Of a stretch of DNA of 64,000 nucleotides, positions 1 through 64,000 are shown piece after piece. The first letter of the stretch is position 1; each line of letters opens with the position of its first letter. This stretch comes from Amphiscolops sp. MND2022. Its lineage: Eukaryota. The stretch lies in contig OZ076409.1 of NCBI GenBank assembly GCA_964187785.1, forward strand, positions 23,066,001 through 23,130,000. The letters run 5' to 3'. A program made the translations under genes and the position numbers. The notes under the pieces were generated by a model that did not search any database, was not told the origin of the DNA, and was given only the letters and a program-made list of their open reading frames with translations.

Positions 1-958
1 ATTAATTTAACGGTTTAATGCTATCAGTAAAAATTGATATCCAAAAAATCTCAATAGTACAAGATCGGCCAGAAAAGTCGTCTTTGACACATTATTTTGT
101 TGGCGCTTTTTCTTCATATTTTTTTGTTGTTGGTTTACTCTGTAAATCCAGTCCCGGAGAACTCAACTTCAAGTCATTCAGTAGTTTTTCTATGATGCTC
201 AACGGGATATTTCGTGTTATGGAGCTAACGAGGTCGAAGTTCCTAGATTGCAGGAATCCATCAACCTTTCTTGCAGTGCTCTTTCGCACAAGCGATTTGG
301 TAAGTTCCTTAAAAGTTGCTACGGAACTGAATACGGGTATGGAGCTAGACAACAGTGCGTGTTGCCCAAACCAAGCCGATTTTTTGACAAAGAAATGTCA
401 AAAAAATTTTTGGTTTCCTTCTAAACAGTGGTTTTTCTGCTGAAAAGAAGTTTTACTGTAAACAACTTCAAACTGTTCTGCAAAGTGAGTTTTTACTGCT
501 GTGGAAAAGAAGTTTTGTAATGAAACCGCACAACGGAGCCTCAGGTCACCAAAAGAAATTTTAATTGCAAAAAATTCATTTTTAATTGCAAAAATGATGC
601 AAAAAATTCATCACAGAGCTAGCATGATCTTTTTCGAACTCAGTGCAAAGAACTTGTTCCAACCAAATGATGCTCTTAGATTGACATGGAGAATTATGAC
701 TTTGAATTGTTTGAAGGTGCATTTTGGAGTACTTGTCGTCCAGCTCAAGAGCTAGCTCTGTTTCAACAGTTAGTAGACGACGCTGATGGAAAGAAACAAA
801 ATCTCAGTGTTACCCAAACAGCAAAAGATGATAGTGCATTTGTACTCTTGCAGGATCATTAGTTTGAACTTCCAATGGATTGCAAGATGATGTGGGGATG
901 TGTTCAACACCAGCTACCCCGCGTGACAGGGATGTCATGCAAAAAGTCCGAGGAGTGA

Positions 959-1530
959 TGTAACGGCACCTTCTGGTACAGCAGATTCAGTTGATATTGG
1001 AATTTAGACTTTGGACAAGTCAAGAAAATTTTTGAAAAATTCTAATTCGATCTTTGACGTAGCACTGAGCATGTGACTCCTTTCTACGAAATTGGCTGGT
1101 ACTTCGACAACAAAGAGCAAGAACAAGTAAAAACATAGAGGCAGCCTCTAGAACAGACGCCAGAGACTGCAAAAAAACTTGAGCGAATCTGGACGCAAAA
1201 AAATTGCGAGCTGAATCTGGACACTGCCAAATAATTGTGATCGACGAGATTGTTGCATTTTGTTGTGATTTTATGGCTACTTAGCAATTTTAGATATTAT
1301 TCCCTAAGTCACACTGAATGACGAAATTTACATTTATGCTTTCTTTCGGAATGTTTTCAAAGTCTAACTAGGCGGCGGTTCCGAAAACAAAGCGAAATGC
1401 CCGTTATTGTTAGCAATAAAAGATTGGATAAAGCTGGCGAGGGCTCCTTAGGAGACGAATACCCCCTCCTGACGGGACAAATTTTAGCTGTCCCGGGCAA
1501 ACACCCATGTCATAGGTTCCTCCTTCTCTA
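959..1530 (+). mobile_element. 3' LTR remnant (3'-truncated) of a Gypsy element related to the 17.6-kb element; preceded by its 3' leader (~600-958)
   Basis: Starts TGTAACGGCA after GAGTGA, as does the 3' LTR at 34953. Internal blocks (ctaattcgat..tgacgtagcact.agcatgtga; acttcgacaa.aaagagcaagaacaag; taggcgg.ggtt) match the LTR at 9279-10321. Terminal GTCGTTACA is missing. Confidence 0.7.
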
Positions 1531-2090
1531 TGACGAAATAACGACAATGGTGAGAGCTTTTCGTTGCATAGCATCTAAAGAACTCCATAGTCGTGATGGC
1601 TCAAACTTTTACATGTTGCAGGTCTGTATACGGGATAACTTTTTATGAAACCTAGAAATTTCAGTAAGCCCCGATGTTAAATATTGTTTAAGAATAGCGC
1701 CGCAGTTTCCACTAGTCAAATTAAAATTTGTTTCACTTGGTTACCGACACCACGATCTAATTGTTTTTACGCTTTATTTTCTCCATTCATCTGTTGTGAG
1801 AAAAAGCTTTGCAAATAGCACGCTGAAGTTGACACTAGTCTGTTGTTTAACTTGTGAGTGAATTCAATTTGTAATAAAATGTCGGTGAAATGATAATCTC
1901 TCAGATGTATATAAATGTGGAACTGCTTCCAAATGAAAATTGTAAAACCTAAAGTCTCATAATTGCCGCAAGCTGTCAAAACAGCTTAGCAACAATCAAA
2001 AACAGTTTATCCACAAAACACCCAACTCCCTAATTTTTCGGGAAATAATTGACTCTGAATGAAGGGAGTAAATGGAAACTGAAGTTTGCA

Positions 2091-2770
2091 AAACAAGCCG
2101 GGACCGGCCCAAGTCGGCGCCATATCCAAGGCTCAAAAATAGCAAAAAGACTTCCAAGTGTCAAGTATTCTTTTACAGTAGTCGAAAATCAAAAATTTTT
2201 CGAATTTTTTTTTGAAAAAATTACATACTAAAAAAATGGACCGAGTGGCGCGCCGGGGCTCGCTAGCGCGAGCCTCTAGCGCGCTAACGTCTCACAATGC
2301 CGAAAAACTGAAAGGGGGGACACTTTGAGGTTTTTCAAAATCCATTCAGCAAAACATGAAAAAATTGAAGAAAAATATTTTTTTTTATTTTCGGGAAAAA
2401 ATCTCACAATGCCGAAAAAACTGAAAGTAGGAACCCTTTGGGATTTTCCAACATCCATTCTGTCGCAAAACATCAAAAAAATGCAGGGGGACCCTTTGAG
2501 GAAAAAAATTTCGAAAAAAAATCCGAAAAAAAATGTCTCGCAGTGCCGAAAAAAATTGAAAGGGGGGACTCTTTGGTCTCGCCCGGTATGGTATGTTACG
2601 CGGAAAAACAGGTAAAACCATTTTGGTCCAGTTCGCTAGGCCAAATGGTGCAATTTGACACCATAATATTTTGTAGAACTTTTAAGAACTATTTTGGTCA
2701 GTTCGTGTGGATAGAAAAAAAAGAGTCACTATAATAGTCGTGTTTCACTTCATGAAGCGCCGACTAAAAA
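2091..2770 (-). mobile_element. DINE-1/HINE-like non-autonomous Helentron-associated element
   Basis: Subterminal inverted repeats AGTCGGCGC (2112) / GCGCCGACT (2757), terminal GC hairpin GCCGGGACCGGC, T-rich ends, internal degenerate tandem repeats; near-identical inverted copy at 36509-37192. Confidence 0.75.
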
Positions 2771-3560
2771 ACGAAACTGCTGGATTGTGGATGTTGCAGG
2801 CCTCTTTGCAGTTAATTTTTTGTAAAACCTTGAAAATTCAATAGGGTTCCGGCGGAACTCTCGTAAAATTACACTGCAATTCCCACTACTTCATTTTAAT
2901 GGGGAATATTAACAAACTACTTCGCTACAAACACAATCACGTTGTTTTCACGCTTTGATTTCGTAACCAGTCATCTGATTTAATCACCACTTCTCAAATA
3001 GCTCGCTTGGCACTCACAACCTGACTGAAGTCGTTTTTGTGGCAAAATTAATGAAATCTCAGCCGATTTTAAAATAGAGCTAGCTGTTGAATAACTAAAC
3101 CTGCAATACTTTACGGCTAAGAACTGCCTGCAATTCTTGCCGAAAGCATCTTTCAAGGAGCTTGATAAAAGTCTAACACAACAGGGGAAATATTTAATAT
3201 TTTTACATGAACGTTTCCATAAGTATTTCTGAAAATCATAATAAAAATTGCTGGTAACTTTGAAAAATTTGTAAAAAATACACCCAATTTCAACACGGGA
3301 GATGCTAATGATAACTTTCATCCTTGATATTAGTAGTGCTCTAATGGTTGTTGTGAAAATGTTGGTACCAGATCATCGCAAGACATAAAATTTTTGCCAG
3401 ACTCGTGCCACATTTGTTTTTTTTTCAGCTGATATGTCGCAAGTTTTTTTTCGAAATACGTATTGTTTCTCAACAATGATGGGGGTTTGCCTAGAAATAG
3501 CGTGAGAGGGAAATGCATGGCGGATTTCAAGCTCATACTCGCCCATTCATCTCCGAGCAG

Positions 3561-4617
3561 CCCGGGTTGACCCTCTTACTAGCATCTTGGCTGTCTTGGC
3601 AAGATCCTGCCGAATTCTTACTACATCTTGGCAACCATGGATCCCATGGCAAGATTGTTATCAAGATCTTACTAAGATAATACTTATTCCAAGATCGTAT
3701 CTTATCACGATGGACAAATTTTTAAGATTATAAAAAAACACTATACCTTCGGTACAAGCAGCCGAGACTCAATATAAAGGCTCATTTCACCCAACAACGA
3801 CTATTTCTACTCGTTTTCATAATCAAAATGCTTAAACCTGCTGAAAAAATTTTGCATGCAAAAATGCATAAAAATTACGATAACGTAGTCTGGCTTCCAA
3901 AATTTTGACGAGAATCCTAATAACTGCTCACCTGTTTAGGACTGAGAAATGTGAATGTACCAAATGAAAGGTAATTTCAAGGGCATTCCAAAACTTGTAA
4001 TTTATCACTCCTGTCGATTCCAGAGGCGGAGAAATATGCTCTCAAACGTCCAGACCCACTATCGAAAAGTTACAAAGGAAAGACCTTAAAATCCTGAAAC
4101 TTTTGGAAAAACCATATTTCCAGCTTTCTTTGCTGCTAGAAACGGCGGTCATTGCTCTAATTTGGGTAATGATTCAGCTCAAGGCTTTTCTGACGCCGTT
4201 GTTGGTGACAGTTATGCAATTGAAAGAAAAATATCGATATCGATATGGTTGTAAAAATCATCCAGTAATTTTGTTTTGAGTGATGTCTAGATTATTTTTC
4301 CATAACTCTTAATTTAATGGTTTTCTGATTCTACTTTTTCTCGATATCGAGCAGTTCGTAGCAATTTTTTCCTTGCCATTTTCGGCTTCTTAGTTGGATT
4401 TTTCTTGCCATATTGGGCTTCTTAGTAAGATTTTTCTTGCCATATTGGGCTTCTTAGTAAGATTTTTCTTGGAAACATGGCTTTCTTGATAAGATCTTAC
4501 CATGGCATCTTGCAATTCTTGGCAATATCTTGTCACGATCTTAGCTAAGATTTTTCCTAGATCTTGGCAAGATCTTGCCAAGATCTTACTAAGATATCCA
4601 TGGAGGGTCGACTCGGG
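3561..4617. mobile_element. Non-autonomous TIR DNA transposon (CCC...GGG ends, CMC/EnSpm-like)
   Basis: TIRs CCCGGGTTGACCCTC / GAGGGTCGACTCGGG, 2-bp AG flanking both ends, subterminal arrays of CAAGATCTTG motifs at both ends. Confidence 0.7.
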
Positions 4618-5362
4618 AGAGCATGGTGTAGCAACGCATGTGACGATGCGTTGTCCAATCACCGTAGTTACACAGGCAGAATCGAGTGACGTCATGTCAA
4701 GTTCTCTGAGCAGCTGTAGATATACCATCCAAGACCTGCGCTTCATTAAGGCATCACTGCCTCTCAAAAAAGTAGATGATCGAAAACTTCTAACGAAGGT
4801 TTTGGTTCTGAACCCCAGACTCAATGTACTGAGTGTAGATAGCTGTGCGATTAGTCCATCCACCTTCCTTTTGTCATGCAATATCGATGCAATTATTCAC
4901 TGAAGGCCATGGGCAATCCTCATTTTGATTGGGGCATCCAATTATTTTTATTCGGCAGGAAGTCATGGCTGTTTAGAGAAAAAGGGTGAGTTTATGTTAA
5001 CGTTTTCCTTGCATTAAAATTGCACCGGTATTTTTTTTAGATGTAGTGCAGGGATTTTCCGACTTCAGGATAAACTTGCAAACTTTTCAGCCACTCTTGA
5101 GATATTGATTCAGAATAAGAGTGATTAACTATTCATATACATGGCTACAGTCGCATCAATCAGAATTACAACGCAATGGTGCAACGGATGTGAGACATTC
5201 TTGTACACGTTTATTCCCAATTGATTGACACATACATAGTCTCCTTCGCCTAACCTATTGTTCAGCTTTGGGGTCAATCCTCTCCCTCCTCTCTGCAATC
5301 ACGTTACATTCTGGGCGCTGCTGGTAGAGGCAATGATCTAAAGGAACCAGTATCTAAGGTAT

Positions 5363-5542
5363 ACCAGGTTGACTCCCATACTCAGAAATGGTGAATGATA
5401 TTATGTCATAGTATGATGTTGGTGAAAATTATCATCATAATATGATTATAGTATGGTCATATTATGACTAGCATGGCAACGATTATTGTCATAGTATGAG
5501 TGACCATGTTTGAACTTTTTCAAAAATGTGGAGTCCCCTGGT
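5363..5542. mobile_element. Possible small MITE
   Basis: Imperfect TIR ACCAGGTTGACTCC / GGAGTCCCCTGGT around CATAGTATG-type short repeats. Confidence 0.35.
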
Positions 5543-7277
5543 TGACCCAGGTTTTAGATCTGATTACTGTTTTGTCAACAGGTAATTTCCTATATAACTA
5601 GATGTCACGATATACAACAAAAGCAGCATCTTTATTTCCTTTTCAGGGAAAATGAGAAATTATAGTTCCAGTGCGGGGTTTTCATCAAATAATCTCCGTA
5701 ATAAACATAAAATGCTGAGAAAGAAAAGTGACCTCGGCTTGGAACTTTAGTATGTGAAGCTAATTGAACTATTTGTTAGAGCGTTGGCTTGGGAAGCCGA
5801 AAACGCCCAAGAATCATATTTTTTCAAGTTTCTGTGTTCAACTAAACTGTTTAATAAATTTATACGGTTTTCTGAGAATAAGTCTATATAGATATAAGCA
5901 ATTAAATACAGTTTTGTGTTATAACGGTTTTACCAAAAAAACGCTGCATTCGAATGATCAACTCTTTATCCGAATTACAAAACGTTCCGCCAGGAAGAAC
6001 ATGTTTCAATCTAATCACTGTTAAATTTTTGTATAGTTCCAAATGGAACTAAATTAATGCTGTTTTCTGAAATAACGCATATAAGAAAACATGCTATATT
6101 TTCCATGCGGAAAATGTTACCTAATAACAATGGAAAACGTGCCTTACCTAATGATATTAGAGAACAAGTTGATTACGAAAAGCGGAAGAAGAAATCTAAA
6201 AAATTGTCTTCAAAAACTCGAAAGGTGGGGGCTCGAATGTCATCATTGTCAAATTTTTATATCTCATTAAAATGAACTGAACAAATAAAATTTCACCAAG
6301 TCATTCTTAATTTCTCATTTTTTCAAAGTGATTTTCGAAACGTTTGCAGGACACCAAATCTTTGACGTTTTCCCGGTACTGTAAGACTTTAAAAAATGTT
6401 AGTCGATTTTTCGAAAAAAAATAATGTGCTGGAAAATCTTTTTTCTTCCATTTCTGCAGGACTCCGGAAACGATTAGGCGCTGCTTTCAACGAAAACCTC
6501 ATTTGAAATGCTTTTTAGCTCTTTACTTTTTAAAAACACCTCACTTTCTGCTACTTGGATGAAGTAGATCTGAGGATACATTTTTAGAGTTGAAAATTTT
6601 TTTTCTGATTGACAAGCCTTTGTAACTACAAGGTGTCCAATTTTCTGTTCAAGGCATTTTGAAAATGTTTAGAAAAATACCAAACCGCCACTGCGCCTTT
6701 GATGGAATTCAAAACAGTGATTTTTGCCGGAAACACTTATACCGTGTGCAGCTGAAGTTAGCTGAACCCAATTTTGCATTTGCGGACAAAGCTGAAAACA
6801 TGAGAAATCCCAGTTTGAAAGTATCTTAGCTAAATCTCCTCTAAATATAACAAAGTTTAGCTCAGTTGAACAAATTCAACGAAGTTATTTTCTCTAGCAA
6901 CTGTTGATCTGATGGGGACACACTCACGTGGTATGGTATTGAGTTTGACACCGAAAAATAATCTTTGGACAGCTGTGGCACTCGAGGGGTACCAACCTAT
7001 CGAATCTGCTACTCGCATAATTTGTGAACTACACACAGGTGCAATAACATTTTACATGAAAGATGAGAAGGGAAATAAGCAAAACTCATTCACCTCTCAT
7101 TTAAAATGTTTCGTTTATCAAGGAAACACTGTGGAAAACTTCTGCGCTCTTTACCGATCGGAAACACTTGAGAAAGTGGAATCAAACATTTCTGAACAAG
7201 AAAATCAGATCGTTATTCTTACAAATGATGTTACTGAAAAGAAATTCAGCGCGAAACAGATGTACCAGCAAAGAATG

Positions 7278-8069
7278 TGTAACGGGACCCTCTGGCACAG
7301 TCGATTTTGCCATTTTGACATATTCAGAAATTTTGCCAAAATTTCTAATTCGATATGTGACGTAGCACTCAGCATGTGATTGCTCTTTTCGCTGTTTCTA
7401 CCTGGAGGGGGAATAAGATCTAAAAAATAAAATCTAAAATAATAAGATCTAAAATTGTGACATGCTCAACTTCGAAAAGAGGAATAAGATCTAAAATTTT
7501 AGATCTTATTCCCTTCAAATCTTATTCTTCAGAGAAGGGGAAAAAGATCTGAAATGTATTGATTTTAGATCTTATTCCCTGTAAATCTTATTCCCGTCCT
7601 GAAATTTTAGATCTTATTCCCTTTAGATCTTATTACTTTTTTTGAATTTAGATCTTATTCTTTAGATCTTATTCCCCCTCCAGTTTCTACGGAATTGGCA
7701 AGCACTTCGACAAAAAAGAGCAAGAACAAGCAAAAACATAAGGGCGGCCGCCACAACAGACGCCAGAAACATCGAAAACCTCTGAAAATAGACTCTTTTA
7801 GAGGTGCTAACCTTGATTTCAGCAGTATGTTACCTTCAGTAGCGGATACCAGTAAAATGAGTCCTGTAGCCTAATTATTCTTGTTTGGTGCTTGGAGACC
7901 CTGCGCCCCATCTTGTGGCTGTGTGACTTGCCATATCCGTGCCTGTTTTCATGTAATTTCAGTGGTTTTAGCTAGCTCGAGCGCTAGTTTTGTCAGTTTT
8001 AGATCTTATTCCCCATTTTAGAACTTATTTCCCCGTCAACCTGGAATTGGAAATTTACCGTATTCTTGG
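7278..8069 (+). mobile_element. 5' part of LTR, copied by the tandem duplication
   Basis: Begins TGTAACGGGACCC; colinear with 9279-10070. Confidence 0.75.
7402..7683. mobile_element. 282-bp MITE/foldback element inserted in LTR, 7-bp TSD
   Basis: TIR CTGGAGGGGGAATAAGATCTAAA / TTTAGATCTTATTCCCCCTCCAG; TTTCTAC on both sides; internal AGATCTTATTCC repeats. Confidence 0.85.
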
Positions 8070-9278
8070 AACATGCAATATTTTCCATGCGGAAAAGGTT
8101 ACCTAATAACAATGGAAAACGTGCCTTACCTAATGAGATTAGAGAACAAGTTGATTACGAACAGCGGAAGAAGAAATCTAAAAAGTTGTCTTCAAAAACT
8201 CGAAAGGTGGGGGCTCGAATGTCATCATTGTCAAATTTTTAAATCTCATTAAAATGAACTGAACAAATAAAATTTCCCCAAGTCATCCTTAAGTTCTCAT
8301 TTTTTCAAAATGATTTTCGAAATGTTTGCAAGACACCAAATCTTTGACGTTTTCCCGATACTGTACGACTTAAAAAATGTTGGTCGATTTTTTCAAAAAG
8401 AATAATGTGCTGGAAAATCTTTTTTCTTGCATTTTTGCAGGACTCCGGAAACGATTAGGCGCTGCTTTCAACGAAAACCTCTTTTGAAATGCTTTTTAGC
8501 TGTTTACTTTTTAAAAACACCTCACTTTCTGCTACTTGGATGAAGTAGATCTGAGGATACATTTTTAGAGTTGAATTTTTTTTCTGATTGACAAGCCTTT
8601 GTAACTACAAGGTGTCCAATTTTCTGTTCAAGGGATTTTGAAAATGTTTAGAAAAATACCAAAGCGCCACTGCGCCTTTGATGGAATTCAAAACAGTGAT
8701 TTTTGCCGGAAACACTTATACCGTGGGCAGCTGAAGTTAGCTGAACCCAATTTTGCATTTGCGAACAAAACTGAAAACATGAGAAATCCCAGTTTGAAAG
8801 TATCTTAGCTAAATCTCCTCTAAATATAACAAAGTTTTGTTCTGTTGAACAAATTCAACGAAGTTATTTTCTCTAACAACTTTTGGTCTGATGGGGACAC
8901 CCAAGTGGTATGGTATTAAGTTCAGATGTTTTCTGCCGGTGTCATCTAACACCGAAAAATAATCTTTGGACAGCTGTGGCACTCGAGGGGTACCAACCTA
9001 ACGAATCTGCTACTCGCATAATTTGTGAACCAAACACAGGTGCAATGACATTTTACGTGAAAGATGAGAAGGGAAAAAAGCAAAATTCATTCACCTCTCA
9101 TTTAAAATGTTTCGTTTATCAAGAAAACACTGTGGAAAACTTCTGCGCTCTTTACCGATCGGAAACACTTGAGAAAGTGGAATCAAACATTACTGAACAA
9201 GAAAATCAAATCGTTATTCTTACAAATGATGTTACTGAAAAAAACTTCAGCGCGAAACAGATGTACCAGCAAAGAATG

Positions 9279-10321
9279 TGTAACGGGACCCTCTGGCACA
9301 GTCGATTTTGCCATTTTGACATGTTCAGAAATTTTGTCAAAATTTCTAATTCGATATGTGAGGTAGCACTCAGCATGTGATTGCTCTTTTCGCTGTTTCT
9401 ACCTGGAGGGGGAATAAGATCTAAAAAATAAAATCTAAAATAATAAGATCTAAAATTGTGACATGCTCAACTTCGAAAAGAGGAATAAGATCTAAAATTT
9501 TAGATCTTATTCCCTTCAAATCTTATTCTTCAGAGAAGGGGAAAAAGATCTGAAATGTATTGATTTTAGATCTTATTCCCTGTAAATCTTATTCCCGTCC
9601 TGAAATTTTAGATCTTATTCCCTTTAGATCTTATTACTTTTTTTGAATTTAGATCTTATTGTTTAGATCTTATTCCCCCTCCAGTTTCTATGGAATTGGC
9701 AAACACTTCGACAAAAAAGAGCATGAACAAGCAAAAACATAAGGGCGGCCGCCACAACAGACGCCAGAAACATCGAAAACCTCTGAAAATAGACTCTTTT
9801 AGAGGTGCTAACCTTGATTTCAGCAGTATGTTACCTTCAGTAGCGGATACCAGTAAAATGAGTCCTGTAGCCTAATTATTCTTGTTTGGTGCTTGGAGAC
9901 CCTGCGCCCCATCTTGTGGCTGTGTGATTTGCCATATCCGTGCCTGTTTTTATGTAATTTCAGTGGTTTTAGCTAGCTCGAGCGCTAGTTTTGTCAGTTT
10001 TAGATCTTATTCCCCATTTTAGAACTTATTTCCCCGTCAACCTGGAATTGGAAATTTACCGTTTTCTTGGCATTGTTTTTAAATGCTAGTTAGGCGGTGG
10101 TTTTTAGAGAGTCAGAAAGAGGCCCGTTACTATTAGAAATCAAAGACTAGGACCGGTTGGACAGTATTCGTCGGAGCACCCAAGGCCTCGGGACGTTTTT
10201 CACCCCTGGAAGCAAAATGGATCTGTGGCGATGGACGCCTGTCCCGAGCGATTTACCCATTTCTGCAGGTTCTTCTACCTCTGTTAACGTGTTAAGCGAG
10301 CGAGAACAGCTTGTCGTTACA
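9279..10321 (+). mobile_element. 5' LTR of a Gypsy element related to the 17.6-kb element (contains MITE)
   Basis: TGTAACGG...CTTGTCGTTACA termini, same terminal motif as 18075-18806; followed by 15-nt spacer and PBS. Confidence 0.8.
9403..9684. mobile_element. Second copy of 282-bp MITE (from tandem duplication)
   Basis: Same TIRs as 7402-7683; TSD TTTCTAC/TTTCTAT. Confidence 0.85.
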
Positions 10322-10336
10322 TAAGACATCATTTTT

Positions 10337-10354
10337 TGGCAACCACAGAGGGAT
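10337..10354 (+). promoter_or_regulatory. Primer binding site (tRNA-Arg-like)
   Basis: TGGCAACCACAGAGGGAT, 15 nt downstream of the LTR end; nearly identical to 18822-18839. Confidence 0.7.
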
Positions 10355-11370
10355 CGCTTCCGATTACTGCCCCACATTATGGTTTTGAAATTTCCGACCC
10401 CATGGTAATGGACGCCAAGAACGATTTGGCTCTGGAAGGAGACGTTTACTCAGAGTTTTTCCATGTTTTCAGATGATATTAAATTATTTGCTGGTACTTT
10501 TCCTGTGTTTCGGGGGATTTTTCTGAATACCTGTGGTATGTTCCTGTAAAAGGTATTTGTTGACAGGTATGGTCTAAAATCGCAAGTTCACATCAGCGGG
10601 TATCTTTGTAATAGCCTAGCGAATCGCTAGAAGGCCGTTACGCATGTAGTAACAGGTGTTTTGCAGCTTTTTTCAGCGTTTTTGGCTATGTACGAGGTAT
10701 TTAATTGGTGGATGCGCCATGTTCCATTCGCCTAAAAGATGAGCAGGAACGTATGTTCTCGACTCTCTCCTGCCATTTTATGTGCAGACGTGCTAGAAGC
10801 ATGGTTTTTAGTCGAAAGTCAGAGCAAACACTACTGACGTTGCCCAAAACGTTTCTCTCTAGCTTGTCTGCTTGTTGAGAAAAAAGACAGCGAAAGTGCC
10901 ACCCCGCACTCCGGAAGTATCAACATTTAGGATTATGATATGAATAATTTTTTCGAATGTGTATTTTTGAAGGGGAATGTTATTTGTTCATGCTAATTTC
11001 GCCCTGTTGCAACTAAGTGTGTGTGTTTTTGCACCTGTTTTTGGTGAAAAAAGTGCAATTTTGAGTGAAAAGTCGCAAAAACGTCTTTTTTGGCATTTTT
11101 GAGTGTTTTTTTTTGTACGAGCGCAAGCGCTCTAGGTATCAGTCACAGCACTTGCAAAAATAGATGCAAAGCAGCTCAAAACTTCTATGGTTCTGCTACA
11201 TAGTGTAATGTCCACGAGAAAAGCGGTTGGAGTCCATTTTGTATGAAAAAACTAGGTTTTTAGCGACTTTGGCAAAAAACCAACAAGTTGGATTGTGATG
11301 TAAATGCCTGTTCCACGTTGCTATCAGTTTGGGGCACACTCCAAGGTACCAAAAATAGGAATTAAGAAGG
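10355..11370 (+). mobile_element. Truncated 5' leader of the Gypsy relative
   Basis: Blocks such as CATCAGCGGGTATCTTT, AGCTTTTTTCAGC and CCGGAAGT are shared with 19090-19430 of the 17.6-kb element. Confidence 0.65.
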
Positions 11371-11439
11371 TTTGTAACGTCATCTTAAGTAAGTCATCTT
11401 AAGTAACGTCATCTTGTAAGTTCTCAGATTCAAAGAGCC

Positions 11440-12195
11440 ATGAATGAGGCGATTAGAAATCAAATACTGCTCCAGATACAAGCTACTCTGAAATCCGGCC
11501 AAGGACACATACCTGAAACAAGATGGGACAAACCGGCTAGAAGACCGGAATGCAGATCCGAAAAAGCCTTGGACCGTAGGTTTAGGAGCGACTTCAGAGA
11601 TGAGTGTTATAAGTTTCCGAACAGAAATGAAGACATGACGTCCGAAGCGAAGATATTCTGGTGGCCGGACATGAAGCAGGTTATCGATAATAAAGTCAAG
11701 GACTGCACAGCATGCCTAGCGTCAGGTGAAAACCTTAAACCTCAAATATCGAAAAACCATTATGGGAAACTTAAAAACCTTCCGAACCTGGTCAAGATAG
11801 ACAAATTGATTTTATCGTAAAATTACATAACAAAAGTTAACACGGTGAAGTACTCATTGCGGTAGATAGATTTAGAGAATGGCCGACATTAAAAGTTTGT
11901 AAATTTTCGGAAACAAAAGAAGTGATAAACTTTCTATCTAGTAACTCCATTTTGTACGGAATACTTGAGAAAATAAAAACCAACATAGGAAGAGCATTCA
12001 TTTCCAGAGAATACCGGCAATTTTGCAAAAGCCAAAATATTGAATCAGAATACTGTACACCCCGAATGCATACCGGAAACCGAGTAGTAAAAGATCGATA
12101 GAAACATTAAAAATCTTAATAATAGCGAACTTGGAAGACGGATAAACTTAACCGAGAGCGTGAACCGAGCGTTACGGGTAGTTAGCACATTAGCG
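11440..12195 (+). pseudogene. pol: Ty3/Gypsy integrase fragment (Zn finger + catalytic core), decayed
   Basis: AKIFWWPDMKQVIDNKVKDCTAC, then across frameshifts QIDF, LIAVDRFREWP, YGILEKIKTNIGRAFIS, YCTPRMHTGN. Confidence 0.85.
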
Positions 12196-12507
12196 TTTCC
12201 TTTGTTTAAGTCTTCTTCTGTAGAAGAGAGTATAGTAAAAGTCGCCATCAGTTGCAAAAGTGTAATGAAAGTGTGAAAAGGACGAACATGGAAAAGGATC
12301 AAAAAAACTAAGCGTCACATATTCTGAAGAGTTAATCAAAACAGAACCTTGAAAAATGAGCTCCAGAGAGAGGAGAGCCGAGTCACACAACAGTTTTCAA
12401 AATTCAGTTTTGTTTTACTTTTCCGATGAAGTAAAGATCAGAAGATCTTCTTCAAAACTCAATCTCTATTGAATAGCCTTGGACGTTTTTCGAGCTCCCT
12501 TTTCACG

Positions 12508-13692
12508 TGTGATAATCCTCTTCTGAAGCTATTATTTCGTCTTCTAAGTTCAGTTCGTTTTGGTACAATGATTTGGCTGGATGTCTTAAATCGTTCATTT
12601 TTGAAGCTCTGAGAGGATTATCGTCGTTTTCTGATTCTGGATTTTTGTTATTAGATGCGCGAACTCCTATAGACCTCTCATTTTTGGATCCCGAATGTCT
12701 TTTTCAATATCACTTGTCTCCTGTTTCTTCTGTTTCCCATCTCACTCAAGTGAAAAACAAGGTTTTGTTGCCGAGAAATAGTTGAATTTCTTTGCAGTTT
12801 TATGATGAAGCAAAGTTCAATTGGTGAACAAAGTTGATGAAAATTGATTTACATGGCAGTTGGGTAGTTTCTTTTGAGAGTTACTGCTTTCAACTGAAGT
12901 TATTTTTTGGAATGATTGGTCTAAAACTGCACTAATGGTCTCAAAATTAAAAGTATGACACTCCTTTTTACAGGTATCATACAGGGATTTGCAAAAATAG
13001 AATTACGTCAGGAGACGTCATTCTATTTATATCTCAAGAAATATAGAGCACTAAGACCCTAGAATTCAATAAATAGCATCATACAAACGGTTATTTTAAA
13101 CGCAATTTAGATTACTCTAGCAACACTGGTATTTGTAGCTAATACTGCTGAATCCACACAGTGACGAGTATACGTCACTACTCGAACCGCAGAGTGACGT
13201 ATAGTGTTGTGACGTATAGTGACGAGTACTCGTCGCACCTCGAACCGTAGGATGCCGCATAGTGAACTTGACAAAAATGCATAATGACGAGTATGCGGTA
13301 CTACTCGAACCGCATAGTACCGCATAGTCACTAGCACAAAATGGTAATTAAGCCAAATTGGGCTAGACAAGAATCATTATTACGTAACATAATACTCATT
13401 AGCACGTGTTTGCTCTACTCTAACCTGGGTTTTATGCAATCATAAGCTCTCAATTGTATGTAATGATGAATGAAATTTACGCTTCTAATACTTCAGATGT
13501 ATAACAAGCTGAAATCCGTATGAAATTTGGTTAACAAATATGAAGTTACATCACGAAAGTAAGAAGCTGGGGTATTAGTTTATAGTCCTTGTTGACCATC
13601 TAAAATTCATGAATGTCTGGAAATCGGGTTTTGCAGTTCTCGTTTTCTTAAGAATTGCCCAATGGCACCAGCACAACAGTGAGGTTGTGACA
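12508..13692 (-). repeat. 3' LTR (1185 bp)
   Basis: Near-identical to 15105-16289; preceded on the minus strand by purine-rich AAAAGTGTGGGAC; contains short tandem GTGACGAGTA/CTCGAACCG repeats at ~13150-13330. Confidence 0.92.
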
Positions 13693-14796
13693 GTCCCACA
13701 CTTTTAAAAGAAAACAGAGCTGCCTCAAACCCGTCGAAAACTGTTCTGGACCGTACACTCCTGTCCTTGACTGTCGTCCCGTCGTAGGCAGTTGGTAAGA
13801 GATGTTTGTCCCGGTGCTTCCATTCTTCAACATTTGTCCCGCACTCCAAAAGTGCGTGATCAGTTCGGTTCATTTTGATTTTGTATTGCAGTATAGTTTT
13901 AAAGTAAATTAGGATTTTGATGGAGACTCTTCAATCCTGAGGAAATCCGATAGGGCTTGCATGTCAAGTAGAAATTTATTGTCGTGGAGTACCAATCACC
14001 AACGAGAACGTCATTTCCTGAGTTCGTTTGGGTCGTTTCCAATTCTGACATTTTTCTGTCACAAATTTTCCATTCCCCCGGTTTTTTGAAGTTTGATTTT
14101 TTGACTAGTCTTTGATTTTAGTGCTAAGCTGGCCAGGCTAGCATTGGAGATGTCTTAATTTGATTCAGACAACATCCGGGTTTCTTTTGGAGTATTTTCA
14201 TACTTCCGAAATTAATTTGAAGCATTTTTCAACGCTTCAGGATTCTTGTGGGAGCACTTTCCAATACTTGCTGTATGAAGTAAGTAGGTTCATGCTTCCG
14301 GATTTCAGTTGAAGCATTTTTCAACGCTTCAGGATTCTTGTGGATGCACTCAAATACTTGCGGTTTGAAGTACGCTCATGCTTCCGAACTTAATTTTTGT
14401 TTCTGTTTTTGCACAAGAAATGAAACGAAATTTTGTTTTGGTTGAACTCAATGTTACTGGAAAATTGCCGGGACGATCGCCCACTAGTGAATATTTTCCT
14501 TTCTTCAACGTGCCAGCCACTATATTTGTTCCCGAATATCCACAATTTATTGAGTCAATGCTTTAATTAATACTCAGCAAGGAAAGTCAGATAAGTTGAA
14601 TTTGTGTCAGTTGTTTTCAAACTGTATACGATTGTGTAGATTGGGTTATGATTTGAACCAAAAATGTATTTTCCAGCGTTTATTCGTTCGCGTCTTGTTG
14701 TGTTTGCTTTGTAATGAGGTATTTTAGGAGTTTTCTGGGGTCGTTTGTCTGTTTTTGTGTGTAGATTCGTTTTGTATTATTGAGTTTTTGGTGTAA

Positions 14797-15195
14797 CTAA
14801 ATCATCATCATCTGTTCGTTGGATTTTCTATCAAAATTTTTCTTTTGGTGCAGTGGGTTGTTCCACTGGGCTCCCCCACTCTTTCTTGAACTAATGAGGG
14901 AGGGAGGGTGGTTGTTTTGGGTGAAAAAGCAACGGTTGAGAGTATCCAGTTTCTTTATTGCTATTGCCATTTGGTTATTTGGGTCAAACTGTGTTTTCGT
15001 TGAAGTTGATGTGTCTTGGCTTGCGTGGGACCCTGTCGTGTCGTATAAAAATTGAGCATTTTGCAAGATTTGTCTTCGGAGTTGTCGATTGGCTCCTGTC
15101 ACCATGTGATAATCCTCTTCTGAAGCTATTATTTCGTCTTCTAAGTTCAGTTCGTTTTGGTACAATGATTTGGCTGGATGTCTTAAATCTTTCAT
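14797..15195 (-). pseudogene. Putative N-terminal gag remnant reading from inside the LTR through the PBS
   Basis: ORF ...ASEEDYH|MVTGANRQ spans the LTR end and PBS; gag assignment is positional only. Confidence 0.5.
15091..15104 (-). promoter_or_regulatory. Primer binding site
   Basis: TGGTGACAGGAGCC immediately after LTR end ...ATCACA on the minus strand; cognate tRNA not assigned. Confidence 0.7.
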
Positions 15196-16289
15196 TTTTG
15201 AAACTCTGAGAGGATTATCGTCGTTTTCTGATTCTGGATTTTTGTTATTAGATGCGCGAACTCCTATAGACCTCTCATTTTTGGATCCCGAATGTCTTTT
15301 TCAATATCACTTGTCTCCTGTTTCTTCTGTTTCCGATCTCACTCAAGTGAAAAACAAGGTTTTGTTGCCGAGAAATAGTTGAATTTCTTTGCAGTTTTAT
15401 GATGAAGCAAAGTTCAATTGGTGAACAAAGTTGATGAAAATTGATTTACATGGCAGTTGGGTAGTTTCTTTTGAGAGTTACTGCTTTCAACTGAAGTTAT
15501 TTTTTGGAATGATTGGTCTAAAACTGCACTAATGGTCTCAAAATTAAAAGTATGACACTCCTTTTTACAGGTATCATACAGGGATTTGCAAAAATAGAAT
15601 TACGTCAGGAGACGTCATTCTATTTATATCTCAAGAAATATAGAGCACTAAGACCCTAGAATTCAATAAATAGCATCATACAAACGGTTATTTTAAACGC
15701 AATTTAGATTACTCTAGCAACACTGGTATTTGTAGCTAATACTGCTGAATCCACACAGTGACGAGTATACGTCACTACTCGAACCGCAGAGTGACGTATA
15801 GTGTTGTGACGTATAGTGACGAGTACTCGTCGCACCTCGAACCGTAGGATGCCGCATAGTGAACTTGACAAAAACGCATAATGACGAGTATGCGGTACTA
15901 CTCGAACCGCATAGTACCGCATAGTCACTAGCACAAAATGGTAATTAAGCCAAATTGGGCTAGACAAGAATCATTATTACGTAACATAATACTCATTAGC
16001 ACGTGTTTGCTCTACTCTAACCTGGGTTTTATGCAATCATAAGCTCTCAATTGTATGTAATGATGAATGAAATTTACGCTTCTAATACTTCAGATGTATA
16101 ACAAGCTGAAATCCGTATGAAATTTGGTTAACAAATATGAAGTTACATCACGAAAGTAAGAAGCTGGGGTATTAGTTTATAGTCCTTGTTGACCATCTAA
16201 AATTCATGAATGTCTGGAAATCGGGTTTTGCAGTTCTCGTTTTCTTAAGAATTGCCCAATGGCACCAGCACAACAGTGAGGTTGTGACA
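15105..16289 (-). repeat. 5' LTR (1185 bp)
   Basis: Only a handful of substitutions versus 12508-13692; followed directly by TGG PBS on the minus strand. Confidence 0.92.
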
Positions 16290-17547
16290 TCACGTAATTT
16301 TTTTCGGAAGTTTTTAATCCAACCATTCTGTCTGTAACAAAATATTTTTGACGAAACTTTGTTTGAATTGAGGGTTTCATAACATGAGTGTTATTTTTAT
16401 GCCACGTTCTAGCTGCCTGCACAACAAACTAATTTTTCTGAAGAAATTTTTTTCGAAAGTAATTTACTGAAGTATCTGAGTCTTCTAATGATTATTTGAC
16501 ACCGTTTTCTTGGGGGTTTGTAACTTGTAACCAGTCAAAGAACTCTTCTTTTAGTTCGTCTGAAAGAGCAATTTTTCATCTCGGCAAAAAATCCTTGTGT
16601 CTGATAAATTGCTATAAAAGTATATTGAAGTATACTTCAAAAAAGATGCATTTAAATTCGCACAATGCTCATGCTGAAGCTATTATATAAACTTTGAAGT
16701 ATTTCCACGGTGAATCGCGGTATCTCGACTGTTTTTTCGCTTTCCTCTAGGCTCCATTTAATTTTTCAACTTTTTTCCTTTCATCAGAAAAAATTGGCTG
16801 GAAGAAAACTGAAAAAACCGCAAGCTTCCTCGTTCACTTCATACTTGACTTCAAAATGTCAAATTGGATACTGTTAATAAAAGTCTTTCTCTTCGAAAGT
16901 CATCATGATTGCAACAAGGAATCAAAGTGGGAATTCCCACTTAAAATATCAGTTGTTTAGACGATGAGTTGTAATTGTTCTAATTAACCCTTGTATTTGT
17001 TCACTCTGTTAAAATAGGAACAGTTCCGAATAGAATAGGAGAGAAAATATGCAGTAAAAATAACTAAAATTGCCAGCTGTTGGCCTTATGAACACCGAGG
17101 AACAGGCTCAAGCTTGCAAATACAAGACATGAGAGTCTGCAATATGCGAAGCGGTTCAACTCTAAAGTTGTAATACTGGAAGCAAAACCTTGATTGAAAG
17201 AAAATACTTTGAGAAAATGTTTGCTAGGATCTCACAATGATTTGTAATCCTTGCAAGATCTTCCATGGAATTCAAGGAAAATGCACTACCTTGCAGAATT
17301 TTTAAAAATTCTTGCAATGTTCTTTGAAGGAAAGTCTTTTTTTCTCTCAAGCTAAGAAGCCTCGCTGTGATTGCTGTTTATTATGAAAAGACGTCCCTTT
17401 TGGATTTTTTAGAACTGAAGTGTGTAATTGGGAAATTGAATGGCAGTTTTTTGAATGCTGCAATGTCCCAACTCAGCCATTCTGTCAAATAAAAAAATTG
17501 AAAAAGGAACTATGACGTAAACAGACCTTTTTAACTGAACAACGGAG

Positions 17548-18074
17548 TATAGATCGTTTCAAGAAGTTCGCGAGACTAGAACTAATTAATCGTCGGTGAA
17601 AATATCTTTTGTGAAGTCAAAAAAGAAATGTCGATGGCACCAGTTAACTCTCCTATCTTTTTGAGCATTCGTAAGAACGTCTTGTACAGCAACACGGTTT
17701 CTAATGTCGCGATTTTTCAAGAAACGGTGAGCCGTGGCATTGGAGACAAGTCGTCTGGCTGTAAGCTAAAGGTCAGAAAGCCGGAGTTTTGAGTTTCGAT
17801 TAACGCCGCCCAGAAGCTGACGCTTGGTTCGTCTTGGGAGTACAGATTTTTGACCAAATTGGACTTTTTTCTGCCCAATACGTGGCTTCAGGATTCCTCT
17901 AAGTGTTGACACGGAAATCGAGAAAATCCGAGCAACTGCTAAGTTTGCATAATCCGGGTTTGCATCTTTAAAACGGTATATCCGTTTTGCAAAGGTCGTT
18001 TGCCTCGCAAGGTTCCAGAAATTGATATGATAGCATCGCTAATTAAAAGACTGATACCTAGTCTCGCGAACTTT
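17548..18074. mobile_element. MITE whose right TIR is split by the 17.6-kb Gypsy insertion (remainder at 35690-35707)
   Basis: Left TIR TATAGATCGTTTCAAGAAGTTCGCGAGACTAG; right TIR = CTAGTCTCGCGAACTTT (to 18074) + TTTTTGAAACGATCTATA (35690-35707). Confidence 0.85.
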
Positions 18075-18806
18075 TGTTACGGCAACTGCTGATGTCAACA
18101 GTTTTCATTAATTTTCAACAAAGTACCAAAATTTCGTTCAAATCTGACATGCAGCCTGAACATGTTTGCGGTCAAAGACCTGTCAGAAAACAGCCTCAAA
18201 AGTGATGAGAAGCCGCCCGCGAGAACAAAAACAGCAATACCAGCAGCTAATACAGCTATTTTGACGATTTTTCACGGTATCGTGCCTATCTCCGACAAGA
18301 TTTCTCTACTTTTGTAGCAGAAACCCGTGAATCCAGATGTCTGCCTGAAGATCCCTGTGATGATCTGTGGTGCTACCAGCTCGAGCGCTGGGTATTATTT
18401 TTGCTCTTTCCACGAAGAACGGACTCAAACTGTTATAATTGATGTATTTGTGGTAGTTTAGATTGATATGCTCGAGAGCTGTCTAAATACATCTGTGCTA
18501 TAGTTCATTATTGACGACTTGTCAGATTTCCCTAAGCTATGCTTTAACTCTAATTCAGTCTGTCGGCCCCCTTTTGGAGGCTAATTAAGCAGTGGTCTTC
18601 GGCCCAAGGAAGATGCTTGTTATTCTTAGCAGTTACAGACTGGAACCAGGCCAGAGAGCACTCTATAAGACGGTTCCCCACCCTAGAACTGGCTCCCTTG
18701 GAGGTAAAATGAGCTAGGGCCGTGGAGAGCTGAGTCCCGGATCATATTCACAGTTCTAGTTCCTCCACTTCTAAGTTTCGGTTAAGCGCCAGCGCTTGTC
18801 GTTACA
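18075..18806 (+). repeat. 5' LTR (732 bp)
   Basis: TGTTACGGCAAC...CTTGTCGTTACA; roughly 90% identical by eye to 34953-35689. Confidence 0.95.
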
Positions 18807-18821
18807 TAGAAACTCATTTTT

Positions 18822-18839
18822 TGGCGACCACAGAGGGAT
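18822..18839 (+). promoter_or_regulatory. Primer binding site, complementary to a tRNA-Arg-like 3' end
   Basis: TGGCGACCACAGAGGGAT; reverse complement ends ...GTGGTCGCCA, resembling eukaryotic tRNA-Arg(TCG) 3' ends. Confidence 0.75.
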
Positions 18840-21411
18840 CTTCTTGGGAAGCTTTCCCGAGCAGTTTTTAAAAGAACTGGCCCCCTGGTGATCAGTGCCA
18901 AGCCTGTTTTGACTCTGACAAAGAAGGAGAGAGCAGATTTGTACCTTTTTTCAGCCGTATTACGTCCTACCGGAAGCCGAAATGGTGTTGAGCTAGAGAA
19001 AACCCGAAAAAATCTCGTTTTCACGTGCGAAAATGGCATTTTTAGGTGTTTTTGAGAAGAAATTGCCAAATTTCTGTGATGTGTTGTGTGCCCATCAGCG
19101 GGTATCTTTTTGCAGGTGTAGACAACCGTACCACGTGGCTACGGGTGTTTACCAGGTTTTTTAAGCTTTTTTCAGCCATTTTATGACATGCAAGAGGGTG
19201 ACTGGTGGATGGTTAGCCACGAGCCAGCGCGGCGGAGGAGGGGTCAAATCGTGTGTTGCAGACTTTCTACTCCCATTTCTCGTGGAGACGTTCTAGAGGT
19301 ATGGTTTTTGGTGGACAGCAAGTGCAAAAGTGCAAGAGTAGACAATGCTAATGGTTCAAACTGCGTGTCTCTAACTGGTCTAGATGTAGAGAAAAAGCGT
19401 GGCGAAGATGCACCCCCTGTGACCGGAAGTGTCGCTCAAATGGCTCATGGTAGCGAAAGTTTTGGAAATGCACCTTATTCGACGGGGAATTGTTGGTGCA
19501 GGTCAGTAAAATTTTTCTGCGAAGGTAACGACATCCTATGAAGTGTTTTTCTGCGAAAAAGCACTTTTGAGAAAAAACCTCATTTTTACTGTTTTTTGGT
19601 GTTTTTCTTGGTTTTGAGCACTCGTGCTCACTGAAACCAAGAGAACCTCGTGAAAAGTGTTGTAAACAGCAACTACAAGGTTCGAGAAAGCTGGTACAAG
19701 TTGCACAAAGCACCGTTCTGGCTCTTGTTTGTAGAAAAAGTGCAAATATTGTGCCAGAAAATTGCAAAAAAGTGGAAAAAGGGTCGAAAGAGTACCCAAA
19801 AACACAAATGTACACGTATGTAAAAGCATGAAAAGTCGGTGTACAGTAGTTCCTTGAGCGCTGCTAACCTACAGAGCACTAATTACAATTTCTATAGCGA
19901 ATTCAGGCAGCCTGAGGCTGATACTGTGTGCAAAACCTGCAATTTTAGGCATTGAATAGTGCATTGTGTGAAAGTCTTTGGAGTGAAACTTAATCGGCTT
20001 TGGGGAACCTGCGTATCCTCAATTTCAATTAATATAGTGAAAACTGAAAACAACGTATGGTGGTGACAACCGCATGTAAAAACTCCCATTCAGTGCTGAG
20101 AAAATTGGAAAAACTCACTGAATTGGATCAATTTTCCACAAAACCGGGCAGTCTCTGTTTTAGGGTTGGGTCACTGATTCCTGAACCCTAGCTAAAAAGT
20201 GGTTGCATTGTCGTAACTACCACTAAAATAAACGCTAGTGCCGAAAATTTGATGAGCGTATCGGTCACCAAAGTCGAGACAAGCTCTCTGACGTTTCGAT
20301 CTCAGAAAAGCGAAAAAAAGAGCCAAAAAAACCAAAACTACAAGACTGTCAGTGCCCTATACCTAACGGGCAAAACCAATTGGAGGTCTATCCCAGTGCT
20401 ACGAAAAATGGGGCAACAGGTTGGTCCCTTTTTGCCTGTCGTATCACTTTCTGAGGTGACTCCCTTAGCCAATTTGTAAAAAAAAATGCAAAAATAATGT
20501 TTTTTCGTGTGTAACGTCAATATGGGGTCGAAACCTTAAATAAACCTGCGCACTTCAATTCGACTATTTCAGTGGCATTGCTGGCACTCACTGACAAAGA
20601 CAACCAAGTTTAGTGACAATTTGTACCGTACTTGTTGAGAAAATAGCAAAAACGTGAGACCCAAGAAAGTAAGCAAAAAGTCGGGTTTTTCGCATTTTTT
20701 CCGAGTAACCCCGGTATCCTAACCAAAGGGTGGGATCAAATTGCTAGTCATCATCGTGCTTTGTGCTAATTACTACGTTGCTGCAGAGAATTTGAGCTTG
20801 CTACCATTTCCTAGTGGACTGCAATCTTGAAATTGACGTGAAAAACAGTGTATTTTGGTACATGGTGGTACCTAGGTGGAATTGTGCGGAAAGGGCGCAG
20901 CGCAAATCTGTGTTCATTTTCGTAAACCTACGTGTACCTAAAATCTGCTGGTGGTCAATTTTGGGCCTGGTACGGCGCTTCCAGTGCGCACACGAGCCAC
21001 TTGAGTGTTGTTGTGAAATTTTTGGAAAATTCAAAAATTCTTTGGAAATCTTCCTGTTGGCGCCCAAAGACAAAACTTCTTAAACTAAGTCAATTTTCTG
21101 GCCCAGTGTGCTTGTGGGAAAGTGCTGTTCAAGTTTGAACGTCCTACTAGCCTTTAAACGTGTTTCGGAAAACCTCAGACGTTGAAAAGCGTCATTTCCC
21201 TTAGGTCTTCACCGAGACGAGTAAGGAGCTACCTTCAAGGGAGGCCCCAGGTGCCTTCAGAAACCTTTTGTAAACCTCTGTTTTCTGTGTAAAAGTGTAC
21301 TGGGTGGTGATCTGCACCCTGCTGGCGCGCTCAGTGAACTAGCGGAGGAAATGGGGTTTCCGGCACTTGTCTTTACTTGTAGTTGTGTGTTCCTGGAGCT
21401 CGCTAGCGACC

Positions 21412-23137
21412 ATGGTGTGGCACCCTAGTGTCATACGCCGTCTGCGATCAGTATTTCGAGGACGTGATGATAGTTCGCTACTGCTGATTGAGTCGCTTGT
21501 CTCCACAGAGGAAGATTGTGTTGGCTCGACCCAACGTGAAAGATCCAGTAGCACCGAGGATCTGAACCTGCAACAATGGTCTTCGCATGAGTCGTCGATG
21601 GATAGTTCACGTTATTCAGGAGAAACGTCTGATGTAGTATCGCTAGAGCAACAACGCACGGAGGAGTTGGCAGCAATAGCTCCCCCCTCCGAATGTTCAG
21701 TCGTATCCGAAGCTTGGAGCAGGAGACGTACCCCGTGCGCGGAGCGTGGCCGATTCTGCTGTTTCATCCCAACGATCATCTGTCTTTAAAGCCGCAGTAC
21801 TTCGAAACCAGCTGCCGAGGTCAGACTTAAGGACTCAATGCTTACCATGCCTGATACTGGGCGCAAGCCTGCACGAGTGCAGATGAAAGGACCTCATGAC
21901 TCCAGTTCAGCCGGGCAATCCACAATCAAGGCGTGGACCCTACCACTATCTATCTGGATTCTTCTATTGATGCTGATTTGTCAAGTACCAAAGCTACTTT
22001 GCGATCTCAAACCGATGATGCCGCATATTTGTCGGCACAGACTATGTTCTCTGGACCGAGTTCCTTGTATCTGACAGCAGGTAATGAAGTGCCCTCGGTC
22101 AACCCCTGCGCGAGCAGCACTCGCAAGAAGGAGCCGGAGACCATGGATTTGTCTGTTCAAGCTACCCAAAGCAGTGACGACGCAACACGTGATCTGGAAC
22201 CGAAAGAAGACGTTGAGGTTTTCTCCCCCGAGCAATTGAAATTCACTGGCGCCATCTCAAAGGCCATGTAAGGAGTTAGCCCCCTTGCTATCTGGCAGGG
22301 ATCTGGCGCAAACGAGGCCTAGTGTGTATAGAGGCTCGGAGGACGGGTCCATCGATGGGTGGATTCTGGTAATGCGGAGATATGTGAAACGGTCAAAAAC
22401 TTCGCTGGATGATCAGGCTTGGAGCATTATTGGACACCTTGAAGGTGAAGCTCGCAACTACATCATCAATAAAGCTGAGTCTGAACGCAACACCCCAGAG
22501 AACGTAATTGAGCTGCTGTCCAGTCGCTTCGGCACCGGGTGTAATCGCATGCAGGTGCGCCAGGCGTTCCTAAGCCGCGCCCAACATAAAAAAGAAGATT
22601 GGATGCAATATTTAGATGTTTTGGAAGGTCTTCGTAGTCAAGGATTTCCACAGGAGTCCACCACTACCAAGCGCAATGAAATCCTGCAGCGCTTCATGGA
22701 ATCGCCCTAAGGGAAATCAACAACCTTATGACCCTAGGCTAGCTATGAGATCTCGAACTCATCCTTTTGTAGTTTTGCAGCCTGAAAAGATGGTATTACC
22801 ACAAAGGGTATTACTCCCACCTCCCACACCACCTTTGAATGCACTGGCAGCTCCTGCCGTCGTCACTCCTGCCAGAGCACTGGTGGGTGATTGCTTCAAT
22901 TGTGGACAAAACAGGCTTTTCGCTGGCAAGTGTCCCAATCGAGATCAGGCTCGTAAGCCTGGTGGTGCCCAGCCCAACTTGGATGAGGCAGTGAAAGACA
23001 CCATGGAAGACTATGCTGAAGGTGTAGCCGGAAAATGTTCCGGAGTACAGTTCTGTGTGAACTGTGTGATGATGGATCACGAGGCATCGCAGTGTATGGA
23101 AAACCCTGTGAGCAATGACTTTGCTTTTAGTCGGTAG
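21412..23137 (+). pseudogene. gag: gag (long Ser-rich N-terminus, capsid, two zinc knuckles), frameshifted
   Basis: Capsid-like PSVYRGSEDGSIDGW...HLEGEARNYI...LLSSRFG...QHKKEDWMQYL; CFNCGQNRLFAGKC and CVNCVMMDHEASQC knuckles. Confidence 0.85.
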
Positions 23138-23622
23138 GCCAAGACTGACGCAGCCGGTATTGCCACTCAAACTATGCCTGCCGAAGATGATCGAGTATTA
23201 GAGCTGCGTCCTGCAGAGCTACCCGCTTTGAATCCTCCTCTAACTGTTACTTGTGGTGAGAAGCAAGTACGAACAAGTCTGGAACCGACTACATTCGACC
23301 GCTTGGCCGGACTCTCATATCTGTTCATTTGGTGTTGGCAGCCGAGAAAAAACAACGTCCCAACTTGACAATACGTGAATTGTGGTTGGAGCTAGTTGCT
23401 AATCCTGCCTACAAGCAAATCGATATGAGACGACCCGACGAATGGTGCGGGGAGGGTGAAACAAAAACTTTGTCCTCATATGCCTCTGTGCCCGTAAACG
23501 CTACTTTGATGGTGTCGACATGACATTTGATGCCTGTGTGGTCATGGACATGTTCCCTCCTGGAATACGCCTAGGTCCTCAAAAACTGAAATGTTACAAT
23601 ATCATTCGACAAGAACCTACTG

Positions 23623-23960
23623 GTGAAGCCCGTATTGGCGAGAGCTGCGCCCATACCTTTGCGAGGACTGGTGGACACCGGTTCCGGTGTATCTATTCTG
23701 ACGTTCTCAGCTTTCAACAGGTTTGCAGTGCACACTGGTGCTGCACTCCGTCCCTGCCGTATCGATCTGTATGCTGCCAATGGGAAAACCATTAAGACGC
23801 TCGGGATGGTAGAGCGTGTGCGCTTCCAGTTGGGCGACTACGAATTGCAGACCAACTGTGTGATGGTGGATGATGCAATGGGAGTCGAGGACTTCCTGCT
23901 GGGGCGAATCTTGCTTCGGACCTTTCAAGTCTCGGTTGATTTGACGGCCATGAGGATAGT
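23623..23960 (+). pseudogene. pol: Aspartic protease (retropepsin)
   Basis: LVDTGSGVS active site, AANG flap, DFLLGRILL motif. Confidence 0.9.
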
Positions 23961-24583
23961 GGTGCAAGCGCCCGTGAAGCCCGTATGGCTTTACGCCCAT
24001 ACTCATGTTGGTGACTCTGATACTGCAATCCTAGTAATTCTAGCTCAGGAAGTTGTTTTACAACGTTTCCAGAGCTAGAGCTACCGTGGTCACCAAAGAT
24101 CTGGAATCTCTTATTTTTCAGACTGTGGCGCTTAACGCCTCCCTGTCTGACATGTCTTTTCGTAATGTCGTCTTTTCAGAGGACAATATGGCCACTGTTG
24201 GCGGAACAGACTCACTGTATGTCAACCTAATTAACCTGACAAGCAACCCACAGCGTGTGCGGTGTGTCACGCCGCTGGGCACCGTAGTGCCGGTATCTTT
24301 AGTGTAACAGGCTGTGCCCCAGGAGGTGGATGGCATTCCCGAAAAAAGCAAGAAAACTGAAGCCAACAAAGGTCGCGCAAATTTTGTTTACAAGATGTAT
24401 AATCAAATGAATCTATCAACTGAATCTGAGTTAACGTTTTCATCCGAATTTACGTCTTCGTCTTCCACTGATCCGAGTGAGATTCGCAGGCACACCGATT
24501 CGGAGCTGATGGCTCCGATTTCTGGACCAGACTTTCAGTTACAGGAAATTAAGGACTTGTGGGGCGCTAGCGCCTGTTAGTCT

Positions 24584-25550
24584 TTGGGAAAAACACTTAT
24601 TGAATTCGATGATTTGTTCATGAAGCATAAAGCTGACATCGGTCGGTGCACAATCGCCAAACATCCGGTTGAGGTAGAGCCTGGGGCTATACCGCATCGT
24701 GAAGGTGCACGGATGATTTCTCCTGAGAAGGCCGAACGCGCCAATCAAGAAGTGCGTAACCTCTTTACCTTGAGGTTGATACAGCCTTCGCTGTCCCCTT
24801 GGGCGAGTGACATTGTGATGGTTAAAAAGAAAAAATGGGGAGTTGCGCTTCAGCTGCGACTTCCACCTCTTGAATGACGTAACCATCAAAGATGCCTATC
24901 CTTTGCCTCGCATAGATGAGAGCCTGGCACCACTAGGCAAAGCCGAGATCTACACTAGTACTGATCATGCCTGGACATTTTGGAAAATTTCTGTGAGGAA
25001 GGCCGATCGCAACACGACGGCTTTTGCCTGTGAACTAGGTCTCTTCGAATGGCGACGGATGCCTTTCGGAATGTGCAATGTTTCTGCCACTTTCCAGCGA
25101 GCGATAGCTAAAATTGTTAATCGAGAAGGCGGCATGGTAATGGCTTACAACGACGATTTTGTCATTGCCACCGAAACTGTGTAGGATCACATGGTGCGCT
25201 TGCGGGAGGTTTTCGAAAGCCTCGGCGAGGCCGGCTTCAAAATGCGAGTGGTCAAGTGTGATTTCATGAAGTCCAAAATCAAGTATTTGGGACGATTTGT
25301 CTCCGCGGAAGGAGTGAAACCTGATGCGAAGGCGATAGCAAAACTGCACGATTGGAAAACTCCTCGCAACAAGACGGAAATGCAGAGTTTCTTCGGCTTC
25401 GCCAACAACTATTGCGAGTTCATTCCGTGGCACGCCAAATTGGTTGCACCCTTGCATGCCGTCATTGGCCTCAAGGTCACTTTTGCATGGGGTCCCGAGC
25501 AGCGAAAGGCCTTCAATGAGATTGAGAACGCTTTGATCGAGGCGACTGCG
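24584..25550 (+). pseudogene. pol: Reverse transcriptase and connection, decayed
   Basis: IQPSLSPWAS, DAYPLPRIDE, TAFACELGLFEWRRMPFG, AYNDD (YxDD), KYLGRFVS, FFGFANNY. Confidence 0.95.
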
Positions 25551-25950
25551 TTAGCGCAACCTGACTCCGAAGGCGAATTTCTTTTAGAAACTGATGCCAG
25601 CGCAATGATCATTTCAGGCACTCTGCACCAGTGGCAAGGTCTTCCGGATAGCGTCGCCGTCGCCCCATAGTGTATGGTAGCACAAAACTGACCACTACTC
25701 AAGCAAAGTATGGAGCCTCCAAGCTGGAAATGTATGCCGCTTACCATTTCATCGTGAAAAACTATAGTTATCATTGTCCTCAAAAGTTCACCCTGTGGGT
25801 GGATAACCAAGCACTGTCATGGTTAAAAACTTATTTCTCTGATCAAGCACTGGTTGGCAGAGGGATCATGACACTCGACAAGTACCATTTCCAGGTGGAA
25901 CTTCACCCACGAACTCAGCATCGCAACCCCGATGGATTGAGTAAACGAAC
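25551..25950 (+). pseudogene. pol: RNase H
   Basis: FLLETDAS, YGASKLEMYA, FTLWVDNQAL, HRNPDGLSK. Confidence 0.9.
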
Positions 25951-26639
25951 TAATGAGTATCGGTGGCGAGAAAATCAGCTTGCACAGCTACCACCCACTG
26001 GCGAGCGTTGGAACTTCCTTTCACCGGATGAGTTCGACAAACTGCCTTTTGCACCGTGGTTTGACGTTCAGGGCAGAGTCATTCCAAATCACCCTGAACT
26101 ACCCGAACACTTGCAGAACATGGAGCGTGCAGCTCCCAACCCCGTACGTCGTGTTTTTCGCCCAACACAGTAAGCGGGACAAGCAGGCGAAGGCGTTAGC
26201 TGCGCCTTTACCGCCCCTGCCCTCACCCGAACTGCAAGTGAATGAAGATTTTCATCCAAATTATCCAGAAGAGTGGATAGATGTCACCCAGGAGGCCAGC
26301 GAAGATTATCTGTTGCTGACTCATGCTGCCAATGTTCCCTCGCAGACAATATACTCTGTGACTGAAGCCAGTATCAAAACGATACAAGGTGCTCCCTCAG
26401 GAGTGTGTGATTCAGTCATGGCCCTTCGAGATATTGACAGGGAGCACCATGAACCTGCCAACAGCGTGCATGGAATCAAGGATTTGGTTATAGCCCAAAA
26501 CCGTGATGTCCATGTGCTGGCCAATAAAAAGCTGGTCCTGAACGAACCTATAGACAACGACATTTTTCCTGAGGACGCGCGGTAGTTTGCACGCAATTAC
26601 TTCCGACAAAAGAAGTGACTCTTATATATTAACAAGAAC

Positions 26640-27730
26640 GTGGTTCTTTGTGTGCAATGTCCACCTACCCAGCGTCCATTGCACAAACGTCCGTGCATGA
26701 GTGTCATGCCACAGCTATATCAGCATGAAATCTTGTTCCGTGTTCATGATGCCATGGGACACCAAGAAACTTCCAAGGTCGTTGCTGGCATTCAAGAACG
26801 CCATACTTGGTCTTGCCTTCGCTGCTGCGTGGACAAGTACGTAGGTCAATGTCTCACGTGCCAGCAAGTGCGTGCTGAGCCTGGTAACGTCAGGTTTCTT
26901 CTGAAGATCATCCAAAGTGGATACTTCAATGAACTACTTCAATATCACCACCTGAGAGTTTGCCCCTCAGATAGTAACAACACGGGCATTCTGGTAATCA
27001 TTGATCACTTCTCAAAATTTGCTCAGGCTGTTCCTTGGAGCCATAACGACTACGATGCTGTAACGACCTCGAGGCTGTTATTGCAGAAATGCTTTGCGCG
27101 TCATGGCACGCCAACCCGCATGCAGTCAGACAATGCTCACAACTTGACAGCGGAGGTGTCTAACGAGTTTTTGAAAGCGTCTCATGTAACTAAGGTGACC
27201 TCCACTGCGGGGCATCCACGAACTCAAGGTCTGGTGGAACGCCAGAATCGCACACTTTTAACCTTCTTACGTGTATTCTGCTCATGTCGCATGCGCGACT
27301 GGGACCAGTGTCTTGATGAGGTTATGGGTGCCTATGATTCCACAAGGCACGCTATCACTCGCTTTTTGCCATATATGATCACAAGTGGCATAGAAAAAAC
27401 CATTTGCCTCTTATTTCTGTATCCCGAGTTCGCAACTCATTCTTTCGAATCACATGAAGTACGCCAACAAGAAATCCACGACTTGGTGCGCCGTAGTAAG
27501 CGCCAACCTCAGTTACGTCAAAAATTGAAATACGCTGCGACATTCAAGCACGGTCCTACCAGCTTGGCGACTTGGTGTGGGTCTTCTGCCGCTATGTGCC
27601 GCAGAGGGGCTCGCCGAAATTGATGCGTGCCTGGCGTGGACCAGATAAAGTTGTGCAGGTATTTCAGGATGGTCGTGTTTATGTCCTTGATACCGGACAA
27701 AAGGTTCACTTCGAACGCCTCAAGCCGCAC
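26640..27730 (+). pseudogene. pol: Integrase (HHCC, DDE core, GPY/F-like C-terminus)
   Basis: HDAMGH...CLTCQ; LVIIDHFSKF; SDNAHN; HPRTQGLVERQNRTL; frameshifted KLMRAWRGPDKV...VHFERLKP. Confidence 0.95.
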
Positions 27731-28860
27731 TAAAGCGAGCCTTTGGAATTTGCCACGGCGCAAGCAAATGGCGATGACATTGTAGTTCTGGTGAACCCAG
27801 AGCTGGAGCGTTCCGTCGATGTTGTCGACGACGATATATCTCAGTCTTCTTATGAAACTGAGTAATTACTTTCAGAGGCATCTGATGTGGCCTTGCCTTC
27901 GCGAGGACGTCACTTAATGGACACTCGCCTGCGCACGAGACTCCGTACAGGCGGTTCATGCATGCACTATCAACAATTCCATTAGTCTACCTCTGGTACA
28001 GATGACGAGTTGTCTGATGTCATGTTGCCGATTCCTCCTAATACTATCGATGCTGATCACCTGGAGCCTGTGGCCCCTATCCCTTCGTTGGATCAGTCGA
28101 TATCACCTACACGTCAACTACCGCAAATATTCTCGGACCATGAACGTGCACGCTCCCTGTCACCCCAACTAACAGCGTCTGAGAAAGAACCTTCGTTGCT
28201 GGGTACGTCAGCACCCTTGGTAACCAATCCATCACTGACGGATTTCCTCAGCAACTATCCTATTTGGCCTACCGCCACCCAACTGCCTCTCTTGTCCGTC
28301 AGCACAGACAGCGATGACCCACACCCCTCGGCCCCTGTCATTACCTCCGCATTGTCGGTAGCAGGGACCTCTCCATCTCCTAAAGGGAAGAAGGGGAGAC
28401 CACCCACAATCCAAAAGAGACGACTAGTTCAGCCGAGAGCAAGAACGAGGAAGAAAAAGACGCCGAGGAAGGTAGCAGAATCTGATAGACCAACTGCATC
28501 GGAAGCTCCCAGGTACCAATTGCGGAGTAAACGCCGACCGCGTTACAAATGTGGAACTTGTGGACTGCGGGATTGCGTTTGTCTATTGGCTGTGAGTGAG
28601 AACCGGGGGTTCCCACTGGAGCCCGGGGAGTTCTTCCGGAAGGGAGAGAAGCAGAAAGTCTGGTGCATCGCCTCACAGTCCGAGCCGAGAAGACATTCTG
28701 CTGTTGAGCGATTTGGAGACCACCCACTGGACACAATCCTTCAGAAGTTAATGTTACCCGGAGCTGCGAAAGTCCCGTGTCCTAGGTTTAAGGAGTGGTC
28801 CAGTGACGGAAAAAGATTGGAGATCACCCTTGGCTACTGTGATGCCTCCAGTGCCAAGCA
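27731..28860 (+). pseudogene. Post-integrase extension: acidic/Pro-Ser-rich linker, AT-hook-like KKGRP, basic tract, CxxC-xxxx-CxC cluster
   Basis: ORF 28010-28927: PKGKKGRPP, RYQLRSKRRPRYKCGTCGLRDCVC. Confidence 0.6.
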
Positions 28861-29887
28861 AGTTTGTCTTTGGACCGTTCAACTTTCAGCGCGAGCCTGT
28901 ACAAATGGCTCGTTGCATCACTGCTGACCTGTTATGTGACAAGTGTGGAGTACACGTAGAGCCTGGTGGGGTCTACAGTCCGGCCCCGCATTGTGGCTGC
29001 TGATCACTGCTCCACGAGTGGAAGCTATGGTGGATCCGTCACACCTGTTGTCCTGCTTGGAGAGCCTAAAGACTCTCACGACTGCGAATCTCATATTCTG
29101 TTTCCACATTGTAGACTGGTATCGGGATAAGGTGAAGTTTGCTTGGTTAGAGCTGATAATCACCTGCTTTACCAATTACCCTCGTATCCGTTTGTTGGAC
29201 GAGTGAACCCATACCTTTGAAAGTCCACTTTCCCCAATGGCCGCCCTGGGCACTTTGAATCTCTGGACAAAGACTAACAGTGACAATCGAGCAATGCCGC
29301 GCTCGGTGTGACAAGACTTAGCCAAAATCCAAGGACGCACACCTCGTGTGTGTCTCCCTTCTGACAATGGGCCTGGACGTGAGATTTTCTATCCCGGAGC
29401 CCTGTATCCCAATTTGGTGGATTATATCTCCTATGATGTAACGGATTTTCTGCAGGCGGAGGGCGACATACCGTTGGCCTGCCCCGCCGATCTCGAAACT
29501 AAGTCTGCCGCCCTACGGTACATTCTGAGAGGTTGTGGGACGGAGCGTATATTCTCGCTACGAACACAAGTGGGTGAAGTCCTAACTATCCCACATGAAA
29601 TCACTGACAATTCAACTCAAAGTATCCATTTGTTGGTAGTCCGAGCAAAACAGCATACGCCGCTGATAGCCCACGACTATCTGCACTGCATGGCACAGCT
29701 AACAGCGCCTAGCAGACAAGGGATCTACGACAGTCCATTTGCCTATCATGGACCCAGAAGGGCCTATTCGCTGGTCAACCGGTATCATGCTGTGATGAAA
29801 TTGTTCGCGGGTACTGACATCCGCGTAGTCCTACACAACCGCGTGTATGTGTCCATACTCAGCGTAGGACTAGATAAGTCATTATGA
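28860..29887 (+). pseudogene. Two tandem degenerate TARG1/Poa1p-like macrodomains at the pol C-terminus
   Basis: Copy 1 FVFG..MARCITADL..PGGV..LWLLIT..LLSCLESLK..DKVKF..LIITCF..IRLL; copy 2 ISYDVTDF..LACPADL..QVGEV..IHLLVVR..(shifted)KGSTTVHLPIMD..MKLFAGTDIRVVLH; both follow the OARD1/TARG1 motif pattern by eye. Confidence 0.65.
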
Positions 29888-30175
29888 ACTCTTTTTTCCC
29901 TAGTCTTGAAGTAGCCCTTTTATTTACCTTAATCTATTTTTCTAGATTCAATGGGAGAGCCTTGAGCCCTCTTATGTAGTTGGCTAAAACACTTTTAAAG
30001 TCGTTTTTTTGTTCTCAGTTAGTGTTAGTTTTCTTTAAGTTTAGCACCCTCTACCTACAATGTTCCCTTATGGAACTCAATTCATGTACATTCACCTTGG
30101 TGTTGAGCCTGAAGCTCTCGCCGAAAACCACTTTATTCTGAACCTAACGTAAGCTTTTTTAAGACCTATGAGTTT

Positions 30176-33100
30176 ATGGCATTTTACCCCAATAATTCAA
30201 TGCCTCCTCCAGTGCCTGCCGGCACTCCAAGAGCCCAAGAAACTGTGCGAGGGCAGCGGGTTAATCGAGCGCAATACGTTGGGGAGCGCCTTAGGAACGG
30301 TATTCCACCTGTAGCCGTGGCTTTACTCACTCAGTTAGAGACTCAGCAGACCCTGCCAGGTATGTCTCTTTCCATTTTTGCAGAGGTGGATGGCTACCGG
30401 CGCACCATAGTTTGCCAAAATAATAGCTGGGACGGGTATGATCTGACCCACCAGTTCTTGGACGAAAGGTCCATTGCAGCTTACGGACCTAGCCAGGGCA
30501 CCACCTTCGAACAGGAAGCATCCTTGCGGATGATGCCCGCAAACTTGACTACACCACAGTTGCCGCCTCTACAGATGGTATCCTGTCAGCCAGTAGTACC
30601 TAAGCCAACACCAATGACGCCAGATAGAGCGCCGCATATGATTATGCAAACAACGTGCCGAGCACCAACGTCTGACCGGAAGCCTTCGGGGTACCGTCTG
30701 CCTCCTCTGCTGAATCCGGATCTCACTGGTCAAAATCCTGGAGCAGTGATAGTGGCGCTGCAAGCCGAATCCAACTATCCAGAACCGTCAGACTCCCGGC
30801 AAGCCGTGCAACAACGACTACCATGTCTAGCTGCGTACTTGCGAACCGCCGCTCAGCCCTCGGGCTGTGAACCACAAGCAACACCAGTTGAATCCTTACC
30901 CATGGAAGCTGAAACCACAGCTGGCATCAGTAGGAACGCAACAGCATGTCCTAGCGACGAAGCAGGACAAAAAAATATGACCCAAGAAACCACCGCATCC
31001 ACATCCGCAGGCATGGTGACCGAGAGCCCTACTAGTTGTCCTCCACCAAACAAACAACGACCTAAAGCACCGCAACTGACGCTGAAGAGTGTGGTGATCC
31101 CAAAGCCATAGTTTTGAGTTGGACACCGAGGTGTAGCTGCAGCGCAAATGTCAATGAGAGAAGCTGTAGAAAAGTATGGAACCCCTGAAGCTGGCTCTAG
31201 TACGAGCTCTGTGCACTCGGGCACAGCTACACCCGCAACCGCGGTACCTCCCGCTGAAACAATCGAGGCTGAGGAACCGCGCCCACCAGCATTCTTGCCA
31301 CCTTCTGCGGATTTGTCTGGCGCCATAGTGGCTAGCAATTCAAAGCGCATCTGGGAAGCAGCGGAGTTCTTCCACGCCCACATGTATGCCACAAACAGAG
31401 GAGTGCCTCCCAAATAGGCTGATCAAAATATGGTGAACCGGTACAGTATCGTTGCCCACGTCACTCGTACGCTCCGTGCTCGCAATGTTGACATGTCAGA
31501 ACAAGCCTGGGAGCAAAGCGTTGTTGAATGACTACCCGGAACACCTCACAACTATTTAGCCGCCTTGCAACACAATTAACCCGAACAGTTCCCTGCGAGG
31601 TACTCATTGCGAGAAGGAGAAACTTGGGAGGGAAATGCCCGATATTGACGTCATTGAAGCCCCTGTTAAAGAGTGTATTGCAACGTGCCCGTTACTGCTT
31701 GGTGGTAGACTCAACTTGCAGAAGTGATTTGCAGATTGACAACTTGATGCCGGATGTGATGATGATGACCATGCCACTAGCACGGATCCCTGAAATGGCA
31801 GAAATGGTTGTGGCGATATTCGCGCCAGAACTCACCGGTTTTCTGAAGGAACCACCACCACAACGTATGATAATCGCTAATGTACTGGATCACATGGCTT
31901 GTGAAGGGCTGCTGATAGAACTGAACGCAGTCATGGACGACACAAGAAATCCCGATGGTGCTGGCGGTTTACCACAGCTGGTACCTGACGCGTTGGAGAC
32001 AGCCGTAGGGATCCTTCGGGGACGATTGGAAGCATCCGTGCTCTTCGTGTCGCCGCCTGGATTCATGAATTGGGAGAGGATTCTCCAGAAGTTCGTTTAT
32101 CTCTTGATGGAGGTGTGCAATGCTCGCCTTATTGACTTTGCCTTATCTGTGCCCCGATCTTGCGAGTGGGTGCTGGTGACCTGTGCCCTGCTAGACTTTC
32201 TTACCACGCCTACATAGCAGCCAACTCAAGTGTGGCACAGTGCGTGGATCGCTCTGGCAACGCACAGTTGACTTTATATGACGCTATCCACTATGACCAA
32301 GGTATGCCCAAGGAATGGGTCGGATGACTTTCGACCAGCATGGTCGCCAGCTGACGAAAGAAGCAACTGCCGTTGAACGAGAAGCAATACGCCGTCACAA
32401 TTGGTTAGTACGAAACTCCACCGAAGTGCCTATCCGTGAAGAGCTCACTGAAATGGTGAAGCAAATTGCCGCTTGGCCCGCTGCGCGTGCAGTCGAGAGG
32501 ACTATTCCACAGATTCGCTTTGCATCTGGGACAGAGCCAGTAAAACGTCCTGTGGGACTGCGCCATTATTTTGCTACTGAATCTACCAACCTGAAAGCAG
32601 AAGTTAACGCCTGTGCGATCACCTATGCACACTTGTACCAAGGCCGCTTTTTTGATCGAACCCTGTCAGATGTAGCATGTGAGCTCATTCTTCCCCTCGA
32701 GACCGTTTGCACTAGCCTTGGCCTGGGCTGGAATTTGGATGAACTTGCGACTGAGTTTGCACTCTCCGACTTTCAAGCGAATAAGCTAATAGAAAGCCTC
32801 GGAGAAATGACCATTGGAGACGTGCTAGCGCTCGCGGTAGCGGTAGGTCCAGCCAAGATCGTGGCAGGTCCACTGGCCCTGCTGATTGAAATAGGCGTGT
32901 CCTGCTACTTAATCATGTTCTACAGTTACCTGATTCTAGCTCAAGGACAGCTTCATAGCTTGGCTCGCTGGGGTCATATTTTGTATATGAAAGACCTGCA
33001 TGACTACTCAGCTCAACTAGAACGTCTGCGTGCATCGATGCAGCACTGGTTGTATTCGACCTTGGTTTACGCATCAGGATTGTTCGTTAATGTTGACCAG

Positions 33101-34173
33101 GTGCAGCCTCTGCATGACCCCGATCGCCAGTTGCCCTGAGAAACTGCTGGGTTTCCTATGCCGCAGCAGCTTGCTGACCTGACACTAGCCGAAGTAGAAG
33201 ACTTCATTCTCGCAATGGCGTCCGTCTTGGCTCCCATCTTTGGTGCCATTGGAGTATCTTGTTATCCGACCAAGCCGATTGCAATAGCACTACGCGTGCA
33301 TCCGGTATCTATATGCACTTATCTGCAAGGAAGTCCGCCATTGACGTATCCCAGAGTTCTAGACACCGTCATGAGTGGAGAAATGCCTCAGGCTTACACC
33401 ACCATCAAAACAGAGAAACAGTTGGAAGAAAATTTAATGGGTGTTGACGCTCTATATTCATTCAAGTGTATCACGTTCCCTAACCGGTACTGGAAAAAAC
33501 CGGAAGGTGAGCTCGTGCACGCCCTGTAGGATGAGCGCCTGCTTGTCTAAATCATCAACTATAGCATTTGGACTTGGCCATAGTCCCTGGCTGGATTGAA
33601 GGTGTTGGCTGGATAGAAGAACCCTGTATGGCAGCCTCAAGGCAAGATGACCATTTCTGGCGACATGCCATTTGTGATGCACGACGTTGTCAATACCGTG
33701 CTAGGCCCTCGAGCCCGTGCAGAATGGGAGGAGCATTGCCTAGAGATTGAGATTGCCAGCTTCCTCAATTGGAAAAAAGCTTGCGAGCTCTGGAACCAGC
33801 CAGGCTGGGTATCCAAGCGTATAGCCTTGGAAGTCTACAGCAGATCACAAACCGCTCGGCAACAGGCGTTCTAACGAGAGCGATGTCTCTAGATCAACAA
33901 GTGACCAACGCTTCGTCAGCGCATGAACTAGAGGTTGAACCAATGAGTCCACGGATCACCCATGAGCCGACTGGAGAGCATGCAGCGGAGTTAACTCCAA
34001 ACACCGCTCTGATCCAACCAATTGCCGATTTGACTTTGCGTGAAGTTGTTTCTGATACCGAAACAGTAACCACTGTAGTGTTGCCCAAGAGAAGAGCTTC
34101 TTTCTCCACGCAAAACGATGAGACAACTGATGAAACCACCAAGGAAAGAGCTCGACGCAATTCAGCTCAGTAA
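30176..34173 (+). pseudogene. Accessory ORF3 (~1300 codons, disrupted) in env position; Pro-rich N-terminus, SGNH-hydrolase-like segment, unknown helical C-terminal part
   Basis: Chain of long + strand ORFs 30176-31111, 31148-31417, 31528-32217, 32315-33139, 33158-33529, 33647-33874, 33769-34173 inside the LTRs, with coding-like GC content. Confidence 0.75.
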
Positions 34174-34952
34174 AGCCAAGCCGTAAGTGGGAGCGTTCGC
34201 GCTTCCTAAGACTCTGGTGATTCCTTCCAAATTGAAACTTGCTCAGAATATTTGCTTTACGTTGTTCCAATCATACAAGGTGCTACCAATCCTACAAGGT
34301 GCAATTTTTGTTACTTAGTTGATAGTTGATAGTTACGCTTACTATTGTTTAATCTGCAGTGGGTGTATGACCCTTGAGTACGTCTGCCCCAGTTGCTCGC
34401 TTTGCAATAAAAAAGTCAATATGAACCAAGAGATTACTGTTATTTTTGTTTAAAACCGTTCGCGGTGTCCTTGAGTTGCAATAGCTCAAAAAGAACTTTT
34501 AGTCGCAGTTGGACTGTAGTTTCCTGTCCTGTGAATTCTATCGGTTGCTTCGTAAGTATATGAGCTTTAACGCTCCTAGAAAATGTTTTAAAATGCTTGA
34601 AAAGAGAAAAAGATGCAAAAAAACCGAACTGAATAAAAAAAGTTTTTAGCTGACAGTTGTCGCAAAAAAGATTTTAGACGCAATTGACTGTCAAAACAGG
34701 TGTATAACGGCTGAAAACCCAAGCTCTCGAGCTGGTGCTGAAACCTCGTTCGTATTTTTGTAAAAGAACTAGGCAGTAAGAAGTTATTGAAGTAAGATCG
34801 CGAAAAATGTCCAAAAAAGTTGCTGAAAAACAAGGATTCGTCCTTGTCTCCTAATTTGTGGATGACGACCCTCAGAAGCCAAAGTGGTTCAGTTCCAGGA
34901 CGAGACCCTGTGACGATTGCCAGGGACGACAAGCCAGAAGCCCATAGAGTGA

Positions 34953-35689
34953 TGTAACGGCAACTGCTGATGTCAACAGTTTTCATCATTTTTCAACAAA
35001 GAACCAAAACTTCGTTCAAATCTAACGTGGCAACCTGAACATGTTTGCGGTCAAAGACCTGCCAGAAAAACAGCCTCAAAAGTGATGAGAAGCCGCCCGC
35101 GAGAACAAAAACAGCAATACCAGCTTCTAATGCAGCTCTTCTGACGATTTTTCACGGTATTGTGCCTATCTTCGACACGATTCCTCCACTTTTGTAGCAG
35201 ACACCCGTGAATCCAGATGTTTGCCTGAAGATCCCTGTGGTGTTCTGTGGTGCTACCAGCTCGAGCGCTGGATATTTCTTTTGATCTCCTCATGAAGAAC
35301 GGGCTCAAACTGTTATATTTGATGTATTTGTTGTAGTTTAGATTGATATGCTCGAGAGCTGTATAAATACCAGCTGTGCTATTGATCATTATTGGCGATT
35401 TGTTAGATTTCCCTAAGCTATGGTTTAACTCGAATTCAATCTTTCGGTCCCCTTTTTAGAGTCTAAGTAAGCAGTGGTCTTTAGCCCAAGGAAGATGCCT
35501 GTTATTCGTAGCAGTTACAGACTGGGACCAGGCCAGAGAGCATCCTATAAGACGGTTCCCACACCCTGGGACTTCCTCCCTTGGAGGCAAAATGAGCTAG
35601 GGCCGTGGAGATCTAAGTCCCGGATCATATTCACAGTTCTAGTTCTTCCACTTCTAAGTTTTGGTTAAGCGCCAGCGCTTGTCGTTACA
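34953..35689 (+). repeat. 3' LTR (737 bp)
   Basis: TGTAACGGCAAC...CTTGTCGTTACA; TATAAATA at ~35362. Confidence 0.95.
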
Positions 35690-36508
35690 TTTTTGAAACG
35701 ATCTATAGATTTTCACGCATCAGATAAAGAGGACATGACGTAAAAGATTTAAAAACTTCTCAAAAGGGTTTCAGTCAAATGAAAAACTAATATGAAAATG
35801 CTTTCAACCCTTCTGTACCGACGTTTACATCAGCTTAACTTCCCATTATATCTGAACCGCATATGGTTTCTTTTCGTCCCTTACGAAACTATTTTGAAAT
35901 TTTTGATGAAATTCTCCATACTCGTTTGAGGAAAACATTGAAAAAAATAAAACCATTCAATGATGGTTATCACAAAATCTCCGACAAGTCAAAAAAATAC
36001 CGACAATGATGGTTTCATGGTGTAATTTCCACCATGAAAGTTGACTTCCAAAACAATAGTGATAGTAGTCATCCGCTTTCTCATAGTCATCCTCTTAACT
36101 AGGAAGAGTTCAAGGGGTCACGTTTTGAATAAAAAGTTCCAAAAGTACCGAAAAAGTACCAAATAACAAGTTTTCATAGGCGTATTTCGGTTTTTCGAGT
36201 TAGTGAAACCAAACTCCTTGATGCTGTTTTCGCTGTACACTGTTAGTTTGTTACTAGGCACAAGAAAAAAACGTGGTGCAGTCTTCAGTAAGGGTTTCAC
36301 TTCACCACGTGGAGCTGCAAGTAATCACATTTGTACACCCAAAACATTCTTCGAACAAGTTCTGAGAAAACAATAGTAGAGCATTTCCAAAACTGTTAAG
36401 ACTCTCCACAAATGTCCATTTTTAAATTACAAAGATGCTATTTTGGTTGTGAACATGAAAAGATTGATGTAAAGCTTGTACCAGCATAGATTTGAATCAG
36501 GGGACTCG

Positions 36509-37192
36509 TTTTTAGTCGGCGCTTCATGAAGTGAAACGCGACTATTATAGTGTCTCTTTTTTTTCTATCCACACGAACTGACCAAAATAGTTGTTAAAAG
36601 TTCTACAAAATATTATGGTGTCAAATTGCACCATTTGGCCTAGCGAACTGGACCAAAATGGTTTTACCTGTTTTTCCGCGTAACATACCATACCGGGAGA
36701 GACCAAAGAGTCCCCCCTTTCAATTTTTTTCGGCACTGCGAGACATTTTTTTCGGAATTTTTTTTTCGAAATTTTTTCTCCTCAAAGGGTCCCCCCGTAT
36801 TTTTTTGATGTTTTGCGACAGAATGGATGTTGGAAAATCCCAAAGGGTTCCTCCTTTCAGTTTTTTCGGCATTATGAGATTTTTTCCCGAAAATAAAAAA
36901 AAATTTTCTTCAATTTTTTCATGCTTTGCGACAGAATGGATGTTGAAAAACCTCAAAGGGTCCCCCTTTCAGTTTTTCGGCATTGTGAGACGTTAGCGCG
37001 CCAGGGGCTCGCGCTAGCGAGCCCCGGCGCGCCACTCGGTCCAATTTTTTTAGTATGTAATTTTTTCAAAAAAAAAATTTCGAAAAATTTTCGATTTTCG
37101 ACTTCTGTAAAAGAATACTTGACACTTGGAAGTCTTTTTGCTATTTTTGAGCCTTGGATATGGCGCCGACTTGGGCCGGTCCCGGCTTGTTT
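36509..37192 (+). mobile_element. DINE-1/HINE-like element (inverted copy of 2091-2770)
   Basis: TTTT-AGTCGGCGC...GCGACT partial IR at 5'; GCGCCGACT + hairpin GCCGGTCCCGGC + TTGTTT at 3'. Confidence 0.8.
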
Positions 37193-37262
37193 CATGTTCT
37201 ACCCAGAATCCCATGGGCGTAGGGCAAAGTGTTTATTGTTCAAAGGTGTTTTCTCCTAATTA

Positions 37263-37304
37263 GATGATAAAATCTTGTAGATTAATCTACAAGATTTTAT
37301 CATC
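37263..37304. repeat. Perfect 42-bp palindrome
   Basis: GATGATAAAATCTTGTAGATT|AATCTACAAGATTTTATCATC. Confidence 0.95.
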
Positions 37305-39249
37305 ACCCAGCTCATCTTTGAACCCGTCACACATTCCGTTTGGCATTATGGATCTTGTTTCGAGGCAGTTACTGTGGGAGACAAGACCAAACTGCTCAGA
37401 AACAAATCATATGAAGCATCAGACGACTAAACAGTCATGACCTCAAAACACGTTGGAATCACTGAAAGAGCTAAAAACTCTATATTCATTGTACTAACAG
37501 CATACACGATCAGACATGACAGAGTTAATGGACAAAACTGATTAATTCGAACTAACTAATTTAGAAACATTCTTTTCACTTATTTTGCGGTAAAACTTTT
37601 TGTATATTTTGCCAATGAGGTCACTCTGGCTTCGTCAAATAACTGTTGCCACTCTTTGCTTTTCGACGTAATACATGAACAATTAGTTCCTCAAGCCTCA
37701 AGCATATATTTAATAAACACTACCTAAATGTTTAGTAAACTGAATATTAGTAGAGGTATCGAATAGCGCTACCCACAAATGTATGACTATCGAAAATGTC
37801 GCCAATAAAAATGGTGCTGAGTTTTAACTAACATCCGTGAAGAAATAGTCAAATTCAGTCAAGAACTAGAGCAGATTATAATTACGAATAATTGGCACAG
37901 TTTGTAAAGATGTATACAGAAGTTTGTTGTCGGCATATCTGCGAACCTGAAGGACATCACGTGAAGAAGATTAAATTTGCTTGATATGCAATCACCTGTT
38001 TGTTGTCTTCACAATGAAACTTGAATGCCATGTTGTTCTAGTCAAAAAAGCGAAGTATGGTAATTAAACGATTTGTTTAGGTTTTTCTAGAACCTAGTAC
38101 CAAATTATTTTCCGTGTCATCTACCAACGGATGTATCAACAAATTATCTTTCTGAATTCTAGGGAAAAAGTCAATCAAGATTGATTCAATAACAATGGAG
38201 CACGACCTATCGCAACTCTAGTTTAGTATTTCAGCAGTGGGCACACCTAAGCCTGCCGCTTTATGATTCTTAAGTTTGGTTACACTTCTAGAGATTTCAA
38301 TACAATCAGTTGGATAAAAGAGTAAGTTTGTCATGTGAATGGACTCCACAAGTAGCTAACGATTTGTTCTTCAAGACTAAAACTACATCATCATCTGTGT
38401 TCAACGTTTCATTCTCGTGTGCAATAATGAAACTACTCTTTTTCTTTTGTCTACCAGCAAGTCTACTCATTTCTCGGAAAAAGCATTTTAGCGAATTTAT
38501 GCAAATCGTGAGTCGTTTAGTAAAGTACTCTTGATTTCTCGATGGAACGAGTTCACCATTACGGTTCCGCAGAGTATTTAGCTTTATTAGGGAATGTGCG
38601 ATATCTTCTGTACATATAAAAAGCGAGCGATGTTTAGTCTAATATTGCTCTTTTTTTAAAGTTTACAAGCATTTATATTTTTGATAGTAAACTTTGACTG
38701 CTGTGGTGAAGGCATCGAGAGGTTTTCAGTCATTCCGTCCATGTCTTGACTTGAATTAGAACGTTCCAGACCTTGCCAGAGGCACACTACGCATCAAAAC
38801 ATTTCGGACCACTCTAAAAGATGTAAGGAACTGTCAACAGAAAGCGCGAAAAATTCGTTTCGACAACCATACAACACTGAATTATTCGAATTGATTGATC
38901 GTTTTAAGCTCTCATAGAGGTTTCTTTTTGTTGAACGATTGCGAAAAGCACTGGAAAACGATGATAAACCTTGTCAAAGAAATATCCATCAGTAGGCAAC
39001 CATGTGAACAACTGAATTCGATTTGGATTTGAGTAAATCAACTGTTGCTTTTGTTGCAAAAACACAGTTATAGGGTTAACAATGGACCTAAAGGGTGATC
39101 CAGAGTCATTACAAAAGATCATGAGTTGCGGATTAAACTAAAACTAGAAATATTATGAAGCAACATCAAGAAAAAGTCATATCCAGAAAACTTCAAAAAG
39201 AAACTGTATAGTGAAACCTGTTAGAAGATCAATACAGCGCGCACTGAAG

Positions 39250-39800
39250 CACCTTGTATTTTTCTACAGAAACGAACAGAAGATAATATTACTTACGAAG
39301 AAACAAAAAAGGATCATGTAGGAAAATGCATTGACTGATTTGACCAACGAGTCCATGGAAAATGTTTGCTTTCACTGGCCAAAAAGAATCACTTTAGACG
39401 TGCCCGGTAATTGCAGACCACACAGCAGGAACAAATTAGGAAGTCACCAAACATTCAGAAACGAAGTACAAGTTGGAGTTGGTGGTTCTATGTTTTGAAG
39501 CACACTTCTTTCAAATGGCATGCTTTTTGTGGAAACGGCTTTGAGCAGCGTGATATCCACGGATTACCAAGTTTATTTGGACTGGCTATGTCCGAGATAA
39601 TGGATGTATAGAAAAATTTTCGACATCTCCAATGGAAAAATTGTAATATTCACAGTGCCCTGTCGACAGTGGTGTTTTTTGAAAGTCGTGCAATTGATCT
39701 TCTGATTGGGCCCAGAAGAAACCCTGACTTGAAAATGTTGCAGAATTCCTGAAGTATGTTGAGCAATTTAGGGTGTATAATAGCCCGCAACCCCGGTATG
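39250..39800 (+). pseudogene. Highly decayed Tc1/mariner DDE transposase fragment
   Basis: GPRRNPDLKMLQNS*SML at ~39710-39760 resembles WPxxSPDLNPIENxW; FTG.KRITLDVPG at ~39370-39410 resembles FSDEKKFNLDGPDG. Confidence 0.5.
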
Positions 39801-42384
39801 TGAAAGAATTAAAAAAACATTCGTGAAGCAGTTTCGTACTTACATTTGAGTTGTTCTGATCAATTGACCTAGTTATTCGACTCTATACTCCCTATCGCAG
39901 GTTTGGATGAAGAAAAAAGTAGGACGATCCTCAAAAAAGGCTTCCGGTAATTTTTTCGCCGTCCGAAAAGCTTTGACGCGTTTAGCGTCGAAGCGATCGC
40001 GTGAAGAGTATTGACCCAGAGCGTGATTTAAGTAAAACCATTACTAATCGGCTTTTTGGAGAAATGCCATGGTCAATATCAATTGTTCATAGAAGAAGTA
40101 AAACAGTTTGGGCCTAATTGTTGTGATGGGCTCGTTGAATAGCTTCAGACTTGAGACGACACCTACGAGTACAAAATATCTCTACCGCTGTTTTGTTGAT
40201 TTGATGATAGAATTGGACTGAGAGATCACACTCCACTCGCTGAGATTGTATTGTTTTCCCTTTTCAAGCAAAGAACTGAAAGTTTTTATTTACTATCCAA
40301 ATTAAATTAGTAACGAGCATCCACTATTGGGTTTTTAACATCCACCCTAAAGCAGGAGTTTTGTATTTTTTAATAATGTCTCAAACCTTCAGCCTCGGTA
40401 GACCGGGTAAATTGAACCTTTTCCAAGATGGGTCTTTAACAACTGCACTAAATCACCGCGCGCCGTGGCACACAGCATCGTTGAAATTAAATGACGCAGG
40501 AGTTCAGCAGTGAACACTGCAAAAATATCTCTTAAAGGTTATACTCGTGTCCTCCTAGCTGGAAACTTGGTAACTAGAATTCATGACATCTGTCGAGCAC
40601 GTTGAATACTGCCTCCTAGTGCATACTGCAGGCTTCAAAGAGCTTTTTCTGGAAAAGTCACCCCTAAGAAGCAAACGCAGGAAGTCATCACTTAGCGCAA
40701 TTATTATTAAGTGTGCCTGGGATGGAGTCTGCGAGCATCCAAAAGCAAAACGTGAGAACAAGCTGCAACAGAAAAGTGAGGAAGATCAACGACTGTGCTC
40801 AAATGGCCCTGAAACTAGACAACTGTAACAATCGTGCCGGAATAACAATAGCTGTAGTCAACGAGCCGCACTCACAATAGCTGTTGACAACTACGCGGCA
40901 CTCATGTTGAACGATCTGCAGAGAGATATGTGTACTGTTCCAGTCCCAACCAAGGTCGGGTCATTTTCAGCGTCAGACGTTTACATGCACAAAGCTCTGA
41001 TGTTCTTACTCAGGGGCCTTATTTCAGCTTTTTGATTTTGTGTCTAAACTTTTGAAAGGAGTCCAGTGGGCAAATTTGATTGCATTGTAAGAGTATATGA
41101 CTATTCTTGTTAAAAACAATACTGGAAGGCAAAGGACCTTACGACCTTCAACTTCACTTCCTCTGGTGCTAAATTGAGTACACTGAGGAAGACTGACAAC
41201 AGACGTCGACTGATTGTAACGAGAACACTATCTGTCTGTAAAATGTGTTGAATATGTTGTTTTTGATTTGCAGAAGTTGAGGTGGAAAAGTCGTCAGTTA
41301 GGTGTTTGTGCTGAGAGAGCCTTTCCACAGACGTTTTTCGTACTTTAGTTGAGTGTCCAAATCCCAAAGGAAGCAGCATCTTTATAACACAATTTGAAAA
41401 CGCGTTAAACTCTGTCGAGAGACAGTCTATGCTTGAGAACTTTATTAATTTCATCCCAGAATATACAAGTACTTACAGTCAGCCTAAAAGCAGCCAAGTT
41501 TCCTTCCATGCGAGGATTCGGTTATCAAGTCGCGTATAAATACCCAGTAATGAGACACTGAACCTCTGACTTTATAATTGGAAGCCTGCAAGACATGACA
41601 GATAACATGGAATCGAACCAAAACGTGTGGTACCTCGACTATGAAAATCTAGAAACAAATGAAAAACCGTGGTGAAAAACAAAGGGAAGCTTATGCAAAT
41701 TGAAAAAAGCTTCGGCTGATCATTAAACTATCGCAGTGGAAACTTTTATTGGGTGATATCACCAAAAAGCGACAATCAGCAATGGTATCAGCATTTTAAA
41801 GTGTTTGCGCGTGAATCAAAGCCCCACTAGGTGTAAACGTTCAAGCAACTTATTTGGAAACATATCGATGAACTAACAATATCAACAACATTAATAAAAA
41901 AAGAGATGCGAAATTCGGATTTCGCAAGCTGAAGGAATGTTTCAGCGAATAGAACCTTCCGTACTTTCCGAGAACCAGCACATGTTTCTTTGATGAAATG
42001 CTTCTGGAGAAGTATGACAAAAACATTCTGTCCGGAAGTTTTGTGGAGAAAGTGGGAAATGTTAGATTCGACATTAGTTTTTTTGTTAAGCTAGTTCTGC
42101 AGGCAACATAAGATGGTCTAAGGGTGAAATTCGCATCGACGTTAGCACTATCTGCCTTTTGGCTTTGGTGTTTGCTGCGGGACTTTTCTGACAACTTTTT
42201 TTGGAAATGTTCTAAGATCTTTTCGTTCACAAGAACGCTCATCACAGTACAATGATGATCGTTGAAAAAATTTAAACGCTCATTAAAATAACTTCGTGTG
42301 GCAGTGCGCAGTGGGTGATTGTCACTTCCTGCAAAAACTTGGGCCTGAAGATTGTTGATCATCAACTTAGTAATTCTGGTATGG

Positions 42385-42982
42385 AACCAGTTTGTACAAA
42401 ACCAGTTTGTAGAATCCAGTTTGTAGAAATGTGAGGTCGAGTTTGTAAAAAGATTTTTTCTTCAAACTGGATTCTACAAACTGGTTTCCTACAAACTGGT
42501 TAGGTCCAGTTTGTAGAATACCAGTTTTTAGAAATCTGGAATTGAAGAAAAACATTAAGACCAATAATGTAGGAAAGATGCAAAGTAAAAAACGTGCCTC
42601 GGATATGTCCCGATTTCCTCTAGTGCCCCGTGGCCCCTTGAGCCCACCTATGTTCCCATCTTGCTAAGCGAGGTCGAATAGGAGCAAAGACCTAGCGGAA
42701 CGGAGATCGCGAAGCGATCGTAGTGCGAGCTGGTTTTTGCGACAGTGAGGGCGACCCCGCATACACCAGATGTGCCCCACATTTCAGTTTTTAGATCTTT
42801 TTCCTGTAGATCTTAGGCGGTGGAGCTCTCATGATCTTGTGTGAAGAATGTCCAGTTTGTAGAAGTTAATGATCCAGTTTGTATAATTTAATGATCCAGT
42901 TTGTAGGAAAACAATTCTACAAACTGGACCACTTGGGACCAATTTGTAGAATTCTACAAACTGGTATTCTACAAACTGGACC
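42385..42982. mobile_element. Foldback/MITE-like element with CCAGTTTGTAGAA subrepeats and shared core
   Basis: Arrays of CCAGTTTGTAGAA / TTCTACAAACTGG flanking the core at 42598-42785. Confidence 0.65.
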
Positions 42983-43169
42983 TAAATTGGTAAAAAGGTT
43001 GGAAGCAACGGTTTACACAGCTTTTCTTTGAACAAAAGAGTGCATCGTTTCCCATGTAATGCTAATTTGTTTTCACTCATAAAACATACTTGGGGTCCTC
43101 CTGGCTTGCAGTTAATGCTAGAGCCCCGTGAACTGTATTGAACTAACGGCGTATGCCCAGATGGGCGGG

Positions 43170-44545
43170 CGGGATTAATGTCTAAATTGAAAACAGGAAT
43201 AAGATCTAATTCAAACCATTTTTCGGGATTAACGTTCAAAGTTTTAGACGTTATTCACGTTTTTTTAGACGTTATTCCCGCTTTTCAGACGTTATTCTTG
43301 TTTTAAAAATTGAATTTTTGCAAGTAAAAATATCAATTTCTGAATGTCTTCACACAAAATGGCTGGCACAAAAATGAGGTGGCAAGGGAATCATTGTCTA
43401 CGGTACCCTGAATTCGAACAACAAAAAATCAGAAGATTTTATACTTTTCCCACCTAATGTGGAGCATATTCGGTGTATGCACGCTCGCCCTCAACGTCGC
43501 AAAGACCAGCTACCGCTACGATCGCTTCGCGATCTCCGTTCCCGCTAGGTCTTTGCTCCTGTTCGACCTCGCTTAGCAAGATTGGAACATAGGTGGCCTC
43601 AAGAGGCGGCGGGGCACTAGAGGAAATGGGGTCATATCCGAGACATGTTTTATACTTTGAATCACTTCAGAGCATTAGATCTTGATTGACCGGCATTTTC
43701 TCAATTTTAGACGTTATTCCCAATAATTAGACGTTATTTTTGGATATTTTAGGCGTTTTTCCCGATTTTAAACGTTATTCCTGTTTTTCAGACGTATTTC
43801 GACAATTTTTTTGTCTTTAAGACGTTTTTCTGTAATTTAGACGTTATTCCCGTTTTTCAGACGTACTTTGACACTTTTTCTGTATTTCAGACGTTTTTCT
43901 GTAATTAAGACGTTATTCCCGTTTTTAGTCGGCGCTTTTCTAGTGAAAAGTGCCCGACTCTTACAGTGGCTAGTCTTGTTTTCTTTTTCTTTTCAACAAT
44001 CTCACTCTGATTGGGCCACTTTTCTCACAATCGGAACTGCTAAAACTACCACCAAAAGGCCAAGTCCGGTCAGCGGAAAGTAGTTCAAAAGGGTCCCCCT
44101 ATTCAATTTTTACCATTTTAGTTTAACCTTCAAAACCGGACGAGACTAAGAGGTCCCCCTTTCGATTTTTTTCGGCATTGTGCGACTTTTTCTCGAAAAG
44201 TTTTTAATGTCTCAAAAGGGTCCCCCTTTCGAGTTTTTTGATATTTTGCAACAAAATATATGTTCTAAAGCCCAAGTGTCCCTCCTTTTACATTTTTCGG
44301 CACTATGTGACATTTTCGGAAAAGAAAAAATTCAAAAATTTCGAGTTTTTTATTTAAAAAAAGACGTTTGCGCTTTTTGAGCCTTAGATACAGCGCCGAC
44401 TTTAGACGTTCCCGTCTTGTTCTGACGTAATTTGACAATTTGTCTGTAACTTAGACGTTTTCTTGTGATTGATACGTCATTCGCGTTTCCAGGTCTAGAC
44501 GTTGTTCCTCTATTTAGACGTTATTCCCGTGTTTTTAGAAGTTAG
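43170..44545. mobile_element. Foldback/MITE-like element with TTAGACGTTATTCCC subrepeats and shared core; hosts a HINE
   Basis: Many AGACGTTATTCC repeats; core at 43448-43645; boundaries approximate. Confidence 0.6.
43922..44421 (+). mobile_element. HINE-like element, second subfamily
   Basis: TTTTTAGTCGGCGC...CCCGACT 5' end; GCGCCGACT + hairpin AGACGTTCCCGTCT + TGTT 3' end; inserted in a T-run. Confidence 0.7.
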
Positions 44546-44699
44546 AGAGACAACACTATGTTTTTGTAAGGGTATAGTTGACAGCTTATCATAAAATTAG
44601 TGTAAATGACTTATGCAACCATAAGTAGTTTTCTCGAACTTCACCAACAATTATGGGAAAGAAAGAAAGACACAGGTTTATCTAAAGCGTAAATCACGC

Positions 44700-46226
44700 C
44701 AGGTACTAGCTACTTGGATAGGACCTGCATTTGACTCTCTTTCCAGATGAATTTTCAATCGAATTTTGAATACATGTTGGCTGACACTTGGATCTCGCAT
44801 ATGCAGCAGTAGTGAGTTCCACTTCAGTGAAGTATAATGAAAAAACGATGAGTAATTACCCCATTAGATAACTTGATTGGTACGGGAATTCCATCGATAT
44901 GATGCCGTAGGTAATTTCAACCGATTTTGAAAGGCTGTTTTTCTGATTAAAAATGTACTGAAAGAAGTAAATCAGAGATTCGAACATGATCAAGTGACGT
45001 ATACTTATTATACCCTTGTTTTTTCTCGATTCATAAGATGACTTGATGTTTGAACAAAAAAAGACGCTCTTCAAAGCCCAATTCATCTGTTTTTCTAGTG
45101 AGAGCAATAAAGAAGATCTAATTTCGAAGAAAAACAGAAGAGAATAGTCCTGGTGACTTATCACAAGTGCGTGGAAAAGCAAAAAAAAGTACTTGTGTTG
45201 GGAACCTGTGCTGCATAGTTTCAACAGTTTTCATACCAACTGCCAATTTTTTTAGGGGTTAAGGACAATTTGCGGAAAGACAATTTGCCGAAACCCAATT
45301 CTGCGAACGTGAAGGACAATTTGCTGAATTTTTTTCGGCAAATTGTCCCTTTGAATTTGCTGAATTTTGTAGGGACAATTTGCCGAAAACCTAGCGTTTT
45401 CAAATAACAATGTTTTTGGCCGTCGGATTTGCCCCCATTTCCTCTAGTGCCCCGCGGCCCCTTGGGCCGCTTTTGTTCAAATCTTGCCAAGCGGGGTCGA
45501 ACAGGAGCAAAGACCTAGCGGGAACGGAAATCGCGAAGAAATCGTAGTGGGAGCTGGTCTTTGTCACGGTGAGGGCGAGCGTGCATACACCCTATATGAC
45601 CCCATATTAGGTGAGGAGAAGTACCTAATCTATTTTAAACGCTTCGCAGTAGCAAAAACCCGATACGGGACAATTTGCCGAAAGACAATTTGCCGAAACC
45701 CAATTTGCCGAACGTGAGGGACAATTTGCCAAAAATTATTCGGCAAATTGTCCCTGAGTCACTTTTCGGTAAATTGCTTTTCGGCAAATTGTCCCGTATT
45801 CTTTTTTAGCACCTTTTTAACTTGTGTTTGGAATCCAAGGTGTTTATCAATGGTTACACCTAAGTATTTGCAATGGTCTGACTTCTTCACTATGGTGGAG
45901 CCTACAATAACTGTCTTCATATCGTTGAGGCGTTTATCATTTTTGACGAAGAAGGTGATGAAATCTGTTTTATTTGCATTCAAGTTCAGTTTATTGGGAC
46001 AAAAGTATTCTTCTTACTTATATAAATTGTCTGGTAATACTTCAAGAGCAGTGTCGGATTTTTTATCACTACATAAAGTTGAACAATCGTCAGCATACTG
46101 TAATATATGAGCAGTTTCGCTCATGAGTTCTGGAAGATCATTCACATACAAGTTGGAAAATAACGGTCCTATGACTGTTCCTTGGGGAACTCCTTGTTTC
46201 AATTCAATCCATTCAGATTTTTCCAT
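44700..46226 (-). pseudogene. 5'-truncated LINE (L2/CR1-type) RT fragment, interrupted by a MITE
   Basis: QGVPQGTVIGP, QYADD, LNANKT, KYLGVTIDKHL; frame resumes after the insert (LKK/LAVGMKTV). 3' boundary approximate. Confidence 0.85.
45256..45801. mobile_element. Foldback/MITE-like element with GGACAATTTGCCGAA subrepeats, 8-bp TSD
   Basis: TTTTTTAG at 45248-45255 and 45802-45809; interrupts the LINE ORF; core at 45420-45612. Confidence 0.8.
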
Positions 46227-46787
46227 GTTATCATGCTTTCTGGGTAAATTTGTAAACAGTTGGTGAGATGTCTCGGTTGTGGATGCCCTCGCACCCAGTC
46301 GACTGAATCAAGGCTCCTTGGGCAACCACTACTCCGGATGAAGAATCACAGAAGGTTGGGTAGTATTAAGAAAGGGGTTTGACAACGAATACAGTGTTCA
46401 GATGGTAGCACTGGAAGTACAGCGCTGTTCTGGTGGAAATAGTGAAATGTGAGCTGATAGATTTTTAGAGCAACGTTTCTGAAGTGCCTTCAAAATCGGA
46501 AATGCGTAATGTGGTCTAGGAACAGTGAGCGACAGAGATGTGTTTGATTGTTGTGACAAACGCATAATCGCTGCCTAATTGTTGGAATAAGCTTATGGAA
46601 TGGAGCAAGGCCAAGACCAAAACTAGTTCAAGTAACGATGACGACGATGGTACCAAACACTATGGCTCATGAAATGTCATCTTTAGAATTGCTGGTACTC
46701 AGCGTAGAGACAGATGAGTTTCCTTTCTATCAAATGTAAAACCAAAATCATGCATTTTTGAAGTTGTATGCTTATATATACCACATA

Positions 46788-48345
46788 GAAGAAGAAGAAA
46801 AAAAAAGAAGAAGAAGAAGAAGAAGAGATCAATTAACCTTCGGGATGTGGCAGTACAAACGACTTTCTATCATTGATTCCAGAACAAAGTAAATAGTATA
46901 AACAGAATTGATACAGAAGGAAGGCAGGTGAGGATTGCAGGGTTATAACAATTAATCGATGCTTGCAATAAAGCCCGCCAACGCGCTTATTACATGCCTG
47001 TTTTCGCAATTTAGCAAACCAACTAGCCTTTTGTCAATCTTTTGATTTTTAAGCTCCTTAATGAAACTCCTTCGGTATTCTTGGTATGAGACACAGGAAA
47101 ATAAGAAGTGTGCAGTATCATCGACAACTCTACAATAGGGACAAATATCGGTTTTGCTCTTATTACTTCTGAATAATACTTCGCGTACTTCAAAATCATT
47201 AATTAGAACACGTAGCGTTTTGACCGAAACTTTCCTAGGATATGGTGCAAGCATTTTCATGATGCTGTTTCTTACTTTGTGTAATTTGAGTTTTTTGAGT
47301 ACTTACTGTAAGTTGAGTACATAAGACCTTGCTTTATTTCTCGTTGCCATAAGTGCCTGCAATAATCATTCACCTCCTTCTTAAAAGTACTGACTGATGA
47401 TTATCTAGCATATTGTATGTATATTGCCTTAATTTCATCAGGATCACGATTTACAATTGAAAGTTTGTGTACCTAAAATAGTCTCACCATATTAATATAT
47501 TGGGGTATGATTGCTAAATTACCCGGGTTTAGAATATCTGCACTTCTAGCAGTTCAATGTAGAAGCATTAATACTTGATTAGTGTAGGGTAGAGAAGGAG
47601 GCCAAATACTACTTCAAACACTAACTACGTGTTTCGATACTTGGTAGTTTCTTATCCCAAAGATAGATTTATGAACACTCCAACACATCTTGTCCAGAGA
47701 TGTCATATTTTGATGAAACCAAATAGTCATACAGTACGTGACACGTGGTTTCACATATGAATCAAAGATACGTACAGCTTAAAATGGATTTATTCCTTGC
47801 GTTATAAGTATACTAGTTTCTTTCCAGAAATTAACCATTGAGGCAGAGATAATGGCAGCATGTGTTTTGGAACTCAAATCTCGCTCAAACCATAAGCCCA
47901 GTATTTTACTTCTCTCAACAAATTTATAGTAGGACTGAAATGCTTCTTTTGAGAAAATTATATGTTCAATTTTGTCTTCATTCAGCACCTGCCTCGATTT
48001 GTATGTATAGTTTTCGGCCTTTACTAAAGATGTGCCTAAGTTTTCTTTGCTTGAAAGAGAAGTACTGTCATCTGCATACTTATATGTTAAGTCCGCATCT
48101 TAGAGGAAGCTCTTCAAATAAAATATAAACAAAAGTGGTGACAGTACCGCCCCCTGAGGTAAACCAATAAAAGGGACTAAAGACATGTCGATATAATGAT
48201 TGACTTGGAAACTGCCTTTCCGATTCGATAAAGATTTAATTGTAGCTAACATTGAACAATTTAAACCACTGTTTATTAGCTTGCTTAGCAATAAAGTTTG
48301 ATCTACGGAATATAAAGTATGATCTCCCACATATATAAGCTCATA
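46788..48345 (-). pseudogene. 5'-truncated LINE with C-terminal CCHC finger and (TTC)n tail
   Basis: GLPQGAVLSPLLF, YADDS, KILGLWFE, CPYCRVVDDTAHFLFSC; (AAG)n at 46788-46826. Confidence 0.8.
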
Positions 48346-48347
48346 TA

Positions 48348-48660
48348 TGTCGATGACACTGCACATTTCTTATTTTCCTGTGTCTCATACCAAGAACACC
48401 GAAGGAGTTTCATTAAGGAGCTTAAAAATCAAAACATTGACGAAACGCTAGTTAGTTTGCTAAATTGCGAAAAAAAGCATGTTATTAGCGCGTTGGCGCG
48501 CTTTATTGCAAGCATCGAAGAATTCTTATAACCCTGCAATCCTCACTTGCCTTCCTTCTGTGTCAATTCTATTATACTATTTTCTTTATTCTGGAATCAA
48601 TGATAGAAAGTCATTTGTACTGCCACATCCCGAAGGTTAATTGATATTTTCTTCTTCTTC
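48348..48660 (+). mobile_element. Inverted 3'-end copy of the same LINE family
   Basis: VDDTAHFLFSC...FIASI plus the same 3' UTR and (TTC)n tail, reverse-complementary to 46810-47125. Confidence 0.85.
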
Positions 48661-48808
48661 TATCCCACCTTCAGCAAGTAAATAGCACTTTCTGGCGCCT
48701 TCTTTAATCTCTGATAATATGAGTTCTCTTTGCTGGGTGATTTAAACACTGATTATTTACAAAAGATTGTGTTGCTAGCCTGTATCTTAGGACCCGGCAA
48801 ATAAATGG

Positions 48809-50794
48809 TGTTACGACTATTTACCGGTGTTGTTTTAGGGTTAGTCGCAGTATGCGTCTTGATGGGGGTAGACGTCCTTGCCACGGAAACATTCTCTGGT
48901 TCAGAGTCTGAGTCTTGGGTATTCATACGGACAGTTTGTTTCTTGTTTAAAGGTGCTATCAGTTTAGGCATTTCCTTTTGGTTTTCCGCAAGTATTTTGA
49001 TTAGGTCTGACATAATCGCCTTCCTCAGTGACGTTTTTATCTCAGCTAAACCCTCAGGTTCTATTCTAGGAACCTTACTGGAACTAGCTATAAGGTTTTC
49101 AGACGGAAAGTTTTCCGCTACAGAGGTTTCAAAATCACCAGAGACTAGCTCAGCTACAGCTTTCCTTTTCTGGCTTCTGGTTGTCATTTTAATCGCGAGA
49201 GAGAGAGTATCTTTGGAAAAGTTGAATTCTTCAAAGATTTAGGTTTTCTTTTGAACACGTTGTGATAACGGAACAGAACTAATTGTTACAAGACAGATAA
49301 AAACTGAACTGAATTACTTGTATGTTTTACATATTTATACCTTCCCAGCATCATCATTTGTTCCTCACCTAAAAATTCCTAGGTATCACAAAAATCGGGT
49401 TTGTTCAACAAAAAGCGCTAATGATTCAAATTATTTCAGTCCCGCGTCATAAAGTCAGGTATCAAAATTCCTAGTTGCGTCAGTGTTCCGTAAAACTTCG
49501 TTGAAATCATTTTTGTTCAGGTGATTCATTTCCTGTTTCAGCTTCAAAATTGCGGCAAAATAGAAGTCTAGCTGACATTTTCATCAGCGTAGGCACGCCG
49601 GCGTGATCAATTAGTCAGCAATCAAGTTAGGAAATTGAAGTTCGAAGCAAAAGAATGACACTCAAAAATGTCGACGGAATCGAGACGGAATGAGTTAACT
49701 TGGAAGTGGAAGAAAAAATATGGAAATTTGGTATAAAAGGACAAACGATGCTGAAACGAAAATCCCAAATTCAAACATATGAATTACCTGCTAATGGCAT
49801 ACTACATCATTTATACTGAACACAAATAATGTCCAAACGGGACTTTAACGGAATGCAACAAAGATTATACTGCTAATTAAATGAGCACAACATACTTGTA
49901 GTATCAAATGGAAAGCAACTTCAACATTTTACACGATAACCGTAAAATTTGTCAGAACATAATCATAGTTTGGTCATTAGCCTGATTGTTGTTATCACAA
50001 AATACAGCTGTTACTACTGGCTTGAAAAAAGGGAATTAGCGTTGACCTTACGTCTTGTACTAGGATTATTATTAAGATATTCTAAGTGCCATAGTAAACC
50101 AGATAGATTTGTTTCGTTAAGAAAATACTAAACAAAACATAATGTCAACGCAATCTAGTGATTTATCATGGTGATACAAAATCCAGGACATAAGAAATAC
50201 CATTGCAATTTCTATCATCCTTCCTTACAGTACAGCTTTCCTTATATAAAAATCGTAACTCTTAAATCTTTCAAGCGCATCGATTTAGAAAAACTTCATT
50301 TGGATTTCATTTGAACCAGTATTCCTCATTTGCGATTTTATAATTTGCTCCGTAGATGCCCCGTACGTATTAGGATTAGCTATAGCTGAACAACGGAATA
50401 CAGTTTTACAATCCGCTCCGTAAGTGTTCCGTACGTATTAAGATTGCTTATAGCTGAGCAGCAGTAGCAAGCGCAGTGAAAACGGAGAGCGCAGGCGATT
50501 CTATTCTCTTTTCTTAGCTAGAAAGCGTTGCTAGGGGCAACCAAGCGTAATTCTATTGGTATGAGCTCAGATAGTTCCGCCAGCAAGCGACGCTATTGGT
50601 CCGTAAAAATAGAAACACCCGTTGCTAGCCTAGTTGAGTGACGCTGTCATAACGTTGTAAACATCTACTTAGAATCACTTGACTGCGGTTTTAAGTGGAT
50701 ATTTAACAACTGCTTTAATATTGGAATACATTTCCACTCTGTTTTTGTATGTTCTTTCATTTTAGATCTTATGCAGAAGCGGAGCGTCGTGACA
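48809..50794 (-). mobile_element. Probable solo LTR (~2 kb) containing a putative gag N-terminal ORF
   Basis: Termini TGTTACGAC / GTCGTGACA; ORF MTTRSQKRKAVAELVSG...TPVNSRN runs exactly to the GTCGTAACA end; TSD does not match. Confidence 0.55.
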
Positions 50795-50796
50795 TA

Positions 50797-51347
50797 AGAC
50801 TGACATCTACTACAGGTCATTTGGTAGACTAAATTTGGTAACACTAAATACCACACTACTTCTACTGGCACTTGAGATAGCGGTTAAGTAAGCTTTTTTG
50901 AGGTCCCCTTTTACATTTTTTGGCACTATGCGACTTCCCGGGGACCAAAAAAAATTGATGATAAAGTTTCGAATTTTTTTTCAATTTCTTCTTCATGCGG
51001 GTACTGGAGAAGAGAATGCTTGACATTTGAAGTCCTTTTGCTATTTTTGAGCCTTAGATAGGGCGCCGACGTGGGCCGTTCCCGGCTTGTTATTAGACGT
51101 TATTCCTTCTTTTAGACGTTATTCCACTTTTTAGACGTTATTCTTAATTTTTAGACTTTAATCCTCTTTTCAATTTAGATATTATTCATTCAGACGTCAT
51201 TATCGGTGGACCTTCAGACGTTATTCCCTTATCTAATACTGTCGCCCGAATGGTTGGTGACGAAGTGTCCCTGACCGGTTGTAAAATAAGACACACCGGA
51301 ACTTATTTAATTCCCCTTGAATTTTATTACATATAGTACTATTATTA
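50797..51347. repeat. ~550-bp segment duplicated at 56587-57133 (Penelope fragment + HINE 3' end + AGACGTTATTCC repeats + flank)
   Basis: Direct near-identity from AGACTGACATCTACTACAGG to TTATTACATATAGTACTATTATT. Confidence 0.9.
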
Positions 51348-52545
51348 TTAATATTATTATTAATATTATTGAGGCTTCGTGGAACTGCCACAGGGAGAAA
51401 CTCCCGTAATTAAATCAAGGGGTTAGAACGACATGGTTCACATAGGCACACGAAAATCCAAGTACACGGATTGTTGACTGCCCAATAATATTTAAGATAC
51501 TTCCAAATTGAAGTAATCAGTCTCTGTTTTAGGATCAGTTGGTTGAAAAAGTCAAGGTGCTTCTGTATTTTATTGATTCTGAATCCACTTCGGTACCAGA
51601 AGTTTTGACGTTGTGCTTCGTAAGAGGTAGTCGGTAATATGATTCTCGTCTGCCTTCCTTCACGCTTGATTTCATAGTGCTCGGTAAGGTCAACTGTATA
51701 GTAGTCGTTAATGATGTTACTGTACAACAAAAAGTCTTTGAGAACCTTGCAATAAAGTGATGGCAATATGTTCGTCGAAATTAGCGAGTCAATGTAGCTC
51801 ATGTTGCCACAGATCCATTTGAGGGCTTTGGCGTAGAAATTTTCGATTAATTTGTGATCAGCCTTTTTCAGTTCCCAGCATTCAGAACCAAACAACAGTA
51901 CCGGATTTATGATAGCTCTGTAAAGGTGTACTTTTGCCGTTATGGTGAGTGATTGATGGGTGTTTCTCTTCAGAAGAAATAAACTTTTTAAGGCTTTTGA
52001 TATACGATACTCCATGTGTTCTTTCCAGCTTAGTGATTCATTGATGATGAGTCCTGCGTCTTTGGAGGTTGTTTTTTGTTTCATAATCTCATTTCCCAGT
52101 AGTAAGGCAACGTTTGTTTTTCTTTTGTTTTTCCAGGCGCGAATTTGATCACGGAGCACTTCTTGGCATTGAACAGGAAACAATTTTGGGTACTCCAGGA
52201 GAGAAAATTATCAATGTCACTTTGCAGGCGTTTCAATTGCTCTCAACTACCACCATATACCAATTTCAAGTCATCCGCAAACAGTGGTGCCCCTGAAGAA
52301 AAAACAACACTTGGTAGGTCGTTTATGTATATCAGGAAAGAGTGGTCCCAGAATTGAACCTTGAGGCACGCCCGACGTGATGGACATCTTGTCTGAAAAA
52401 CTGTTGTTGATCTTTACCCTTTGAGTTCTGCCGTTTAGGTAGTCTCTCAGCAAGTGAAAAATTTTCTTATGAGACATCGAGTTGTATCAACTTCTCGAGT
52501 ACAATATCGTGCTTGATTTTATCAAATGCTTTGGAGAAGTCGAAG
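51338..52545 (-). pseudogene. 5'-truncated CR1/L2-type LINE with (TAA)n tail
   Basis: DFSKAFDKI, YLNGRTQRV, SGVPQGSILGP, LFADDLK, C-terminal CLCEPC. Confidence 0.85.
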
Positions 52546-53647
52546 AGAGCTAGCAAGTTTACGTGGCCGGCAGTGTTCAAATTTTCATAAATTCTTGAGG
52601 GACTTGTATTTAGCTGAAGGAGAACGGATTTCTTGGGCAGAAAACCATACTAGCATTACAGTGCATAGGCAAGCTTTTTCTGAGCATTTTGCGGAAATCA
52701 AGACACGAAATTCCGGAAACAAAGAGGCGTGCACTGAATTCATTCCCTTTTGAAGTCGACTGCCTTTGCTTCCTTTGAAGTTGAAATTTTACTTTCCACA
52801 TTTTTGTATCTTGGCAAGTTAATGGGGCCAATTAATTGCCACTTATGCCAAGCCTCAATAGGGCCAATTATGTAGAGAGCAAATAGTGCAACGTGTCTCA
52901 GATTCCAGAATTTTGTTCAGTAGAGTAATTCGTACACCTACACTCCGGAACAATTATAACATGTTTCCACATTTTATCTTTTGAAATCAGATGAAAACTG
53001 CTAGAGAAGATAATGTACGGAAACAAACTTCTGTTAAATGAAGCTTCACGTTTTGACCCACAATTGGAACCAAAATATCTCCGGCAATTCCTTATCAATT
53101 ATTTCATTGAAATTTTCGATTTTTTAAAATTCATTACATTTGGTAGAAAACTAAGCTTTTTTAAGAGGGTCTTTTCCCTTAAACCCCCCGCAAACCCTCC
53201 CCCCGCAGCATGCGCAGAAATTTTAATTCCCCACCACTTTCAGCGATGAATTAGATTTATAAATTACTGCTATTTGATTGATTGTTAATATTAATTCAAT
53301 GATAATTTTTCTTGACCGCCTTACTGAAGTGAAATAAGTCGTTGGGGGGATTAACAGTGAAGATCCGTAAGCGAGCGGTTTTTCTAATTCTTTTCTAATA
53401 TGGTAAGACTGTAGATTTCGGGATCTAAAGTTCGGGTGGAAACAAAGGATTCAATGCTTTATTCAATAGAGGAAATGATGCTCAGGAACCAATGTTAAGC
53501 TTTGGTTGGCAAAGAACAATAATTATTTTTAAAAATACCAAACATTAACAAAAAACAGCTAGCTTTTTTTGCATTTCTTCAAAGCTATTTGAAAAACATT
53601 TGATGGTAAAAATACACAAAAAATGAGGCGTTTTTTTCTGAATAATT

Positions 53648-53719
53648 GCCGTTAGCGGGATCTGAACCTACGATCTTACGATCCGAAAGCTAGAGCGCAT
53701 CCTATTTGGCCAACGGGTC
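53648..53719 (-). other. tRNA-derived (Arg-like) pseudogene or SINE head
   Basis: GACCCGTTGGCCAAATAGG (A-box-like)...TTTCGGA...GGTTCAGATCCC (B-box-like); acceptor stem does not pair well. Confidence 0.45.
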
Positions 53720-54003
53720 TTCTTTTTTGAACGATATCTATTTGCTAAAACACTAAATGCTTTTGCGTAGCAACATCAAATAGAGCAGGATATACTCTCA
53801 ATTATCCATGCAAGTTGATGAAATTTATTCAGATTGGAACCAAGGAACAAACAGCTAATGGTATATGCTGTAATGGTACGAAAGCTTTTTCAAAAAGTTT
53901 CATTCGAAAAATTTAATTTTATTCCAGTTGAAACTTGAGGACTAAGCAGAAAATGGAATGTTGTAATTGTCTCGATTCGGGATCTTTGTCGTTATTATCC
54001 CCT

Positions 54004-54673
54004 TGTGAAACCATTCCCCCGTTAAAAGGCTTCACAAGTTGACCCACGATTGAAACCAAAATATCGCCAATTCCACACCAATTATTTCATTAAAATTTTT
54101 ATTTTTTCAAGGAAACACTCAATTTCATTACAAATTGTAGAATTGTAGTTATTCACTATTGAGTTTCACTATAGTCTAAGCATATTCCACCATGATATAG
54201 TAAAGTAATGAAAAAAGCTTAGCACATGTGAAACCTTTCCCCCGTTAAAAAGCTTCACAAGTCGACCACGATAGGAACTAAAATATCGCCAATTCCACAC
54301 CAATTATTTCATTAAAATTTTTATTTTTTTCAAGGAAACACTCAATTTCATTACAAATTGTAGAATTGTAGTTATTCACTATTGAGTTTCACTATAGTCT
54401 AAGCATATTCCACCATGATATAGTAAAGTAATGAAAAAAGCTTAGCACATGTGAAACCTTTCCCCCGTTAAAAAACTTCACAAGTCGACCCACGATAGGA
54501 ACTAAAATATCACCGATTCCACACCAATTATTCCAATAAAATTTTCGTTTTTTTTCAAGGAAAAACTCAATTTCATTAGTATTTGTAGAAATGTATTGTT
54601 CCACTATTGTATTTCACTAAAGTCTAAGTTTATTCCACCATGTTATAATAAAGTAATGAAAGAAACTTAGCAC
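54004..54673. repeat. Tandem repeat, 3 x 223 bp
   Basis: Units start TGTGAAACC at 54004, 54227, 54450; degenerate partial copy at ~53030-53150. Confidence 0.9.
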
Positions 54674-55111
54674 CTATGTAAAGATAAAAAGAAGAAAAGC
54701 AGGAAATTTCACGGAAAGTGAGATATTAATTTAGACTTGTTTGTGGTAATTGATTTATATTTACTCTCTGGCTTATTAAGTTTAATTTCAGCTCATTTTA
54801 TTGTAAGTGGGAACTGAGATGCTCAAATTTACAGCCATCTGATTGGTTAATATGCATTTTGTGGAAACCAAGGCACGCATTTGTCGGCATCTTGGCGGCA
54901 TTTGGCGGCATATTCTTGGTCCCGGATTCCGCAAAATGGAACCGGCCAACGTATTAACCCATGCCTTCGGATTCCGAAAAACGCCGGTTTCGTGACGTCG
55001 TTTCCGCAAAATCAGTGCTAAATAGCCAATTTTTCACGCTTTAAGACAAGTCTGCGGAATCGAAGGGCCTACAGACACAGAAATGTGTCTGTAGCGATTT
55101 AGCTTGCCTAT

Positions 55112-55400
55112 TCACTGTAATGGGAATTCGCTAACGAAGTTCAGGAACGCATGCGAATTTACCGGAAACAAGATTTGTTCAAATATTTTCGAAACTATGC
55201 TCAGGAGTGTTACAGGACGATAGTTTTTAACATTTACTCTTTCATTTTCTTTGTGGATTGGCGAAACAATTCCTTCTTTCCATTTAGTCGGACACTTAGG
55301 TAGTCTTTTTATGTTCGAGTACAAGAAATTCAGCGACCGCGTTATCTTTATTCTCGTCTCCCGTAGAAAGGCTGGGGGACGTCCATCGGCTCCACGACTT
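55112..55400 (-). pseudogene. LINE RT N-terminal fragment
   Basis: KWKEGIVSPIHK...KNYRPVTLLSIVSKIFE. Confidence 0.8.
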
Positions 55401-56058
55401 TTACTGAATATAAATATAAAAATAAATAGAAATCATTTTTCGGGAATAACGTCTAAAGGTTTGGACGTTGTTCCCGTTTTTTAGACGTTATTCTCGTTTT
55501 ATATACATTTCCGAAAGTGAAAACTTCTATCAATTGATTTAAATAGTTATCTGAATAACAAAGTAATACTAAACAAATTCGTGAATAGTATCAAAAAGAA
55601 TAGTATCTAAAACCATGATTGGTTAGGACAGCCTCATTCATGTCAATTGGGATTAGTTTAGATTTTGTTCCTTTAGATTCTATTCTGCTTTTCCCACCTG
55701 ATGTGTGGCATATCCGGTGTATGCACGCTCGTCCTCACCGTCGCAAAGACCAGCTCCCACTACAATTGCTTCTCGATCTCTGTTCCCGCCAGGTCTCTGC
55801 TCCTGTTCGACCTCGCTTGGCAAGATAGGTACACACACAAGGTACTTAAAATCACTTTTTCGTTTTAGATCTGAAGTGACTGGATAATTTCCCGATTTTA
55901 GACGTGTTTCCTGTTTTTGTGATTTTTGGATCTTTGAAGCGTTTTTCCAGACTTTAAACGTTATTACTGTTTTTCAGACGTTTTATGATGGTTTTTCGAT
56001 CTTTCGGACGTTTTTCCCGAATTTAGAGCCTTGCCGATTTCATTCGTTATTCCACTTT

Positions 56059-56878
56059 CTAGTCGACGCTTTTCGTAGAAAAACGCAGACTATAGTAGTG
56101 ACTTTTCTTTTTTTTAGGCCAACGAAGTGACAGATTTTATAAGCTTTATAAGCTGACTTTAACTAACACAAATAGACATAAAAAAACAAAGTCAGTTGAA
56201 CGTTTTCCAGTTTACACTCATCATCAGAACTGAAAGAAACCAAAATGTATAAAAAAGAGAAAAATAGACATCAGGGAAGCAGCAAAATTTATAAATGGGC
56301 TAAAAAGCACCGTGATACAAAAACCTGGATACCCAGGACATAGATTCTGAGAGATAGCTCCCTCTGTCTTTACTCCTCGCGTGCGTTCACCTTCGGTTTC
56401 AGTTTTGTAATATGAAACGCCTCCAACGTGAGCAGTCTATATTCGCTGAGACAGGAATCCAGGATCTTCCAATCACCTTTCGAGTCAGCGCATTGCAATA
56501 AATGCTGAACGACTGTAGTGTTGATTCCCTCATCATGTTCCGTGATCCTCGTGGTCAAATGTCGGATAGTTTGGCCGACATAGGTAGACTGACATCTACT
56601 ACAGGTCATTTGGTAGACTAAATTTGGTAACACTAAATACCACACTACTTCAACTGGCACTTGAGATGGCGGTTAAGTGAGCTTTTTTGAGGTCCCCTTT
56701 TACATTTTTCGGCACTATGCGACTTCCCGGGGACCAAAAAAATTGATAATAAAGTTTCGATCTTTTTTCAATTTCTTCTTCATGCGGGTACTGGAGAAGA
56801 GAATGCTTGACATTTGAAGTCCTTTTGCTATTTTTGAGCCTTAGATAGGGCACCGACTTGGGCCGTTCCCGGCTTGTT
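56059..56878 (+). mobile_element. HINE-like element containing an internal Penelope fragment
   Basis: 5' TAGTCGACGC...GCAGACTATAGTAGTG; 3' GCACCGACTTGGGCCGTTCCCGGCTTGTT. Confidence 0.6.
56370..56640 (-). pseudogene. Penelope-like element GIY-YIG endonuclease fragment
   Basis: NLVYQMTCSRCQSTYVGQTIRHLTTRITEH...LEAFHITKLKPKVN. Confidence 0.85.
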
Positions 56879-57126
56879 ATTAGACGTTATTCCTTCTTTT
56901 AGACGTTATTCCACTTTTTAGACGTAATCCCGAATTTTTAGGTTTTATTCTTCTTTTCAGTTTAGATATTATTCCTTCAGACGTCATCATCGGTGGACCT
57001 TTAGACGTTATTCCCTTATCTAATACTGTCGCCCGAATGGTTGGTGACGAAGTGTCCCTGACCGGTTGTAAAATAAGACACACCGGAACTTATTTAATTC
57101 CCATTGAATTTTATTACATATAGTAC

Positions 57127-60100
57127 TATTATTTTCAATATTATCAATAGGGCTTCATGGATATGCCACTGGGGAATTATACCCCGCTATTACAATCTAG
57201 GATTGGCACGACAGTCCACACATAAGCAAACAAATATCCGAGTACAGGGATTGTTTGCAGTACAATGTCTGTTAAAATACATCCACATATATTCAAGTAG
57301 TTTCTTCTTGAGATTCTCCGGGTTGAAGAAATCGAGAGATCTTTGCACGACATTTAATCTGAAACCAGTTCTGTACCAAAAATTCTGCCTCTGTATTTCA
57401 TGTCTTGTGTCTGGAAGCACAACACGTCTCCTTCTACCGCTGTTAGTGATTGTGAATTCTTTCGAAAAATCCACATTGTATCTTCCTTCCACTAGGTTAC
57501 TGAAAATTTAAAGGTCTTTGAGCCCTTTAAAGTAGAGTGGTGATAATAAGTTTGATTGGACCAAAGCATCCTTATAATCCAATTTCCCCCAAATCCACTT
57601 CAAAACTTTTTTGTTGAATGTTTCAATGATTTTGAAACTAGTTTTTCTTAGTTCCCAGCATTCGGAGGTAAAAAGTAACGACGCTGTTATTATTGTTCGG
57701 TAGAGATGGGCTTTACTTTGGGTACAAATGATCGGGGACGTACTTTTTCTTAGCAAAAAGAAAGATTTTGCTGCCTTCCCAATTCTAATTTTGACGTGCT
57801 CGGTCCAGTTTAGTGATTCGTCTATCATCGGGCTGACGTCACAAACAAGGCTTTTGTGGTTTAAACTTCGACCCTCCATAATGAAACAAACTCCTTCCAG
57901 AGTGTTCTTATTTCTGCCGAACTGAAATTCGCTGATTGAACTTTTTTTCAAAATGAATAGTAGATGATTTTGCACACTCCAGTTGTGAAGGGCTTTTAAG
58001 TCGATTTGTGGTTTCTCTAAGGATTCTTGTCCTGCTCTTCCAATGAAAATCAGTTTCAAAACTTCGGCTAATATTAATATTATTCTTATTAAAAGGGCTT
58101 CGTGGATATGCCACTTGGGAATTATACCCCGCTATTACAATCTAGGATTGGCACGACAGTCCACACATAAGCAAATAAATATCCAAGTACAGGGATTGTT
58201 TTCAGTATAATGTCTGTTAAAATACATCCACATATAATCAAGTAGTTTTTTCTTGAGATTCTCCGGGTTGAAGAAGTCGAGAGATCTTTGCACGACGTTT
58301 ATTCTGAATCCAGTTCTGTGCCAAAAATTTTGCCTCTGTATTTCATACCTAGTGTCTGAGAGCACAACACGTCTCCTTCTACCACTGTTTGTGATTTTGA
58401 ATTCTTTCGAAAAATCCACATTGTATCTTCCTTCCAGTAGGTTACTGAAAAGTAAAAGATCTTTGAGCACTTTAAAGTAGAGTGCTGATAATAAGTTTGA
58501 TTGGACCAAAGCATCCTTATAATCCAAGTTCCCGCAATTCCACTTCAAAACTTTTTTGTTGAATGTTTCAATGATTTTGAAACTAGTTTTTCTTAGTTCA
58601 CAGCATTCGGAGGCAAAAAGTAACGACGCTGTTATTATTGTTCGGTAGAGATGGGCTTCACTTTGGGTACAAATGATCGGGGACGTACTTCTTCTTAGCA
58701 AAAAGAAAGATTTTGCTGCCTTCCCAACTCTAACTTTGACGTGCTCGGTCCAGTTTAGTGATTCGTCTATCATCGCGCCGACGTCACAAACAAGGCATTG
58801 TGGTTTAAACTTCGACCCTCCATAATGAAACAAACTCCTTCCAGAGTGTTCTTAATTCTGCCGAACTGAAATTCGCTGATTGAACACTTTTTCAAATTGA
58901 ATAGTAGATGATTTTGCACACTCCAGTTGTAAAGGGCTTGTAAGTCGATTTGTAGTTTCTCTAAGGATTTTCGTCCTGCTCTTCCATTGAAAATCAGTTT
59001 CATATTGTCGGCTATCATTATTAATATTATTTTTATTAATTGGGCTTCGTGGATATGCCACTGGGGAATTATACCCCGCTATTACAATCTAGGATTGGCA
59101 CGACAGTCCACACATAAGCAAATAAATATCCAAGTACAGAGATTGTTTTCAGAATAATGTCTGTTAAATTACATCCACAAATAATCAAGTAGTTTCTTCT
59201 TGAGATTCTCCGGGTTGAAGAAGTCGAGAGATCTCTGCACGACGTTTATTCTGAATCCAGTTCTGTGCCAAAAATTCTGCCTCTGTATTCCATATCTAGT
59301 GTATGGGAGCACAACACGTCTCCTTCTACCGCTGTTTGTGATTTTGAATTCTTTCGAAAAATCCACATTGTATCTTCCTTCCAGTAGGTTACTGAAAATA
59401 AAAAGGTCTTTGAGCACTTTAAAGTAGAGTGGTGATAATAGGTTTGATTGGACCAAAGCATCCTTATAATTCAAGTTCCCGCAATTCCACTTCAAAACTT
59501 TTTTGTTGATTGTTTCAATGATATTGAAACTAGTTTTTCTTAGTTCACAGCATTCGGAGGCAAAAAGTAACGACGCTGTTGATAATGTTCGATAAAGATG
59601 GGCTTCACTTTGGGTACAAATGATCGGGGACGTACTTCTTCCTAGCAAAAAGAAGGATTTTGCTGCCTTCCCAACTCTAACTTTGACGTGCTCGGTCCAG
59701 TTTAGTGATTTGTCTATCATCGCGCGGACGTCACAAACAAGGCTTTTGTGGTTTAAACTTCGACCCTCCATAATGAAACAAACACCTTCTAGAGTGTTCT
59801 TAATTCTGCCGAACTGAAATTCGCTGATTGAACACTTTTTCAAATTGAATAGTAGATGATTTTGCACACACCAGTTGTGAAGGGCTTGTAAGTCGATTTG
59901 TAGTTTCTCTACGGATTTTCGTCCTGCTCTTCCATTGAAAATCAGTTTCAAATTGTCGGCTATTTTTATTATAATTATTTTTATTAATAGGGCTTCGTGG
60001 ATATGCCACTGGGGAATTATACCCCGCTATTACAATCTAGGATTGGCACGACAGTCCACACATAAGCAAATAAATATCCAAGTACAGGGATTGTTTTCAG

Positions 60101-62794
60101 TATAATGTCTGTTAAAATACATCCACATATAATCAAGTAGTTTTTTCTTGAGATTCTCCGGGTTGAAGAAGTCGAGAGATCTTTGCACGACGTTTATTCT
60201 GAATCCAGTTCTGTGCCAAAAATTTTGCCCCTGTATTTCATACCTAATGTCTGGGAGCACAACACGTCTCCTTCTACCGCTGTTTGTGATTTTGAATTCT
60301 TTCGAAAAATCCACATTGTATCTTCCTTCCAGTAGGTTACTGAAAAGTAAAAGGTCTTTGAGCACTTTAAAGTAGAGTGGTGATAATAGGTTTGATTGGA
60401 CCAAAGCATCCTTATAATTCAAGTTCCCGCAATTCCACTTCAAAACTTTTTTGTTGAATGTTTCAATGATATTGAAACTAGTTTTTCTTAGTTCACAGCA
60501 TTCGGAGGCAAAAAGTAACGACGCTGTTATTATTGTTCGGTAGAGATGGGCTTCACTTTGGGTACAAATGATCGGGGACGTACTTCTTCTTAGCAAAAAG
60601 AAAGATTTTGCTGCCTTCCCAACTCTAACTTTGACGTGCTCGGTCCAGTTTAGTGATTCGTCTATCATCGCGCCGACGTCACAAACAAGGCTTTTGTGGT
60701 TTCAACTTCGACCCTCCATAATGAAACAAACTCCTTCCAGAGTGTTCTTAATTCTGCCGAACTGAAATTCGCTGATTGAACACTTTTTCAAATTGAATAG
60801 TAGATGATTTTGCACACTCCAGTTGTAAAGGGCTTGTAAGTCGATTTGTAGTTTCTCCAAGGATTTTCGTCCTGCTCTTCCATTGAAAATCAGTTTCAAA
60901 TTGTCGGCTATCATTATTAATATTATTCTTATTAATTGGGCTTCGTGGATATGCCACTGGGGAATTATACCCCGCTATTACAATCTAGGATTGGCACGAC
61001 AGTCCACACATAAGCAAATAAATATCCAAGTACAGAGATTGTTTTCAGTATAATGTCTGTTAAAATACATCCACATATAATCAAGTAGTTTTTTCTTGAG
61101 ATTCTCCGGGTTGAAGAAGTCGAGAGATCTTTGCACGACGTTTATTCTGAATCCAATTCTGTGCCAAAAATTTTGCGTCTGTATTTCATACCTAGTGTCT
61201 TGGAGCACAACACGTCTCCTTCTACTGCTGTTTGTGATTTTGAATTCTTTCGAAAAGTCCACATTGTATCTTCCTTCCAGTAGGTCACTGAAAAGTAAAA
61301 GGTCTTTGAGCACTTTAAAGTAGAGTGGTGATAATAGGTTTGATTGGACCAAAGCATCCTTATAATCCAAGTTCCCGCAAATCCACTTCAAAACTTTTTT
61401 TGTTGAATGTTTCAATGATTTTGAAACCTAGTTTTTCTTAGTTTCCAGCATTCGGAGGCAAAAAGTAACGACGCTGTTATTATTGATCGGTAGAGATGGG
61501 CTTTACTTAGGGTACAAATGATCGGGGACGTACTTCTTCTTAGCAGAAAGAAAGATTTTGCTGCCTTCCCAACTCTAACTTTGACGTGCTCGGTCCAGTT
61601 TAGTGATTTGTCTATCATCGCGCGGACGTCACAAACAAGGCTTTTGTGGTTTAAACTTCGACCCTCCATAATGAAACAAACTCCTTCAAGAGTGTTCTTA
61701 AATCTGCCGAACTGAAATTCGCTGATTGAACACTTTTTCAAATTGAATAGTAGATGATTTTGCACACTCCAGTTGTGAAGAGCTTGTAAGTCGATTTGTA
61801 GTTTCTCTAAGGATTTTTGTCCTGCTCTTCCATTGAAAATCAGTTTCAAATTGTCGGCTATTATTATTATTAATAGGGCTTCGTGGATATGCCACTGGGG
61901 AATTATACCCCGCTATTACAATCTAGGATTGGCACGACAGTCCACACATAAGCAAATAAATATCCAAGTACAGGGATTGTTTTCAGTATAATGTCTGTTA
62001 AAATACATCCACATATAATCAAGTAGTTTCTTCTTGAGATTCTCCGGGTTGAAAAAGTCGAGAGATCTCTGCATGACGTTTATTCTGAATCCAGTTCTGT
62101 GCCAAAAATTCTGCCTCTGTATTCCATATCTAGTGTCTGGGAGCACAACACGTCTCCTTCTACCGCTGTTTGTGATTTTGAACTCTTTCGAAAAATCCAC
62201 ATTGTAACTTCCTTCCAGTAGGTTACTGAAAAGTAAAAGGTCTTTGAGCACTTTAAAGTAGAGTGGTGATAATAGGTTTGATTGGACCAAAGCATCCTTA
62301 TAATCCAAGTTCCCGCAAATCCACTTCAAAACTTTTTTGTTGAATGTTTCGAAGATTTTGAAACCTAGTTTTTCTTAGTTCCCAGCATTCGGAGGCAAAA
62401 AGTAACGACGCTGTTATTATTGGTCGGTAGAGATGGGCTTTACTTAGGGTACAAATGATCGGGGACGTACTTCTTCTTAGCAGAAAGAAAGATTTTGCTG
62501 CCTTCCCAACTCTAACTTTGACGTGCTCGGTCCAGTTTAGTGATTCGTCTATCATCGGGCCCACGTCACAAACAAGGCTTTTGTGGTTTAAACTTCGACC
62601 CGCCATAATGAAACAAACTCCTTCCAGAGTGTTCTTAATTCTGCCGAACTGAAATTCGCTGATTGAACACTTTTTCAAATTGAATAGTAGATGATTTTGC
62701 ACACTCCAGTTGTGAAGGGCTTGTAAGTCGATTTGTAGTTTCTCTAAGGATTTTCGTCCTGCTCTTCCATTGAAATGCAGTTTCAATTGTCGGC

Positions 62795-62828
<34 letters not shown>

Positions 62829-63380
62829 AGGGCTTCGTGGATATGCCACCGGGGAATTATACCCCGCTATTACAATCTAGGATTGGCACGACAGTCCACA
62901 CATAAGCAAATAAATATCCAAGTACAGGGATTGTTTTCAGTATAATGTCTGTTAAAATACCTCCACGTATAATCAAGTAGTTTCTTCTTGAGATTCTCCG
63001 GGTTGAAGAAATCGAGAGATCTTTGCACGACGTTTATTCTGAATCCAATTCTGTACCAAAATTTCTGCCTCTGTATTTCATATCTAGTGTCTGGAAGCAC
63101 AACACGTCTCCATCTACCGCTGTTTGTGATTTTGAATTCTTTCGAAAAATCCACATTGTATCTTCCTTCCAGTATGTTACTGAAAAATAAAAAGTCTTTG
63201 AGCACTTTAAAGTAGAGTGGTGGTTATAGGTTTGATTGGACCAAACCATCCTTATAATCCAAATTCCCGCAAATCCACTTCAAAACTTTTTTGTTGAATG
63301 TTTCAATGATTTTGAAACTAGTTTTTCTTAGTTCCCAGCATTCGGATGCAAAAAGTAACGACGCTGTTATTATTGTTCGG
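57127..63380 (-). repeat. Head-to-tail tandem array of ~945-bp CR1/L2-type LINE 3' ends (6 full units + 1 partial)
   Basis: Junctions at 58068, 59012, 59960, 60908, 61858, 62794; each unit runs from ADNLKL (RT motif region) to CVDCRANPRL*, 3' UTR and (TAA)n tail. Confidence 0.95.
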
Positions 63381-64000
63381 TCGATAACTGGTCACCTACT
63401 CGCACTTTCTGTGTTCTTCCCAATAGGTAGTCTTGTATTAGCTCAAATAATGCCTTGGAGATGGGAATTTGCAGCAACTTTTTCATCAGGATACTATACT
63501 TTATTTTATCAAACACTTTAGAGAAGTCAAATAGGACTAATAAATTAACAGAGTCTCTCGAGCTCAAGTGTGAGTAAATATGAGTTAGGCAGTATAATTG
63601 CAGTACAACTGAACATCTTGGCCTGAAACCAAATTGGAAACTACTTATTAAACTAGCAAACGCAGTACAAATTGGTGCAAGGATGAATTTTTCAAATGGT
63701 TTTCAGATTATGTTCAGGAAAGTAACTGGCCTGTAGTTCGAAACTTCTCTTTTGTCACCATCTTTTTATATCGGACTGACAATTCCAGTCTTCCATGCAG
63801 ATGGAAATTTGCGCAATCGCTTGATATTATTGAACAAATTTCGAAGGGACGTAGCGATTGATCCACCGCATTTCTAAACAATATGGGTGGTATCGAATTG
63901 TGACCTCTAATCTTCGAGGTGTTAAGTGACCGCAGCTCTGCTCTGTTTTTATCAAATCTTCCGTTGTCTTGATGTCATTTTCGCCGTAAATATGCTGTTC
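63381..64000 (-). pseudogene. Upstream RT region of the leading LINE copy (internal deletion at ~63381); continues beyond the window
   Basis: SAWKTGIVSPIYKKDGDKREVSNYRPV, QFGFRP, FDFSKVFDKI, YLLGRTQKVRV. Confidence 0.85.

Follow-up and report, generated by a model that had tools for sequence, protein, structure and literature searches.

An LTR-bounded span of 17,615 bp, at positions 18075-35689 of the window (the whole 64,000-nucleotide stretch of Amphiscolops sp. MND2022 DNA analysed here), is a copy of a Ty3/Gypsy lineage with an extension of pol beyond the integrase and an extra ORF further downstream. What do these two accessory regions encode, do they belong to the element, and what might they do for it? 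An earlier note on the window had suggested that they could be ADP-ribose-fold and esterase-fold cargo of an uncharacterised, giant Gypsy lineage.

The window copy, its insertion and its lineage

The features of the window copy, with the evidence for each, are:

17557..18074 (left end approximate), last 15 bases at 35690-35704, + strand: host MITE (~540 bp), split within its 3' terminal inverted repeat (TIR); scored relatives (40, at 89-92%) and 9 copies compared at the empty site
18072..18074, no strand: left target-site duplication (TSD) TTT (3 bp); flank and empty-site comparison
18075..18806, + strand: 5' LTR, TG...CA; LTR alignment
18807..21417 (end approximate), + strand: non-coding leader of ~2.6 kb, conserved across families; substitution and indel pattern
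18822..18839, + strand: primer-binding site that pairs with the 3' end of host tRNA-Arg(TCG), 15 nt past the LTR; genomic tRNA-end matches, ARAGORN
21418..23655 (approximate), + strand: Gag region, broken, with deletions; capsid-like core ~22270-22700, zinc knuckle ~22880-22940; PF14893 (E 2.9e-4), mapping onto an unbroken relative
23656..23916, + strand: aspartic protease; PF13975 (E 6e-6)
24615..25290 (approximate), + strand: reverse transcriptase, broken; PF00078 (E 5e-14)
25488..25885, + strand: RNase H; PF17919, PF17917
26709..27730, + strand: integrase with H2C2, catalytic core and an end that we take to be GPY/F-like, preceded by a conserved ~260-aa RH-IN insert; PF17921, PF00665
27731..28854, + strand: Pro/Ser linker carrying an AT-hook-like, basic [RK]GRP motif (~28391) and, at ~28511-28582, a four-cysteine motif; motif counts in family representatives
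28855..29205 (approximate), + strand: probable first macrodomain, frameshifted here; alpha/beta domain in model, PARP14 alignment, profile match to domain 2
29411..29887 (start approximate), + strand: predicted TARG1/OARD1-fold macrodomain closing pol, ADP-ribose loop replaced; model of a relative
29888..30175, + strand: intergenic spacer, with a branch-point/AG acceptor-like sequence directly before the ORF2 start; sequence read in 5 families
30176..34173, + strand: ORF2, broken, with conserved N-domain, disordered linker, predicted SGNH-fold domain (~31670-32270), helical domain (~32560-33080) and C-terminal region; unbroken relatives, predicted structure
34935..34952, + strand: polypurine-tract region, degenerate here; in young copies 3-4 nt separate the end of the G-run from the LTR
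34953..35689, + strand: 3' LTR; LTR alignment
35690..35692, no strand: right target-site duplication TTT; flank and empty-site comparison

The LTRs of 732 and 737 bp end in TG...CA and are identical at 668 of 738 positions (90.5%), and Pfam recovers reverse transcriptase, RNase H and integrase in Gypsy order, with a PNMA-like Gag below the cut-off and the protease just below it; the LTR-bounded Gypsy unit described earlier is borne out. When compared with unbroken relatives, ORF1 is split into 11 frame segments with ~260 Gag codons gone, and ORF2 into 6 with ~40 codons gone. The window copy is old and decayed, as both its LTR divergence and its many broken frames attest. The pol extension, put at ~2.1 kb in the earlier note, covers 27731-29887 (2.16 kb), and the ~4-kb extra sense ORF is present (4.0 kb) but broken in this copy. 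The leader, given earlier as ~2.5 kb, indeed behaves as non-coding: its substitutions have no codon periodicity and few of its indels are multiples of 3 (in the reverse transcriptase control 80 of 100 spacings are in frame). A hidden ORF within it was considered and rejected. Folding z-scores along the leader are mostly weak, with 2 of 38 windows at -3.7 and -4.1, and an Rfam search returned 0 matches.

The host MITE allows the insertion to be read directly. Eight of nine other MITE copies have 5 T at the site, and the window flanks carry 3 and 5 T, which gives a 3-bp duplication; the flanks rejoin into one MITE TIR, in agreement with the single insertion originally proposed. The TSD itself had no place in that account. 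Across the lineage the duplication is exactly 3 bp in 25/27 full-length copies and in 10/13 solo LTRs, with 4% among mismatched flank pairs. A 4-bp reading was rejected on the full-length copy counts (4 bp in 1/27, 5 or 6 bp in 0/27), and two other Gypsy families of the same genome have 5-bp duplications in 3 of 4 evaluable copies. Target bias is symmetric, A(-3)/T(+3), and AT content is slightly enriched beyond the duplication (69% at 1-5 bp vs 64%). A 3-bp TSD fits the 3-6 bp range of LTR retrotransposons and retroviruses (PMC10045372) but lies outside the usual 4-6 bp (curation guide PMC8969392), 4-6 bp being also the distance between the cuts of retroviral integrase (PMC10045372). A near-fixed 3-bp duplication in an abundant lineage offers a natural test of what sets integrase cut geometry, and LTR finders set to 4-6-bp TSDs would miss or mis-bound such elements.

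Six divergent families of the lineage were sampled in this genome, and they share one layout: a ~2.6-kb non-coding leader, a tRNA-Arg primer site, a single gag-pol frame of ~3,100 aa and a separate ORF of ~1,430 aa (1,397-1,491 aa in unbroken relatives). This layout is kept although ORF2 identity between families drops to 31%. Extension and ORF2 occupy the same place in all six, which supports a real lineage, as the earlier note had supposed, and not a one-off nested insert. The families form one reverse transcriptase clade, next to a P0411-type sister group that is 56% identical, in a quick tree that kept 43 of 127 rows; copies were picked by their accessory-region matches, so that relatives free of the cargo may exist. 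Young members measure 18.2-19.3 kb and have LTRs that are 99.3-100% identical; the lineage is abundant and has been recently mobile. One internally deleted copy of 11.3 kb (LTRs 97.9% identical) has lost the enzyme core and retained the extension and ORF2.

The element has the Ty3/Gypsy hallmarks of direct TG...CA LTRs, PR-RT-RH-IN order, tRNA primer site and polypurine tract, and the best PDB match of a relative is Ty3 Gag-Pol (E 1.6e-101). The predicted tRNA-Arg 3' end has 255 genomic matches vs 0 for the reversed control, ARAGORN identifies tRNA-Arg(TCG) at the matched sites, and the LTR-to-PBS spacer is 15 or 16 nt in 26/26 copies measured. The label of giant element does not hold, as the internal region is 16.1 kb in the window copy and at most ~17.8 kb in young ones (16-17.8 kb overall), under the 20-kb internal length that serves as the bar for giant elements (PMC6431247, partial text). 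No relative was found in scans of IMG/VR and JGI metagenomes. The divergent ORF2 proteins P0286, P0259 and P0296, from short contigs, and the reverse transcriptases P0376 and P0368 hint at other hosts. The P0197 group, considered as foreign, was rejected as such and corresponds to families D and E of this genome.

Accessory folds predicted in the pol tail and ORF2

Neither accessory domain was detected by Pfam (window pieces, unbroken relatives and 131 alignment members) or by PDB sequence searches, and the folds are visible only in predicted structures of unbroken relatives. Since Pfam misses both modules, elements of this kind elsewhere probably go under plain gag-pol with unknown ORFs in annotations.

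In the pol tail, the [RK]GRP motif occurs in 6/6 family representatives (Pfam AT-hook gives no match to it) and the four-cysteine motif in 5/6. The pol frame is predicted to end in a macrodomain closest to the TARG1 fold: in the model of a relative, built from 12 sequences with mean pLDDT 61 and pTM 0.43, this second domain is matched by Foldseek at E 5.6e-9 and by VIA at Z 17.4 (rmsd 2.5, 141 aligned), and its profile aligns to an intact TARG1-like domain from this genome with P=89%. ESM Atlas gave one lead, at 0.89, to a cluster in which 22% of the members carry Macro. The macrodomains probably form a tandem pair, the first of them being weakly supported: it is an alpha/beta domain in the model, PARP14 macro1+2 can be aligned across the two domains together (Z 12.1, rmsd 13.5), and its profile matches domain 2 with P=45% (E 2e-4) vs P=1% for the canonical TARG1-like domain. 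The macrodomain pI is 5.3-6.8 in 9/10.

In every family the macrodomain has other residues at its ligand motifs, namely the Gly-rich ADP-ribose loop and the strand Lys. Set against the intact TARG1-like domain from this genome, 5/5 unbroken representatives have DPER[P/S] where the intact Gly-rich loop reads GCGLD, and Arg stands opposite the Lys of the YxLxTK strand. In TARG1-type macrodomains the Gly-rich loop is the ADP-ribose loop and Lys/Asp are the catalytic residues; Gly123 of human TARG1 is the second Gly of that loop. When Gly123 is changed to Glu in the human protein, ADP-ribose binding is lost and RNA binding is kept (PMC5928194, partial text).

ORF2 is predicted to contain an SGNH fold (Z 11.2, rmsd 3.5, 180 aligned), with SGNH/GDSL proteins dominating among the matches listed; Foldseek gives best E values of 0.04-0.4 and nothing at E<=0.001. 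The Oskar OSK domain, which is non-enzymatic and RNA-binding, is among the structural matches (Z 8.0). Motifs were mapped by motif order and model range onto the SGNH blocks as defined in the available text of PMC10792757, the profile comparison with canonical SGNH domains having failed at P=0.7%. The block I Asp-Ser is kept in 10/10 rows, down to 25-30% identity; at the block II/III position, whose register comes without a significant alignment, Asn-x-x-Asp is conserved and Gly is not; 9/10 rows have a His after the block III Asp, a residue missing in P0286 and P0259; and the block V position, placed by motif order, holds Arg instead of DxxH in 9/9 rows that reach it. The pI of the SGNH-like domain is 8.9-9.5 in 4/5. 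About one third of the ORF2 model is of low confidence, and the helical and C-terminal parts, modelled within whole ORF2, gave no fold match, which is no argument for a new fold. ESM Atlas yielded no usable match for ORF2. Of the cargo first proposed, the two folds are supported by predicted structures, with the differences that the macrodomains are probably two and that the motifs are replaced.

Selection on the accessory regions, a point raised by the earlier note, is reflected in dN/dS values of 0.05-0.15 between families A and B: 0.05-0.07 for macrodomain 1, 0.07-0.09 for macrodomain 2, 0.06-0.07 for the SGNH domain and 0.12-0.15 for the helical domain, compared with 0.02-0.03 for reverse transcriptase and integrase and 0.39 as the highest of any region (dS is saturated for most of the distant pairs). 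Both accessory modules are under purifying selection. Amino-acid identity between the same two families is ~80-88% in ORF2 and 95-97% in pol.

Possible roles of the accessory modules

The ADP-ribose loop and the catalytic His are apparently replaced, so both modules are likely pseudo-enzymes. The reading that we favour, with a probability of about 0.58, is that the decayed copy in the window belongs to an abundant 3-bp-TSD lineage with recent mobility, whose two conserved modules would act as non-catalytic binding adaptors. The integrase tail, with its AT-hook-like motif, four-cysteine motif and pocket-blocked acidic macrodomains, would stand where chromodomains sit in other Gypsy elements and may tether the integration complex to chromatin or to a partner protein. 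ORF2 would be translated from a spliced subgenomic RNA. We infer splicing into the acceptor-like site just upstream of its start, which was read in 5 families; retroposed copies of a spliced RNA were sought with two narrow patterns, and 0 turned up. The basic surface of the pseudo-esterase could bind RNA or membrane lipid, and such binding might help particle assembly or positioning inside the cell. A bolder account, in which an undescribed marine-type Gypsy lineage has an integrase with a 3-bp stagger, processed long cDNA ends and two dead macrodomains that steer, and in which ORF2 has, independently of Oskar but in a like manner, put a dead SGNH fold to new use and carries element RNA to germ-line cytoplasm instead of an envelope, seems to us quite unlikely.

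One or both modules might still be enzymes with a rearranged active site, ORF2 as an esterase or acyltransferase that relies on the conserved Ser and the block III Asp-His, or the macrodomains as erasers of ADP-ribose marks in a counter-defence role. The invariant nucleophile Ser and the His after the block III Asp make such a rearranged site possible, the low dN/dS of the SGNH domain would suit an enzyme, an active SGNH esterase has been described in a retroelement (PMC3905857, partial text), and other Gypsy families here carry intact versions of the folds. However, block V has Arg in place of DxxH, the block III His is missing in two proteins, and the macrodomain loop and Lys are replaced throughout; we consider this alternative unlikely, and the replaced catalytic and ligand-binding motifs speak against an enzymatic form of the counter-defence entertained in the earlier note. 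If ORF2 were instead a trans-acting silencing suppressor or decoy against host small-RNA or chromatin defence, and not a particle factor, its separate, large, partly disordered and faster-evolving protein would be accounted for, as would the deleted 11.3-kb copy, and ADP-ribosylation is part of mammalian L1 silencing (PMC4695847, partial text). That single deleted copy is no sign of selection for trans action, though, and no region has dN/dS near or >1; such a role appears improbable.

Still less probable is that ORF2 replaces Env as a membrane-active protein for cell-to-cell spread. It lies in the env position behind an acceptor-like site, membrane roles have been proposed for GDSL ORF3s (PMC5408684, partial text), and in two proteins the hydropathy of a 19-residue segment is as high as 2.1-2.3. 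Yet the value for this segment is only 1.7 in the family C protein, a hydropathy scan of ORF2 found no conserved TM or N-terminal hydrophobic segment, and no entry of the viral fold library matched at E<=0.001, nor do the 50 matches listed include a fusion protein, a third of the model being of low confidence. Scarcely credible is an account of the accessory region as a neutral passenger or a single nested insert: the region is broken and lacks Pfam matches in the window copy, but it is open in young copies, holds its place in six families and is refuted as neutral by dN/dS.

Comparison with known systems

A literature search at the level of main texts found no published description of this module combination or of a 3-bp-TSD Gypsy family, although supplementary element tables may list the lineage; esterase, macro and TSD have 0 occurrences in the main text of PMC13524379. 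Each of the cargo types has precedent (PMC5408684, PMC4977317, both partial text). The architecture is a variant on these known types, as compared with published descriptions and not with the Repbase/Dfam/GyDB catalogues.

With Ty3/Gypsy elements (Metaviridae) the lineage shares TG...CA LTRs, tRNA primer site, polypurine tract and Gag-PR-RT-RH-IN order; it differs from them generally in its 18-19 kb length, ~3,100-aa ORF1 with a macrodomain tail, ~1,430-aa ORF2, 3-bp TSD and 15-16-nt spacer. The Vesta and Juno elements of bdelloid rotifers likewise carry, beyond pol, a third ORF that is not env and has an SGNH fold, for which the available text reports intact invariant catalytic residues and contains 0 mentions of a macrodomain (PMC5408684), whereas in this lineage the SGNH fold takes up part of a 1,430-aa protein and the block V His is absent. 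Macro domain ORFs in LTR retroelements are reported from fish epsilon-like endogenous retroviruses (PMC4977317, partial text, citing Basta 2009). Unlike in those retroviruses, the domain here is predicted to be TARG1-type, in frame after a Gypsy integrase and probably tandem, with its ligand loop replaced. Planarian Burro and plant Ogre are also oversized Gypsy elements with extra domains in a long polyprotein and extra ORFs; Burro exceeds 30 kb and has apoptosis, ubiquitin and Env-like domains, Ogre owes its size mostly to 1.9-6.5-kb LTRs, and the available text mentions neither macro nor SGNH for either (PMC6431247).

At the level of fold, and with no common ancestry implied, ORF2 resembles Oskar OSK, which binds RNA without catalysis and has lost the Ser that ORF2 keeps (PMC10792757, partial text), and ZfL2-1 ORF1p, a phospholipid-binding, active esterase in a non-LTR ORF1 (PMC3905857, partial text). 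Human TARG1/OARD1 and bacterial DarG are the best structural matches to macrodomain 2 (Z 17.4 and 15.2), at 13-14% identity, and they differ in that the lineage has its Gly-rich loop and strand Lys replaced. Also comparable are the two other, unrelated Gypsy families of this genome (L164-L171 with L194-L201, and L187-L193 with L202-L203), in which an SGNH or a TARG1-like domain is fused after the integrase; they are ~13.5 kb long, with an env-like gene, intact motifs, a 5-bp TSD and RT-RH 23-39% identical to that of the lineage. One genome with intact and pseudo-enzyme versions of both folds thus provides a paired-domain test of the passenger role and of the need for catalysis.

Element copies and their insertion

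A Gypsy-type element had been claimed at 18075..35689 and is indeed present there, bounded by two LTRs and carrying protease, RT, RNase H and integrase domains in Gypsy order (Pfam), so it belongs to Ty3/Gypsy.

18075-18806: first LTR
34953-35689: second LTR, 90.5% identical to the first

GC content climbs from ~38% to ~50% across its coding part. Relative to unbroken relatives, ORF1 (gag-pol) is split into 11 frame segments and the separate downstream ORF2 into 6, with ~260 Gag codons and ~40 ORF2 codons missing; the window copy is decayed. The claim that its flanks rejoin one MITE and that the unit inserted once is borne out: both flanks derive from the end of a single MITE, and the 5 T at the target site in 8 of 9 other MITE copies, against 3+5 T at the two flanks, indicate one insertion with 3 bases duplicated. 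Elsewhere in the window are local tandem duplications at 6088-10034 (~2.0 kb, 95-97%) and 12508-15925 (~2.6 kb, 99%), and seven tandem units at 57100-63900 (~948 bp each, 91-97% alike; related piece at 51413-52207), whose minus strand resembles the C-terminus of a non-LTR RT protein.

First-look candidates from the genome searches ran into the thousands, with ~40-117 scored per search; these figures are not copy numbers. We looked at 37 copies including the window copy, every one picked through an accessory-region match, and they sort into six families, W (that of the window copy) and A to E. ORF2 is present in all 10 family A copies, which were picked by the extension (the part of pol after integrase), and the extension is matched in at least 18 of 19 copies of families C, D and E, which were picked by ORF2. 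This co-occurrence in families A, C, D and E contradicts a one-off nested insert that other copies would lack. Young copies that are complete measure 18.2-19.3 kb, and their LTR identity reaches 100%; their ORF1 is a single frame of 3,009-3,267 codons where unbroken, and ORF2 has 1,397-1,491 codons. They show an autonomous-type Gypsy layout and recent insertions. The layout stays the same even though LTRs of different families are scarcely alignable and their ORF2s share as little as 31% identity. On a quick RT-RH tree the six families form one clade, separate from a sister group at ~56% identity.

In one 11.3-kb internally deleted copy (L014-L016, G000:C1:42533001-42559000; L139; LTRs 97.9% identical), the Gag N-terminus runs in frame into the macrodomain tail, and ORF2 is retained; two tandem 2.2-kb partial copies of the junction precede it. 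At G000:C4:76.99-77.00 Mb (L067 and L072), near-identical accessory regions lie inverted head-to-head a few kb apart.

Primer site and 3-bp target-site duplication

All six families carry a primer site that matches the tRNA-Arg(TCG) 3' end, and a gap of 15 or 16 nt separates it from the LTR in 26/26 copies measured; the usual distance is 0-3 nt. The genome holds 255 matches to the 3' end of this tRNA, and tRNA-Arg(TCG) and tRNA-Arg(CCG) genes form a tandem array with ~173-bp spacing (L140-L143, G000:C9:57.53-57.58 Mb).

Of the 27 copies with both ends (10 of the 37 are without one end), 25 have a target-site duplication (TSD) of exactly 3 bp, one has 4 bp and one is mismatched. Intact solo LTRs have a 3-bp TSD in 10 of 13 cases (13 of 30 loci qualified), and 4% of mismatched flank pairs, used as a control, agree at 3 bp. 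At 20/25 sites the third base to the left of the duplication is A, and at 15/25 the third base to the right is T, a symmetric target bias centred on the duplicated triplet. Since 3 of the 4 evaluable copies from two unrelated Gypsy families of the same genome have a 5-bp TSD, the 3-bp value appears to be a property of this integrase and not of host repair. In one paper the range is put at 3-6 bp for LTR elements in general and at 4-6 bp where retroviral integrase is concerned (PMC10045372), and a curation guide works with 4-6 bp (PMC8969392), which makes a 3-bp TSD rare, with precedent.

Predicted folds of the accessory modules and their conservation

The extension comprises a Pro/Ser linker, an [RK]GRP motif (6/6 family representatives), a four-cysteine motif (5/6) and two alpha/beta domains, the latter seen in a structure model built from 12 sequences. 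The last of these, domain 2, is predicted to have a TARG1-type macrodomain fold (Foldseek E 5.6e-9; Z 17.4, rmsd 2.5, 141 residues). Domain 1 probably has a macrodomain fold too: the alignment to PARP14 macro1+2 spans both domains, and the two profiles match each other at P=45%, although domain 1 matches a canonical domain at only 1%. The ADP-ribose fold proposed in the earlier note thus stands for domain 2, but the canonical ADP-ribose loop does not: in 5/5 unbroken representatives GCGLD is replaced by DPER[P/S], and Lys by Arg (profile alignment, P=89%, to an intact TARG1-like domain carried by another element). We take G123 of human TARG1 to fall in the Gly-rich loop equivalent to GCGLD. 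TARG1 G123E is reported to lose ADP-ribose binding and to retain RNA binding (PMC5928194). The extension macrodomains are mostly acidic, which argues for a protein partner and against RNA binding.

Searching with an ORF2 profile gave 637 proteins at E<=0.001, the best 150 of these being mostly fragments; one homolog, P0239, filed under 'Bacteroidota' as a MAG protein from a contig of 816 bp, is probably eukaryotic contamination. In an ORF2 model built from 131 sequences, model residues 54-296 are confidently predicted as an SGNH fold (Z 11.2 to PAF-AH; 8.0 to Oskar OSK). The helical domain that follows is confidently modelled and without a match among the fold matches listed, and the final third has low confidence. 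The esterase proposal therefore holds for the fold but apparently not for the catalytic His: the block I Asp-Ser is invariant, whereas the inferred block V His position is Arg in 9/9 ORF2 rows, the register being set by motif order because profile comparison with SGNH domains failed (blocks as defined in PMC10792757). An acceptor-like sequence lies ahead of the ORF2 start codon in the families read; narrow pattern searches for a spliced element copy found none.

As the earlier note had suggested, dN/dS was computed across families (NG86, natural copies), and both accessory modules are under long-term selection (0.05-0.15, family A against two family B copies). In this comparison RT and IN have values of 0.02-0.03, the macrodomains 0.05-0.09, the SGNH-like domain 0.06-0.07, the helical domain 0.12-0.15 and the main linkers 0.11-0.18; where dS is unsaturated, comparing D with E yields 0.09-0.20. 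Between A and B, dS falls to 0.31 at the ORF2 tail, against near 1 elsewhere, and identity in the 3' untranslated region reaches 91%; together these suggest recombination between families. An 860-nt non-coding leader block (window 20047-20876) is 73% identical between A and C while synonymous sites are saturated, suggesting a cis-acting element, a candidate for packaging, translation or promoter function.

Possible function and comparison with known elements

We favour, at a probability of roughly 0.6, a reading in which both modules are non-catalytic adaptors: the integrase tail would tether to chromatin or a partner, and ORF2 would be an RNA- or lipid-binding scaffold translated from a subgenomic RNA. 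That they are enzymes with rearranged active sites is unlikely given the loop and His replacements, and a silencing suppressor is somewhat less likely still. An Env substitute is improbable, as a conserved membrane anchor was looked for in the ORF2 proteins and none was seen. Neutral cargo is very hard to reconcile with long-term selection on both modules.

SGNH and macro cargo on retroelements is already known. Rotifer LTR elements have SGNH third ORFs with intact catalytic residues (PMC5408684), whereas here the block V His is apparently replaced; a zebrafish LINE carries an active SGNH esterase (PMC3905857); fish endogenous retroviruses carry macro domains (PMC4977317), as this lineage is predicted to do; and Burro and Ogre are bigger and of other build (PMC6431247). 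Multi-copy SGNH ORFs of ~300 aa in this genome, with integrase similarity absent nearby (L172-L183), are probably LINE ORF1 esterases.

Two env-carrying Gypsy families of the same genome have intact folds after integrase. One (L164-L171, L175, L194-L201; 13.5 kb, 1.7-kb LTRs, env-like gene, 5-bp TSDs) has a fused SGNH esterase with motifs GDS, GTND and DGIH intact; the other, Gypsy-like (L187-L193, L202-L203; 13.7 kb, 437-bp LTRs ending TG...GA, env-like gene, 5-bp TSD), has an intact TARG1-like macrodomain and a 382-codon antisense frame. The modules of the present element, in contrast, are likely pseudo-enzymes. Among the papers listed in a literature search, with repeat databases and paper supplements outside its reach, none describes the combination seen here. 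What sets this lineage apart within Ty3/Gypsy is a 3-bp stagger, a primer site displaced from the LTR and a pair of likely pseudo-enzymes retained across deeply diverged families.

What the first reader, a model, noticed from the sequence alone, without database searches (positions are those of the whole stretch)
31690..32220. SGNH/GDSL-hydrolase-like domain within the env-position ORF3
Motifs in order resemble the SGNH blocks: YCLVVDS (block I GDS), MTMPLARI (block II), MIIANVLD (block III GxND), VLFVSPPG, and after a frameshift GDLCPARLSYHAY (block V DxxHP..GY, His apparently lost). Known: SGNH esterase folds occur in ORF1 of CR1/L2-type LINEs, and an inactive form in Oskar binds RNA. I see no signal peptide, furin site or TM anchor typical of env. 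Inference: a non-env accessory protein, possibly lipid- or RNA-binding. The T-rich gap at 29888-30175 could allow a spliced or subgenomic mRNA.
Basis: inference. Interest (0 to 1): 0.7.

Follow-up and report, generated by a model that had tools for sequence, protein, structure and literature searches.

The report
Retrotransposon third gene with altered esterase
A large, high-copy jumping gene carries, where a viral envelope gene would sit, a 1,400-residue protein of no known family whose middle folds like an esterase but has swapped its catalytic histidine for arginine across the whole family, so it more likely binds something than cuts it.

Summary
They lie in ORF3 (30176-34173, broken here) of a decayed 17.6-kb Ty3/gypsy LTR element. 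ORF3 is not a one-copy capture: intact 1426-1493-aa relatives form clusters of up to 657 members, with subfamilies down to 25-35% identity. Pfam, NCBIfam, PDB-sequence and Atlas searches name no family for it. An AlphaFold model of the domain from a natural relative (pLDDT 81) retrieves mostly SGNH folds (about 46 of 50 rows, but best Z only 7.8). The family's Arg falls on the catalytic-His site in 10 of 14 reference structures and within one residue in all 14. Ser is kept (129 of 136 proteins); the His site holds Arg in 137 of 152 and His in 1. So this is an SGNH-fold domain without the canonical triad, most likely a ligand-binding accessory module. A rewired enzyme using an invariant block-III Asp-His is not excluded. 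SGNH domains in LTR ORF3s are known (bdelloid Vesta1, catalytically intact), so this is a new variant of a known kind. Lipid or RNA binding and splicing remain untested.

The parts
18075..18806 (+). 5' LTR (TG...CA, 732 nt)
   Evidence: 90.5% identical to the 3' LTR over 737 columns; 38 transitions, 27 transversions; flanks match only in part as a target-site duplication
18822..18839 (+). Primer-binding-site-like sequence (begins TGG), 15 nt after the LTR end
   Evidence: sequence read directly; tRNA-Arg priming is recalled, not tested
21900..23137 (+). Broken gag region
   Evidence: PNMA (gag-like) Pfam hit E 3e-4, below the curated cut-off, in 22240-22707; zinc-knuckle-like motif in the next piece
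23590..27700 (+). Broken pol: protease, RT, RNase H, integrase in Ty3/gypsy order
   Evidence: Pfam gag-asp_proteas E 6e-6, RVT_1 E 5e-14, RT_RNaseH_2 E 1e-11, RT_RNaseH E 7e-9, Integrase_H2C2 E 2e-9, rve E 3e-7
27700..29887 (+). About 2.2 kb of broken coding-like sequence after integrase, with Cys-rich motifs; pol extension or extra ORF, unresolved
   Evidence: translation; no significant Pfam hit
29888..30175 (+). T-rich non-coding gap before ORF3, with acceptor-like sites
   Evidence: 39.9% T; 4 of the 12 YAG sites preceded by 9 or more T in 16 nt (of 435 YAG in the element's interior) lie in these 288 nt; branch-point-like CTAAC at 30144
30176..34173 (+). ORF3, broken by stops, frameshifts (near 31650, 32150, 32305, 33872) and a deletion near 33443-33490; about 1430 aa in intact relatives
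   Evidence: tblastn of P0030, P0037, P0065: starts at residue 1 of P0030 and P0037, ends at their last residue, 47-65% identity; stops listed
31690..32265 (+). SGNH-fold domain lacking the canonical triad, split by a frameshift
   Evidence: profile hits; model of relative P0118; fold searches; register check; residue counts
34953..35689 (+). 3' LTR (TG...CA)

Best explanation
ORF3 is a large cytosolic accessory protein of a high-copy Ty3/gypsy family, not an envelope protein. Its middle (about residues 510-705 of 1426) is an SGNH-fold domain, probably taken from the pool of esterases that retroelements exchange. It has kept the block-I Ser but carries Arg at the catalytic-His site, has no fixed acid at the triad position and no canonically placed oxyanion Gly or Asn. 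It most likely no longer hydrolyses esters. Instead the old active-site pocket, now lined by two conserved Arg, would bind an anionic ligand (phospholipid head group, acyl carboxylate or RNA phosphate) and help place the element's particles or RNA on membranes or in granules. Shown: element anatomy, family size, residue pattern. Supported but moderate: the fold. Inferred: loss of catalysis, kind of ligand, role, and separate expression from the T-rich gap. The window's own copy is dead.
For: Domain model pLDDT 81, pTM 0.80. Wide structural search: 17 of 50 rows are SGNH by title or by Table 1 of PMC10792757, about 29 more by my recall, 4 are clearly other folds; best Z 7.8 (3hp4, rmsd 3.2, 135 aligned), Oskar 5a4a Z 6.8 (rmsd 4.1, 148 aligned). 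BFVD top row is an SGNH protein (prob 0.98, E 0.035), and 10 of 50 rows are named SGNH, GDSL or acylhydrolase. Counting back from alignment ends, the family's Arg lands on the His site in 10 of 14 entries with published numbering and within one residue in the other 4; Ser lands on the nucleophile site for TesA and Oskar (numbering). Block I to block II spacing is 22 residues, as in the ZfL2-1 retroelement esterase. Counts over 192 domain hits: Ser 129 of 136; His site Arg 137 of 152, His 1 (Arg in 16 of 22 representatives under 60% identity); upstream Arg 144 of 153; acid site variable. Precedents: the ZfL2-1 esterase binds anionic lipids even with active-site mutations (PMC3905857, passages); Oskar is an RNA-binding SGNH domain lacking the catalytic residues (PMC10792757, passages and Table 2). 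No hydrophobic 19-mer above 1.5 in the first 890 residues, and a furin-type motif only within the last 8 residues of 2 of 3 full-length proteins.
Against: No structural match reaches Z 8 in the wide search, the range the tool calls common, and Foldseek gives none at E <= 0.001. Residues 1-29 of the model, which hold the block-I strand, have pLDDT under 50, and most best alignments lay the second strand on the targets' first strand; Ser is in register in only 2 of 4 checkable cases. Profile-profile comparison with 42 bacterial SGNH domains is not significant: score 21.1, E 0.013, probability 3%; block-shuffled queries averaged 18.1 and reached 25.4. The domain is not basic, which weakens simple charge-driven membrane or RNA binding. 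Keeping the Ser and an invariant block-III Asp-His is not explained by a dead enzyme. ORF3's link to the element is seen at this one locus only.
Confidence: 0.55

Rival explanations
1. The domain is a rewired, active serine hydrolase or acyltransferase. The block-I Ser is still the nucleophile, the general base has moved to the conserved Asp-His of block III, and the Arg at the old His site binds an anionic substrate.
For: Ser 129 of 136, block-III Asp 143 of 144, His 138 of 144 (13 of 15 divergent representatives), Asn 140 of 144. Blocks I and III are neighbours in the fold, and SGNH classes with relocated Asp/His exist (AlgJ, AlgX, PatB1; PMC10792757 Table 2). Oskar lost the Ser (same table); this family did not.
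Against: The block-III Asp has a structural role in ordinary SGNH proteins (PMC10792757, passages). The oxyanion Gly site is Leu in 140 of 147. Two of 15 divergent representatives lack the His. The model does not place the Ser strand, so the geometry could not be checked.
Confidence: 0.2
2. The domain is some other alpha/beta fold, and the SGNH likeness is a chance motif match on a common parallel sheet.
For: All Z under 8 in the wide search, with an enolase-family chain third at Z 7.6; no Pfam, NCBIfam, PDB-sequence or Atlas hit; profile-profile score within the shuffled range; first strand unplaced.
Against: SGNH chains fill about 46 of 50 rows and span the whole domain; two independent models (and 50/59) both retrieve them; the His-site register is exact in 10 of 14 and within one in all. 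Receiver-domain and enolase control profiles score lower (15.9 and 13.0 against 21.1).
Confidence: 0.13
3. ORF3 is a non-canonical envelope-like protein for cell-to-cell spread: the SGNH domain acts on or binds surface O-acyl sugars or lipids, as in viral haemagglutinin-esterases, and the hydrophobic helices downstream insert into membranes.
For: Env position; two hydrophobic stretches in 3 of 3 full-length proteins (KD up to 2.3); an SGNH esterase domain occurs in the HEF1 glycoprotein (PMC10792757, section 2.1); about 1200 residues of ORF3 have no confident model (mean pLDDT 38).
Against: Polar N-termini without a signal-peptide-like stretch, only 17-20 Cys in about 1430 aa, no internal furin motif. 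No named envelope glycoprotein among the 50 BFVD rows for the domain (18 rows unnamed). The hydrophobic peaks are weak in the second subfamily (1.5-1.7).
Confidence: 0.12

Closest known systems
Vesta1 Ty3/gypsy LTR retrotransposons of bdelloid rotifers with a GDSL esterase/lipase ORF3 (Rodriguez, Kenefick and Arkhipova 2017, PMC5408684; passages and results 3.1-3.4 read)
   Same: SGNH/GDSL domain in ORF3 downstream of pol, in place of env; gypsy domain order.
   Different: Vesta1 ORF3 amplicons are 1.3 kb with all invariant residues intact, and full-length copies are scarce. Here ORF3 is about 4.3 kb and multi-domain, the His site is Arg family-wide, and clusters hold hundreds of members. Homology between the two ORF3s was not tested (no Vesta sequence in hand).
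GDSL derivatives of Athena-L Penelope-like elements (Terminons) (PMC5408684, passage)
   Same: Retroelement-borne SGNH domain lacking catalytic residues.
   Different: Different retroelement class; grouped with PC-esterases in that paper; which residues are lost was not seen in the text read.
ZfL2-1 ORF1p esterase of L2/CR1/RTEX LINEs (PDB 4C1B; PMC3905857 passages; PMC10792757 Table 2)
   Same: Same block I to II spacing (22) and a Pro at the same place in block II; retroelement accessory SGNH domain with proposed membrane targeting.
   Different: Full Ser-His-Asp triad, active, basic membrane-facing surface, gag-position ORF1 of a non-LTR element. 4C1B is not among the rows shown.
OSK domain of Drosophila Oskar (PDB 5A4A)
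   Same: SGNH fold without the triad; Z 6.8, rmsd 4.1, 148 aligned, both ends in register.
   Different: Host gene; it has lost Ser as well as His (Asp and Phe at those sites), while this family keeps Ser and has Arg; 9% identity.
Ngaro (tyrosine-recombinase) retrotransposons with an SGNH ORF (10.1101/2021.08.05.455354, passages)
   Same: Extra 3' ORF with an SGNH domain of unproven function.
   Different: DIRS-order elements with split direct repeats; domain detected by standard searches.

Membership tests
SGNH hydrolase superfamily (fold) | Three-layer alpha/beta fold with blocks I, II, III, V in order | tested here: met
   Met with moderate strength: about 46 of 50 rows SGNH-type, best Z 7.8; block V register exact in 10 of 14. 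First strand unplaced in the model.
SGNH hydrolase (canonical enzyme) | Block I nucleophile Ser after Asp | tested here: met
   Asp 131 of 136, Ser 129 of 136; the Gly before Asp is a hydrophobic residue; register exact for TesA and Oskar, off by 3-4 for two others.
SGNH hydrolase (canonical enzyme) | Block II oxyanion Gly | tested here: not met
   Leu in 140 of 147 at the site by ZfL2-1 register; some members of the superfamily also lack this Gly.
SGNH hydrolase (canonical enzyme) | Block III oxyanion Asn in GxND | tested here: inconclusive
   An Asn is nearly invariant (140 of 144) but sits two residues before the canonical site by one register; hhalign gives another register with Cys there.
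SGNH hydrolase (canonical enzyme) | Block V catalytic His and acid (DxxH) | tested here: not met
   His site: Arg 137 of 152, His 1; acid site variable (Gly 63, Glu 41, Asn 15, Asp 13 of 150).
SGNH hydrolase (canonical enzyme) | Ester hydrolysis | not testable with these tools
   Needs an assay.
Ty3/gypsy (Metaviridae-type) LTR retrotransposon | Two TG...CA LTRs; gag, then PR-RT-RH-IN | tested here: met
   The clade within Ty3/gypsy was not determined.
Env fusion glycoprotein | Signal peptide, internal furin site, C-terminal TM anchor | tested here: not met
   Hydropathy and motif scan of 3 full-length relatives; simple scales only, no dedicated predictor.
Env fusion glycoprotein | Homology or fold match to a viral fusion protein | tested here: inconclusive
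   No Pfam or PDB-sequence hit for ORF3; only the roughly 200-aa domain has a usable model, the rest was not searchable by fold.
Vesta1-type GDSL ORF3 | Homology with bdelloid Vesta1/Athena GDSL ORFs, intact catalytic residues | tested here: not met
   Catalytic His absent; direct homology not tested, no such sequence appeared.

The most novel reading that the evidence does not exclude
ORF3 defines an undescribed class of giant non-env accessory protein in a very successful Ty3/gypsy lineage. Its SGNH domain is a rewired serine enzyme (Ser from block I, Asp-His from block III, Arg pocket at the old His site) joined to about 600 residues of conserved helical sequence with no family match, and it is made from its own spliced or trans-spliced mRNA to remodel or dock onto membranes for particle traffic.
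Probability: 0.15. Interest if true: 0.75.

Novelty: new variant of a known kind. Interest (0 to 1): 0.45.

Why it matters
Why retroelements of several classes keep picking up SGNH domains is an open question (enzyme or binding module; PMC3905857, PMC5408684). A family that has kept the fold and the Ser across subfamilies only 25-35% identical while fixing Arg at the His site is a natural test: it implies that canonical hydrolysis is dispensable, or that the site was rebuilt. The protein is missed by Pfam, NCBIfam and the Atlas yet has hundreds of copies per cluster, so it is a sizeable unannotated part of its host genome. The basic arrangement, SGNH in an LTR ORF3, is already published, which limits the surprise.

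Tried and rejected
Sequence-level naming failed: Pfam gave no hit for 4 long relatives and 5 window pieces of ORF3 and nothing coherent for 55 alignment members; NCBIfam nothing significant for 9 proteins; PDB sequences nothing at E <= 10; Atlas one unrelated row at 0.75 and one blank. The 886-aa core model was too poor (pLDDT 38) to search beyond the SGNH part. hhalign against home-made SGNH profiles was not above shuffled controls. No relative in viral contigs or JGI metagenome contigs. No fused form among proteins of 2131-5000 aa (weak evidence). No RNA holder was listed, so splicing was not tested and no reads were laid. No whole genome is held for the window, so copy number, full-length copies and dN/dS could not be measured. 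The ZfL2-1 esterase is not listed in the fold-search rows, which neither supports nor excludes kinship. No complex prediction was run, as no binding pair is claimed. Earlier-findings look-ups by place and sequence were blank. Rejected: host gene captured in one copy; His loss as decay of this copy only. Literature searches found no description of this family; subscription papers and Repbase are not covered, and supplements and figure alignments of PMC5408684 were not seen.

Full report
Context. The window is eukaryotic-looking, repeat-rich DNA of about 37% GC with a 50% GC island at about 21-34 kb. The island lies inside an LTR element: LTRs at 18075-18806 and 34953-35689, both TG...CA, 90.5% identical, so the insertion is old. 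[quoted passage not shown] After integrase come about 2.2 kb of unexplained coding-like sequence, a T-rich gap (29888-30175) and ORF3. No genome is held for the window. The host is not established; an acoel worm is a guess from memory of a flanking repeat.

Observation. Every motif is at the stated place and in order, and the frame changes near 32150 before the block V-like motif. A domain profile built from relatives hits only the two window pieces that carry these motifs, of 1614 pieces (E 2.4e-81 and 3.2e-14). The gap is 39.9% T, the highest in the coding interior, and holds 4 of the 12 strongest acceptor-like YAG sites of 435, plus a branch-like CTAAC. That fits spliced, trans-spliced or separately promoted expression but does not show it.

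ORF3 is a large, old, high-copy family. The 229-aa window piece found 73 proteins of 402-2000 aa, all labelled ENA, none named or with Pfam domains. Full-length forms are 1426-1493 aa. The five clusters looked up hold 581, 657, 491, 237 and 79 members; 13 of the 70 listed members other than the representatives are 1400 aa or longer, the rest shorter, as expected for a decaying transposon family. The window's ORF3 (30176-34173) matches P0030 and P0037 end to end at 47-65%. It is broken by stops, four frameshifts and a deletion. A profile search of 1.84 billion representatives gave 536 hits at E <= 0.001 (best 150 listed), with subfamilies down to 25-35% identity. Between the two main subfamilies the sequence is conserved over about residues 1-300 (26-40% per 50-residue window) and 350-1280 (20-62%), with an unalignable Pro/Ser/Thr/Gln-rich linker and tail. 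'A host gene captured in one copy' is therefore rejected. That ORF3 rides in the element is seen directly only at this locus; for relatives it is inferred.

Fold. Sequence searches name nothing. An 886-aa core model was poor (pLDDT 38), though its one ordered region already drew SGNH chains. A 243-aa natural relative (P0118) with 55 aligned sequences gave pLDDT 81, pTM 0.80, an alpha/beta pattern, and residues 1-29 under 50. Against 48,161 chains, 17 of the 50 rows shown are SGNH by title or by Table 1 of PMC10792757, about 29 more by my recall (some uncertain), and 4 are other folds. The best Z is 7.8 (3hp4, rmsd 3.2, 135 aligned), none reaches 8, and an enolase-family chain is third at 7.6. 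The second look gave a designed scaffold at Z 8.0 and then SGNH proteins, among them E. coli TesA (Z 6.9, rmsd 3.8, 153 aligned). Foldseek found nothing at E <= 0.001 in PDB or BFVD, where the top row is an SGNH protein (E 0.035). The scores are middling, so I checked register with the block numbering of PMC10792757 Table 2. Counting back from each alignment's end, and assuming no gap there, the family's Arg falls on the catalytic-His position in 10 of 14 entries (13 distinct proteins) and one residue off in 4. Counting from the start, the Ser falls on the nucleophile position for TesA and Oskar and is 3-4 off for two others. Block I to II spacing equals that of the ZfL2-1 esterase (22 residues). 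Against this, most trimmed alignments lay the model's second strand on the targets' first, so the model probably mis-slots the first strand. A profile-profile test with 42 bacterial SGNH domains put the same Arg on the His but scored 21.1 (E 0.013), above receiver-domain (15.9) and enolase (13.0) controls yet within the range of 40 block-shuffled queries (mean 18.1, maximum 25.4). I put the SGNH fold at about 0.85.

Active site. Over 192 domain hits from 293 proteins (n differs by column): block I Asp 131 of 136, Ser 129 of 136; block II Gly site Leu 140 of 147; block III Asn 140 of 144, Asp 143 of 144, His 138 of 144; acid site variable; His site Arg 137 of 152, Cys 5, His 1; next Pro 141 of 152; an upstream Arg 144 of 153. 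Among 26 representatives under 60% identity, Arg holds in 16 of 22 and Ser in 6 of 8; many of these are decayed fragments. This copy has Cys at the His site. The His loss is thus a family trait, not decay. The domain is charge-neutral in 5 of 5 subfamily members checked.

Env test. In 3 full-length proteins the N-termini are polar, no 19-residue window exceeds hydropathy 1.5 before residue 890, furin-type motifs occur only at the extreme end (2 of 3), and two moderately hydrophobic stretches lie 400-500 residues from the end. These are simple scans. The roughly 1200 residues outside the domain have no usable model, so an unusual membrane role is not excluded.

Mechanism. Most likely (0.55): a cytosolic accessory protein whose SGNH pocket has become a binding site for an anionic ligand, used to place particles or RNA. 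Precedents are lipid binding by the ZfL2-1 esterase independent of its active site (PMC3905857, passages) and RNA-binding Oskar (PMC10792757, passages). Rival (0.2): a rewired enzyme with the base supplied by block III; the kept Ser and the nearly invariant Asp-His argue for it, and relocated Asp/His classes exist. Further rivals: not SGNH (0.13); env-like (0.12).

Comparison and novelty. A GDSL/SGNH ORF3 in place of env is described for bdelloid Vesta1, with intact catalytic residues and 1.3-kb amplicons, and residue-deficient GDSL derivatives for Athena-L (PMC5408684; passages and results 3.1-3.4). Ngaro elements carry an SGNH ORF (10.1101/2021.08.05.455354, passages). A review of giant transposons (PMC6431247, passages) and one acoel genome paper (PMC9911081, passages) mention no such ORF3 in the passages seen. 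Nine searches (listings only unless named above) found no description of this family; Repbase and subscription papers are outside the library. Earlier notes of this scan report SGNH cargo in copia and Mutator elements of other genomes (unchecked, not used as support). The domain works like a retroelement SGNH accessory module and belongs to the fold superfamily, but it fails the test for a canonical SGNH enzyme. Verdict: new variant of a known kind; interest 0.45.

Noticed in passing
window 57100-63700 (- strand), related copy at 51410-52207: Seven head-to-tail copies of a unit of about 947 bp, 90-97% alike, each reading like the C-terminal end of a LINE ORF2 with a Cys-rich tip (family likeness recalled; Pfam blank): a tandemly amplified LINE 3' end.
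   Followed up: partly
window 27700-29887: About 2.2 kb of broken coding-like sequence between integrase and ORF3, with a Pro/Ser-rich stretch, a basic patch and two Cys-rich motifs; no family match. Possibly a long pol extension or a further ORF.
   Followed up: partly
window 18807-21900: Unusually long (3.1 kb) leader between the 5' LTR and gag; the primer-binding-like site lies 15 nt from the LTR end rather than next to it.
   Followed up: no
window 11407-11817: Fragment with an integrase zinc-binding domain (E 9e-5): remnant of another LTR element.
   Followed up: no
window 2091-2770, 36509-37192, 44152-44199: Copies of an interspersed, internally palindromic (MITE-like) repeat, 93-97% alike in opposite orientation. 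From memory it resembles repeats of acoel worm genomes; the host lineage is an untested guess.
   Followed up: no
window 6088-9684 and 12508-15925: Two local duplications, about 2.0 kb and 2.6 kb apart, 95-99% alike.
   Followed up: no
P0075 and P0100; P0061 and P0092: Members of ORF3 subfamilies only about 42% identical are listed with the same longest-contig length, so several subfamilies probably co-occur in one assembly.
   Followed up: no
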